From Isurus oxyrinchus (taxonomy: Eukaryota): DNA of 64,000 bases. The DNA lies in NCBI GenBank assembly GCA_026770705.1, contig JANJGN010000016.1:48856001-48920000 (forward strand), given 5' to 3'. A model generated the notes under the pieces. It was not told the origin of the DNA. It ran no database searches and saw only the letters and a list, made by a program, of their open reading frames with translations. The number at the start of each line of letters is the position of its first letter. The stretch's first letter is position 1. The translations under genes and the position numbers were made by a program. Below, one piece after another: positions 1-64,000 of this stretch.

Positions 1-29
1 AGTTCATCCTTTCTCAAGTTTGCTGTGGA

Positions 30-1130
30 GTTTTTTTATTCATTAATGCGGTGCCGCTGGCTAGGTGAGCATTTATTGCCCATCCCTAATTGCCCTTGAG
101 AACGTGGTGGTGAGCTGCTGCCTTGAACGGCTGCAGTACATGTAATGTAAGTACACCCACAGTGCTGTTAGGGTGGGAGTTCCAGGATTTTAACCCAGAC
201 ACAGTGAAGGAACAGCGATATATTTCCACGTCAGGATGGTGTGTGGCTTGGAGGGGTTATTAGAAAATTGGATCGCACAAAAACTGAGGGGTTGGGAAAT
301 AGGCCACCGCTTATAAAGAGGGAAACCAATCAAAGCACTTTTCTGTTTACGGGCTGGTGGTAAGAAGAGAAATTGATGCTATTTAAAGTAAGCCCCCTCC
401 TGCCCAAAACAAGGGGATCTTGGATGGTGTGGTAACCCTATGTGCCTAATGCCCTTTTCCTTTGTGGTGGCAGAGATCATTGTTTAAGAATTGCTCTCAA
501 ATAAGGTTTGGCGAGTTGCTGCAATCCATCTTGTAGTAGGTACACACTACAATCATTGTTCGCTGGGTGATGGAGAGAATGAATGTTTAAGGTGGTGGAT
601 AGGATGCCAATCAGATGGGCTACAATGCCATGGATGATGTTGAGCTACTTGAGTGTTGTTAGAACTGCATCCATTTGAGCAAGTGGAGAGTATTCCATCA
701 AATTTCAACCTTGTGCCTTATAGGTGGTGGGAAGGCTCTGGGGAATCAGGAATTGAGTTGTTTGTCACAGAATCCCCAGCCTCCTACTCTTGTAGACCCA
801 ATATTTATGTGCCTGGTCTAATAAAGTTTCTTGCTAGTGTTGGACTCCCCACCCAAGGTGTTGGTTGTGGTGTATTTGATGATGGTAATGCCATTGATTA
901 TCATGGGAACATGCCCAGACTCTCTTTTTTTGAAAATGATCATTACTTGAAGTTGTGTGATGCCGATGTTACTTGCCACTTATCAGGCCAAGCCTGAGTA
1001 TCAGCCAAGTCTTGTTGCATGAGAAGTCGGGCCGCTTCATTAGCTAAGGAATTGCAAATAGAAAACACCATGCAACATCCCCACTACTAAGGAAAGGCCA
1101 TTGATTATGCAGCTGAATTAGCTGGGCCTA
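30..1130 (-). mobile_element. LINE family A (CR1/L2-group, single-ORF type), 5'-truncated degenerate 3' part, with a ~155 bp unrelated insert at ~257-412
   Basis: Same 3' end as the other copies (cagcatttattgcccatccctaattgcccttgagaa on +); collinear with 32383-33350. Confidence 0.85.
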
Positions 1131-1144
1131 AGACCCTGCCTTAA

Positions 1145-1830
1145 AGAGCCTGCAGATACAGCAAGCATTTAGGAAGGCAAATGGCATTTTGGCCTTCATT
1201 GCAAGTAGATTGGAGTACAGGAATAAGGAAGTCTTGCAGCAATTGTACAGGGTGTTGGTGAGAGCACACCTAGAGTTTCGTGCACCTGGAGTATTTGGCC
1301 TCCATGTTGAAGGAAAGATATACTTGCCTTGGAGGCTGTACAATGAAAATTCACTAGATTGGTCCCAAGGGTAAGGGGGTTGTCCTATGATGAGAGGCTG
1401 AATAAATTAGGCTTACACTTCCTAGAGTTTAGTAGAATGAAAGCTGATCTCATTGAAACATACAAGATTGTGAAGGCGCTTAACAAAGGTAAAGACTGAG
1501 AGGTTGCTTCCCCTGGCAAGTGAATCTAGGAACATGTAGGCACATGCTCAGTATAAGGGGTCATTCATTTAGGACTGAGATGAGAAATTTCTTCACTCAA
1601 AGGGTTGTGAATTTTGGGAATTCTGTGCTGCAGAAGGTTGTAGATGCTCCAATCATTGAATATCTTTAAGGCTGAGTCAGATTTTTGGTGTCTCAGGGAA
1701 TTGAAGGATATGAGTGCGGACAGGAGGTGGAGGAGTTGAGCTTGAAGAACTGCCATGATCGTATTGAATGATGGAGCACGTTTGGGGCCTTATGGTCTAT
1801 TCCTGCTTCTATTTCTTATGTTCCATAACT
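1145..1830 (+). mobile_element. CR1 LINE 3' fragment
   Basis: AFIASRLEYRNKEVLQQLYRVLVRAHLE is a typical CR1 ORF2 C-terminus; ends in a CR1-type 3' tail (ctattcctgcttctatttcttatgttc). Confidence 0.85.
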
Positions 1831-1999
1831 ATTCTAAACCTTTTATTCTGATCCCTGTTCACTTATTTGCTCCCCCACTGAAGCATGCTCCTGTTGTTCT
1901 AATTTAATACATTGCACTGGAGCAATGCAGCAGCATTTTGTGTGACATTATTATTGTTAAGTGAATATTATTATTATTGAATCTAGTATAGATTTTAAT

Positions 2000-2289
2000 T
2001 GATGCTTGCAGCTTTTTATTTCATTGACTTTAACTGACTTTTTGGCCCTAACTTCTGAGCTCCCCATTGCGAGGGTTACCCCAAAGTTGCGCGGGAGAAG
2101 CCCTCCTGGAACTTCAGAGGTAAAGGTTTGCATGGCAATCACCCAGAAGCGCAAATTTCCCCTGGGCGATTGCCAAGCACTGGGAATTATGCAAAAATGC
2201 AACTTAAATCACAAACTTCGATGGTTCTGACAGAGTTACACCAATAGTTAATCAGAAAGAGTAACCTCTTCTAACTTCTTGGTAACTAT
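2000..2289. mobile_element. Non-autonomous DNA element (MITE-like) fragment with internal hairpin
   Basis: Hairpin ggcaatcacccag...ctgggcgattgcc at ~2133-2175; related sequence at ~40830-41070. Confidence 0.45.
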
Positions 2290-2794
2290 TGTAAGGATCC
2301 AGACCTCACCCCTAACTTCACTGAACAGGACCTGTTTCTGATTCTTCTTCTTGTTCCTTGACTCAGCTTAAAGGTCTCCTTGGGACCTTTCTCCTTTTCC
2401 TTTAGGACGTGCTCCCTGCATTTCTCTCTCCCAGTAGACTGCTGACAACTTGGTACCTCCCTTGAGACCCAGAATTCACTCGACATTCACTGTTACTTTA
2501 ACTTTAGGACAACTCATCTAAGATTTGTAGGCCTATTTTCTTCAGCAATCTTTGTTTTAACTTCCTTAAACCACTAACTGCCCCCACCCCTTGAAATGCA
2601 GCTCTCCATTTCACGGGTCGTAAAACCTCAGTAAAATACAGATAAGCAAACAAACTTGCAGGCAACATCCTGAAGTGATCAAAACCCAGGTTTCACCCTT
2701 TTAACCCACAAATAAAAAAAAATTAAACTTAAAAGCTATAGTTTATTTTTAACACGCATACACAAATAACTTAAAACTATCTCTAGTTCCTAAC
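2290..2794. mobile_element. Possible degenerate solo LTR
   Basis: Starts TGTAAGGA and ends TCCTAAC (imperfect terminal inverted repeat); no coding signal; TSD unclear. Confidence 0.35.
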
Positions 2795-3679
2795 TAGAGA
2801 TTGTTGTGAAATATTGGCATGGATTCTGCGATATTTTAGAATAAAATGATGCTAGAAGACATTTTTTTGTGACCTTGGTTTTATAGCATTTACTTCAAAC
2901 CCTTTCCGCCCGTTTTAATATTCTGGGTGCTGCAGCTTGTGTCACTATTGACTACTGATTTGCAGCAGCATGAAATCGCTAAAAACAAAGTTGAATTGCA
3001 GCAAATTGGCAGGTCATTCCTATCTTTCAAAACAATGGAGAGTTTGACTTATGAAACTGAAGAGAAAACAAGCAAAGAAGAAAGGTTGCTTGTATTAATT
3101 GTCCTATGGCTTCTACACAAGTTAGCTAAAGTTGAAACCCATGGAATTGAAGTCAAATTATTGACCTGGTTAGGAAATGGGATGATCGATGGGGGAAAAG
3201 CGAATATAGATAATGGGCAGGTACTCTAATTGGCAAGATGTGATTAACGATGTCCTGCAAGGATCTGTGTTGGGGCCTCAACTATGCACCACATCTGCTA
3301 ATAGCCTAGACGATGGGATAGAAAACCATATATCCAAATTTGCTAATGTTACAAAGGGAGTCGGCATTGTAAGCAGTCTAAGTAGATGGAAGCATTCAAT
3401 TACAAAACATAAATGAAGTGAATTTACAGTGGTAAATGGATTTCAACATAGGCAAATGTGAGGTCATCCACTTTGGACCTCAAAAGGATAGAACAAAGTA
3501 CTTTCTATATGGTGAAAAACTAGAACCTGTGTAGATCCAAACGGACTTGGGGGTCCAGGTATAAAAATCATTAAAATGTCATGAACAGGTACAGAAAATA
3601 ACTAGAGGCTAATGGAATGCTGGCCTTTATATATCTCAAGGACTAGAATATTAGGGGGTAGAAGTAATGCTGTGGCTAT

Positions 3680-4618
3680 TGTTATGACGTGGCAGATGAT
3701 GTGTGCCAGGTGGATCAAATCCTCAAGGGAAACCTGATCACGTGGTCACAAGGATTTAGCAATTTGTATTGTATTTTGTATTTTGTGTGTCCTGAATTCG
3801 GTAGTAATAAGTTTACCAAGACTCTAGACATTTTTTTACATAATTAAACATTTATTGACCAAATAGATTTCAAGCACGTACTTAAGTCTACAAATTACTA
3901 CTACAATAACTCCTAAAACCCTAAGTAATCTGGCTTCCAGTTACACCCCCGTTAAGGCAACAGTAAACAAATAGATCTTAAATATATTCCATCCAGCTAA
4001 CACAATACCCTGGATAGAAGAATTTGAAATGACTATTCCCAGCTTCTGTTTCTGTAGACAGCAACTTAATGCACAATACTGGAGGCTTTTTACACTTCTG
4101 GTAGCTCTTATAGTGCCTTCCTCTGACACACAGCCTTAATCCTTTATACATGTTTCTCCCTTTTAATGCAAATTCCATTGTTCCCATATGCCTTTGGAAC
4201 TTTACCTTTCTCATAATATAAATCAATTAATGGTACTAATATTGTCAGCAACCTTTGGGAAAAATAAATACACTGCTTGGCCTAGCTTCTCTGACTAGGT
4301 GTAACATTCTACCATCTCTTTGAAATTCAAACTACCACGATTTATCCAAAAATGCAAATTCTCCTCACTTCGCCTTCTAAATCTTCAGCCATGTTTACGA
4401 ATTTAACATTTCAAACCTAGCTTCCTTTTGATGAGTTAAAGCCTCCAGACTACCTGTCTCCAATTAAATCCCTCTCATGTGCACACGCGTGTGCGCATGT
4501 GTGCACACACTGCCCCCCCCCCCCCCCCATCCCCCGATTGACCCTGATCCACCTGGCACACATCACCAATTACAATAAAGTGCAATAATATTATGAGAAT
4601 TGTTACACTTTTGTGACA
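3680..4618. mobile_element. Probable solo LTR inserted in CR1
   Basis: TGTTATGA...TTGTGACA termini (TG..CA); flanks CTAT (3676-3679) and TTAT (4619-4622) form an imperfect 4-bp TSD; cleanly splits the CR1; AATAAA on the - strand near 3851. Confidence 0.7.
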
Positions 4619-5017
4619 TTATACAAAACCCTGGCTAGACCACACCTGGGGCATGTGAGCAGTTCTGGGCACCACAGTTTAGGGAGGATATATATGGCCT
4701 AGGGAGGGAGTATATCATAGGTTTAGCATAATGATACCTGGACTCCAAGGGTTAATTTAAAGGAAGAGATTATCAAACTGCAGTTGGACTTCTTCAAATT
4801 TAGAAGGTTAAGGGTTGATTTGATTTATGTTTTCAGGATATGAACGGGAATAGTAGTGTTGTTAGACAGACTTCCAAACCAGCAGAAATAGTTTCTGTGA
4901 CTAGTCTAAAAATTAGAGCCAGATCTTTCAGGAGTGAAATTGGGAACCACTTGCACACACTGGTAGAAATTTCGAACTCTCTCTAGCAAATGGCAATTAA
5001 TGTCAGATCAGTTGTTA

Positions 5018-5559
5018 ATCAACTCTGCCACTGAAGGTGGGTGGAGGTAATGTTTTCTCCCCTATTTGTTAGTTTGTTTGTAAAAGGTATATCTCAAAAA
5101 CTAATGGATGGATTTCAACAGAACTTGGTATACTGATAGGTAATGGCTCAAGGAAGAACAGCTTAGTTTTTGTCAAAGTTGCAGTTCCAAATTCTGGAAT
5201 TTTTTGAAGGATCCGTTAAAATGGGGAGATAGGGTGACTTGACTTATTGGAATGTTGTGGGTTATGTTATTTAGAACGGTGTTGATTGTTTTAAAAGGAT
5301 GTGGATTGTCTCAGCTGCTGTGGTGGGATTTGTCACAGCTGTCAAAATGTGGGCAGTGTTTTCAGAGCAGGTTGTTGCATGTGGATTAGCCTGAAGCTGC
5401 CTCAGTGAGATCTTAATAAAAATAATTCTTTTCTCAGCTTTGTGGTTTCAGAGCATCAACCGGACAGGGAAAAGGCTCAAGGAAGAGCTGCATAAATGTA
5501 ATAACATTGAGTTAACATAGCGTGGCAAATGTATGCACTCTGACTGCCCTCTTCACTTG
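5018..5559 (+). mobile_element. Non-autonomous Helentron-associated (HINE-like) element
   Basis: 5' aactctgcca..ggtggaggtaatgttttc followed by tttgtttg micro-repeats; 3' tggcaaatgt (subterminal inverted match) plus a short hairpin gcactctgactgc; splits a CR1 3' region. Confidence 0.55.
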
Positions 5560-5629
5560 CTATAACCCTGAGATTGATAGTGAAGGGATGTGAGGCGAAA
5601 GCAGGTATATGGACTTAGGTCACACATCA

Positions 5630-6660
5630 GTGTTTTGATCCCCACGGAGACCAGCAAATCAAAGGAATCAAATTTACCAAACAAGCCAACGAAAACAAAT
5701 GGACAAGATTTAACTTTTTTTGGCTTTTATATTAACACTCAAACCAGAATCAACATAAACTAAATATGAATTAACAGTTAAATCACAGTCAGTATATTTA
5801 TAAATGACACATTAAATAGCAGACACAAGATGGATCCCATGGATTTGTTAAGCAGTCCACTCAGCACACAGCACCAATTTCAGCCATAAAGTCATTAAAA
5901 CTCTGATCTTCCTCAGGTAGAATTGCAGTTCCTTTTCTTCAAAGATTTAGCCACCAATCCTCACCCAACAGCAGCTCCCAGTCAACCCAAGTTCCAATTG
6001 TACAACCCTCAACAAAATGGTGTACTTCTCCAGAACCTCCTCAGAACTGCTCATGACGGTCTTGATGACATAGGTTCACCAGTATTATCTTTATCCAAAC
6101 CCTCGGTGACAACCTTTTGCATTGTATGGCCAAGCCTGGTCAGTCAGTTGCTTTAAGTAACAGAAACAGTTGCAGTGACCTTGTATTTGCCTATTGCCAG
6201 CTCCTGGATCTAGCCTTTGTCTTCTTCAAAATGCCTGTATTACACCACGAGGGTGATGTGAGCTCGGGTGGCTCTCTATCTTTGTCTGGTTTAACCAGTT
6301 TCAGTTTCCCCTTCAATTTGTGTCTTGACTCAAAAAATACAAACTTTGAAACCAGGGTCAGTGCACTCAACAGAATATTCCACAAGTCATCTGTTCAGAC
6401 AACAGATTGTACATGCTCCCCCATTATTCCTACAATCCTAGATTCCATCACATCAGCCATGACCTCTTTAGTGAAACAGGCCTGAACTGCTAAATAGCCT
6501 GTAACCTAAGTTCCTAAATGCAACTTCCTGATTTGCATCCTTGATTTGGATAATTACAAAAGTTGTCTTTTTTTAGTTTGTTACTCTAAAAATAAATGCT
6601 TTAAGATTGAACAAAAGAGAAATCTCAAATGAATCCAGAGTAAGGATATCTAAATTACAA
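5630..6660. mobile_element. Possible second solo LTR or unclassified repeat
   Basis: Begins TGTTTTGA right after the CR1 tail and has a layout similar to 3680-4618; candidate end TTACA at ~6659; no clear TSD. Confidence 0.3.
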
Positions 6661-6874
6661 CCCATGCACCCACCTTTAGCCCAAGGTACGTGGCAGTGCA
6701 GCTTTTGAAGCCAAGACAATGCAGACCAAGTTACGCTTGTGTTTCCTGTTTACAATTATATCCAGTTTATATTTTGTAGACTTGGAGATTTAGAAAGGAC
6801 ATTTTTAGAACAACAAAATTTTAGTATAAGTAACTTGATATGTACGGAAATTAAATAAGAACACATTTAATGTT

Positions 6875-8553
6875 TTTTATTCTTTCATGGGATCTGGAGG
6901 TTGCAGGCTAGGCCAGCATTAATTGCCCATCCCTACTTTCCCTTGAGAAGGTGGTGATGAGCCGCTTCTTCAGTGGCTGCAGTCTGAGGTGTACGTGCAC
7001 CCACAGTGTTGCTAGGGAGGGAGTTGCAGGATTTTGACCCAGTGACAGTGAAGGAATAGGACTTCTTGCCCCAAGTCAGGAAGTATGTAACTTGAAGGGG
7101 AACTTGCAAGGGATGATATTCCCAAGTGATAGAGGTCATGGGTTTGGAAGGTGCTATTGAAGGAGCCTTACGGAGTTGCTGCAGTGCATCTTGCAGAAGG
7201 TAATGCACCGGTGGTGGGTGGAGTGTTTAAGGTGGTGTAAGGGGTGCTGATCAAACTGACTGCTTTGTCCTGGATGGTGTTAAACTTCTCGAGTGTTTTT
7301 GGAACTGCATTCACCCAGGCAAGTGGAAAATATTCTATCAAAGTATTCTATCTGACTTGTGCTTTGTAAATGGTGGACATGCCTTGGGGAGGCAGGAAGC
7401 CAGTTACTCACTACAGAATTCCCAGCCTCTGACCTGCTGTTGTAGCCACAGTATTCATGCCTGGTCAATGTTAATCCCCCAGGATGTTAATGGTGGGGAA
7501 TTCGCCAATAGTAATGTCATTGAATGTCAAGAGGAGGTGGTTGGATTTTCTCATGTTGGAGATGGCTATTGCCTAGCACTTATATTGCATGAATGTTACT
7601 TGCCAGCCCAAGCCTGAATGTTGTCCAGTCTTCCTCGATGAGGACACAGATTGCTTTGATATCTGAGGACTTTTAAATGGGATTGAATGCTCTGCAATCA
7701 TCATTGAATGTCCCTGCATCTGACCATGTGATGGAGGGAAGGTCATTGATGAAGTAGTTGAAGATGGTTGAGCCGAGAACACTGGCCTGTGAAACTCTGC
7801 AGCAATGTTGAGGGATTGAGATGATTGGCCTCCAACAACCGCAACCACCTTCCTTTGTGGTAGGTGTGTCTAAAATCAAAGGGGAGTTTTCCCCCGATTC
7901 CCATTGACCTCAATTTCACCAGGGCTGCTTGGTGCCACATCATGTAAAATGCTGTCAAGAACAGTCACACTCTCATCACCTCTGGAATTCTACTCTTTTG
8001 CCACTGTTTGAAACAAAGCTATAATGAGGCCTGGAGTAGAGTGGCATGGTGGAACCCAAGGTTATTCCTGAGTATGTGCCACTTCACAGCACTGTCGACT
8101 ACGGCTTCCATTACTTTGGTTGAGAGTAGACTGATGGGACTGTAATTGGGTCAACTGGGCAACATGTGCCTTTGTTGTTAGTTCTTGCAGTTGCCAGGTG
8201 GACCGTCTGACTTTATTATTTGACTTTCCTGTAGCTATTTAATATAACCAAGTGGCTTGCTCGGCCATTTCAGAGGGCACTAGAGTCAACCATATTGCCG
8301 TGGTCTGAAATTACACACAGGCAAGACTGGGAAAGGACAGCAGATTTCCTTCCCTGAATGGCATTAGTGACTAGATGGCTTTTAACGATAGTCTAATAGT
8401 TTCATGATCATACTGATATTAGTTTTTTATTCAAAATTTATTGAGTTTGAATTCCTCAGCTGTTGTGGAAGGATTCGAACTCATGTCTCTGGAATATTGG
8501 CCCAGGCTTCCAGATTACTAGTCCAGTAACGTTACCATTATGCTATCATTCCC
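6875..8553 (-). mobile_element. LINE family A copy with a large internal deletion (junction ~8160) that retains the tRNA-derived 5' head
   Basis: RT fragment ASVLGSTIFNYFINDLPS...FNDDC. A box TAGCATAATGG (8535-8545, -) and B box GAGTTCGAATCC (8471-8482, -). 8165-8553 is collinear with 54100-54488. Confidence 0.85.
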
Positions 8554-11500
8554 ATTTCTAAAAATTGGTTTTCTTTGGTGTTACTTAAGGGAGTTGATTC
8601 AGTAATGATGAGTAATAATTAGGTGAAGCAGAATTTAGAGGGGGAATAATTGACTACAGCATTCGGACATAAAATGAAGATTAAACATAGATTTCACCGT
8701 CTTTGTTTATTTTGAGTTAATGGTTTGATTTTATATTGTCTATAGTTAAGTAGCAAGGCTTATGGGAAGTGGAAAACTAGTTATTCGGTGCAAAGGGGTT
8801 TCCGTGCAGTGCACAGAGCTGGAAGATACAAAGCCTGAGGCATAATAGTGCCATCACTATCTGGATGATGTAATTATAGTGTGACCAGTTTATGTTAGGA
8901 ATGTCCAAATAGCAATTTGATAATAGGAATAATAGTTCCACAGCAGTAACAAGAGTGTGATATGTAAGGTATTGTGGCCAGGAAGTGTGTGTAGACAGAG
9001 TTTTTAGTATAGCTATGTTGATCCTTTGGAAAACCATTTACATCTCTGGAAAGTAATGTGTTTCTGTATTTCAATAGGCTCAGAAGGTAATTTTGATATT
9101 GGATCTGTATTATACACGCTGCCCTGTGATGACACAATGTCACATTCCACATGCACACTGACCTCACTTGAGCCTCCACTGTCTCTTGATGTCAGTCTGT
9201 TCAACATTCAGTACTGGAAAAACCACAATTTCCCCCAATTTAATATTGAGAAGACTGAAACCAATGTTTTCAGCTTCTGCTGTTACTCAGCTGCTACTTC
9301 AAGATATATATTTTCAGTAGTTTGGCACAATGAAACACTGTTGCTCCAAAAAGGAAATCATTGTGTGCAATGTTTGAAGCAGCACCTCCTGTTTTGGGTT
9401 TGTGCAGCAGTTCTTATCATGGAATGTGATTGGTTTCGTAAGTTGTGTGCAAAATTCAGAGTACATTTAACTTTATATCCCTTCTGTTACCAGCATATTT
9501 CTTCCTTTTGACTCCATTGGTGCCCTTCCTTCCTTCATGCAGTCTACTTTTGTGAGAGGGTGGCCTACAACTCCAAATAAAGTCAGCTCTCTTTGCACCT
9601 CTTTCTTCAGTAGGACTAGTACTCTTCAGCTTCCTGGCTCCAGCCTCATATTTCTTCTGGAGTCCCATCAAACATGGCACATGGCACAAACCTGAGTTGG
9701 AGCTACTGTTACTTTCGGGAGGAACCATTTGAAGCATTGTATGCATACACTGTCCTTTTGCACGCACACACCTGTTTTTCTAAAGTGCATGACATACTCT
9801 TTCTGAAAATGGATATGACAGCTGAGGGACAGTTAAAAGATGTTCACGTTGAACAATTAGGTTATCTTTCACCTTTACAATTTCTCATCCGTGCCGAGTT
9901 GCAGCTTTATCTGATTATCTGCAACTCGGCCAATTGTATTATAGGCCAGGGTCTTTGGACAAGATATTCAAATTTGTGGAGATACTTCTGTTAGAAAATT
10001 TGGAGCAGCTTTTTCTGACTTACTCAATCTACTTTTTGCCATGATTAGAAAACCGGGGGTTAAAAGTATTTGTTGTTCTTTAAATTTGGGTGTTGGTGGC
10101 TTAGAAAACATGATGGTGATTTTGCTTTTACTTTAGGCATATTATAAAAATACATTTCATTTGAAACCTCAAAATATATTTGATTTGGATTTTATTTGCC
10201 AATGTTAAAATATAGTGCGATGAAGACTTGAAAATTAATACTATAGCTTTATCTTACCACTAGGTGGTGTGCATGATTAAAATCCAATAGCTAGCTGATC
10301 ACTAAAGTTTTACTGATTTTGATACATGAAGAAGAATTACCTACGTTTCCTGACCCTCTGAGCAATGAATTTCTCTAGTGTAATTGTACATTGGTATAAA
10401 AGATTCAATAGTTAATATTTTTGGGAGCCACAAAAACTCTTCTAGATATTTCCCTCCCAAACATAGGTTGTATCTGGAGAAAGTATTTTGAGCTGTATAA
10501 CATTGAGGTGAAAGTGTGGTGTTTATGGTATGTCAGTGGTGTGGTTCTGGTGGGATCATAACCTTGGGGCCAGTCAGATAGTACAAACCATGAATGTTTG
10601 GGTACTAGCTCATTTTTAAGTAGGTAATAAATCTATCCAAATTGCTACCCCCACTACTTCAGTGACAGTTTACAGATTAGTTTCAAGCAGCATTAAAAAT
10701 TAGCAATTTAAGCACAAAACAAATATTCAAATCAAAATCCATATTTACACTGAAAAGGAAAAGAACAAATGCCAAACCCCATCACTTGGTATGTACAGGA
10801 ACAGCTGTTTTTCTAATATTAAAACCTTTTTCTTTCACAAACAAAAGCTTTGCTAAAAATGGCTGAATATTTTATTAGAATTTGTCAGTTTGGTGACTGG
10901 GTGGTAATCTGACCAAACAGATTACCCGTTTTGATTTTCATGCCATTGATTTCAAATGGAATGAAAATTTGAGATATCTTCTGTGCATTTTGATGCACCG
11001 TGTGTTAGTATTCAGTTGTATGTGTTTGTAGATGTGAATCATAAAGCTAAGAAGTAAACCATAAAATACAAGAAATGGAACACGTGTTGGAGAAATGTAA
11101 AGGTTGTTTTTCAAACATGTTTCAGTTTCATTTCATCATTTTCACAAGTTTCTCTGCCCATTTTCTGGCTCAATGATCATATTTTTGGCTTTATTTAGCA
11201 ACACACTTTTTCAACTCACTCAGTTTAACGAGAACTTTATCTTATGATCTTGTATATTTTGACTAAGCATGTTGCCATTGAGGACATAACCTAGAACCTC
11301 TATTGTGAGACTGGCCTTCTGAGGCCTGCTGAGTTTAAATTACAACTGAATTTAGAACTTGAGCCTCTAACTACATTGCTTGCTACATCCTGCAACTCTG
11401 GACCCACTACCACACTCCAGCACCATTCTTGCAGAACTGTTATACTGCTATACTGTCTCACTATTGTCATGCCTGGATAGAAATTCTGGACCTATTATTC

Positions 11501-11939
11501 CCTTGCAATATTCCTTCCCTGGCATTTCCTCTTCCAAGCACCCCCAAATATTGGGGGACTCTTGTGACCTCGTATACTGAGATCTTCCTTCCAGTCCTAC
11601 CTGGAACTAGCCAGTGCTCCCAAACATCCGAATCTGACATTACACTTCGCAACTGCTTTTCTTGCAGTAGCACAACTGAGACTTCCCATCCCATTGCTGC
11701 CACAATCTGCTGAATTATGTGCATATCCACTTGTCCTGTGCAAATATTCAACAATCTTCCCATCCAAAAGCACGCAGCCAGCAACACTCTTGCTACATTT
11801 GACCATCCCACTCTAGATTCACTCTCTTAGCACGACCAAACCACTCACATCACATGCTTAACTGTACCATAACACTCAATACATTCAACCTACTTTTCAC
11901 CCACATTAACAATGTCTAGATTATGTCCTATGGTTAGTC

Positions 11940-12612
11940 CAGTTCAGTTATCATTGACCAGAAACTGAGCTGGATTAGCCATATAAATACTGTGTCTTCA
12001 AGAGCAGATCAGAGGCTGGGAATCTTGTGACGAATAACTCACCTCCTGACTCCCCAAAGCCTGTCCACCATCTACAAGGTACAAGTTAAAAGTGTGATGG
12101 AATACTTTGCACCTGCCTGGATGAGTGCAACTCCCACAACACTCAAGAAGCTTGATATCATTGAGGACAAAGCAGCCTGCTTCATTGACACCACGTCCAC
12201 ATTTACTCTCTCCACCACTGATGGACAGTGGCAGCAGTGTATACCATCTACAGGATGCACTGCAAGACTTTACCAAGGCTCCTTAGACAGCACCTTCCAA
12301 GCCCATGACCACTACCACCTAGAAGGACATGGGCAGCCAATAGATGGGAGCACCGTGACCTGGAAGTTCGCCTCCAAGTCACTCACCATCCAGACTTGGA
12401 AATATACCACTGTTCCTTCACTGTTGTTGGGTCAAAATCCTGAAACTCCCTTCCTATCTGCACTGTGGGCATACCTACACCACATGGACTGCAGCAGTTC
12501 AAGAAGGCAGCTCATCACCACCACCACCACCTCAAGGGCAACTAGGGATGGGCAATATATGCTGGCCTAGCTAGTGAAGCTCACATCCTGTAAATGAAAT
12601 GAATAAAAAAAA
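11940..12612 (+). mobile_element. LINE family A 3' fragment
   Basis: MMEYFAPAWMSATPTTLKKLDIIEDKAACFI; ends gctcacatcctgtaaatgaaatgaataaaaaaaa. Confidence 0.85.
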
Positions 12613-12834
12613 ATCTGGAACATCCTCCCTGGACAAGGGAGATGAGAAAGAAAATTAACTACATATTTAAGTAACCGCACGATAGTCAAGCCTACTGAAT
12701 TACACTTTCCAGAAATATCATAGTGGAATATAACCCAAAATACCATTTAGCAATATACTTTGCAATCAAATTACAATTTAACATGTTCAATTATTGTAAA
12801 AGGACAATCCCAATAATATATTGTACATCTGTCA

Positions 12835-13320
12835 GAGATAGCTTTGAAGGAACATTTAAAGGAAAAGTAATCTCAAGTTTAGACCTAGACAACTGAAGAC
12901 ACAGTTACCAGTGGAGGAGCAGTGAAAATCAAGAACGTTAACGAGGCCAGTATTGGAGGACCGCAGAGATTTCTGAGGGTTTGTATGGCTGAACAGCATC
13001 AGAGATATGGATGGATTTGAATACAAGGATGAGCATTTTTAAAATGTAGGCATTGCCAGCCTGGCAGCCACTATGGATCAGTGAACACAGGGATGATAAG
13101 TGAATGGAATTTTATCCAAGTTAAGATATGGACAACATAGTTTTGGATGAACTGAAGTTTACAGAGCGTGGAAGATGAGGCACCAACTGGAAAGGCATTG
13201 GAGTGGTCAAACCCAGAGGTAACAATGGAATGAATGAGAGTTTCAACAGAAGATGAGTTAAGGCAGGGTTGGTAAGGAGTGATATTATGGAAGTGGAGGC
13301 AGATGGGCTTGGGGTGATTT
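12835..13320 (-). mobile_element. L2 LINE 3' fragment
   Basis: Degenerate L2 ORF2 C-terminus (LKLSFIPLLPLGLTTPMPFQLV..), homologous to 58200-58430 and 28940-29320. Confidence 0.65.
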
Positions 13321-14980
13321 TACTAATTAAAAGCACCATATAAATACAAGTTGTTACTTTGGTGAAACAGCATGTGTTCAAACTCATGAGCAACACCATA
13401 GAAGACCTTGTAATATTAAAAGTCCTATTTATTAGCAGACACTTCCTACAAGAGTCGCCCTTTTCTTGTCCATTCCCTGATGTTACTTCTATCATACCTG
13501 TCTCATGCTCGACTGACATGATTGAATGCTGAAATAATGGGTTCTCTTTAACTCACTTTGGATTATTTTTCAGTGTGCTATTAAGGCCTACTACACATGT
13601 TCACATATGTATGTTTTCACATATTAAGTGGGCAATTTTAACCCTACCCAGCTGTCGGAAAACTGGAGGATGGGCAGTTAAAATGCCCCGGTTTACTTAA
13701 TTACCAGAAAGCAGCATAGATATGATTTTAACAGATGTATTAGGCCCCGAGAGTAATTTTAATTTCGGCATGAACGAGAAAGCAATTTTGGAAGCTTACA
13801 ACCAATGCATCCACTATCTCTGCAACCACTTCTTTTAAGACCCTTGGATGCAGGCCATCAGGTCCAGGGGTCTAGTCAGTCTTTAGCCCCATTAGTTTTC
13901 CCAGTAGTTTTTCTCTAATGGTAGTGATTGTTTGCTTTCCTCTCTCCGTTTGTCCCTTGATTTTCCACTATTCTTGGGATGCTTTTGGTATCATCTACAG
14001 TGAAGACAGATACAAAATACTTGTGCAAAGTCCCTGCCATTTCTTTGTTTCCCATTATTAATTCCCCAGTCTCATCTTCTAAGGGGCGACCACTTACTTT
14101 AGCTGCTCCTTTTTGTATAATGTAGAAGTTCTTCCTGTCTGTTTCTACATTTCTTCTAGTTTACTCTCATTCTAATTTCTCCATCTGATTTTTTTTTTTA
14201 GTTACCCTTTGCCGGTTTCTAAAATTTTCCCAATTTTCTGGCCTACCACTAATTTTCACAGAATTATGCACCTTTTCATTCAATTTGATACCACCTTTAA
14301 CTCCCTTAGTTAGCCAAGGACAGTGCACCCTTGTGGAAGAGCCTTTCTTAATGGAATATATATTTGTTGAGAGTTATGAAATAGCATATTAAATGTCTGT
14401 CACTGCTTCTCCACTGTCAACTTTTTAACTTGCTTTCCCTGCCTACTTTGGCCAGCTCTGGCTTCATATCTTTGTAATTGCCCGTACGTAAGCTGAGGAC
14501 ACTGGTTTTAGCCCCATGTTTCTCATTTTTAAATTGGATGTGAAATTCACGTTATGATCACTGTTCCCCACAGGACTCCCAAACTAAAAGTTATATCCCT
14601 AAGACATATGAATCATGAAATTGCATATTCATAACTATGACATCATTAATTGATCCATACTCATTGCACATTACTAGCTATAATTACTAGTTGATTCCTT
14701 GGTTGGTTCCATAATGTATTGTTGTAAGAAACTTCTGAATGCACTGTATGAACTCATCGTCAAGGCTACCTTTGTCAATTTGGTCCAATCTTTATGTCGA
14801 TTAAAATTGCAATATCTTTCTTATAAGCCCCATTATTTCTTGATTTATATTCTGTCCTACAGTATAGCTATAATTAGGTGCCTATATACTGCTCCACTGC
14901 TATTTCTTATCTCCACCCAAATTGATTCTATATCTTTGAAAAAGCTCAGCAGGTCTGGCAACATCGGCGGAGAAGAAAAG

Positions 14981-15019
14981 AGTTGACGTTTCGAGTCTTC
15001 ACGACCCTTCAACAGAACT
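14981..15019 (-). ncRNA. Minimal type I hammerhead-like ribozyme motif in PLE pseudo-LTR
   Basis: - strand AGUU CUGUUGA A GGGUC gugaa GACUC GAAA CGUC AACU: stem I AGUU/AACU, stem II GGGUC/GACUC, GUC cleavage triplet. Confidence 0.7.
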
Positions 15020-17042
15020 GAGTGAGTCTTAGGAAAGGGGTGAAATATAAGCTGGTTTAAGGTGGGGTGGTTGTAGGGACAAGCAAGCAGTGATAGGAGC
15101 AGATAATCAAAAGATGTCACAGACAAAAGAACAAAAGAACACAAAGGCGTTGAAGGTGGTGATATTATCTAAACAAATGTGCTAATTAAGAATGGATGGT
15201 AGGGCACTCAAGGTACAGCTCTAGTGGGGGTGGGCTGGAAAGGCTAGCAGGGCATAAAAGATTTAAAAATAATGGAAATAGGTGGGAAAAGAAAAATCTA
15301 TATAAATTATTGGAAAAAACAAAAGGAAGGGGGAAGAAACAGAAAGGTGGCAGGGATGGAGGAGGGAGTTCAAGATCTAAAGTTGTTGAATTCAATATTC
15401 AGTCCGGAAGGCTGTAAAGTGCCTAGTTGGAAGATGAGGTGCTGCTCTTCCAGTTTGCGTTGGGCTTCACTGGAACAATACAGCAAGCCGAGGACAGACA
15501 TGTAGGCAAGAGAGCAGGGTGGAGTGTTAAAATGGCAAGCGACAGGAAGGTTTGGGTCATTCTTGCGAACATTCCTTGTTCCAGTCCTACTCTGGCTCCC
15601 TTCCACAACTCTTTCTCCGGTACATCGATGATTACTTCAGTGCTGCTTCATGCTCTTGTTGGGACTTGGAAAAATTGATTAATTTTGCTTCCAATCTCCA
15701 CCCCTCCATCGTTTTCACATGGTCCATCTCTGACACTTCCCTTCCCTTCCTTGACCTCTCTGTCTCAATCTCTGGTGAAAGCCTGTCCACCAATATCCAT
15801 TACAAGCCTATTGACTCCCACAGCTACCTCGACTACAGCTCCTCACACCCCGCTTCCTATAAGGACTCCATTCCATTCTCTCAGTTCCTTCGCCTCCGTC
15901 GCATCTGATCTGATGATGCTACCTTCAAAAACAGTTCCTTTGACATGTCCTCCTTCTTCCTTTAACCGAAGTTTTCCACCCACGGTCGTTGACAGGGCCC
16001 TCAACCGTGTCCGGCCCATCTCCCGCGCATCCGCCCTCACGCCTTCCCCTCCCTCCCAGAAACATGATAGGGTCCCCCTTGCCCTCACTTATCACCCCAC
16101 CAGCCTCCGCATTCAAAGGATCATCCTCCGCCATTTGCACCAACTCCAGCATGATGCCACCACCAACACATCTTCCCTTCACCCCCCTGGCGGCATTCCA
16201 TAGGTATCATTCCCTCCGGGACGCCCTGGTCCACTCCTCCATCACCCCCTACTCCTCAACCCCCACCTATGGCACCTCCCCATGCCCACGCAAAAGATGC
16301 AGCACCTGCCCCTTCACTTCCACTCTCCTCACCGACCAAGGGCCCAAACACTCCTTTCAAGTGAAGCAGCATTTCACTTGCATTTCCCCCAACTTACTCT
16401 ACTGCATTCGTTGCTCCCAATGCGGTCTCCTCTACATTGGAGAGACCAAACGTAAACTGGGCGACCGCTTTGCAGAACACCTGCGGTCTGTCCGCAAGAA
16501 TGACCCAAACCTCCCTGTCGCTTGCCATTTTAACACTCCACCCTGCTCTCTTGCCTACATGTCGGTCCTTGGCTTGCTGCATTGTTCCAGTGAAGCCCAA
16601 CGCAAACTGGAGGAACAGCACCTCATCTTCCGACTAGGCACTTTACAGCCTTCTGGACTGAATATTGAATTCAACAACTTTAGGTCTTGAACTCCCTCCT
16701 CTATCCCCACCCCCTTTCTGTTTCTTCCCCCTTCCTTTTTTTTCCAATAATTTATATAGACTTTTCTTTTCCCACCTATTTCCATTATTTTTAAATCTTT
16801 TATGCCCTGCTAGTCTTTCCAGCCCATCCCCACTAGAGCTCTACCATCCATTCTTAATTAGCACATTTGTTTAGATAATATCAGCACCTTCAGTGCCTCT
16901 GTGTTCTTTTGATTATCTGCTCCTATCACTGTTTGCTTGTCCCTACAACCACACCCCCCCCCCAACTTCTCTCTCCTCTTCTCCTCCACCCCCCCCCAAC
17001 CTTAAACCAGCTTATATTTTACCCCTCTCCTTAGATTCACTC

Positions 17043-17081
17043 AGTTCTGTTAAAGAGTCATGAGGACTCGAAACATCAACT
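17043..17081 (+). ncRNA. Degenerate hammerhead motif in PLE pseudo-LTR
   Basis: AGUU CUGUUAA A GAGUC augag GACUC GAAA CAUC AACU; G8 and the stem III palindrome are mutated. Confidence 0.5.
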
Positions 17082-20000
17082 CTTTTCTTCTCCGCCGATG
17101 CTGCCAGACCTGCTGAGTTTTTCCAGGTAATTCTGTTTTTGTTTTGGATTTCCAGCATCTGCAGTTTTTTGTTTTTATCTCTTTTGATTCTATATCTTGA
17201 TCTTCTGAGCTAAGGTCGGTTCTCACTAGTGTACTGATCTCATGCTTTATTAAGAGAGCTACCCAACCTCCTTTTCCTTTCTTCCTATCCTTTTGAAATG
17301 TCCAATATCCTTGACTTTTCAATTCCCAGACATCGTCACCTTGCAACCAAGTTTCTGTAATGACTATCATATCATATCCATTTAGTTCTATTTGAGCCAT
17401 CATCTCCTCTGTTTTGTTGTGAATGCCGCTTGTATTCAGATAAGGAGTGTTAAATTCTGGCATATACTATTTTTCCCTACTCTTCTCTACAGTCTTGTTT
17501 GCTTGCCCTGTCCCTTCCTGTCACACTCTGCTTATCATTACCAATATCACTATACTGCCTGACCTTTCTTATTAACTTCTCAAATTTCCCCTCAGCTGAA
17601 CTTTCATTCCAACCCCCCCTCCCTCCAAACTATCTGACTTGAAGCCCCCCCTACAGCCTTAAGTTATTTGATTCGTCAGGACACTGGGTCCCAACGCAGT
17701 TCAAGTGAAGCCCAACCCAACAGAACGGTTGCCAGTGCCCCAGGAATTGAAATCCATTTCTCCCATATCAGTCTTTGCACCATACATTCAACTCTCTGAT
17801 CTTATTTACTCTATGCCAATTTGCTTGTGGCTCAGGTAGTATTTTGGAGATATAAAAGGAAAGTGCTGGAAATACTCAGGACTGGCAGCACCTGTGGTGA
17901 AAAAAACAGAACATTGCGAGTCAAATATGAGTCTTCCTCAGTCAGTTTACCTTTGTCGAGCTTTTTAATTCAGCTCGTAACTGCTCATGCTCCCTATGTC
18001 ATTGGTATCCATGTGGCCCATGACAACTGGATGTCTCCTCTTCAGCCCTAAGGCAATGCCGTTAACTCTGGCACCAGACAGGCAGTGCAGCCTTCAGGAC
18101 CTGTGCTGTCTGTGGTTATCTAGTCCTTGAACTATATTGTCCCACACTACTACATTCCTTTCACTCACCCTACTTGAATGGCCCCCTGTACCACCGAGCT
18201 GTGGTCAGTTTGCACATCCTCCTTGCTGTCCCTGTTCTTATCCACACAGGCTACAAGAACCTCAAACTTGTTGGACAAATGCAAGGCCTGATGCACCTCC
18301 AGTATTACTTTCTGGATTCCCATATGTGCCTCACTCCTGGTCACACCCTCCTTTCACTGACCACAGACCATATCGAAGTTCTTAACCTAAGGGGTGTGAC
18401 TGCCTCCTGCAATAAAGTGTTCAGGTAACTTTTCTCCCTCCCTGATGCATTGCAGTGTCCAGAGCTTGGACTCCAGTTCAAAAATTCTTCATGCTGCAGA
18501 CAAGCTGGTGTCCATCAGTGACCATGTGCTACACCTGCAGCACATCACTGATCCTATCATTTCCATCGTAATTTATTTACTAATTAGAGTTTCATGTTTT
18601 TAAATATCATTGAATGATTATTTGTAGTTATATTAAGTAGCTTAACTCATTACACAATAAATTTAATACAGTACTTGCATCTCCCAGGTCCTAGTTTAAC
18701 CCACTACCCTAGTTTAGAGAAAAAAACTTTAAAACTTGCCAACCAATCACCTGCCTACTCACCTAATTAATGCCTCCAGACTTCAGCTCTCAGGTCTCTC
18801 TGTCTCTCACTCCCTGTCGTGGACTGCTCCTTGTGTTGTAAAAGACCAAAACAGCACTTTGTGCTGAATTCCCTCAATTTCAAATTCCTGAGTTGGGTAT
18901 TCTGTCAAAACTGTATTCCATGCTAATTTAGTAAATAAGAAACAACCCTAAGAAACATTTCCATTGTTGAAGTTGCATAATTTTATATGTTCAAGGCAAA
19001 CAAATTTGATGAATGGCGCCCACTCATACTGTATTCTATGAAACATTAGATAAACTGGACAGATACGTTTTCATTAACTGAGGGCATTGTTTTTAGCTGG
19101 CAGACTACATTAAGTCAGGATGGCACTGTGGAAACAGGGCACATGGGGGTGGGGGGAGGAGAAGAGCCGTGAGTTGAAGACAGCTGGAGGGTGGAAGCTT
19201 GGATTGAATTGTAAGCCTGAAATCTTGAAACACTGCTGATCTTTGTCAACGATTGCTATGTTGGAGATGTTCCCAGGACACATCAGAAGGAGAGTCCTGG
19301 GTGAAGGAGGGGGAACTGCTTGTCAGATTACAATGGCATGGTGTAAATGACACAAGTTGGGTATGTGGTAATCGGTACATTGTAAGTGGTTGCAATGTAG
19401 TATGCATAGGAAGGAGAATAACAGTACAGTTTAGTGCAACTTAGCATAAGATTTTTTACCAAAACAACTGGAAGTGCTCTTCTATTATCACTACTTAATT
19501 AACTACAGCATTTAAAGAACTGAAGAGCATTTATTAAAGATTTGTAATCTGTTCTGTGTAATTAATGTCTGATGGTAAGGAAGCAATTAATTGTACCCAA
19601 AATGATTAGCAAGATTTTGGATTAGAGTGAATAAATGTATTCCTTTGGGTGGGTACTTTTTAACATGAGAAAAGGATGACGCTTGCTTCAGGAAAAACTG
19701 ATGTTGTGAGAAGGTATATGATTGTAACAGACCTTCAGATACCTTGGCATTCATTAACATTTGTAACAGAGCGTTAATTATGTAAGATGCATTTTGTAGC
19801 TCAGATCATTATTTATCATTAATTTGATCAGACCTTGGGGAATGCCATAATACAGAGCTGAGCTTGCTTTAAAATTTCGATTAATTCAGAACTATAATTT
19901 GTAGTTTGGAAATGCATGCGATGGCATATGAAAATCTCCAAATTTAAAATACAAAATAAACACTAAAGCCTCAGCAAATGCGTATTTGCTGGATTTTCAG

Positions 20001-21009
20001 TCTGTCACGTGTTGTCTGTCCTTTAAACATCAATCTGCCAAATATAGCTGTACAAGCCACATCAAACATTACTTGCTCACAGTGATTTAATATTTTTTAC
20101 TTTATGTAAATATGCAGTAATTACAGTAAACTTGGATTCTGTTAGCTTAAGCTAGTATTGTACTCATAGTAAAAGAATGTCTTTACTGTGTGCCATAACT
20201 TATTAATTGTTGGAACCATCAAAGGCGTATCAAATTTGCTTTTCTCAGAAAACACCTGCTTCATGTGTACTTTGTGTGACTAAAATCAAAGTGAATCTGA
20301 ATAGTATTTTAATAAATGCATATTAAAATTATTTGATGCTCTCTTAGGATTGTCTGTATCAAAATAATGTGAAGTGTGTATATTGGAAAGAGGGTGGTGG
20401 AAACCAAATGTTACACTAATGTGAAAGAACTTTTAATTTAAAATAATGTTGGTTGTCCATAAAGTGTATAAATATTTTCAATGTGGTGCTGTTAGTTTTC
20501 TATAATTTGTATATTCACCTGTTTAAGAAACCAAATTTGTAATATATAAAGACATATTTTGTTTTTGAATATATTTGAAATAAAATGATGGAAGAAGTGA
20601 GAGTAGTCGTGAATAAGATACAAAATATTGTCCATTTTCTTTATTGGCAACTTCATTTTCAAGGTAAACCATACCCATTTCTTCTGTATGAGTGATTTGG
20701 AGGCAACTTGTTCCCAGACTTCCACTGTTTGCTTGATCCTGTAGGAAGCATATGTTAAACCTAGGTTGGACGACTGCTGCACGGTTTTCTTTTTCTTAAC
20801 TCAGTGAGGCCCAGAACGGGAAGTTAGTTGGTATTACAGCATCAACCCCACATCATCTACCCCCTTTTTTTTATTGTTATACAAGCACTTTCATATTTAG
20901 TACGCTACTTCCTCAGAGTTATACAAAATATTTCATTTTGCTTTTTTCCATGACTATTTAACAATTTTGATGTCTAGATTTCAGTTTTTTATTCCTTATA
21001 GAGAGGAGA

Positions 21010-21330
21010 ATACTGTGTTTGAGTTCGGTAGTAAGGGAAAGATGCGTTGTCAGAAGTGCCATTTTTAGATGAAATCCTAAACTGAAGGATCCATCATCCT
21101 ATTTGAATAGACATGAAAGATCATTGGCTCTATTCAAAGAAGAGTGGGAGTACTTCAGTTATCCTAGACAACATTCCTTCCTCAATGAGCACTATCAAAA
21201 ACAGATGATGTGATCATTCATTTATTTGCTGTTTGTGGGATCTTCCTGTGTGCAATTTAGCTGTTGCATTTATTTTCATAATATTCGTGACTGCTTCAAA
21301 AAAATTTCATTGTTAGTAAAGCGTTTAATC
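21010..21330 (+). mobile_element. Old Deu-domain SINE (SacSINE1/AmnSINE-like) fragment
   Basis: Homologous to 60248-60672, including ttgctgtttgtgggatctt..tgtgcaa. Confidence 0.65.
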
Positions 21331-22485
21331 AATGTAAATTTGTTAATCCCTAATTCACAGGAGTAAAATTTAAATGTGTTAAATTAGAATCATAGAACTA
21401 AAATACTATCAAAAAATAATTTTTTTCACATTCCATGGTATCTATAAACCAAACAATTACTATGTATAAAGAGCTTAGTTTTATTAAAAATTTTAACAGT
21501 AATACTTCTAATTAGCATAATGTTCATTAATGAGACCAGTATTAATAAAATAAATCCGAGAACAAGTGCTTTAAAAATAAGGGAAGCAGTGCTGGTACAT
21601 GGAGCTTTTACACAAAATGTCATGGAATGATATGAAGCAGATTCAAGTTCCCCCACCATTCGAATTTTTGATTTCAGTTGTGCCAGTGTGAAAAGCCAGG
21701 TGTTTTCCATCCCTGGTGTGGGAATGCTGAATCCAGAATTTCCATCTTTCTGATTTTGTGCAGTTTCTGTTAGCTGACAAAGAGTAGCTTTGTTAGTGAA
21801 CCATTCTACCTTTCTAAATTTTAGGATTCCTGTGATGCAGAAATGAAAAGCATGGAGGAGTGTGTACTTTCACAAGAGATCAATAAAAACCAAATGCCCA
21901 TAATTTGCAAGACACCCACAATCAGGATTTAATTTGATTTTATCTCATTTGCTTTTATTTCATTGTTATTACATTTTGTCATAATAAAATCAGTTTGCCT
22001 TGGTAGCTGAGTTCCTTGGGCAGTGTGACATAAAATGTGATTGGAAATGTTTATTTTGTGACATGTTATAATGGGAAATGGACCAGTAAAAGGAGTTTAT
22101 AAAAGTATGTTAATTAATTACAAGGGAATGATTAATTTGGTAAAATCATCTTACTATGTAGCTGATGTAAAGCGCGAAATAAGGGAATGGTTTTGCAAAT
22201 CAGCTTTAACTTGTAAAGTGTTTAACTCTGAGTATTGAGTTTTTCCATATGATTGGTATATCATTTGAATGATTAGTCTTAAAATTAAAGGAAATTAACT
22301 AACTGGTTACATCCCTCTGGTCAGTCGCATCATACCCTTTTGCCTTATGAACAGACTATAACCGAATTTGTTAAGACTTGCCCATCTGGTAGTCAACATA
22401 CTCTTGGGGCTTTATATAGTAAGGCTGAGAACAAGTTTGAACATGCTCTTCCCTGATTCTGTTGTTTTTATCTCCACTCCTTCAG

Positions 22486-22591
22486 TGCCCTACAGGAGTC
22501 ATTAAATCAAAACTTCATGTTGATCATTACGCATCGAGAAGCCCAACGGGATTATAGCCTGAACTTTCCGGGCACCAGAACTGTACAAGAG
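22486..22591 (+). CDS. FAF1: Internal coding exon of FAF1 (Fas-associated factor 1), start of the second ubiquitin-like region; probably equivalent to human exon 7
   Basis: Pyrimidine tract and CAG acceptor (ends 22485), GTGAG donor at 22592. The 106 nt are 1 nt plus 35 codons: ALQESLNQNFMLIITHREAQRDYSLNFPGTRTVQE, which I recognise as closely matching vertebrate FAF1 ALQESLNQNFMLIITHREVQREYNLNFSGSSTIQE. Neighbouring exons were not found in the window. Confidence 0.93.
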
Positions 22592-24109
22592 GTGAGTTAC
22601 ACTGGAGTTAGGAAGTACAAATAGCTCATTATCACTACTAGAAGCCCTGATAAAGAGGTTCTAATCTTTTGCTAATTATTGCACAAACTTCTGATTTCTT
22701 ATTTGCTTGCCTTAAAGCTGTGGTAAGAACTTTAAAGCGGCTTTATTATCTTGATAGAAAGACAGAAAGTTATCTGAGCTGTTCTGTGCTTTTATTGATG
22801 TGTTAGAACGAGAGTTCCAGAATTGGGGGGAGTTGTTGCACAATTGCTGGCAACCTCGAAGTGAACTTGTTAGATTCACCAAGGCTGGCAGTCCAAGAGT
22901 TAAAATAGCTAATATAGCCTGAGCTGTTACCACTAACCATGCTTTTATTGTGTATCATCCAAGGTGAGACCTGACTGAGTCTACATTTCTGTGTTTTGTT
23001 TTTTAATACTGCCCTGTAGTGTTTTTGAAGAGTTTCATAGTAATGTTTTTGATCTATTCTTATTGCTTATAGTTTCCAGTGGCTTTCATACCTGAGTGTT
23101 GTACTAAAATGCTGCAAAAATAGGTTGTCACAGCCATGATTTTCTTCAATAATTCTTGTGGCATTTTGAGTGCTACAAAAAAAACCAGCTTATTTAAAAT
23201 TGGATTAGTGCAAATATTATACTCAGCTACAGATTCTTTTGCCTGGGTTGATAACAATTGGCTCCACTCCTTTTATCCTTCTGAAATGTAAATTGCTTTA
23301 AGTCTTTTTGCAATAAATGATTATTGATTCAAATATTATTTAATAAGTCATTTGAATGAAAACGGATGGCACATTTTCACTTGTTATATCAATAATTGTT
23401 TGAAAGAACTGGCCTCGCGTGCTCTTAATTAAATTAAAATTCAAATTGTCTGTGAATTTTATTTTGAAAGCTTCATCAATGCAATAAAATTGAAATTGGA
23501 TTCCAGGATTTGGGGATTTCAATACTGCCTCATCAGCCTCTGTACAGAAAATTTAAGCTGGTAGTTGTAATGCTTGATTTGCCTTTGAGTAAAGGAGCAA
23601 TCTCTCTTCTGACAATTTCACAGACCAAATAGATTTCTTTTATTGTCTGTTTTCTTCACTTTGTTTCTCCTCTTCTTTGAAGGCTTTGACATCTTGCTGC
23701 ATTGTGGTTTCAAAGATACTGACCATCCACTGGCACCTCACACAAGTAGTCATTTTTCATCTGTGAGCCTTGATGGTGAACATCAAGCCTGATCTTGTTC
23801 TCACCCAGTGTCCACATATGCTTTTAGCAGAGCACCCCAGGAAGTTGATGTTCATGCATCTGGGATGATTAAAGGGCATTAAGCCATTATGTAGTTACCC
23901 TCATCCTTCAGGTGATTTCATGCCTGTGCACCAACTATCCCTTTGCCCAATCTCCCACGAGAGGCAAATTAAATAACAGAGACTTATAGCTCAGTTTAAA
24001 AATTCCACTCTTCGCCCACATAGATATTCAAACAAGCCCCAGATGCATGCCTTATTTTCCAGAACCTTATACTCTTGCCTTCTGTATGCTTTGATCACCT
24101 TGTTTTGCA

Positions 24110-24380
24110 GAAATCCATCTAGTGAGAACTTAAATTTAAGACCCCCACCAAAAGACTGAAGGCAGAGGTTAGGAGAATGCTTTTTCATGCAAAAGGTTGT
24201 TAGGATTTTGGATGCCCAGTGGTGGAAGCAGAATCCATAGTAACAGTGTTTGAAAAGGAAATTGATAAATATTTGAAAAATGGAAGTTTGGGAAAAGGAC
24301 AAGGGAATAAAAGTAAGTGGATAGCTCTTTAAAAGCTGGTACAGATGATAAAAGATTTCTCTCTCAACTGTAAATTTCTG
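24110..24380 (+). mobile_element. CR1 3' fragment
   Basis: gttaggagaatgctttttcatgcaaaaggttg..gtggtggaagcag..gaaattgataaatatttg matches the CR1 ORF2 end of other copies. Confidence 0.6.
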
Positions 24381-24449
24381 CAATAAGTTGGAATGGTCTG
24401 CATTTTTAATTAATGGAGGAATTTGCATTAGCAACATCCAGAATTGAGA

Positions 24450-24647
24450 CGAAAACAAAAAATACTGGTAAAACTCAGGTCTGAGAGCATCTGTAGAGAG
24501 AGAGACAGAGATAACGTTTTGAGTCTGTATGACTCTTCATCTTTATCTCTGTCTCTCTCTTCATAGATGCTGTCAGACCTGCTGAGTTTTTCCAACATTT
24601 TTTGTTTTCGTTTCAGATTTCCAGCATCCGCAGTATTTTGCCTTTAT
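24450..24647. mobile_element. Mini fold-back PLE pseudo-LTR
   Basis: Arms 24450-24514 and 24543-24610 are inverted; the spacer is the antisense hammerhead core; imperfect 13-bp TSD TCCAGAATTGAGA (24437-24449) / TCCAAAATAGAGA (24648-24660). Confidence 0.75.
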
Positions 24648-25689
24648 TCCAAAATAGAGAGTTTGTTTTTCAGTACTTCAGTAGAATGATCTAAAGAGCT
24701 TAAATTTCCTTCTTGGGGCCCTTTTCTACCAAACAATCAATTTCCAAATCACAATCCGCAAATGTAATACTTCAGCATTCAGTCAGTTTTGTATAATCTA
24801 CTAAGGTAACAGATTAACAAGGTCACATTTTGTAAGCATTTTTCATAGCTTAGTATCCAATACACACTGTTTTCAACCTAACTTAACTTGTTACTGGAAA
24901 ACTGTTTGCTTAGCATGCATGAAAAATGTCATGAAATATTTAGATAGACACACATTGTGTTCAATTCATGTATTCACTAAAAATGTAGGACTTGTTCTTC
25001 CCCGCTAAATATGGTTGATTGTTTTAATCCACCAATAGGAGGAATACAATGTTTTAGACTCGCTAAAAATACTGGTTAGCTTTTTTAACTTTCAGCTTTC
25101 ATGCTTTTGCTCAATATCTAAAGCAGCTAGCGCATGTTTTCTCTCATTTTTCAGAACCTTTTTCTAAGAATTTAAAATTGGCCCTGGATGGTGCAGTTTG
25201 ATGCACCTTTGGAACAACAAGAAAACACTACTGTTCTTATTAAGACACCCATTTCAATAAAAAGAAAAACAATCAATACTGATTCCTTTGCAGAGGGCAA
25301 CTAGATTTATAGTGCAAACCCTCTAAAGGATTAAGATATGTCACTCAATGAATCCATTTGTGTTCTGACCAATCTAACAAAAATCTTGTTCCTTCCAGCA
25401 AGGGAATTCCTTTATCTTTCCATCAAGTGAACCCATAGGAGCTTTTCTGGGAATATCTACAGGCAATTGCAAATGTGATTTCCCTGAAGAGGGGTGGGGA
25501 GAAGAGGATGATAGCGATAGAGCATCAATATACTTGCAGCAAACATCAACCTTGGAATAGAAACTTCCCTTTGAAATTTGCTAATGTAGCAACCACTGAC
25601 ATGCATGGGAATTGTCATGGCCACTCTAGGCTATGCCCACAGATATCTGGGCTGACTTGCAAGAATTAGCAGAATACTTCCTGAAAACC

Positions 25690-27300
25690 ATAGAACCATA
25701 ACATCATAGAATAGTGTAGCTGTTTGGCCCATCAAGTCTGTGCTGGCTCTTACAAAGAATAACTTAGTTAATTCTGCTCTTTCCCCATATTCCAGCCATA
25801 TTTTGCTCCAATTATTTTTAACCTGTTCCCTGTTGAAAGCTACTGTTGAATCTATCACCACCTTTTCAGTGCATTCCAAATCCCTCTTGTCACCTCTGAC
25901 TGTTTTGTCAATCACCTTAAATCTGTGCTGTATGGATAGGAACATTCGAAGCAAGAGCAGGAGTAGGCCATTTGGCCCTTCAAGCCTGCTCTGACATTCA
26001 GTAAGATCATTGCTGCTCTAATTGAAGCCTCAAATTCACATTTCCACCTACCCCTGATAATCTTTGACTCCTTTGTTAGTCTAGAATCTATCTACCTCTG
26101 CCTTAAAATTACTTCATGTCTCCACTGCTCTTTGGGGAAGAGTCCCAAAGACTCATAACCCTCAGAGAAAAAATTCTCCTCATCTTCATGGGAGACCCCT
26201 TATAGTTAAACTGTGTCTTCTAGTTCTAGTCTCCCACACAAGGGGAAACACCCTTTCAGCACCCACCTTGTCAAGTCCCCTCAGGACCTTATATGTTTCA
26301 ATAAGATCACCTCTCATTCTCCTAAATGCTATTGGATGCAGGCCCAGCTTTTGCTCATAAGATAATTCCCCCATCCCAGATATCATTCAAGTGAACCTGC
26401 TTTGAACTGCTTCTAACGTAATTATATTCTTATTTGAATAAGATGTTCAAAACTTTACACAATACTCTTGATGTGGTCTGACCAAGGCCCTGTACAACTG
26501 CAGTAAAACTTCCTTACTTTCCAAAATTCCATTCCTTTTACAATAAATGTCTACGTTCCATTTGCCTTCCTAATAATTTGCTGTACCTGCATACTAACTT
26601 TGTAATTCATGTACCAGGGCACCCAGACCCCTCTGTAATACAGAGGGCTGCAATATTTCTCGATTTTAAATAATATGCTGCCTTTCTATTCTTCCTGCCA
26701 AAGTGGATAATTTCACATTTTCCCACATTATACTCCCATCTGCCAAATTTTTGCCCATCACTTAATCTATTTATATCCCTTTGCAGATTTCTCTTCATAG
26801 CTTACTTTCCTACCTATCTTTGTATCATCAGCAATTTTAGCAACCATACCTTCGGCCCCTTCATCTAAGTCATTGATACAAATTGTAAATAGTTTGTAAA
26901 TAGTTAAGGCCTCCATACGCTAATCCCTGTGGCACTCCACTTGTCACATCTTGCCAACTGGAAAATGACCTATTTATGCCTACTCTCTGTTTCCTATTGG
27001 CTAACCAATCCTCTATCCATGTTAACATGTACCCTTTACACCATGAGCTCTACTTAGGGGGTTGACCCATTATCCAGGCTCTCTCTATTTAGTCCATCTG
27101 AATCTTTCATTATTTTAAATACTTCCAACAAATCTCCTCTTAACCTCCTCTGTTCTAAGGAGAACAACCCTAGCTTCTCCAGTCAATTAATATAACTATA
27201 ATTCCTCATTTCTAGAAACATTCTAACAAACCTCTCCTGTATTGTCTCAAGTCTTCATGCCCTTTCTAAAGTGTGTTGCCCAGAATTTGGCACAATATTG
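25690..27300 (-). mobile_element. Nested CR1 LINE 3' fragments (one copy at ~25935-27050 inside another)
   Basis: RRMRGDLIETYKVLRGLDKV and LQRDINRLSD..YNVGKCEIIHFGRKN; two CR1 tails at ~25690 and ~25940. Confidence 0.8.
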
Positions 27301-27576
27301 TGATTGATAATTGACATTCACAGGGAATCTGCTAAACCTTTGCATATATATCACCAACTTTGTGACTGGTATTAAGTTCTTTCCAGTAGCATTAACTCTA
27401 CCAAATCTTAATCCCAAATCTTCTAATCATGATTCCAGTGAAATGAACTTGCCTGTCGGGATCTAATCGTGTCTGAACAGCATTCCATCAAACCCATTGG
27501 GTGAAGTTGATAGACAACACACTACAGAATTTACCAAGTCCATCACTGCCTCCAAATTAATTAAATGCAAGCAGCT

Positions 27577-28104
27577 AAGATAAAAGCAAAATACTGTGGA
27601 GGATGGAAATCTGAAATATAAACAAAGTGCTGGAAAAACTCAAGTTTGGCAGCATCTGTGGAGACAGAAGCAGAGTTAACGTTTTGAGTCCATGTGACTG
27701 TTCTTCAGAGCTAAAGAGAAGTAGAAATGTGAAGGATTTGTACTATTTAAGATGAGGTGGAGCAAAGTAGAGGGTCAGGAATTGGTGGGAGCTCAGGAGA
27801 GATTGACCAAAATGTCATGGACACAAGACACAGGGAGTGTTAATGGTAGTGTTAAAGACTGAAAAAGGTGCTAATAAGTGACATAAAGGTAAGATAGCAG
27901 AATGTGCTAATAGCAGAACAAGGGTCAGTGTTCCGTGAAAGCAAAACATAGGAACAAGTGACCGATGGCCCAGTGGCGGGAGGGCGGGTTTTGGGGAAAA
28001 AGGATAAAAAATATGAAAAAAGAATAAATAATTTTAAGAAATGGAATAAAAAGGGGGTCAAGATGGAGGAGAGAATTCATGGTCTGAAGCTGTTGAACTC
28101 AATG
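27577..28104 (-). mobile_element. PLE pseudo-LTR-only insertion of an older subfamily; 16-bp TSD
   Basis: Starts at the ORF end NIEFNSFRP*. Hammerhead remnant CUGAAGA..CAAAACGUUA at 27674-27712. TSD TTAAATGCAAGCAGCT at 27561-27576 and 28105-28120. Confidence 0.88.
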
Positions 28105-28939
28105 TTAAATGCAAGCAGCTGTTCATGTATTGGAGTTCGGACCAAATCCATGGTATTTTTGTAGAATGGCATCATTATGCCTAGTGTCTCACCTGCAGGT
28201 TGCACCAGCAACTTTTGCAAAACTATCCTTTGATCGTAATTTGCAAATAAGTGGAACATTTGTTACAAACCTTCGAGACAATTTTGACAATGACTTTGAA
28301 AACATGAACCGCTTGCAAAAGTGCCACAGGCCATTCTATGCCTAATAAAATAGCATTACAAAGCATTTATAAGCTCTAAATCACAAAATGGATGCTGCTG
28401 TATGGTGGGATCTATGTCAGATCCATGCCTGTAGGCCATCCCAGATTCTAAGCAATGGCCTGTTGAATACCTTTACCCATATAGTTGGCTGCCTGTACAG
28501 GGTTATAAGGACATGAGGACTCATGTCAGATGCATAAGGTTAAGAAGTCATCAGAGAACACAATTCGGTCCCTTTCATGAGTGAGCCTATAAATTTCAAT
28601 TCAATATCTATTAAGTCACATAACTTTGATAAAATTGCCAAATTGCTCACATTAGATACAATTCAAAGGGTTTCCACCAAACAGGAGAGAGCAGGCTTAT
28701 AAGCTTCTACTCCCTGTTTTATAACTGTTGAATACATGAATATTCCACCCAATGTAAGGCTTTGGGGTATTATTCTTTTTCCTCATGCTGGCAATGAGCA
28801 AGTTGGATGTACTGTATCAAATCATTTAGATGGTACAGCTAGGCGATTATCCAGTAGTCCTAAATCTAGAATATATCTACTTCCATATTGCCACATAATA
28901 GTGCTTTGGGTTATTTTTTGGGTTGAATTGCAATAACCT

Positions 28940-29320
28940 GACAAATTTATTTAATGCCTTTAAGGTGCAGAATATATTAGGAGTAACCAGAGTATTTGGA
29001 ACTCTGTAATGGCAGAGAAATTGGAGAGGTAATCATAGGTTTGAGAGAAATTGTGATTTTAAGAAGGCTTTTAAAGAAGGACAGAGAGATGAAGAGGCAG
29101 AAAGCCTTCAGGAGGAATTCCTGAGAGCAGGGAAAGTTCTCCCCCAGCAGTGGTAGGCGCTGCTGAAACGATTGGAGATGGAAGATTGAAGGGTTCAGGT
29201 GAGTGAGTAGGTTTGGAGGAGGTTGAAGAGGTAGAGTGAACAGAGAGCTTTGAAGATAAAGGTCAGGAATTTAAATAGGAAGCAGTGTTGGGTGGTGAGG
29301 ATGGGTGTGGAAGACAAAGA
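28940..29320 (-). mobile_element. L2 LINE 3' end, degenerate
   Basis: Homologous to 58170-58400 (gaggcagaaagccttcaggaggaattcc..ggaggaggttgaagagg). Confidence 0.55.
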
Positions 29321-31956
29321 TTAAATCAATCAATTGAAGGTACTGCCTTTTGTCATTTCCTCTATATCTAGGGCTTTAACAGATGCTTGAGTATGGTCAT
29401 AGCACATCATCCAAAGTCTCAACTGCAACCCATGCAAGAGCTAAAGGCCTTAGAGACATTAATTCAAGTGACCTGATAGAAATATAACACTTTCCATGTT
29501 AATTTATTACACTTCCAAGACCTGATATCCCCTCTTTGGAATGGACATGATATCCCATTAAAGGACATCAGTGGTTGCTTCCTTGACGGCAACAGCTATC
29601 AGTTTGGTGTTTGAGGTTGCTTTAGCAGACCCTACTCAGCCAGTGATTAGGTCCCTGATCTGGATTCCCTTGAAGGCTAAAAAAAAAAGTAACATTCTGC
29701 AAGTGTCTCCCATTGACGTTTTTCTGCTGTTAATAACAGTACAGATAGCCCTCTGGGCTCAGGGGAGCCATGTGGTGTCACTGCTTTAGTTTTAAGACAT
29801 TTTATATGCACACTAATCAGAAGGCTTCCCCAAAATCATAGAAGTTGATGGCACAGAAAAAGGTCATGAGTTGCTTCGTGTTTGCGTTGGCTATTTGCTA
29901 TAGCCAGTTAAGTTAGGCTTGATATGTGGAAAATGTGCATAATTCTAAAAATGAAAAAGATAATGAAAGATATGCTTTTTCTTATTTCCTACTGAATTTG
30001 GAAAAAATAATGCTCTTTACTGTGCCAGGCAAATCCGAGTGGTGAACAGTTTGAGTCTAAAATCCACAGCTTGTCTTTGAAATGTTCTAACTATTGGGTA
30101 ACAGACTTTTCAAAAGCTGGGTTACAGTTGCATCTGGTACTATTTTGCTTTTATCTGGATCTATTTTCTCCAGCTATCAACGATTACAGGTTTGGAAGAA
30201 TTTTCTTTTCAACATTATGGGCTATAGGGAGTGTGTGTTACTTACACTTTGGACTGTAAACAGGAACACACTGGCAACTCTTACTTTGAAATTTAATGTG
30301 GCAGTAAGTGCATCTCTACTTGTCAGTTGGAATTTTTGTATAACTTCTGTCAGTTAATGTTTTTTTGGCTTAATCAAGACATGGAACAGAATATCGTAAG
30401 TATTTTTTTACAAAATGTATGTCATAGTGAAAACTTAAATTCCATCAATCCTGTTTAAAGACATCTTTTTGCAGTTTAATTTAGAATATTTTGAGTGGAA
30501 GATGAAATGAACACAACCAAATTGAAATGTGGAGATCAGAAATTAAGAATCTGACATTTTGAATGGTAGTGGAATGCTTCGAAAGATTACATTTTAGTTT
30601 TCTGAGTAGAATTTTTAATGAAGTAAAGTAAAATGGTTGCTTTATTTGGTAACTTTCTGCACAGATTTATATGCCACAGAACAGCAATACGTGAAGCTTT
30701 TAATAGAAAGGAAACTGTTTGTATCAAAACATGACACGTCAAGTATTAAATCAGTGTTGAGTAATGGGTACCTGTCAAAAGGGGATATATTAGTATTGAA
30801 ATAGACTTTATAAAGATACCAATCAGACTGTTTTTCCCATATTAGTTTTGGTTGTATACATAGTATGCGAACTGTTTGATTTGTGAATAATTGGCAAATT
30901 GAAGAAGAAGTCTTAAATTCATTTCTAAATTAAACATGGGCTTTTCTGAAAATGACTATTAATAATTCATAATATGTAGGTTCATAAAATTCTGTTTGCT
31001 TTGTTTTTATTACTGTTACTGTAGAATATAAATGTTTAATACAATTATAGTTAACTATTCCGATATGTTTAATTGTTTCAATTGTATTCCGAGCTGTTCT
31101 GGTTTCTATGCACATGCTTTAAATTATAACATAAATTATTAACTAGACGTATTAAAATTCAATGAAATTCCATGGCACACTAACTTGTATCTAACTAAGA
31201 AAGTCTTACCTAACAAGATGTTGATTTTCATTTTTAAAATGCATAATTTACTTTAATTAATTTTGCAAATAATTTAATTTGTACTTTGAGGGAGAAACTA
31301 ACGAAAAGTACATGATATGTCTGACTTTTATGTAACATTGACTAGTTATTAATAAATATTTGTGATACTTTATAAATACTTATGTTGAAACAGAAATTTT
31401 GGGGAGTGCAGGTTGATCTTTGTAATTATTTTAAAATGTTTTCTGACAGTGTAATTTTATCAGTACAGCAGTGTGCATTTTAGAAATAGAAACATTCATC
31501 ATAGATTTTTAAAAATATCTATTAATGTACTTGCATCTGCATGTGTACTTCCTGTCAACTTTCCAATTTTAAATTACTGTCTACAATTAAAATAAGAATA
31601 AATGCCTTTTCAAACGTATCATGGGATAATTATACCCTATCTGCTATGAAGATGCTGTCATCTCACCACTTGTAGAAAAACATCATCACGGTATAATACT
31701 TTATGTAGGTGTGATTCTAAAATAGGAGCTGAACTACTTTTGAGCACCCTTACCCACTTACCTCGGGTGCATCCCATGCAAGATTGACTAGTAAGTTATT
31801 TAAAAATGTACTGCCTTGCAGCAGTTCCTGTCACTATTTTCATTATAAATTTGTAATAGAAACAGCTTATGTAAACTTAGGCTGTAATTACAATTTCCCA
31901 TCAGTGAAGGCACTGCAATACCACAACTGGCGAAGAATATCATTACAACATGACAA

Positions 31957-32072
31957 GTTCGAAACGTCAACTCTTTTCTTCTCCGCCGATGCTGCCAGAC
32001 CTGCTGAGTTTTTCCAGGTAATTCTGTTTTTGTTTTGGATTTCCAGCATCCGCAGTTTTTTTTGTTTTTATC
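31957..32072 (+). mobile_element. Short young PLE 3'-end fragment
   Basis: tcgaaacgtcaactcttttcttctccgccgatgctgccagacc...gtttttatc is nearly identical to 17068-17180 and to the reverse complement of 61660-61773. Confidence 0.9.
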
Positions 32073-32382
32073 ATATAAGTAGTTGTCAGTTTAAATGTAG
32101 ACATAGAAATTTATTATGGAAATAAACAAGAAAGGACTGAATGTATTTCTTTAAAATGGGAGCTGAATTACCCCCACCCATCAACCCTCCTTTACCTGAA
32201 TTCTATACTTCGTCTTGTCTCCTGTGGTGCTGCACATGTGGAGTTAATGCTGATAAAGCTAATGGCATTCCTGAGGCTAACAGAATGGAATTGGGTTCTA
32301 TTTTTTATCTCTGATGCTTTTCCCACTTCTTTCATCTGTTTAGTTTCCCTGATTGAGAACAGACCAAATATTGAACTGTTTC

Positions 32383-33590
32383 TTTTTTTATTCATTCATG
32401 GGATGTGGGCTTCGCTGGCTGGGCCAGCATTTATTGCCCATCCCTAGATGCCCTTGAGAAGGTGGTGGTGAGCTGCCTCCTTGAACCCACTGCAGTCCAT
32501 GTGTTGTAGGTATACCCACACTGCTGTTAGGAAAGGAGTTCCAGGTTTTTGACCTAGTGACAGTGAAAGAACGGCAATATATTTCCAAGTCAGGATGATG
32601 AATGACTTGGAGGGGAACTTCCAGGTGGTGGTGTTCCCATCTATCTGCTGTCCTTGTCCTTCTAGTTGGTAGTGATTGTGAGTTTGGAAGGTGCTGTCTA
32701 AGGAGCCTTGGTGAATTCCTGCAGTGCATCTTGTAGATGGTACACACTGTTGCTACTGTGCGTCGGTGGTGGAAGGAACAAATGTTTGTGGACGTGATGC
32801 CAATCAAGCAGACTGCTTTGTCCTAGACGGTATCCAGCTTCTTCAGTGTTGTAGGAGCCGTTCTCATCCAGGCAAATGGAGGGTATTCCATCACACTCCT
32901 GACTTGTGCCTTGTGGATAGTGGACAGGCTTTGGAGAGTCAGGAGGTGAGTTACTCATTACATGATTCCTAGCCTCTGACCTGCTTTTGTAGCCACTGTA
33001 TTTATATGGCTAGTCCAGTTCAGTTTCTGGTTAATGGTAACCCCCAGGATGTTGATAGTGGGGGATTCAATGATGGTAATGCCAATGAGCATCAAGGGGT
33101 GATGGTTGGACTCTCTCTTGTTGGAGATGGTCATTGCCTGACCAGTGGTGCAAATGTTACTTGCCACTTGTCAGCCCAAGCCTGGACATTGTCCAGGTCT
33201 TGCTGCATTTGGACATGGACTGCTTCAGTACCTGAGGAGTTGCGAATGGCGCTGAACGTTGCGCAATCATCAGTGAACATCCCCACTTCTGACCTTATGA
33301 AGGAAGGAAGGTCATTGATGAAGCAGCTGAAGATGGTTGGGCCTGGGACTCTACCCTGAGGAACTCCTGCAGTGATGTCCTGGAGCTGGGGTGACTGACC
33401 TCCAACAACCACAACCATCTTTCTTTATGCTAGGTATGACTCCAACCAGTGGAGAATTTTCCCCCGATTCCCATTGGCTCTAGTTTTGCTAGGGTTCCTT
33501 GATGCCACACTCGGTTAAATGCTGCCTTGATGTCAAGGACAGTCACTCTCACCTCACCCTGGGATTCAGCTCTTTTGTCCATGTTTTCTG
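32383..33590 (-). mobile_element. LINE family A, 5'-truncated, well preserved RT and 3' end
   Basis: VLDIKAAFNRVWHQG; AGVPQGRVPGPTIFSCFINDLPS..MFTDDC..DLDNVQAWADKWQ; tail ccatgaatgaataaaaaaa. Confidence 0.92.
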
Positions 33591-34117
33591 AGTGCATTAA
33601 ATTTGAGTTTTTTCCTGATGAAGAAGTATTAGATCCCAGGTTGATACCTGATAGCATGCTTACATTACGGATATATTAGATAATGATGGATGGTAGACAG
33701 TTAGCATTGTGTTGCAGAATGCTTGTTGGATTTGTAATTTGATCCATTTTATGTTATAATTCTATAGTCCAAACTAATAATTCAACTTGTCTTCAATTAT
33801 CAATTCTGCCTTGCACTATTTAAGAAAGTTGCTTGCTCCATTGTGTTATAATCGTTTGTACCTTTTTAAGGTGGTGTTTTTGAGTCAAAACAAAATATTT
33901 GTAAACATTTTTCATGGTATTCATTTATTCATTTGTCTATATGTATTTCATTCGCAAATGAAATGGACTGTTAGCATGTATGTGATAAAAGAATGAATAC
34001 TGTGCAGAACAATGAGTGTGTTTGCAAAAATGTATCATCTATTTTTATTTTGCTCACAGATCTTCATCTTCACAATTGTAGATCAATGTGTTTTATGGTC
34101 TTTGTGTACAAAGACGA

Positions 34118-34670
34118 TGGGTTGAATATTCCTGACCCATTTGTAATGGGCTGGGAGATGGAAGGACTTGCAAAATGGCCATTGAGTGGTTAATTGAGCC
34201 ATTTAAGTGGCCAATTAAGGGCTATTTTGCCCAGGCTAGGAGGGCCCACACTGCAGAGGAACTAGGCAGTAGTGGCACCCTTTGAAACTAGGCAGCTTCC
34301 ATGCAGGCTGTGTGGTAGGGAGGGGAAGATGGGAGCTCCTATATAGGCGCCCCATGGTCCATGGAGGGGCCCCCAGCCAGCACCAGCTGCCCATGTGATA
34401 ACTGTCCTGCTGGTGCTCTATAATCCCCATCCCACCATGGTCACTCTGGCTTCCCCCAACCTACCTCAACTCTTTTCGAGAGCACCAGGCAATGACCATC
34501 TTCAACAGGAGAGTATCTAACCATCTCACCTTGACATTCATGGTATCGCCATCACCTCCATGGTATTACCATCACATCACCTCCATCTTCTCAAGGGGAC
34601 TTGAGAATGGACAGCAAATGCTGCCCTTGCCAGTAACATCCACATCCCATTAAATAATACAAAAAAAGAT
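34118..34670. mobile_element. Harbinger-type MITE fragment (~34118-34470) followed by an internally deleted LINE-A piece (+, ~34480-34668)
   Basis: Starts GGGTTGAATATTCC (TIR-like). The second part joins caggcaatgaccatc..ccttgacattc directly to the LINE-A tail (cttctcaagggg..catccacatcccatt). Confidence 0.5.
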
Positions 34671-35564
34671 TTATATTATTACTTCCTATTTATGTCATAA
34701 TAGATTGTTCTTTTTGGTAATTCCAAAGATTTTTTCATTAAAATTTGAATTATGTCATAATTAGGGTTAAAGAATGTAAATAATCCTACCATTGGAAATT
34801 AGGGCTCAATAAAAGTTGGACCTATAAGATGATTTTAAAAAAGATAAGCACTAATTTCTAAACAGTTTTGGAAACTCCATTTTTAAATCACCACTTTGCT
34901 TAATTCAAGTTATTGGATAATTCACATTTTTAGGATGAAGAATGAGTTCAAATCATCAGGATCCTACCAGTATAAAGAAGGAAGCAGGTTAACATCTAGA
35001 TTTGTGACCTTTTATTTGCCCTTTTGAAGTAGTTGAGAAAGTTTTCTACTGTAAATATATATGCTGAAGTATACATTACATTTTGTTTTAAAATTATATT
35101 TAATATATTTGTTTAAAAGTTTGAAACTGGACCAAGGTCCAGTGTGATATTCCATTGTTTGTTAAGGACAGGAAATTGATTTGTGGAAGCATAACAGTAA
35201 TTCCAAACCACACTATTATCCCATTTTACTTAGATAGTTGGCTAGTGAAGTGACTTTTGAAGGCGCAAGAAGTGAGGACTCCCCCATGAAGATGCTCTAA
35301 TATTTCCAAACCAAACAAACCTGGAGTAAAAGAAAGTAGAAAAGAACCAAAGCCTATACATATTCTGGCCCTGTTCCTTTGGAAGATAACTAATTAAATG
35401 ATTTCATACAGTCATACTTGGGTGTTTCCTGTTGTGGTGGCTTGACTACTTCAACCTGTCAATTGTCACTTACATCAAGGGTGACCACTTCACCTTCCCT
35501 GTCCTCCATCCCTTCTGAATAATTGCTTGTACTCTTATAAGGGATACTCCGTTCCATTGACCTT

Positions 35565-37230
35565 TATTAGAATCACAGAATCTTTACAGAGCAGATGGAG
35601 GCCATTCAGCCCATCAAGTTTGCACTGGCTCCCTGAAAGAGAATTCTACTTAGTCCCACTCCCCTGCCTTATCCCCATAACTTTGCATGTTCTTTCTTTT
35701 CAGATAACCATCCAATTCCTTTTTGAATACCTCGATCGAACCTGTCTCCAGCACCCTGTCAGGAAGTTCGTTCCAGACTCCAGCCATCCTCTGGGTGAAA
35801 AGATTTTTCCTTCCATCACTTTTACTCCTTTTGCCAATCATTTTGAATCTGTGGACTCTAGCTCTTGATGCCCCCTTGAGTAGGAACAGTTTCTCATTAT
35901 TTATCCTGCACATACCCCTCAGGATCTTGAATACCACTATCAAGTCTCCTCTCAGCATTATACAAGTTCAACATGACCTCCTTAATCTTGTACTCAATAC
36001 TGCTATTAATAAAGCCCAAGATCTATACTCTTTATTAATTGCTCTCTCAACATGCCCTGCCATCTTCAGTGACTTATGTGCATATGCTGAGATCCCTCTG
36101 TTCTTGCACCTCCTTTAGAGTTTCTCCCTTTATTTTGTCCTAGTATTCTTCCTGCCAAAATGAGTCACCTCACATTTCTCTGCATTGAACTTCATCTGCC
36201 ACTTGTCTGCCCAATCCACCAACATGTCTGACCTTTTTGAAGTTCAAGACTATCCTCATCATAGTTGATAGCATTACCAAGCTTCGAATCATTTGCAAAT
36301 TTTGAAATTGTGCTCTGAGTACCACAGTCGTTAACGTATATCAGGAAGAGCAAGGGTCCCAACACTAATCCCTGAGAAACTCCACTACAAACCTTCCTCC
36401 AATCTGAAAAACAACAATTTATCACTGCTCTGTTTCCTGTGACTCAGCCAATTTCTTATCCAAGTGCCTACTCTCTCTTTTATTCCATGAGCTAGAATTT
36501 TGCTCACAAGTTTGTTGTGTGGCACTGTATCAAATGCCTTTTGAAAATCCACACCACATCAACCTTCTCTGTTACCTCCTCAAAAAAGCTCCAAGTTAGT
36601 TAAATGTCATTTTCCTGCAATGAATCCATGCTGGCTTTCCTTAATTATCTTGCACTTATCTTGATTTTGTCCTGAACTATAGTTTTCAGAAGTTTTGTCC
36701 CAAACTGTAGTTTCCCTGCTACTGAAGTCCAACCAACTGGTTGCCAGTTTTATTCTTGCACCCCATTTTGAACAAGGGTGTAACATTCACAATTCTCCAG
36801 TCCTCTGGCACCACCCCTGGGCCTAAAGAAGACTGGAAGATTATCACTCGTGCCTCTACAGTCTCCATTCTCACTTCCCTCAGTACGCTTGGATCCTGGT
36901 ACCTTACCTATTTTAAGCAAAGGTAGCCTTTCTGAAACCTCTTCCTCAATTATAAGTTCTTCGAGTGTACCAGTAACCTCCTTTCTCACCTCAGTCTGGG
37001 TAGCATCTTCTTTCTTTGTAAAGACAGATGCCAAGCACTCGTTTAATACCTCTGCTATTTCTCCTTCCTCCATGTGCAAGTCTCCTTTTTTATCCTTAAT
37101 CAGCCCTAATCTTTTTACCACTTTTATCATTTATGTGCTTATATAAGCTTTTGGGATTCCCTTTTATATTAGTTGCCAGTCTCTTTTTCATGCTCTCTCC
37201 TTGCTTGTCTTATTGGTTTTTTTCACTTCC
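35565..37230 (-). mobile_element. CR1 LINE RT and 3' end with internal deletions
   Basis: SGVSQGLVLGPLLFLIYVND..ISKFANDSKLG; AEVLNECLASVFTKKE; LRGDLIVVFKILRG; tail ttctgtgattct. Confidence 0.88.
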
Positions 37231-37411
37231 CATGTCTGTGATTCCTTCAACATCTTAGCATAGACTCAATTTCATTTCACTGCCATTTCAGTAAAATGTA
37301 GTTCACCATTTCTGGGTTCAGCAACCCAATCTATTATCCTGTAAAAGGATGTTAGGAAATCTAGTTCCTTCCTTTATTGAAGTTTACATGGTTACCCAGT
37401 AAACACCAGTG

Positions 37412-38545
37412 ATAAAAACAAAAAAACTGCAGATGCTGGAAATACAAGACAAAAACAGAATTACCTGGAAAAACGCAGCAGGTCTGGCAGCATCGGCGGA
37501 GAAGAAAAGAATTGACGTTTCGAGTCCTCATGACCCTTCGACAGAACTTGATTTCGAGTCCAAGAAAGAGTTGAAATATAAGCTGGTTTAAGGTGTGTGT
37601 GGGGGGGGCGGAGAGATAGAGAGAGAGAGGTGGGGGTGGGGTGAGGTTGTATGGACAAACAAGCAGTGATAGAAGCAGATCATCAAAAGATGTCAACGAC
37701 AATACTACAATAGAACACATAGGTGTTAAAGTTAAAGTTGGTGATATTATCTAAACGAATGTGCTAATTAAGAATGGATGGTAGGGCACTCAAGGTATAG
37801 CTCTAGTGGGGGTGTTTTTTATTTTTTTTTATATAATGGAAATAGGTGGGAAAAGGAAAATCTTTATAATTTATTGGAAAAAAAAGGATTAAAAGGAAGG
37901 GGGAAACAGAAAGGGCGTGGGGATGGGGGAGGGAGCTCACGACCTAAAGTTGTTGAATTCAATATTCAGTCCAGAAGGCTGTAAGGTGCCTAGTCGGAAG
38001 ATGAGGTGTTGTTCCTCCAGTTTGCGTTGGGCTTCACTGGAACAATGCAGCAAGCCAAGGACAGACATGTGGGCAAGAGAGCAGGGTGGAGTGTTAAAAT
38101 GGCAAGCGACAGGGAGGTTTGGGTCATTCTTGCGGACAGACCGCAGGTGTTCTGCAAAGCGGTCACCCAGTTTACGTTTGGTCTCTCCAATGTAGAGGAG
38201 ACCACATTGGGAGCAACGAATGCAGTAGACTAAGTTGGGGGAAATGCAAGTGAAATGCTGCTTCACTTGAAAGCAGGGTTTGGGCCCTTGGACGGTGAGG
38301 AGAGAGGAAGTGAAGGGGCAGGTGTTGCATATTTTGCATGGGCATGGGGTGGTGCCATAGGTGGGGGTTGAGGAGTAGGGGGTGATGGAGAAGTGGACCA
38401 GGGTGTCCCGGAGGGAGCGATCCCTACGGAATGCTGATAAGGGGGGTGAAGGGAAGATGTGTTTGGTGATGGCATCATGCTGGAGTTGGCGGAAATGGCG
38501 GAGGATGATCCTTTGAATGCGGAGGCTGGTTGGGTGATAAGTGAG
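37412..38545 (-). mobile_element. Young 5'-truncated Neptune-type PLE (linker, stop-free GIY-YIG domain, pseudo-LTR)
   Basis: LTYHPTSLRIQRIILRHF..CPCKICNTC..NLVYCIRCSQCGLLYIGETKRKLGDRFAEH..GLNIEFNNFRS*; highly similar to 16083-17180. Confidence 0.93.
37510..37548 (-). ncRNA. Minimal hammerhead-like motif in PLE pseudo-LTR
   Basis: - strand AGUU CUGUCGA A GGGUC augag GACUC GAAA CGUC AAUU. Confidence 0.68.
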
Positions 38546-40379
38546 TAGCGCCCAATCCGAGTTTTTACGTGGCTCATCCACGTTGTGTCTTAACTGCAGG
38601 AAACCACAGCCAAGGGCGGTGAAAAGGTCTCCGCCGAGGGCCGCGAATCAGGTGGAAACGGAGCTCTAGGTCGCTTGGTCTTGATTTTCAGCCTGATAAA
38701 ATTTGGCAAGCGTGGATGTTTGTCACTTAGGTAGCAATGAAACCAGGAAGCCGGTCACATGGTTAGTGGTCCGAAGACCTACCCTGAATTACATCATCTG
38801 ATGTGTGTTACTTTATTAATTATTTATTTACTTTAACAAGGAAAAAGCCGTAATTTAGTTAATATAATCGTAATTAACATTAAGTAACCACTACCAAATA
38901 GTTAAACAAGGTAAAATAACTAATCAAAATGCCAGACAACTTAGGTTCACTTAACCCTTATTTACAAAAAGTCCACCTTACCCACCCACCGGGGATCAGG
39001 TGTTAGGCCTCCCACCCTGGAGATATACAAACACCAGTGTTCATCTTATGGTACTGCATCATCTCACCTGACTTCACAGTTATAATTTCAATTATTGTTT
39101 GCTGGTAATCTGTAAATTTCAGTTTGGATATACTTTTATCAGAATGAAGTGGGAATGCAGAGATCAATATATTCAAAATAGCTCCCATTTATTGTGGCTA
39201 AACTATTGATGATACAGAGGCTTGACCTAAATTTAATTGGCTTTTAAGGTTGCCAAAGAAGTGGGAAATCAACTCAGCAAATTTCCTCCAGATAATATTT
39301 TTAATTGGAATTATTTCTTTGTTAATATTCAAATATTATCTTCTTTACTTCACTCAGATGTTCTTTCTGTCACTGACCTTTGTTGGTGAAGAGCTGTGCC
39401 ATGTGCTACTTTGCACTGCTTCACATGAAGTGAGAGAGAGAGTGCCTCATGGTGACTAATTCTTGAAATTACCATGTGTTCTCTCCCCCCCACCCTCCCC
39501 CGCCAACAGCCTCACCTCACCCCCATATGTTTCAGATTGCAAATGGACCATGCTGATAATCACAGATGCAAAGCTGCATCATGCTACTGTATAGGATGTG
39601 TTGAAGCTCTAATAAGTGATAATTGCAATCTTGGTTTATATAATGCTTTGTTAATGCCATCTTATGCAGTTGGAAATACTGGGATTATGGCTAATATTTA
39701 CCTTGACTGCTGATGAGTACACATTCATGGTTATAGTGAACAATTTAGAAAACTTTGTTTCTATTTATTTTTAACAAACTGATTATAGGCCAGGCCTGGT
39801 TAATTTATACTTTTTTGATCAGGTACGCATCATCTTCACTTACAATGGAACAACCTTATTTTTTGTTCTTACTTAGTTAACATTAAAATTGTTTCCCCTT
39901 TTAAGAGTCAGTTGAAAATAACTAATTGCTAAATTAGTTATTGCTTCTGAAACAGTATTGCAGTTTTGATCCAGTGTGTAATGTTGAGTAGTGAGCTAAG
40001 TAATTTAATAAAGCTTAGCTGACTATTAATCAACCTGAAGCTCCTTTGTCCAGTGTGAACCCTGCTGAAATGTTTACTGTGACCTGCAGAAAAAGGAACT
40101 TCAGTGGAAGGAAAGAAGGGATAACAAAATCAGGCATGAAATCATCTGGCAAAAAGTGCACTGCAAGCAAACTAAATTGATTATAGTTGAGAAGAGAAAG
40201 AAAGAATAACAAAATAGAAACATTGTTATTTGAATATTCATGATGCTATGCATAAAACATCCCTGATTTTGGGCATCTGTCCCTCATTTTCACATGCTGT
40301 GCCTCAGATTTTCAGTTTGCAAATTGAGGTATAGGTGGTACTGCCCCATGGTTTTGTTCTTTCAATAATTGTTCCTTGG

Positions 40380-40750
40380 GACAGAAACAGCGCTGAAATT
40401 ATTCAGCCAGCCAGTCAGTATCTGTGGAGAGAAATAGACGAATTAATGTTTCAATTGTAATGCACTATGAAGTGCATCGTAAAGCATCAAAAAATTGCAG
40501 AACATTTAAAAGAGAAGAACGTGGGAAGAAAAAAATTACGCATGTGGATATATACAAACGTATAAAGTGCTTTTGCCTCCGCCCCTCTCCTTTGTCCTTT
40601 CTCAATGTTGTTAATTTGTAATATTTTTATAGTTCTGATTGATTACACCTAAAGAGTTAAATTGTTTGTCTCCATAGATGTTGATTGACTTGCCATATAT
40701 TTCTAGCATTTCATGTTTTATTTCGGCTTACCAGTATTTGCAAGTTTTTT
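40380..40750. mobile_element. Old degenerate fold-back PLE pseudo-LTR
   Basis: Left arm gctgaaattattcagccagccagtcagtatctgtggaga and right arm tctccatagatgttgattgacttgccatatatttctagc are inverted and match PLE ends elsewhere. Confidence 0.55.
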
Positions 40751-40829
40751 TTTTGTTTCATTTATTGGGTCTACTTTTTTGCTAGATAAATGCTAACATT
40801 GTCATTTTTTCATTTGATGAATTTTTTAA

Positions 40830-41290
40830 AACACAGAGCTTCCGATTTCTGGGGGAGGGGGTCATACTCAGGAGGTACCCAAAACGACAGGCAAAGACTG
40901 CATGGGAATTGTCTGGGACGATCAAATTCTGATGGACAATTACCCTGTGCTGGGAACTGTCTGGTACATTGATTTAAATTGGAGACTTCAGATGGCTCCA
41001 ACTCATTTAGCAGAATAGATACCCAGGAAAAGTTAGAAGAATTAAAATCACTTCTAATTCTTGGGTGACTAATCTCTCTGACTACATCTCCACCCTCACC
41101 AATGACACTCCTGAACTCCCGACCATACTTCCATAATCCCTTACTGACCACCCTAACCACCACCACCACCCCCGTCCAACTGTTGGTTAAGGTTCAGAAA
41201 CACCGTGTTCATTAACTGAACCACCAAATTCAGAATGTCTTGGATGTTAGCAGATTTTGCTGCCTCAGGTCAAGGGCTACAGAATATTTG
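40830..41290. mobile_element. MITE-like DNA element fragment
   Basis: Homologous to 2000-2289; ends agaatatttgcccc (Harbinger-like TIR). Confidence 0.45.
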
Positions 41291-41294
41291 CCCC

Positions 41295-42015
41295 TTATGT
41301 AGAGCTGGATAAACACATAGGGAAAGCGCTACTGCCTTTGGCTAACTCGCAAAATGTGTGTAGGATTACACCAAGCTGACTCTTAGGCCCAGGCTGATGG
41401 TTTATAAGGCCTGTGTTCTCAACATCTCGCTGTATGGCTGTAAAACATGGGTGACTTACAGCTCCCAGGAAAAGATAACTTGCACCTTTGCTGTCCGCGG
41501 TGCATTATGGGTATTTCCTGGCTGGACAAAATCACGAATGCAGCAGTACTCTCAAAGGCAGAGCTCCCAAGTTCATTGGCACTATCAAACAGGTGGCTTT
41601 GGTGACTCGGGCATGATAGAAGACAGTCACATACCCAAGGATCTTTTGTATGGTGAGGTAACCAGAGCCAGGTGACCAGTGGGGCACTCACGCCTCCATT
41701 TCAAGGATGCTTGCAAGTGTGACATGAAGTCCCAACATAGACTATCACACCTGGGATTCACTAGCTGGCGAAAGAGGGAAATGGTGACACCTCCTGTGAG
41801 CTGGCATGTACTACTACCACGAGCAGTGGCAATAGGTACCAGTGCCATAAACCACAGCCCATAGGGTTAATTGGCAGCTTCAAGTGCAGCGCTTGTGGCA
41901 GAACCTGCCTCTCAAGGATTGGCCTTCACGGCTATCAGCAAAAGTGCACCAAATGAAGGCACCCACCTAAAGGATTGTTTCCCGTGTGTCCATCATAGAT
42001 GGAAGGATGCCAACA
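41295..42015 (+). mobile_element. RTE-clade LINE 3' fragment
   Basis: MVYKACVLNISLYGCKTWVTY..IPKDLLYGE; C-terminal CSACGRTCLSRIGL zinc-finger-like motif; ends gatggaaggatgcc. Confidence 0.8.
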
Positions 42016-42029
42016 CAAACTTATCTTAG

Positions 42030-42260
42030 GATCATAGATTGATTACAGCTACAGCACAAAAGTAGGAAATTCAACCTGTCATGTCCATGCCAGTTCTCTG
42101 CAAGAACAACTCATCTAGTCCCACCGCCTTATCTTTTCACTGTAACGCTGTAAATGTTTTCTCTTCAGACAATTGTCCAATCTCCTTTTGAAAGTCAGAA
42201 TTGAATCTACCTCCACCACACTCTCAGGCAGTCCATTCTAGATCTTAACCACTTACTGTG
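42030..42260 (-). mobile_element. CR1 3' end fragment
   Basis: Homologous to 35575-35800. Confidence 0.6.
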
Positions 42261-42632
42261 TATTTGGTACTCTCTTAATAACTATTGTTTATCTGCACCG
42301 ACAGCTAATCCTTGTAGCAAAGTCTGTCCATTAGTCTTCTGGCTTTCAATCTCTGCTTGTTCCACTTCTTTTGAGTATATTCAAAGAGTGTATGCACAGA
42401 CTTTTATTCCATGCCTGGCAAGTTTATTTTTTCAATGACAAGTGTCATGGTGAACATCTCTTTTGGCTGGACTCTCATGATCTTATTGCATTATGTTATT
42501 TCAACTCTTTGCTGGGAATGGCTTTACTGGTGGCAAACCCTTTGTACCATAACCAATTGTCATTCTTCAATCAGGGAAATCTGAGCTTATTTCTCCCCCA
42601 ACCCCTGCACTTCACTTCATTCCCTAACTTGT

Positions 42633-43865
42633 AAAAAAAAAAATTCTTTCACAGGATATAGGTATCATTGGCTAGGTCACCATTAATTACCCATCCCTAA
42701 CTGCCCTTGAGAAGGAGGTGATGAACTGTTACCTTGAGCCTCTGCGGTGTAGGTGCATCCACAATGCCGTAAGACAGGGGGTTCCATGATTTTGACCTAG
42801 TAACAGTGAAGGAACGACAATATAGTTTCAAGTCAGGATGGTGTGTGACTTGAAGGAGAACTCACAGATGGTTGTGTTCCCATGCATCTGCTGCCTCTTT
42901 GTCCTACATGGTAGGAGTCGTGGGTTGGAAGGTGCTGTCGAAGCGATGGTGAGTTGCTGCAGTGCATCTTGTATATGGTACACACTGCTGCCACAGTGTG
43001 TTGGCACTAGAGGGAATTGCTGTTTAAGGTGGTGGATGGAGCACCAATCAAGCAGGCTGCTTTGACTTGGATGCTGTTGAGTTCCTTGAGTGTATTTGGA
43101 GCTGCACTCATCCAGGCAAGTGGAGAGTATTCCATCACACTCCTTACTTGTGGCTTGTAAATTGCGGACAAGCTTTGAGGAGTCGGGAGGTGAGTTACTC
43201 GTTGCAGAATTCCCAGCCTCTGTTATATGGCTGGTCTATTTCAATTTCTTGTCAGTGGTTCCCACCAGGATGTTGTTAGTGGCAGATTCAGAATTTGGTA
43301 ATGCCATTTAATGTCAAAATGAGATGATTAGATCCTGTCTTGTTGGAGATGGTCACTGCCTGGCACTTATGTGGCGTGGATGTTACTTGCCATTTATTAG
43401 CCCTAGATTGAATGTTGTCCAGATCTTGCTGACTGCTTCAATGTCTGAGAAACTGTAAATGGTGCTGAACATTGTGCAATCATCAGTGAACATCCCCATT
43501 TCTGATCATGATGGAGAGAAGATAATTGATGAAGCAACTAAAGATGATTGGGCCTAGGACACTACCCTGAGGAACTCCTGCAGCAATGTCCAGGGACTAT
43601 CATAATTGACCTCCAGTATACACAACCATCTTTCTCTGTGCAAGGCATGACTAACCAGCAGAGAGTCCCCCCCCCACCCCCAGATTTCCATTTACTTCAG
43701 TTTTGCTTAGGCTCCTTGATGCCTCACGGTCATTGCTGCCTTAATGTCAAGGATAGTCACCCTCACCTCCCCTCTGTAGCTCAGCTCTTTTGCCCATTTT
43801 TTGGATCAAGGCTGTAATGAAGTCAGGAGCTGAGTGGCCCTGGTGGAGCCCAAATTGTGTGTCAG
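42633..43865 (-). mobile_element. LINE family A, 5'-truncated
   Basis: TQFGLHQGHSAPDFITALIQ; collinear with 51293-52540; same 3' end as other copies. Confidence 0.88.
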
Positions 43866-46800
43866 TTAAATAGTATACTAAACAAATAGAGTGAGATTGC
43901 ACTAGGTGGTTCATAGAGTAAGACACTGGCACAGATTTGATGGGCCAAACGGTCTGTTTCTGTGCTGCAGTATTAAATGATTTATCTCCACTCAATGCAA
44001 AAATTGTTTGCTAATGTATTTTTAGTTTCCTTTTGAATGTGAAATAGCATTCAATTTTGAATGCCTTTGCAATAGTTTGACCTGAAAAAATGGCATTTAC
44101 TTTTTAAACTCTTGAGGACTGCATGCATTTAAAAATAATGACATTTTTCATGATCTTGGCCACCATTAGGAACACACACTTGTTTCAATATTTTCCTTTG
44201 TTTTGTCATAAACATGGTTTAATAATATCATTTTAGAAATTAAAATGTTGGCAAACACTTATAAGATTCTGAAATTCTTAAGTCTCTAATGGTCAACTGA
44301 AATTTTGATTATTGTGTATTTAACTAAGGCCCCCATATCCTGATTAATGTGGCATTGTAAGGATCTTAGAGTGGCATGTCATGACTAATTATTTTACTGA
44401 TGTATTTTATTGGTAGCTAGTGTTTCATAAGTAAGGGGCATCTCCTGATGTGAAAATCAAAATCCACTTTGTACCAATTCCTCAGTGAAAGCTTAAATGC
44501 TAAGTTGAAGTTAAAGCATTTACATGCCATTCAACTGAATCTGAAATCTGAGAAATCTAAGCCACTTATGATTACTGTTTCACCTGTTGATTAAATTAAC
44601 AAATTTTGAGTTTTTAAAAAATGTGAATTATTGTAGTGTGACTATTACTGTAATAATCCTGTTTTGCGATATGCACTTGACAGATTGTAATAGTGCTAAT
44701 TGAACAGATTAATTCACACTTGCTTCATTCTATTCAAAGAGAGAATCGGTAGCTTGTTTTGCTTTTGACCAGATGGTACTGATGAACACCTACTGTGCAC
44801 TTTAAGTGCTTACTAGAATTACAAAGACAGATCTGTGTTGAGCTCAAAATGGTTGAGAAAGCTGCATTGAATAGATTTTGTGCAACTAAATTAATTCTGG
44901 TGGACCATTACACATTGAGCTGTCTTTTCAAAGCTCTGAGCTCCTTGTTTGCTCTGCAGCAATGAAAAAGTGAAAGGCAGATTACAGCAAACAGAAATAA
45001 AAGTGCTATGAAAGGGAGAAGAAGCCTTAAAGCCTTTTATATGGAATTTGTTTTAAGTGCATTATTTGTGTGCATAAATGGGAAGCCATTTCAGATTTGT
45101 TTTTAAGTGCACTATTTGAGATTTATGAATATGAAAACAACAGCAACATTTAGTAACAGTTGGTTGAATTTATGTCCATAAACTAGAACATCTTTATTTT
45201 AATTTTAGCTCTCAATTTATTCCCATTTCAAACTACTTTTTAAGCAATTTTATAGCTCATACATGCAAATAAATAGAATATATTAAATTTGCTTCCAGCT
45301 TACTAAATTTAAAATCTACTCTTGATTTTGTGCCTTGACCAGAAGTATGTAGGTTTTGGTGCTAAATATAAAATATTGTAGCCTCCCCCCCTCCCCGCTG
45401 TATTACCCTGCCAACCATCCCCATTATAGCAACTTGTCGAAATTTGCTAAAGCTCCCCATGTAGGGAAATTCGGGGATACACTTTAGCTTAGTTTAGGGT
45501 TTGCACTTGAATTTCCTAGCTTTGAACCTAGCACTGTACTGTAATTGTTGGCAGTCTCGATGATGTATTTAGAAGGCAATAAATCTAATGTAAGGAAAAT
45601 ATGTGCTAAACCTTGGACAAAAGACTGACATTGACTGTCTTACCCCTTATCATTGTCTTTTCCAGAGCACAATTGGGAAGTATGTGATATACTAAGGGGT
45701 GGAGAGTGAGTTGGAGTGGTGACCTACCAAGAGAGGGGTAGAATTGGAGAAAAGTTGATTTGTGTACCAGTACTTGCTTATGCTTAAGTTCATGATTACA
45801 TACACTTTTGGTGATTACATGAACACATCAAGATGGGGACTCAAATTTGTCTTCCTGTTTCAAGTCCTTTAATCAAGCATTACAATCAACAGGGTTAAAG
45901 GATTTGGTATTTTACATCAAGAAAATATTCTTCACAGCATAATTTAAAATTAATACTGCCTTAAGCAAGATTTTCCAAAAGGATTATGTTTTAAATAAAC
46001 ATCTCTGAATTTGTCAGTTTCATCTCGTGCTCTTGATAGGGTGATTCCAGATGTTCATTGTTTCAAATATAAATATTTAAATTTTGTGGTATGTTCAGTA
46101 TTGTTTAGCATTTGCAAAATTGTTAAATGAAAATCTATCTCAATCAAACAGTGTTATAATTAAGCACAACTTTATTGTAAAACCAGGGAAAAATATATTA
46201 CAATAATGGGAACTATTGTGCACATAGAGGTCACACTAATCTAAATGGCGGTTTAACAGCTTGTTCATTTGTTTGGTGATAAATACTGCAAAAAACCCTA
46301 GCTGCAATTTAAATGAAGAATAGTAGTCTTGATACTGAGTTTCCTGTAATTTATTGATCCAGAGCAGCAAAATAGTGATTAGCAAGTACAGTCCCACCAA
46401 GCATTTAAACATTTTTTCTGACTGTTTGACCTATTCACATTTAATATGAGCAACAGTAAGCTCAGTGCAAATGTTTGCAAATTGTGGCAGAAATTATGCC
46501 TGGTCGAGTTGCAGGTCCGTGACTAGACGGGAGAGACTGAGGATTTTGTTGGGGTTTTTACAGCTGCAAAAAAAAAAGCATGTGTTCTTAGAATGGCAAT
46601 CTTTGTTTAGTTTTGACACTGACTTTCTTTTTCATACCCAGCAATGGATTAGGTACAACCAAGATGAGATTCATTTATGTTACCCCATTGCAGCTGTTCA
46701 GACATAGGCACAAAAGCTTAAGAACAGCAAGCATAGTTCACACAAGAATCTTTGTATGGAGGTCTCCTTGTTTGCTTTGGATGGCTCTTCTGAGCACTGC

Positions 46801-47299
46801 TTCAGTTATTTCCTGATAGAAATTGTGTTTTGTTAATTTTATCATTAGTAGTATAAATAAGTTTCCAAATGTAAAATTAGAGGCTGAATTAGATTGATTT
46901 TTCCTGAAGCTGTTGAAAATACATTCCAATAATTTATATTCTTTCTTTGAAATTTGAATGGTATCTAAATTTATATTTTTAATTATATCCCAGATTTTGG
47001 ATAGTCCCATTCCTAATTTCACACACAGGTGTATTCATTCAATTGGAGTATAATTTTAAATGGATGAAATTGGTCAGAATCAGGCTTTTAGAAAGGTTTA
47101 TATAGATATACAATCTCGTATGCTGTTAGCATTTTTGAATGTAATTTCAAATGATAAAAGACAGCAATTCAAGTATATGCACAATATAACAATCTTTAGC
47201 AGGAGATGCAACAAACTATGCACTTAGAAGTGCACTCCTTGCTGAAGTGCAAAGAAGTTTGAGAATTGCTTCAGAAGGTTATTAGCCTACTAATAATTG

Positions 47300-48450
47300 G
47301 GAAGATAAACATGAGATGAAACTTATTGAGGAAAAATGTGAAGTGTTGCATTTTTGGAGTAAGAATTAGGAAATTTATATTGAATAGTAACCCCCTTGAT
47401 AGATTCAGGATTCAGTTGCACACTTTACAAAATCTTTACAAATGGGCAAACAAGCTGACAACAACATATGAAATAAAACGTAGAATTTTCATAAATGGGG
47501 CATAGTGTTTTTTTAAAAAAGCTAAGATGTAATGCTAAACCAATACTTATACCTTACATAAATCATTGGTTATGTTGCAATTAGTTTTAATGGATCCAGT
47601 TTGGGTTCCCTACTTTAGGAAGCGTGAAGAAGATACTAAAATGGTTTTGCCAAAATCCTAGTAGGGAACAGAGGCTTTATTTATGAGTATAAACTAGACA
47701 AACTGGAGTTCTGTTTTTATTAGAAAGAAAGACTTACACTTATGTGGTGCCTTTCATGACCACAGGACAAAAGTGAAGTACTTTTGAAGCGTAATTATTG
47801 TTGCAATGTGAGAAACAACAGTAGTCAACACAGTAAGCTCCCACAAACAATAATGTGACAATGTGCAGATAATCTGTTTTTGTGATGTTGATTGAGGGAT
47901 AAATATTTGGCCAAGACACTGGAGAGAACTTCCCAGCTCTTCAAAATAGTGCTATGGGATCCTTTATGTCCACCTGAAGGGGTTGGGAGGGTCTTGGTTT
48001 AATGTCTCATCTGAAAAATGGCACCTCTGACAGTGCAGCACACTCTCAGTACTGTGCTGAAGTGGCAGCCTGGATTTTCTGTGCTCAAGTACTGGAGTGG
48101 GATTGAATCTCCCACCTTCTGACTTATGCCAACCTGAGGCACAGCTGAAGGTAAAGAGGAGGTTAATAAATATGCTCAAAGTTATTAAGGGGTTTCCTAA
48201 GGTAGCAGGGGAAAAATAGTTGGCTTTAGTCAGTAATTAGAGCACCTAAGTTTAGATTGTAAGCAAAAGAACAAAGAGAGAGGTTACAAGAACTTCTTTT
48301 TGCATAGATTTATAGAATGGGATGCTGTACCAGAAATAGCAAAAGGAAACGGCATAGATGTTTGAAAAACTTCAAAGGAATGGGATTAAAAAACGACCCT
48401 TCCTGAAATTGCAGGCCAATTTTTTTTATTCTGTCCTATAACATTCTATG
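47300..48450 (+). mobile_element. Very degenerate CR1 3' region interrupted by a SINE
   Basis: aaaatgtgaagtgttgcatttttggagtaagaat (KCEVLHFG-like); the CR1 text resumes after ~48150. Confidence 0.55.
47725..48140 (-). mobile_element. tRNA-headed Deu-domain SINE with L2-like tail (SacSINE1-like)
   Basis: Reverse complement of 60248-60672; B-box-like gattcaatccc near 48100. Confidence 0.78.
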
Positions 48451-51292
48451 ACATGGTTATTGGTATGTAAGTATTTTGTATGTTTGAACTATGTACTGTA
48501 ATGATTTTCTGGTACTGTAATGTAAAAAAAATGCACCTAGTAAAAGTAAAAATGATGAGGCTCAGAAGAAGATGGAATGTTATAGCTGAATCTTACCATA
48601 GTATTACATATGCAAGGTTTACAGATTAAATGAAGTTAATTCGACCAACACGTCTATGCCAAGGTGTTTATGTTCCACACAAACCCCCTTGTACCTAATG
48701 CCTTCTAACCCTATCCTTATACTTTCTATTCCTTTTTTTCCTTTAAATGAACCTATGCTATTTGTCTCAGTTATTCAGTGTGGTAGAAAGTTCCACATTC
48801 TCACTGTTCTCTTGAGTAAAGAAGATTCAGGGCATACTACTTTTCCATTCTTGGATGTGTACACGAAATTATAGAATAAGTTCCTTTAAAATTGACTTAT
48901 TTTTCAGATTTGAATTTGCAGACCTGAAACTTTGTATCAAAATGAACTTTTAAACAGAACTATGTATGTGTCAGACCTGAGTAGGACTTTGGTTGTAAAC
49001 TCAGAGGCTACTTATAATTTATAAAAGGAAACAAAGCTGAGTTTTTGCTAATGCAGCCAGATCTTAATATGAAAAAATACAACTATTGAATCCAAATAAG
49101 GTCATAATTATTGCAAGAGTAAATGTGATCTAGCCATGAAATTTCTGTACATTAGACAATGATCTTTTCTTGCGCATTGAATGGCATTCCTGATTTTATA
49201 CATAAAATTTAACGGAAATTCATAATCCAAGCATAAATTGTTCCCCAATTATCTGCTTTTTAAATATTCAAGATGCTCTACTGCTAAATTTCCCCTGGGA
49301 TGGTGGGATATTTTAGAACGTAAATCACTGTAAAATATATTTTTGCTAAACATTGTCTATTCATGTTTAGATTAGATTACTGAATAAATGATTACATCTG
49401 CTCTGATGCAAACAATTCCAAATTTTCTGGTTTTATCATGGACCAAGCATAATTATTTTTGGCAAGCTAAGCTGTTACTTTTATCAGAATAAAACTGAGT
49501 ATCCTACTAAATGTATCATCCAGCAGAGGTCTCCCTGTGTTTAACAGTAGTGTTGGAAAACTCAGGAGCTTCTGTTGACATGACTTGTTTTTTTTTGTAC
49601 ATTTGTTCAAATTGTTGAGAGCGGTTTTACTGAGGCAGTATCATATGTGGATATACTGCAATAAACTGAAGCAACTGTGTTTGCTGTGGTTTGCTAAATC
49701 TAAGAACAGTATGTCAGCCTGAGAATGGAACATGTTTGGTCAAAATGTTTCATTATTAATTTTTATGCAAGATGATATGTAATATTCCAAGCAAACAACT
49801 TTACTATTTGAAAATAGGCTTGAGGTCTTCTAAAATGAGGTTTTCATAATTTGTTGGACACTTCATAGTTTTAAAACAAATAATTGTTATTTCAAAGTTC
49901 TGAGTGACTCCAAAAACATTTATTTTTCAGTTAGGTTTTTGGCCAGTATAACACACCTTGAGTACTATCTGTATCTTCATTTTACTTAAAATTCATCTGA
50001 AGTTAGATTTAATTGTTGACACTCTAACCAATCACCACAGTTCTTAAATTCATCATGCAACAAGGACAATATTTTATGGCTAGTTTGGGCTGCTAGCAGC
50101 AAGTCCCACGAGCCATGTAAACCTGTTTTTTCAACATATAGTTCAGTACTGCATGCAATAATGCAAGAGAATACTGTATATTTCTAAGTAGTCAATTTTT
50201 AGAGTATCCAGTAAAAATACAAATTCAATTTTAAAATTTGGCCCCTGCCACTCTATTTTAGTTTGCACTGGGTGTTCTTTTGTGCTCCGTACTCTAACTT
50301 CGGTAAACACAGCTTGTGTCCAGAATGCACAAAGAAGGCATACTGGAAAGCATTTTATTAAGACGAAGCATGGCTACAAATCAATAAACTGCCCTATAGC
50401 ACATAAAATACATGATCCAAAGAGTACAATATCAGTGATAATATACTACAATGCTTAAACTCTACGTATTAATCTATTTTCACATTAACCATTTTAACGA
50501 TAACTGGTCCTAATTTGCCGTTACAGGCTGCTTGGGTTCACTCACTTGCCCTTGGTCTCAGAAGGAGAGGGAAAAAAGAACCACCTACTTTTAGACTGTA
50601 CGGTTGGGGAATTAGCCTGCCAAGTTGTCAATCAACAAGGTCTCTGAATTGAATTCACCTTGAGAACTGTAGGAAAATAACGTCTGTCTTTGTTCAATTA
50701 AGCCTGAATAGCTAGCCATCAGCATTGAATAAAAACTTAACTTTACTGAGCACCAAGGATACTTGTCAGTGATTGGCTATTTCAGCTAAATGACCCCCAT
50801 AGTATTTTGATTTAAAGCTACAGATGCTTGTATTGGTTGTAAAGTGCTTTGGGAAGCCCCAAGGTCATTAAAGGTGCCATAAAAATGCAAGTTTGTTCTT
50901 TTCCTTGTTCCTTGCGTCAATCCATCTAATTTTGCTACTAGCACATGGGTTTTGTCTAGGAGTCGTCCTATCATGAAACGTTTGAGATTGTACACAAAAA
51001 TATCCTCTAACATTTTAAAAATGTTATAGCAGCCACCCTGAATATCATGTTGCCTGTTTTTAGCAGCTTTGTTTAACATTACAGAAATAGCATGGTTTAA
51101 CAAAATTTGGCTCTGCCAGTACAAGTAAAAATCCAAAATGTTACATTAACCCACAAGTTTTTAGTATAAACAAAGTTGATAGTGTGTTATGAAATGACTA
51201 AATAGCATTTCTATGAATTAAAACATCATTCTGGAAATTGAAATTGTAATTTGAAATGCTGAACATAACATTTAGGGTCCATAATTCCTTCC

Positions 51293-54200
51293 CTTTATTC
51301 ATTTGTGGGATGTGGGCAACGCTGGCTAGGACAGCATTTATTGCCCATCCCTAGTTGCTCTTGAGAAAGTGGTGGGCAGCTGCCTTCTTGAACCGCTGCA
51401 GTCCCTGTGGTGTTCGGGAGGGAGTTCCAGGATTTTGATCCAGTGACAGTGAAGGAACGGTGATATATTTCCAAGTTAGGATGGTGAAGGGCTTGGAGTG
51501 GAGCTCCAGGTGGTGGTGTTCCCATGTATCTGCTGCCCTTGATCTTCTAGATGGCAGCAGTCATGGACTTGGAAGGCTCTTCCCAAGGAATCTTGGTGGG
51601 TTTCTGCAGTGCATCTTGTAGATGGTACACTACTGCCACTGTGCATTGGTGGTGGAGGAAGTGAATGTTTGTGGATGGGGTGCCAATCAAGCGGGCTGCT
51701 TTGTCCTGGTTTGTGTCAAGTGTTTGAGTATTGTTGGAGCAGCACTCATCCAGGCAAGTGGAGAGTATTCCATCACACTCCTGACTTGTGCCTTGTAGAT
51801 AGTAGACAGGCTTTAGGGAGTCAGGTGGTGAGTTACTCGTTGCAGGACTCCTAGCCTCTGACCTGCTTTTCTAACCACAGTATTTATACGGCTAGTCCAG
51901 TTCAGTTTCTGGTCAATGGCAACCCCCAGGATGTTGATAGTGGGGGGATTCAGCGATGGTAATTCCATTGAATGTCAAGGGGCAATGATTAGGTTAACTC
52001 TTGTTGGACGTGGTCATTGCCTGGCACTTGTGTAGCGTGAAAGTTACTTTCCACATGTCAGCCCAAGCCTGGATGTTGTCCGGGTCTTCCTACATTTGGA
52101 CATGGACTGTTTCAGTATCTGAGGAGTTGCGAATGATGCTGAACATTGCACAATCATCAGCGAACATCCCCACTTCTGACCTTATAATGGAAGGTAGGTC
52201 ATTGATGAAGCAGCTAAAGATGGTTGGGGCCAGAACATTACCCTGAGGAACTCCTGCAATGAGATCCTGGAACTGAGATGATTGACCTCCAAGAACCACA
52301 AACATCTTCCTTTGCACTCGAAATGACTCCATCCAGCGGAGCGTTTTCCCCCGATTCCAATTGACTCCAGTTTTGCTAGGGCTTCTTGATGCCACACTCA
52401 GTCAAATGCTGCCTTAATGTCAAGGGCAGTCACTCTCATCTCACCTCTGGAGTTCTGCTCTTCTGTCCATGTTTGAACCAAGGCTGTACTGAGGTCAGAA
52501 ACTGACTGACCCTGGTGGAACCCAAACTGAGTTTCAGTGAGCAGGTTATTGCTAAGCAAGTGCCACTTGATAGTACAGTTGATGACCGCTTCCATCACTT
52601 TACCGATGATTGAGAGTAGACTGATGGAGCAGTAATTGGCCAGATTGGACTTGCCCTGCTTTTTGTGTACAGGACATACCTGGGCAATTTTCCACAATAG
52701 TGGGTAGATGCCAGTGTTGTAGCTGTACTGAAACAGCTTGGCGAGGGGTGTGGCAATTTCTGGAGCACAAGCCTATAGTGCTATTGACAAAATACTGTCT
52801 TGGCCTCTTGTCTTTGCAGTATTCTGTGCCTTTAGCCATTTCTTGATATCACGTGGAGCGGTTCGAATTGGCTGAAAACTGGCACCAGTGATGCTGGGGA
52901 CCTCTGGAGGAGATCGAGATGGATCATCCACTCCGTACTCCTGGCCAATAATTGTTGCAAATGCTTCAGCCTTGCCTTTTGCACTGCTGTGCTGGGCTCC
53001 TCCATCATTGAGGATGGGGATACCAGTGGAGCCTCCTCCTCGAGAGAATTGTTTAATTGTCCACCATCATTTATGACTGGATGTGGCAGGACAGCAGAAC
53101 TTAGATCTGATCCATTGGTTGTGGGATCGCTTAGCTCTGTCTATCACTTTCTGCTTATGCTGTTTGACACGCAAGTAATCCTATGTTGTAGCTTCTTCAC
53201 CAGGTTGAGACCTAATTTTTAGGCATGCCTGGTGCTGCTCCTGGAATGCCCTCCTGCACTCTTCATTGAGCCAGGGTTGATCCCCTGGCTTGGTAGCATT
53301 CAAAGTGGGGGATGCACCGCTCCATGAGGTTACAGATTGTGGTTAGGTTCTGCTGCTGCTGATGGCCCACAGCACCTCACGGGTGCCCTGTATTGAATTG
53401 CTAGATCTGTTTGAAATCTATCCCATTTAGCACAGTGACAGTGCCACACAACCCAATGTGAAGATGGCACTTCATCTCCACAAGGACTGTGCAGTGATCA
53501 CTCCTATCAATACTATTGTGGGCAGATGCATCTGTAGCAGGCAGGTTGGTGAAGGTGAGGTTAAATATATTTTTCCCTCTTGTTGAATCTCTTACCACCT
53601 GACTCAGTCCAGCAGCTATGTTATTTAGGATTCACCAGCTCGGTCAGTAGTGATGCTCACGACCCACTCTTGGTGATGGACATTGAAGAACCCCCACCCA
53701 GTGTTCACTCTTGCCACCCTCAGTTCTTCCTCCAAGTGGTATTCAACATGGAGAAGCACTGATTCGTCAGCTGAGGGGGTGGGGTGGTACGTGATAATCG
53801 GCAGGAGGTTTTCTTGCCCATGTTTGACTTGATGCCATAGACTTAATGGGCTGATGTTGAGGACTCCCAGGGCAACACCCTCCCGACTGTACACCACGGT
53901 GCTGCCACCTCTGCTGGGTCTGTTCTTTGGTGAGACAGGATATTCCCAGGGATGGTGATGGTGATGCCTGGGGCATTATCTGTAAGGTATGATTCCGTGA
54001 GTATGACTGTGTCAGGCTGTTGCTTGGCTAGTCTGTGAGACAGCTCTCCCAAGCCCACCGTTGTTAATAAGGAGGACTGTGTAGGGCCGAGGGGACTGGG
54101 TTTGCCACTGTTGTTTCCGGTGCCTAGATTGATGCCAGGTGGTAGGTCTGGTTTCATTCCTTTTTATTGACTTCTTAACAGCTTGATACAACTGAGTGGC

Positions 54201-54488
54201 CATTTTGGAGGACATTTAACAGTCAACCACGTTACTGCACCTGTGGAGTAGCATGTTGGACAGACTAGGTGACGGTGGCTGATTTCCTTCCTTAAAGAGC
54301 TTATTGAACCAGATGAGTTTTTAGGACAATCGACAATGCTTTCATGGTCATCATTAGACTTTTAATTTCTGATTTTTTTATTGAATTCAAATTCCACTAT
54401 TTGCTGTGGTGGGATTCAAACCTGGGCCCCCAGAGCTTTACCCTGGGTCTCTGGATCACCAGTCCATTGACAATACCGCTGCCTCCTC
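51293..54488 (-). mobile_element. Apparently full-length (~3.2 kb) LINE family A: tRNA-derived head, single disrupted APE-RT ORF, 3' tail
   Basis: ATG at 54157: MKPD..VGLGELSHRLAKQQPDTVILTESYL (APE N-terminus); SDH (DRSDHC); WKIAQVCPVHKK..ALDIKAAFD; GVPQGNVLAPTIFSCFINDL..MFADDC; B box GGTTTGAATCCC at 54411-54422 (-). Confidence 0.92.
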
Positions 54489-54491
54489 TTG

Positions 54492-57400
54492 AGGCCGGAA
54501 TTTTCCACCTCCATTGGTGTCAGGTGTCATGGCAGGTGCGAACGGGCAATATGGTGAGAAGGCAAAAATCGGTTTCAGAACATCGTGAAACCATTTTGTG
54601 ATCGTCCGCTCCACCTGTCAGTGGCAGGCTGCCTTTCCTGCCATGGCAAGCCTGGAATATCATTTTAATAAATCTGCATATAATTATAAGCCTAGCTCAC
54701 CAGAACCAACTCCCTCCACAATGGACCACGTTTTCATGTCGGTGGGAAAACATGCTGGCCAAAACACATCTTGACCAAGTGTGACATGCAGAAGCCGGGA
54801 CTTAGCGTTAGAGCCTTGCTCACATCACAGACATCCGAGGAGCAGAAGATGCCAGAGTCCTGGAGGACACGTGCATCAAATGCTGGGTGGATTTATAGGA
54901 ACATGGCTCCTCCATGAAGTAGCTCACGGAAGGTGGAAGGTCACCGTTGATGTCTGGGGTCTGCTTCGGTGCATCAGGGTCTTGGTGCTATGGATGATTG
55001 TTGAGGGGGTGGAGAGGAAGGTCTCGGTTCCTCTGTGAGAGGAAGGTGTGCTGGGGGGAGGGCAATGATGGTGTCGGGGGTTGAGGTTGGGAGGGAAAAC
55101 GATGCTGTTGACATGGTTGGGTTGGGAGTATGGGGGGAGGAGCATGTAATGGGAGAATGCAGCAACTGAGGTGGTAGGTGTAAGGGGCGAGGAAGGAGTA
55201 AGTGAAGGAATTTGGAGGGGGCAAGATTCTGGAGGGGAAGAAGGAGTCTCGGGGGTTGGTGGGGGGAGGCAGGAGCAGATGGAATAAGGGGCAGAGGGGA
55301 TGTCCAGGTTGACATGTAAGGGAGGGATCTGTGGAGTTGATGATTGCCTCCTGGGGAGCAAATGGAGGGTGGGTGTGGTAGGAGGGCAAAGTGAGCTGGG
55401 AGGGTGAGGGCGCAATGGAACAGTAGAAAGGACGGTGAGGGCAGTTGGTGGGGACTCTGAGGCAGACACGGACCCTGAGGTGGGAAAGAGGAGGTTTAAG
55501 AGGCCAATGTGGATGGGATGAGGTTCTCGGGAAGATCGGGAATGTACACATTCACCTGAACATCCTGGATAGAAAAGGGTTCTGGTTGGTTGGTTACGGT
55601 GGGGAGATGGAAAGTAAGGCCAGGACGGATCAACAGTGATGGGAGAAAGGACGTGGGTGACTGGGGGAGGAGAAATGACAGGGAAGGTGGAAACATACTT
55701 TACAATCACCATGCTTATGAAATTGAAAGTGAGAGGAGCCTTGTGTTAGGTGGGAACCGGTGCTGCTTGGGAGTTCAATCAGTGGGTGGGCAGACACACA
55801 GAACAGTTCAGATGGACAACTGAAAGAGAACCCCAGCGGGCAGCATTGCAAATGCTCGGGACATTGAGATGAGTGTGATGGAGGAAGGATCCATGTGTGT
55901 GGGAGAATTCTTGTACGAGGGTCCGAAAAGTCCTGCCCCACGCGCACGGACATAGACACACACACATAGACACACACCCCTCTAAAATCGCTTCTGGTCC
56001 GGCTGCGTGCACCTGAACAGTTGGTGGGGTGGGATGTAGGGGGATTGCTTGCAAAGTCTAAATGAAGCTGAAAGACATCATTTCATATTACTTAGTGACA
56101 GTGAATATATTTACAGATTATAAAGTGACAAAATGTGTTCACCCATGCAGCCATGTGATCAGAAATTCTTAACTTCCCAGGCCTACCACTTCTAAGTGCT
56201 GCCCTGACATCTGCAGCAGGGGTGGAGACAGCTTGTGCAATGGTTTTCTCTGATGACCTTGGCATGGGCCCTCTGGAGAGCTGAGGTCTTGAGGGCCACA
56301 GCTTGCTTTGGCTGTCCTCCTGTGGGCCAGCTGCTTCCTCTGCGGTGACAAAGGATGAGGTTGAGGGGGTCACAGGCAAAGGGAACTGGGAGGGAGAGGA
56401 TAGCTTTTGAGATTGCTAAGTGGATGACCCAGGTGTGAGAACTACTGCTCCTCCTCCCTTTGGATGCCTGAGGGTTCCAGCCTGGCTTCTTGAGGGGGAG
56501 GAGCACCTAGAGGGATGTCAAAGTGCCCCATTACCCCCTCACTTTGCCACTACAGGAACTCGCCCATTGCTGCCGTGATGGATTGCAAGACTGCACATAT
56601 CTCCACGTTCTGCTGGACCAGGGTCTGCATGACATCTACCACTTCATCAGAGAGCAGGTGGATGCACTCCTCTGACTTGCGTGCCACTCTGTTGAGGGTT
56701 TCCACAGCTCTGCATGATGTTCCACTGCCTTCTGCTGATTCTCCACGATGAGTTAGAAGACCGAATCCAAAGGCTCGTCATCTGACTCTGACTTCATAGA
56801 TGTCTCTTCCCCAGCAGCCCTCTGAGTGTCGGGGAGCTTGGCTGAACCTGCTTCCTCCTCTGTTGCAGACGTATGTCTGTGCGGTGACCACCAGCTTGTG
56901 AACCCGAGCCTGCTCTAGATCTAGGTTACACCGAAGTGCGTCCCTGTGCTGATGGAGGGTGTGGGTAAGCACTGTAGCAGGATTTCCAGGCTGCTTATTT
57001 CCAGCTCTTCAGTGGAGGAGTTGTCCTCTTCGTTGGGAGTGCGGACCTGGATGGAGCTGAGGGACTGGCTGGCTGAGGGTGTTGGTCGCTTGGCAGAGTT
57101 CCCTGTGAACAAAAGTAGAGATAATGAGTGTAAGGCAGCAGAATCAAAAGCAGGAGGGATAGAGCACTCACAGTTGCGCTGAGAGAGAGATGATGTGGTG
57201 CAGGATCCTCATGTGGGTATTTGCCACCAGCCTCACTGTCACTACAGGCATGCTCCATGTCCTTACCAATCAGCATGATGGCACGCTCCTCAAAGTGAGT
57301 GAGGGGCCCAATGTGGGCCACTCCACCTCTGGCCTGGGATCTCTTCCTGCTGCTGTGAGCCAGCTTCTCCTGCATGAAAACAGATGGAGAGTGTGAGCAT

Positions 57401-58107
57401 GATGCATGGCATTGTGTGGAATGTTTGTGTGGTGAATGGGGCCATAGATGGGATGAGTATGTGAGCTCCAGAGGATATGATGGAGATGTGTGGGTGTGTG
57501 AGAGAGTTAGTGGTGCTGACTCTTGAGGTGTGAGGTGGATGTGTGATGGATTTGAATGTGTGAGTTGAGAGTGATGAGAAGAGTGACTTACTCTGCTGGA
57601 ACGGATGGGAGCATTCATCTTCCTCCTGCACTGGATGGCTGTCCTCTTTTGTAGGGCATGGGCACTAACCACTGCTGCCACTGTGTCCCATGTTGGATTG
57701 ATGACTTTGCTTGCTCGTCTTCCCCCAGAGCCGGGGGGAATACCTTGCGGCCGGCCTCTACTGCGTCCAGTAGGTGCTTGAAGGAGGTGTTGCTAAATCT
57801 GGGGGCAGTATGTTTCCTCCCTTTGGCAGCCATCAGTTCCCAGCACCTTCCTATCCCTTGAGTGCTAGCTCTGTGCAGGGGCGGCCTTTGAATATGGTGC
57901 CCGGTTTACTGAAGGCCTTAGGTGACGGTGGGCAGGTGAATTGGAGGCTGTGACGCCAGCAATTCAGCATGCTTCCTGGGAATACATAATTAATGAGGTG
58001 GGAATGGAAAGATATGGCGTGAAAAGCCGCAATTGTGGCCAACAGGTAAAATGTCCTTTTTCTCACCCGCTACCACTCTTAGTGCAAATCTGAGGCAATT
58101 CCACCCC
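54492..58107 (-). mobile_element. PIF/Harbinger-type DNA transposon derivative carrying the Myb/SANT gene; no recognisable transposase
   Basis: Imperfect TIRs AGGCCGGAATT (54492) / AATTCCACCCC (58107); contains a Myb/SANT-like gene; TSD not evident. Confidence 0.7.
56170..57833 (-). pseudogene. Harbinger-associated Myb/SANT (trihelix-like) DNA-binding gene, 3 exons, frameshifted
   Basis: Exon 1 57833-57592: MAAKGRKHTAPRFSNTSFKHLLDAVEAGRKVF..(frameshift)..MAAVVSAHALQKRTAIQCRRKMN, donor GTAAGT. Exon 2 57369-57172: EKLAHSSRKRSQARGG..PLTHFEER, CAG acceptor and GTGAGT donor. Exon 3 from 57102 is low-complexity and ends near ALRSGRPGKLR. Confidence 0.78.
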
Positions 58108-58429
58108 AAGACTTCCCCAGACCTCTGTGTCTGCTATTTTGTTTGCTAATCTTCGGAGTTTTCCCCTCCTGTAAAAATTGCAAAGGAGGGAGGAGAGGCA
58201 GAGAGGTCTAGAAAGGTAATTCTAGAGCTTTAGAGACTGATAGCTGAATGTATGGCTGCCAATGATAGTGATCAACAAGCCAGAATTGGATGAATGCAGA
58301 TACCTTGGAGGGTTGTAGGGCTGGAGGAAATTGCAGAGATGGGGAGAGGTAAGACAAAAGAGGGATTTCAAAGCAAAGATGAGTACTTTAAAATTCAAGG
58401 GTTGCTTAACCAATAACCAGTGTAGGTCA

Positions 58430-59046
58430 GTGGATGCAAGTCTGAACTCCGAGCTTATGGTCAGAGACTTTGGCCAGATATGTGGGACATACCCAGATAT
58501 TTATCCAGGAAACGTTATGCTAGTTAATACCTGGTCTAATTCACCAGTGTAACTGAACTGAGCACCACAACTGATCCCCCTCACCGACACTCTCTGCCAC
58601 AACTCCCCCCAACCCAGCTGCCCAACCCACCTGTCCATTCGACCAGGCACCCCCACCCGACCTGACTACCTACCCCAACTCAACCACCCCCCCCACCTGA
58701 CCTTATGACGCGCCTGACCTAACAATATCCCCATCCTCTCTGCCTGCTCAACCTGACTGCTTGCACATTTGTCTACTTACACGCTCACTTGTATTCATTA
58801 AAAGACTTGAGACCATTAAAAATTTACCTGAATATGGCAGCTAGTCCAATGAAAAAAGGGTGTGTCCCCTTCTTTGATTTTCCTGCGCTCGCTGGACTTA
58901 CCCTGGAAAGGCTGAATTGACCCATTCCTGCTTCAGCTGGGATTGGAAAGTCCTGGCTGAAAATGGGTAGCTCTGTCGGGACATACACAACATTGTTTGC
59001 AGTGACAGCCTGCCCAACATTGCTGCTGACTGGAAGATCTGGGCCA
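58430..59046. mobile_element. MITE-like DNA element fragment in L2
   Basis: Ends GGAAGATCTGGGCC (TIR-like); C-rich internal tract; interrupts L2. Confidence 0.45.
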
Positions 59047-59564
59047 ATGATTTTGGTCTTTTCAATATTTAGTTGAGGGAAATTTTTGTTCATTCAGTGC
59101 TAAACATCAAGCAAGTTGTCTGATAATTTAAAGACAATGGAGTGTTTGAGGAGATAGTAATGAGATAGAGCTGGGTGTCATCAGGGTACGTGTAGACGCT
59201 GACTGTGTTTTCTGTGTCACACAGAGGCAGCTTGCAAATGAAATGCAGAAGGGTGCTAAGGATAGACCCTGGGGGATACCTGAGGTAATGGTATGAGAGT
59301 AGGAAGAGAAGACATTGCAGGTAATTATATAGCTGTGGCTGGATAGATAAGAATGGAACAAAGCAAATGCACTCCCACCCAGCTGGATAATGGTAGGAGG
59401 GCATTGAACGAGGATGTTGTGGTCATCTGTGTCAAAAGCAGCAGATAGGTTTAAAAAAAAAACACGAGAAGGGAAAGCTTACCTTTGCCACAGTCATGAA
59501 GGATGTAATTGGTCATTTTGATAGCAGTTTGAGGCACAGAAACTTGATTGGAAGGATTCAAACA

Positions 59565-60155
59565 TTGGCCTGAATTTTGCAGTCAGCAGCTTGCCATTGG
59601 CCATGAAAAAAGCTCCCCATAAAGATCATGCAATCTCTGCAGTGCAGTCTTCCCCATTCCAGACAGCAGTGTAAATTTGGTGCCAAGTCAAGGGGATTTC
59701 CAGGCATGCAGCAGGAATGATGTCAGCAGCCAATCACATTGAAGTATTCTCACAGACAGCAAACCAGGATGTTAAAAGCACTTAATCCTTCCATTTTAAT
59801 TTAAATTTTCAGAAAATGAAATCAGTTGATTGGATTTAGAATCTAAAATATTAATATAAACAAATTTAAAGTTTATAGATTTTTTAAATCATAATGGAGA
59901 AAATTTACATTCCATAAATATAAAATTAGCCTTTTCGGGCCATTGACTGTGCTTAGCAGTAATTATGAAGTACGCCATTAAAAACCCAGTTACACTCTAT
60001 CCAACAAGATAATTTTTTCAAGAGTTTTTAAAGCAAGGCAAACAGTGTACAATGGAAGTTCTTGCCAATTCATAGATGTTTCACTGATTGCAGTCAAGGT
60101 GGACCTTAACAGTGCATTCTCTGGACAAGCATAGAATCACAGACAGCAACTTCTT
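59565..60155. mobile_element. MITE-like DNA element fragment in L2
   Basis: Starts GGCCTGAATTTT, similar to the Harbinger TIR at 54492; interrupts L2. Confidence 0.45.
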
Positions 60156-60247
60156 GGAGGGAAGGATTGTTGATGGCAGGTTTGAAAGAGAGGGGAGCAG
60201 TACCTGAGGAGGGACACCTTTAACAATGCAGGCTAACACATTAACCA

Positions 60248-60672
60248 TGGCCTACTTGGCAGCACTTATGCCTCTGAGCCAGGAGGTTGTGAGTTCAAGT
60301 CTCACTCCAAGACTTGAGCACAAAAATCAAGGCTAAAACTCCAGTGCAGCACCAAGGGAGTGCAGAAATGTTTGAGGTGCCATCCTTCAGAAGAGACATT
60401 AAACCAAGGCCCTATTTATCCTCTCAGTTAGACATAAGATATCGCATGGTACAATTCGAAGAAGGACAAAGGTGTTATCCCCAGTGACTTGGTTGATATT
60501 TATCCCTAAATCAACATCACAAAAGTAGATTATCTACTCATTATTGCATTGCTGTTTGTGGGAACTTGTTGTGCGCAAATTAGTTGCCACGTTTCTATAT
60601 TACAACAGCGACTACTTCCTTGGTTATAAAATGCTTTAGGACATCCGTTGGCCAGAAAAGACACTATATAGC
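60248..60672 (+). mobile_element. Near full-length tRNA-headed Deu-domain SINE (SacSINE1-like)
   Basis: Head with B box GAGTTCAAGTC (~60291), conserved body, L2-like tail (tataaaatgctttaggacatcc..aaagacactatata). Confidence 0.8.
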
Positions 60673-61759
60673 TTTTTTAATATAGGTTCCAGGAAAAAAT
60701 TCAGGTGGTTAGCAGATTAGTAGGAATAAGGTTAAGGGAACAGAATGTGGGCCTTGTAGACAAGATGAGCTTGGAAAGAGCATTGAGGGGATTGGGATGA
60801 AGCAAGAAAGATGCAAGTTCATGCTAGTAGTGCAGGGGCAAACTTTAAGAGGAAGTTTGAACTGGTTTGTTAGGGGGAAGGAAATCACAGGTAGCTGGTC
60901 AGATGGCCTCAACCTTAGTGACAAAGAAGTCAATTAGCTCCTCTTACTTGTTTGAGTTGGGACTGGAAGAGACGGGGAAAAGGATTTAAGAAGACAGTTG
61001 CCCTCTTGACATTGCAGGATGATCCCGGAATAGTGAGCAGTTTGGGCAGACAAAACAGGGCCCAGAAGCACTTTATATATTTCAACCAGATATGTAGATG
61101 TTAAAGTTTATGTCCCTTGAACTTATGGCAGTAGAGATGAGGTTTGTACCCAGGGGAATGGTCATGGTGGGATGACTAATGTTTTTATTGGGGGCCAGGG
61201 CATCAGAGGTGGAGGTGAGGGTATGGTTGAGCAGATTAGCTACAGAAATTTCATGATGAATGGAGGGGCTACAGGCTAGACAGTTGGAATTTTAAGGGTA
61301 CAATTGCTAATGAATTGGGAGAGCATTGTTTTTCTGGGGTGGACACAAAAGGATGTGGGTTCAGATGGCAAAGGGGGATATTTGTGGAGGGCAATACAAG
61401 GATGTGATCAAAAATTACCTTACCTGACGCTATGGAAACAGTGAGGCCATGTGAGCTGGCAAGTTGAAGCTGTGAATAAGGATTGAGAAGTTTTTTCTGG
61501 AGGGAGAGATTAAGGGAGGATAGAAGGTTTGTGAATTCAAAGGAGAGAAAGCATAATAAATTGAGATAAGCATTTGAAGTCACTGGGGATGAGAAGCCAC
61601 TTAGTGCAGAGGCTGAGGGAGGAAAGCAGTGGGTATATCTCAATGAGAGAATCTTTAGGATAAAGACAAAACAAAACTGCGGATGCTGGAAATCCAAAAC
61701 AAAAACAGAATTACCTGGAAAAACTCAGCAGGTCTGGCAGCATCGGCGGAGAAGAAAAG

Positions 61760-61798
61760 AGTTGACGTTTCGAGTCTTCATGACCCTTCGACAGAACT
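61760..61798 (-). ncRNA. Minimal hammerhead-like motif
   Basis: - strand AGUU CUGUCGA A GGGUC augaa GACUC GAAA CGUC AACU. Confidence 0.7.
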
Positions 61799-62679
61799 TG
61801 ATTTCGAGTCCAGGAAAGAGTTGAAATATAAGCTGGTTTAAGGTGTGTGTGTGTGGGGGGGGGGGGGGGGGGGGGGGAGAGACAGAGGTGCTTGTGTAGA
61901 CAAACAAGCAGTGATAGAAGCAGATCATCAAAAGATGTCAGTGACAATGGGACAAAAGAACACATAGGTGTTAAAGTTGGTGATATTATCTAAACGAATG
62001 TGCTAATTAAGAATGGATGGTAGGGCACTCAAGGTACAGCTCTAGTGGGGGTGGGGGGAGCATAAAAGATTTTAAAATATTTAAAAATAATGGAAATAGG
62101 TGGGAAAAGAAAAATCTATAAAATTTATAGGGGAAAAAAAGGGGGAAAAAAGGGGGGAAACAGAAAGGGGGTGGGGATAGGGGAGGGAGCTCACGACCTA
62201 AAGTTATTGAATTCAATATTCAGACCGGCCTTCCGGTCTGAATATTGAATTCAATAACTTTAGGTCGTGAGCTCCCTCCCCTATCCCCACCCCCTTTCTG
62301 TTTCCCCCCTTTTTTTCCCCTTTTTTTTCCCTATAAATTTTATAGATTTTTCTTTTCCCACCTATTTCCATTATTTTTAAATATTTTAAAATCTTTTATG
62401 CTCCCCCCACCCCCACTAGAGCTGTACCTTGAGTGCCCTACCATCCATTCTTAATTAGCACATTCGTTTAGATAATATCACCAACTTTAACTTTAACACC
62501 TATGTGTTCTTTTGTCCCATTGTCACTGACATCTTTTGATGATCTGCTTCTATCACTGCTTGTTTGTCTACACAAGCACCTCTGTCTCTCTCTCTCTCTC
62601 TCCCCCACCCCCCCCCCCCCCCCCCACACACACACCTTAAACCAGCTTATATTTCAACTCTTTCCTGGACTCGAAATCA

Positions 62680-62718
62680 AGTTCTGTCGAAGGGTCATGA
62701 AGACTCGAAACGTCAACT
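62680..62718 (+). ncRNA. Minimal hammerhead-like motif
   Basis: AGUU CUGUCGA A GGGUC augaa GACUC GAAA CGUC AACU; predicted cleavage after C62714. Confidence 0.7.
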
Positions 62719-64000
62719 CTTTTCTTCTCCGCCGATGCTGCCAGACCTGCTGAGTTTTTCCAGGTAATTCTGTTTTTGTTTTGAATCTTTAGGGTACTTG
62801 GGCGGACAGTGGAGGATGAGGATTTTAAATAAGAGGGGAGTATGGAAACGATGGATAAGTGATTCTGCTATTTCATCATTGCTTCTATATTCATTGCAGG
62901 CAGGCAGAGAAAGTTCTAGCTGTCATTGCTGGTACCTGAAGTTTGACCCAGTTTTTTTTAGGGAGACACAGATGTGGCTGGTTAATCATTGCATAAATCA
63001 CATAATTGGTTGGATCATGGTGATTTGGGAATGAACACACTGTTTTTCAAAATTTGTTTTGAATCACATGTAACGGAAATAAAACTGTTAAAGGAAGATA
63101 TTCAGACAACTGAATAAAAGTACTCTAAACTTCAGCACTCCAAGCTTCCCCATAACTGTGAAATGGTGCGGAAATGTAGTTTTGATTGGTGAGCACATTT
63201 TTTTAAATGCTTCTAATGTTAAAAATCATTAAAATGAGTATTTGGATAAATGGAAAATGTCAATTCCTTCACCAGAGAAAGTGAAGTTTCTTGAAATAAA
63301 TTTGATGCTGGTCAGGAAGCTATGATAATGTTATTGGAATTTATTGTAAAATAGTAGTATCTGTGTCTATATGTGTGTGTGTGTGTGGGGGGGGCGGTGG
63401 GGGGGACTTGGAATTAAAGGCAGCTGGTCTGAAAACTTTGATGTATCAGAAGATAAGCTAGGTTTGAAATGTTGAATAGGTAAACATGGGGGAAGTTTTA
63501 GAATGTGAGGTAATGGGAACATCTGCATTTTTAAATAAACCAGACTAATTTGAATTCAAAAAGAGGGAGTAAAATGTTTTACCTAGTCAGGAGAAGTTAA
63601 GCAGTGTGTTTATTTTTCCCAAAGATTACTGGTAAAATTGGTATTGTGATAGATTTTATTATTAGAGAGGTGAAGTCCAAAGACATATTGAAACAATGGG
63701 AATTTGCATTCAATGGGGAAAATATGTATAAAGGAGTGAAGGCTGTGTGTAAGGATAGGCATTCTAAGATCTAACATGTGAAAAGCCTTTAGCATCTACG
63801 CCTCAAGTTGCTGTCCACAGAGTACTGAAGTTAAGGAAACTTACTTTGAATTGGATTGTTCAAGGTATCATGTTTCTTTGCCTGGGTTTTTAAAAATCTG
63901 TGTCTTACTGTTGCCTTATGGAGGTGTAACTGGGCGTCAGATTAATTAGGGGATTTAAAAGTTACTATAGTAGTAATTTATAGGCATTATATATGTGCTT

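Follow-up and report, generated by a model that had tools for sequence, protein, structure and literature searches.

A Zenon-type LINE of Isurus oxyrinchus with a head derived from tRNA and with its coding strand purged of T-runs: a candidate for transcription by Pol III

The LINE family described here, family A, combines a fixed tRNA-derived head, a single endonuclease-RT frame, a purge of runs that is specific to one strand and to T, and SINEs built from both of its ends. The counts reported below speak for selection against sense-strand T-runs. Family A starts precisely where a tRNA-derived head with A and B boxes starts, and for this reason we regard Pol III as the best explanation of these features; the head together with a terminator-free coding strand makes it likely that the full-length RNA is a Pol III product. 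Judging from these sequence features, it is probable that Pol III transcribes the full-length RNA and that an autonomous LINE is translated from that RNA. The fuller reading, which we hold to be probable by a shade less, is of a SINE with its own RT, which Pol III would transcribe from a tRNA promoter once captured and retained in sharks and rays, which would have had its ORF and phenylalanine content reshaped in avoidance of Pol III terminators, and which would be translated from uncapped RNA.

The family was met in a 64,000-nt stretch of Isurus oxyrinchus DNA (the window), whose relevant features are collected in Table 1. The original prediction held that the sense strand of the copy at 51300-54480 is almost free of T4 runs, and recounting bore this out: the + strand, which is antisense to the element, carries A4 at 52789 and 52875 only and no A5, along with 15 T4+ runs where roughly fifteen had been claimed. 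Sense T4 runs are likewise absent from the copies at 32383-33590 (sense -) and 11940-12612 (sense +), as had been stated, and the CR1 at 25935-27050 (sense -) holds 6 sense T4+ runs, the predicted figure having been about six. Taken singly, the T4 count of the window copy is no more than chance (2 against 5.75 expected under base shuffling, P = 0.073). Both of its T4 runs are missing from the family consensus and originated through C-to-T changes, and when the consensus was decayed by 12% in silico, the simulation yielded 1.8 sense T4 runs. The possibility that the copies at 42643 and 6873 represent separate older families was ruled out, because their genome-wide neighbours rebuild the same consensus.

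Table 1. Positions of family A copies and their parts in the window.
Feature	Position	Strand	Remark
Full-length decayed Zenon-type LINE (family A)	51296..54488	-	12% from 3284-nt consensus
tRNA-derived head (consensus 1-92)	54405..54488	-	8 nt gone, including half of the A box
B box (consensus 74-84)	54413..54423	-	two changes in window copy
Leader body, conserved	54190..54404	-	common to short SINE form; near-identical in shark and ray consensuses
Conserved ATG (consensus 348)	54155..54157	-	downstream of A-rich stretch
APE endonuclease and RT ORF	51351..54077	-	933 codons, open in consensus, broken in window copy
Sense T4 run	52789..52792	-	not in consensus; post-insertion C-to-T changes
Sense T4 run	52875..52878	-	not in consensus; one C-to-T change
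3′ tail, ~70 nt	51296..51365	-	stem-loop with AATAAA, then A tail; also in SINE form
Family A copy, 5′-truncated	32383..33590	-	92% to consensus; no sense T4
Family A copy, 5′-truncated	11947..12612	+	87% to consensus; no sense T4
Family A copy, 5′-truncated, more decayed	42643..43866	-	78% to consensus
Family A copy, 5′-truncated, more decayed	6873..8149	-	74%; head-bearing fragment at 8192-8547

A genome search with the 5′ 800 nt of the element returned 19,421 first-look candidates, of which 40 were scored. The first consensus was built from 38 fetched loci and the window copy (39 loci had been fetched), and the refined consensus, 3284 nt long, from 158 loci at a coverage of 32–126; full-length copies of the family lie 5–12% from it. 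The consensus runs from the tRNA-like head through a structured leader and the endonuclease-RT frame to a tail of 70 nt, which holds a stem-loop followed by the A run. Counted from the first endonuclease strand, the ORF comprises 933 stop-free codons, and in sister copies it is matched by Pfam RVT_1, Exo_endo_phos and Exo_endo_phos_2. Family A has one ORF with APE and RT, no ORF1 and a poly-A tail. Among 10 full-length copies we saw one plausible 9-nt target-site duplication and one doubtful 6-nt case, and a first metagenome scan and a viral scan returned no relatives of the family. Contigs from four sequencing runs, three of which are only presumed to be RNA, cover all 30 bins, a measure that is blind to polymerase, start, strand and expression level.

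On its sense strand, the consensus holds no T4 and six T3 runs, against 14 A4. The original prediction had inferred selection for Pol III read-through from the shortage of T4, and had proposed codon-shuffled controls; in the consensus ORF, this check gave 0 T4 against 2.2 expected (P = 0.074), which is not significant by itself, and base shuffling of the whole element gave 0 against 4.4 (P = 0.010). What stands of the prediction is selection on sense T-runs, as seen in T3 and TVTTT, and what does not is T4 alone under codon shuffling. The ORF has four T3 runs against 12.4 expected, a count as low as which arose in 0 of 2000 synonymous codon shuffles; the shuffling kept the element's own codon usage, and under it A, C and G runs were at expectation. 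TTT by itself is no terminator (PMC8466645), so this strongest statistic is an indirect one. The shortest working Pol III terminators are TTTT and TVTTT (PMC8466645), and the two patterns together number 0 on the sense strand of the whole 3284-nt consensus against 5.57 expected (P = 0.0008) and 0 in the ORF against 4.35 (P = 0.004), with 23 on the antisense strand; the combined pattern is post hoc, having been picked after the TNTTT count of zero and from PMC8466645. One 5-nt window contains 4 T, against 11.3 expected.

The same avoidance can be followed from site to site. At synonymous T/C sites, T was used in 145/317 isolated positions, in 44/141 where it makes TT, in 4/38 where it makes TTT and in 0/2 where it makes T4, and its use at sites that make a run of three or more (4/40) compared with isolated sites gives odds of 0.13 (p = 5e-6). 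The same test gave no effect for runs of C or G and a weak effect for runs of A (0.57, p = 0.043). Mutation bias fails to explain the gap, since A-to-T and G-to-T changes after insertion occur equally often at run-making and at other sites; C-to-T changes are somewhat rarer at run-making sites, both as raw rates (0.041–0.047 against 0.065) and in raw counts of frequent variants (1/88 run-making sites against 33/468 isolated ones). From these spectra we infer that the purge reflects selection on source lineages and not mutation.

Consensuses of CR1a, CR1b and a Penelope element, built in the same way from the same genome, agreed with the contrast to CR1 that had been predicted: CR1a has 9 and CR1b 7 T4 runs against 0 in family A, the Penelope consensus has 4, and terminator density in these controls is 4.9–8.3 per kb. 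CR1b mildly avoids T3 (26 against 34.8 expected, P = 0.004; context odds 0.50). Beyond this genome, we took 160 related loci from public contigs, kept the 120 that offered a distinct frame of at least 550 codons with an RT motif, and dropped 40; the 120 are 24–37% identical to family A, and not all of them are Zenon. Observed over expected T3 is 0.78–1.18 in their ORFs against 0.32 in family A, the lowest of the 121 LINE frames. Each of the 120 has at least one T4 and family A none, and the lowest terminator density among them is 1.7 per kb (locus L361) against zero. T-poor relatives (16.5–20% T) keep T3 near expectation (1.06 in L322, 0.82 in L361). L361, a single ORF at 33-2900 from another animal with 20% T, 2.2% Phe and 1 T4 against 3.9, whose 5′ end lies off the contig, is a candidate for either a second case or a composition control; as a relative that looks headless and yet is T-poor, it speaks against the Pol III reading.

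Phenylalanine makes up 1.8% of the family A protein, below 149 of 150 related proteins. The residues that are left sit where relatives also have them: 16 of 18 fall in conserved Phe columns, and family A keeps 16 of the 19 such columns in an alignment with 20 relatives. As a separate observation, LINE ORFs of animal type stand intact on many contigs (loci L362-L436) that are filed in bacterial or archaeal MAGs, a sign that these bins contain host DNA.

The head is a fixed part of the element and is conserved across sharks and rays. We take consensus 11-21 to be its A box and consensus 74-84 its B box. The Rfam tRNA model matched the head in one of five loci, a SINE copy (L091), with 24.6 bits (E 0.3) where the gathering score is 29; it gave no tRNA match on the window copy, and ARAGORN with default settings reported no tRNA across the window. 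With its threshold lowered, ARAGORN did match the head, a result that was discarded because unrelated loci then match everywhere too. The head is present in 112 alignments, of which 50 begin at consensus 1-4, including 31 at position 1. Searched for exactly, a 17-nt A-box pattern has 1715 matches in the genome and its reversed control has none. Twenty of these matches, drawn from the first 100 listed of the 1715 and chosen without regard to the ORF, comprised 10 that reach the ORF region, 6 of SINE form, 3 short heads and 1 fetched on the wrong side. Upstream of the 120 related ORFs, many of whose contigs have no 5′ end, an A/B-box pattern of our own design found no match. Head and body open all 7 elasmobranch Zenon consensuses of PMC13343379, in whose first 400 nt we saw no T4 by eye; in the same source, two hagfish Zenon entries do not open with the head, hagfish Zenon-1 has many T-runs, and the coelacanth row opens in low-confidence sequence.

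Two SINE forms join the first 292 or 315 nt of the LINE to its last ~70 nt (loci L074, L081, L088, L091, L093, L094, L443, L444, L448, L449, L451 and L457). At ~360–390 nt, this derivative is short and non-coding, and the 3284-nt element is not. Joints that skip ~2.9 kb are also present in contigs of other runs. A telomere-type repeat array was noticed shortly after one SINE-form copy, from L088:1872 onward. At the 3′ end, AATAAA is kept in 88 of 134 cases, and a further AATAAA lies at consensus 115. A T4+ run stands right before the A tail in 17/122 tails, against 0/94 at an internal AAT-A5 site and 89/1165 before background A-runs, the tail rate being about twice the local background; the consensus itself lacks this run. 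The tail T-runs showed no trend with age (8/46 younger against 5/47 older copies; L039 and L050 are near-duplicates). For T-runs of this kind before SINE tails, growth after insertion has been reported (PMC8466645), so they are only suggestive of the T+ SINE type.

If Pol III makes the full-length RNA, TFIIIC would bind the internal boxes, and each full-length copy would thus bring its own promoter. With a T4 or TVTTT anywhere in its 3.3 kb, the RNA would end short of the 3′ stem-loop that the RT would need, and master lineages would for this reason have lost their terminators, in part through avoidance of TTT codons and of Phe where it is dispensable. The transcript would be terminated by a T-run located at the 3′ end or past it and would then be A-tailed, as in T+ SINEs. 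The least certain step is a low level of translation from uncapped RNA, which would have to proceed without a cap or an in-frame AUG; ribosomes may enter internally, in the vicinity of the A-rich stretch and of ATG 348, with a -1 shift or re-initiation to follow. Neither the missing ORF1 nor the A tail points to Pol III, since both are general Zenon traits (PMC13343379).

Family A could instead be an ordinary Pol II LINE, in which the captured SINE head either acts as an internal promoter for Pol II or rides along as a passenger, and in which U-runs are avoided for other causes such as RNA stability, innate poly-U sensing or Pol II pausing. We consider this unlikely. Characterised LINEs are all treated as Pol II units (PMC10886601), and AATAAA with an A tail at the 3′ end would suit such a unit, although the hexamer occurs at consensus 115 too. 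The P value of 0.07 for T4 alone and the mild T3 avoidance of CR1b also sit well with it, but none of the 120 related ORFs approaches the purge, and Pol II poly(A) signals and splice donors, as far as a comparison of low power can tell, are not depleted in the ORF. Against a passenger head, the element starts at the tRNA 5′ end, and the same head drives the SINE form.

Twelve ATGs lie upstream of the endonuclease. The nearest in frame, ATG 293, is followed by TAG in 60/85 copies and by TAA six codons on in 33/85, and 8/85 copies have letters that remove both stops. ATG 348, conserved in the main consensuses of five species (rows of PMC13343379), opens a 35-codon frame that is one base off the long ORF and overlaps it, and the consensus has no frame-restoring indel between the two. 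These 12 upstream ATGs, with the in-frame ones closed by stops in most copies, make for a poor fit to cap-dependent scanning; the ORF might be started by internal entry with a -1 shift, by re-initiation or by a non-AUG start, all of which are options (PMC3894237). Translation of family A RNA may be cap-independent. To our knowledge, a translated 3.3-kb Pol III RNA has no established precedent.

Cap-independent translation would be unneeded if the labour were split, Pol III making the RNA that is copied and the protein coming from capped Pol II read-through transcripts in host units. This arrangement accounts equally well for the head and the terminator purge, and it could draw on an abundant family (the 19,421 first-look candidates found with the 5′ 800 nt) and on the coverage of 30 bins by RNA-library contigs. 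We nevertheless judge it quite unlikely, given that a trans-acting protein would exert only weak selection for an open 933-codon ORF in cis across sharks and rays, and that read-through RNA would still run into the 12 upstream ATGs. That the T4 shortage is chance or a by-product of T-poor (20%) composition agrees with the P values for T4 in the single copy (0.073) and the consensus (0.074), but is highly improbable and already largely refuted by T3 (4 against 12.4), by the 4-T-in-5-nt windows (1 against 11.3), by context odds of 0.13 at fixed own codon usage, and by relatives with 16.5–20% T that hold T3 near expectation (L322 1.06, L361 0.82).

On sequence likeness, we identify family A as the published elasmobranch Zenon LINE. 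CarCar_Zenon-1 is near-identical to it by eye over the first 400 nt, and the two agree in length (3288 against 3284 nt), in a single APE-RT ORF, in the lack of ORF1 and in the A tail (PMC13343379), in keeping with the description of Zenons there as ORF1-less elements with a poly-A tail. The main text of that paper contains neither ‘tRNA’ nor ‘Pol III’, and it does not discuss the head, the purge of terminators or the SINE that derives from the element; the family is thus published, and its tRNA head and terminator purge apparently are not. An initial guess of identity with SacSINE1/Deu was dropped, because by eye the leader body fails to match Deu, Meta or UCON3 in the alignments of PMC7245038, where only a ~10-nt stretch resembles the Deu start (supplement). 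In a quick RT tree, poorly resolved and with no named Zenon reference, family A stands apart from the CR1b of this genome, and its neighbours are mostly unnamed proteins, one from amphioxus and one from a moth among them.

Among known systems, R2 is a non-LTR element with a single ORF; it is transcribed by a polymerase that is not Pol II, and its uncapped RNA is translated without a conserved AUG. The proposed family A would resemble it in all of these; R2 differs in its Pol I co-transcription and ribozyme, its restriction-like endonuclease and its site specificity. The lepidopteran Zenon/Persaeus pair is alike in having a ~3.3-kb single-ORF Zenon and a short derivative of its 5′ and 3′ ends, but Persaeus is described as having no tRNA homology or Pol III promoter (PMC6740152), and the shark LINE and SINE forms carry both. 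T+ SINEs (B2, Dip, Ves) share the tRNA head, an AATAAA near the 3′ end and a variable pre-tail T-run, which in family A is found in some copies only; they are short, non-coding and non-autonomous, whereas family A holds a 2.8-kb ORF between head and tail, and unlike their 3′ end its consensus is without a terminator of its own (PMC8466645). Bov-tA and SINE2-1_ACar likewise join a tRNA head to LINE sequence but are non-coding (PMC4494074), and RTE-1_DAn is noted only as containing a tRNA-like sequence (PMC5786205). A search of the literature, from which most subscription papers and Repbase Reports were excluded, found no report of a Pol III-transcribed coding LINE.

By the working divide, LINEs are Pol II-transcribed, coding and autonomous, and SINEs are Pol III-transcribed, non-coding and dependent. 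If real, a LINE under the control of Pol III would break this rule and provide a natural multi-kilobase translated Pol III RNA, and translation of uncapped RNA in a vertebrate would become testable. It would also offer a direct route to the origin of a SINE, by one internal deletion of a tRNA-headed LINE. The polymerase has been reported to set the need for ORF1 (PMC2666806), and family A would be a natural test of that report.

Several neighbouring features of the window deserve mention. Penelope-like elements with RT and GIY-YIG-type frames lie at 14937-17182 and 37408-38647; they are ~95% like other genomic copies, and are therefore younger than family A. Over 1.1 kb, the segment at 61692-62786 shows a 95.7% match to its reverse complement and consists of inverted Penelope-like ends. 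The region 55000-58000 is GC-rich and has several long frames on the - strand, of which the one at 56995-57792 presumably resembles a Myb/SANT-like transposon protein; a similar frame is also present in L091.

Follow-up and report, generated by a model that had tools for sequence, protein, structure and literature searches.

The elasmobranch CR1-Zenon LINE begins with a tRNA-like head, possibly used as a Pol III promoter

LINEs are usually transcribed by Pol II and code for protein, while SINEs are transcribed by Pol III and are non-coding. The minus strand of positions 51293-54490 of the window (the whole 64-kb stretch of shark DNA analysed here) carries a retroposon of ~3.2 kb, copy A, in which a tRNA-like head and a body are followed by an APE domain, an RT domain and a 3' tail. 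How did a head of the SINE type come to stand in front of a protein-coding LINE, and what might it do there? Its sequence identifies the element as a CR1-Zenon LINE of the elasmobranch family. The reading we favour, with a probability of roughly 0.6, is that the Zenon of sharks and rays acquired a head of tRNA origin in their common ancestor and is transcribed from that head by Pol III.

The order of parts in copy A, proposed in an earlier note on this DNA, holds up, with a profile built from 17 full-length relatives spanning 54052-51357 and Pfam RVT_1 matching at E=1.9e-12. All parts are read on the minus strand. The head (54405..54490), which by eye corresponds to the start of the CarCar and ScyCan Zenon-1 consensuses, contains a damaged A box (~54476-54483), an anticodon-like stem-loop (54451-54467), a long variable-arm hairpin (54429-54447) and a B box that carries a C>T change (54412-54422). 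It is followed by a conserved non-coding body or 5' UTR (54204..54404), in which several short frames open from upstream ATGs and which is seen by eye in 7/7 elasmobranch Zenon consensuses as well. Then come a basic leader with the first APE strand, in a frame open from an ATG at 54203 (54060..54203), the frameshifted APE endonuclease domain, recognised by profile matches (53467..54059), and the RT with the C-terminal region, recognised by Pfam RVT_1, the profile and tblastn and broken by stops and frameshifts (51357..53300). The 3' UTR (51293..51356), common to other copies, consists of a stem-loop (fold z -2.71; 2/200 shuffles equally good), AATAAA and a short A tail.

With 9 stops, counted over 11 best-frame segments chosen by hand, and ~10 frame changes, copy A is dead, and the autonomy that had been claimed is not supported for this copy. 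Its APE is 57-73% identical to the family fragments P0010-P0014; the Pfam endonuclease gave no match on copy A's own pieces and weak matches on P0010 and P0013. Among the protein search matches there was no intact full-length family protein, the close relatives (58-70% identity) being fragments, and a Heptranchias gene model contains pieces of this element at ~60% identity. Searching the PDB with the element protein returned a single weak RT match. In a quick RT tree of 72 rows, with no named references, copy A groups with P0016/P0017 (support 100), separate from the best protein matches of the other LINEs in the window. As a separate observation, the in-frame segments of copy A within 51740-54157 use TAT for tyrosine 0 times and TAC 12 times, a bias that exceeds that of the other NNT/NNC pairs.

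The stretch 5' of the copy A ORF is ~330 nt long and therefore holds no ORF1, as had been claimed. An ORF1 further upstream of the head was considered and is ruled out by the profile, by a six-frame Pfam search of the ~3 kb upstream of copy A (no family at E<=0.1) and by the comparison of flanks described below. What does not stand is the implication that this lack is unusual: the available text of PMC13343379 states that Zenon has a poly-A tail and 'universally lacked ORF1', which makes a single ORF the normal condition in this clade. Hagfish, coelacanth and Lepidoptera Zenon share both traits with our element. Canonical CR1, which in the same text has an esterase ORF1 or descends from ORF1-bearing relatives, was rejected as an identity for an element without ORF1.

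The start of this ORF is less firmly placed. The ATG at 54157 had been said to enter the APE domain directly, and its frame does reach APE, but probably only through an ~11-nt deletion near 54060 that appears private to copy A and joins the two. That frame differs from the one holding the first APE strand, which the multiple alignment identifies as TVLLINN in copy A (KVLLTNIW in the family), in a frame open back to the ATG at 54203/54215; the match of this alternative leader frame is visible in the multiple alignment only, pairwise BLASTP against P0010 giving none. In the stingray consensus, the sole one showing both points, the ATG equivalent to 54157 is by eye also out of frame. Three consensuses have an upstream in-frame ATG followed two codons on by TAG, where copy B, a second copy in the window, has GAG, and homopolymer errors in the consensuses may possibly affect how the start codon is read. 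P0011/P0012 start MAE, and in P0010 the 54157-type frame runs continuously into APE. Gene models from other loci open with the translated body (P0010) or with the leader (P0011 and P0014), and each continues into APE. On these alignments, ATG 54157 is not the sure start of the ORF.

Seven loci of the Zenon family lie within the window, differing by 12-24% from the majority of the others. LINE target-primed reverse transcription often yields 5' truncation, and five of the seven loci are 5'-truncated: copy D (32387..33586, minus strand, 82% to copy A), copy C (11947..12619, plus strand), copy E (42643..43866, minus strand), copy F (31..1154, minus strand, in two aligned pieces) and copy G, a short fragment with an RT piece and tail (34485..34674, plus strand). 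Their 3' ends are of the poly-A kind and not a microsatellite: in B, C, D and F, AATAAA precedes runs of A, copy A has only AAA, and E ends in a T run. The two copies that reach the 5' end, A and B, both start with the head (2/2). Copy B (6873..8553, minus strand) belongs to an older subfamily and by eye resembles the SquAca (dogfish) consensuses, copy A resembling the white-shark and catshark type. It has an intact A box (8535-8545), a B box (8471-8482) and the body, and is not full length, in that an internal deletion joins the APE start to the RT region and leaves it without the equivalent of copy A 54074-52639. At this junction (8137-8149), copy B is a headed, internally deleted Zenon and has the structure of a long SINE/SIDE intermediate.

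Across head and body, copies A and B are 60.8% identical over 418 columns (E=8e-20), which bears out the claim of a diverged second copy with the same head and linker. The head also ends at the equivalent position in both, as claimed: homology stops at its 5' end, and the 500-nt upstream flanks share only chance matches of <=13 nt. The earlier note had further proposed to test whether full-length copies begin at the head and are enclosed by TSDs; in the window the two copies that reach the 5' end begin there, and no exact repeat >6 nt was found around A or B, copies that are old, with another insertion apparently abutting the head of A. In neither copy was a TSD seen to enclose head plus ORF, which is what could be said for a headless LINE having inserted, by chance or by targeting, behind a separate SINE. 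Such a neighbour effect is nevertheless largely refuted, and we hold it to be very improbable, given the identical junction in two diverged copies, in 7/7 consensuses and in independent gene models, tails with no SINE remainder found downstream, and no convincing solo head within the 64 kb. A possible third head or body at 34182-34276 (E 0.079) was unconvincing once aligned, and 13171-13259 (E 0.82) was unconvincing too.

The insertion next to the head of copy A is GC-rich and extends over 54493-~58107, with a weak Myb/SANT-like match (PF13837, E 0.043) at 56995-57789 on the minus strand. We presume that it may be a Harbinger-type DNA transposon, with ends not confirmed as inverted repeats. 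Nearby, 31-nt inverted arms at 59022-59052 and 59560-59590, 81% complementary and 507 nt apart, may mark a small DNA-transposon derivative.

Whether the head belongs to the family at large was examined in the Zenon consensuses of the PMC13343379 supplement, where 10-mers derived from the window match the CarCar and ScyCan Zenon-1 consensuses. Comparing by eye the first 400 nt of each consensus used, we found that those of elasmobranchs start at this head and body in 7/7 cases from five species, against 0/3 in hagfish and coelacanth. The headed set, of 2886-3314 nt, comprises white shark (CarCar_Zenon-1), catshark (ScyCan_Zenon-1), whale shark (RhiTyp_Zenon-1), stingray (HypSab_Zenon-1) and three from dogfish (SquAca_Zenon-1/2/3), and the headless set two hagfish and one coelacanth consensus which, unlike our element, have no tRNA head at their start. 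Because the head stands at the start of all seven elasmobranch consensuses, it is a family trait, in agreement with the claim that it is part of the element and no chance SINE neighbour. These comparisons, like the gene models above, support the view that this LINE family, which codes for protein, inherits the head as a built-in part of its 5' end. In length (2.9-3.3 kb), single APE-RT ORF and A tail, the consensuses show no structural difference from the element. According to the available part of PMC13343379, Zenon makes up ~6.8% of the white and whale shark genomes, 4.4% of that of the dogfish, ~0.7% in two batoids and 0.02% in a chimaera; near-full-length copies number in the hundreds to thousands, with intact ORFs in 0/2313, 1/1419 and 3/612.

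How tRNA-like is the head? A pattern with both boxes, A and B, spaced as in a tRNA matched once in the window, in copy B, against 0/100 shuffles, and the canonical boxes claimed for that copy are thus confirmed; a TGGC variant of the pattern had 0 matches in the window. By eye, the A and B boxes are recognisable in the elasmobranch Zenon consensuses, in which the acceptor stem is not kept. ARAGORN found 0 tRNA genes in the window and a whole-window Rfam scan no tRNA; given the heads alone, the Rfam tRNA model aligned to 8466-8552 of copy B with 13.9 bits (E=3; cut-off 29 bits) and had no match on copy A. By minimum free energy, neither head folds better than its shuffles do (z 0.51 and 0.23). 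Of the stems of the head, the anticodon-like one is 90% paired; pairing is poor in the acceptor and T stems. The variable-arm hairpin has two compensatory pairs between A and B, from two sequences only, whose covariation over the head fails a shuffle control (244/500) and outdoes all slid versions on cells paired. The head may resemble a long-variable-arm tRNA of the Leu/Ser type. Searching phage records with head B by blastn, to name the tRNA, gave two unannotated chance matches.

The suggested kinship of the body with the Meta domain was not borne out. Two motifs from the bivalve Meta alignments excerpted from PMC4824008 matched the window six times and not at all, and neither body held any of these matches (0/6 and 0/0); a MetaSINE, with its 66-bp Meta domain right after the head, was therefore rejected. 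The UCON3 alignments in the available part of PMC7245038 have only a 10-mer in common with the body. Separately, the stretch after the B box (54390-54411 in A; 8450-8470 in B) is by eye loosely like the stretch that follows the B box in the hagfish SINE2-2C_EBu of the same source, a possible lead to the donor.

Against transcription by Pol III stand the sub-threshold scores of the heads under tRNA models and the lack of a visible TSD. The head might instead have been captured once and now act as RNA structure, protecting the 5' end, guiding release from host transcripts by processing or recruiting ribosomes, or else belong to a Pol II promoter, with no role for Pol III. The hairpin pairing kept between subfamilies would be needless for a purely DNA-level promoter, the body is conserved as well as the head (62%, or 118/190, versus 55% between A and B), and some LINEs set their 5' ends by RNA processing with ribozymes, as the accessible text of PMC5786205 relates. 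By eye, however, the consensuses keep the A and B boxes and not the acceptor stem that RNase P needs, and we regard this alternative as improbable. It also does not predict a depletion specific to T, the pattern to which we now turn, although avoidance of U tracts for Pol II reasons such as splicing or 3' processing could mimic it.

Pol III terminates at runs of at least four T, and a Pol III unit of 3.2 kb must therefore avoid such runs. In the aligned 3' halves of six copies, none of the six T4+ runs is common to more than one copy (0/6), against 42/57 of the other runs (A 17/24, C 13/17, G 12/16). At the two T4 runs in the single-copy part of copy A, most family proteins have residues that imply other bases. 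Pooled over Zenon, the observed/expected ratios on the sense strand are 0.70 for T3, 0.49 for T4 and 0 for T5 (0 against 4.2 expected); a slight deficit is also seen on the antisense strand (0.78). As controls, seven fragments of other LINEs, probably mostly canonical CR1 (1132-1651, 3122-3669, 13755-14340, 17134-17439, 26201-27251, 35695-37188 and 59150-59522), gave 1.01, 0.97 and 0.75, and two Penelope fragments 0.98, 0.84 and 0. Shuffling with amino acids and codon pool held fixed left Zenon depleted, with T3 at 29 against 40.8 expected (P 0.0015) and T4 at 4 against 8.3 (P 0.042), P values that are optimistic because related, non-independent copies were pooled. Under the same shuffle, A, C and G runs of Zenon are as expected and the other LINEs are not depleted (T3 53 against 57.8; T4 14 against 16.1). 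The majority sequence alone has 0 T4 against 2.1 (P 0.10) and 3 T3 against 9.5 (P 0.009). With dinucleotide shuffles as the reference, C4 and G4 runs fall below expectation as well (P 0.043 and 0.003). By eye, T4 is absent from the first 400 nt of all seven headed consensuses in the supplement (0/7) and present in the three headless ones (3/3). Avoidance of T runs lends indirect, though specific, support to a SINE-type Pol III promoter in the head.

The Penelope-like elements of the window deserve mention in their own right. Those at 14937-17182 and 37408-38647 have a piece of a GIY-YIG ORF (E 0.0007) and repeated terminal segments, and 61659-62786 is an almost perfect palindrome with its centre at ~62230, formed where two ends of a Penelope-like repeat stand head to head, because of which spurious Rfam miRNA matches arise.

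Taking these lines together, we propose that a Zenon LINE that already had a single ORF exchanged its 5' end, in an ancestor of sharks and rays, for a SINE-type head of tRNA origin together with the body; template switching is the probable route. The head would most likely be an internal type-2 (A box/B box) Pol III promoter giving an RNA of ~3.2 kb from nucleotide 1, so that every full-length insertion would bring its own promoter, and selection may have kept the sense strand clear of TTTT terminators. The APE-RT protein would then bind the 3' stem-loop and A tail and copy the RNA by target-primed reverse transcription. In the Alu/L1 system, Pol III transcripts retrotranspose without ORF1 (PMC2666806, available text). 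Pol III RNAs are also uncapped (same source), and translation of the 950-aa ORF is therefore the weak link; it would need cap-independent or otherwise non-canonical initiation and is the least certain step of the proposal.

Labour could be divided instead, Pol III making the template RNA, as in a giant SINE, and the protein, acting partly in trans, being made from a small share of RNAs that are capped Pol II products or host read-through. This would account for both the avoidance of T runs and the capping problem; internally deleted headed copies do exist (copy B and the shorter SquAca-2 and -3 consensuses), and intact ORFs are as rare as the counts from the PMC13343379 text given above. Such rarity is also expected from age, however, and the full ORF is still linked to the head across sharks and rays, which favours use in cis; we consider this arrangement unlikely.

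Several known systems come close to the element. tRNA-derived SINEs (SINE2; in sharks HE1, SacSINE1 and CmiSINEs) share with it a tRNA head that bears A and B boxes, the body behind it and a 3' tail of LINE type; both boxes are present in copy B and degenerate in copy A. SINE2 elements are short and non-coding, and at 3.2 kb with an APE-RT the element does not belong among them. By their descriptions in the available parts of PMC4824008, PMC5499810 and PMC3747384, the named shark SINEs have V, Deu or CORE bodies and HER1, CR1-like or L2 tails. The SIDE Persaeus (PMC6740152, in part) is an internally deleted derivative, like copy B, and includes a Zenon 5' UTR, but unlike our element is described there as having neither tRNA homology nor a Pol III promoter. 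A passing precedent comes from RTE-1_DAn and relatives, LINEs with a 'tRNA-like sequence' matching many SINE2, which belong to a different clade from Zenon (PMC5786205, available text). In chimeras of tRNA or other small RNAs with L1 (PMC13174262), a small RNA likewise became fused to the 5' side of a LINE when recombination occurred in reverse transcription; unlike the element, the tRNA/L1 chimeras are one-off insertions (21 tRNA cases), mostly with antisense tRNA halves, and form no propagating family.

The words 'tRNA' and 'promoter' occur 0 times in the main text of the Zenon paper (PMC13343379) and its preprint, so the head was deposited but not described there, and the available part of a whale-shark preprint names CR1-Zenon without detail. 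In the open literature surveyed, mostly as titles and the starts of abstracts, neither a tRNA-headed Zenon nor a Pol III-driven coding LINE family was described. The tRNA-like head is a real and family-wide feature, apparently unremarked, of a recently catalogued LINE.

That the element is a SINE-LINE hybrid grown to ~7% of some shark genomes we put forward tentatively, as something we would not quite bet on, and it can be tested directly on published Zenon consensuses. If the proposal is true, a family that retains a head of the Pol III type along with its complete APE-RT ORF, amounting to 4-7% of shark genomes, would break the division between LINEs and SINEs and would show translation of a long Pol III RNA occurring in nature. 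It would also be a possible intermediate in the origin of SINEs, as a single internal deletion like that of copy B makes a ready-made SINE of it.
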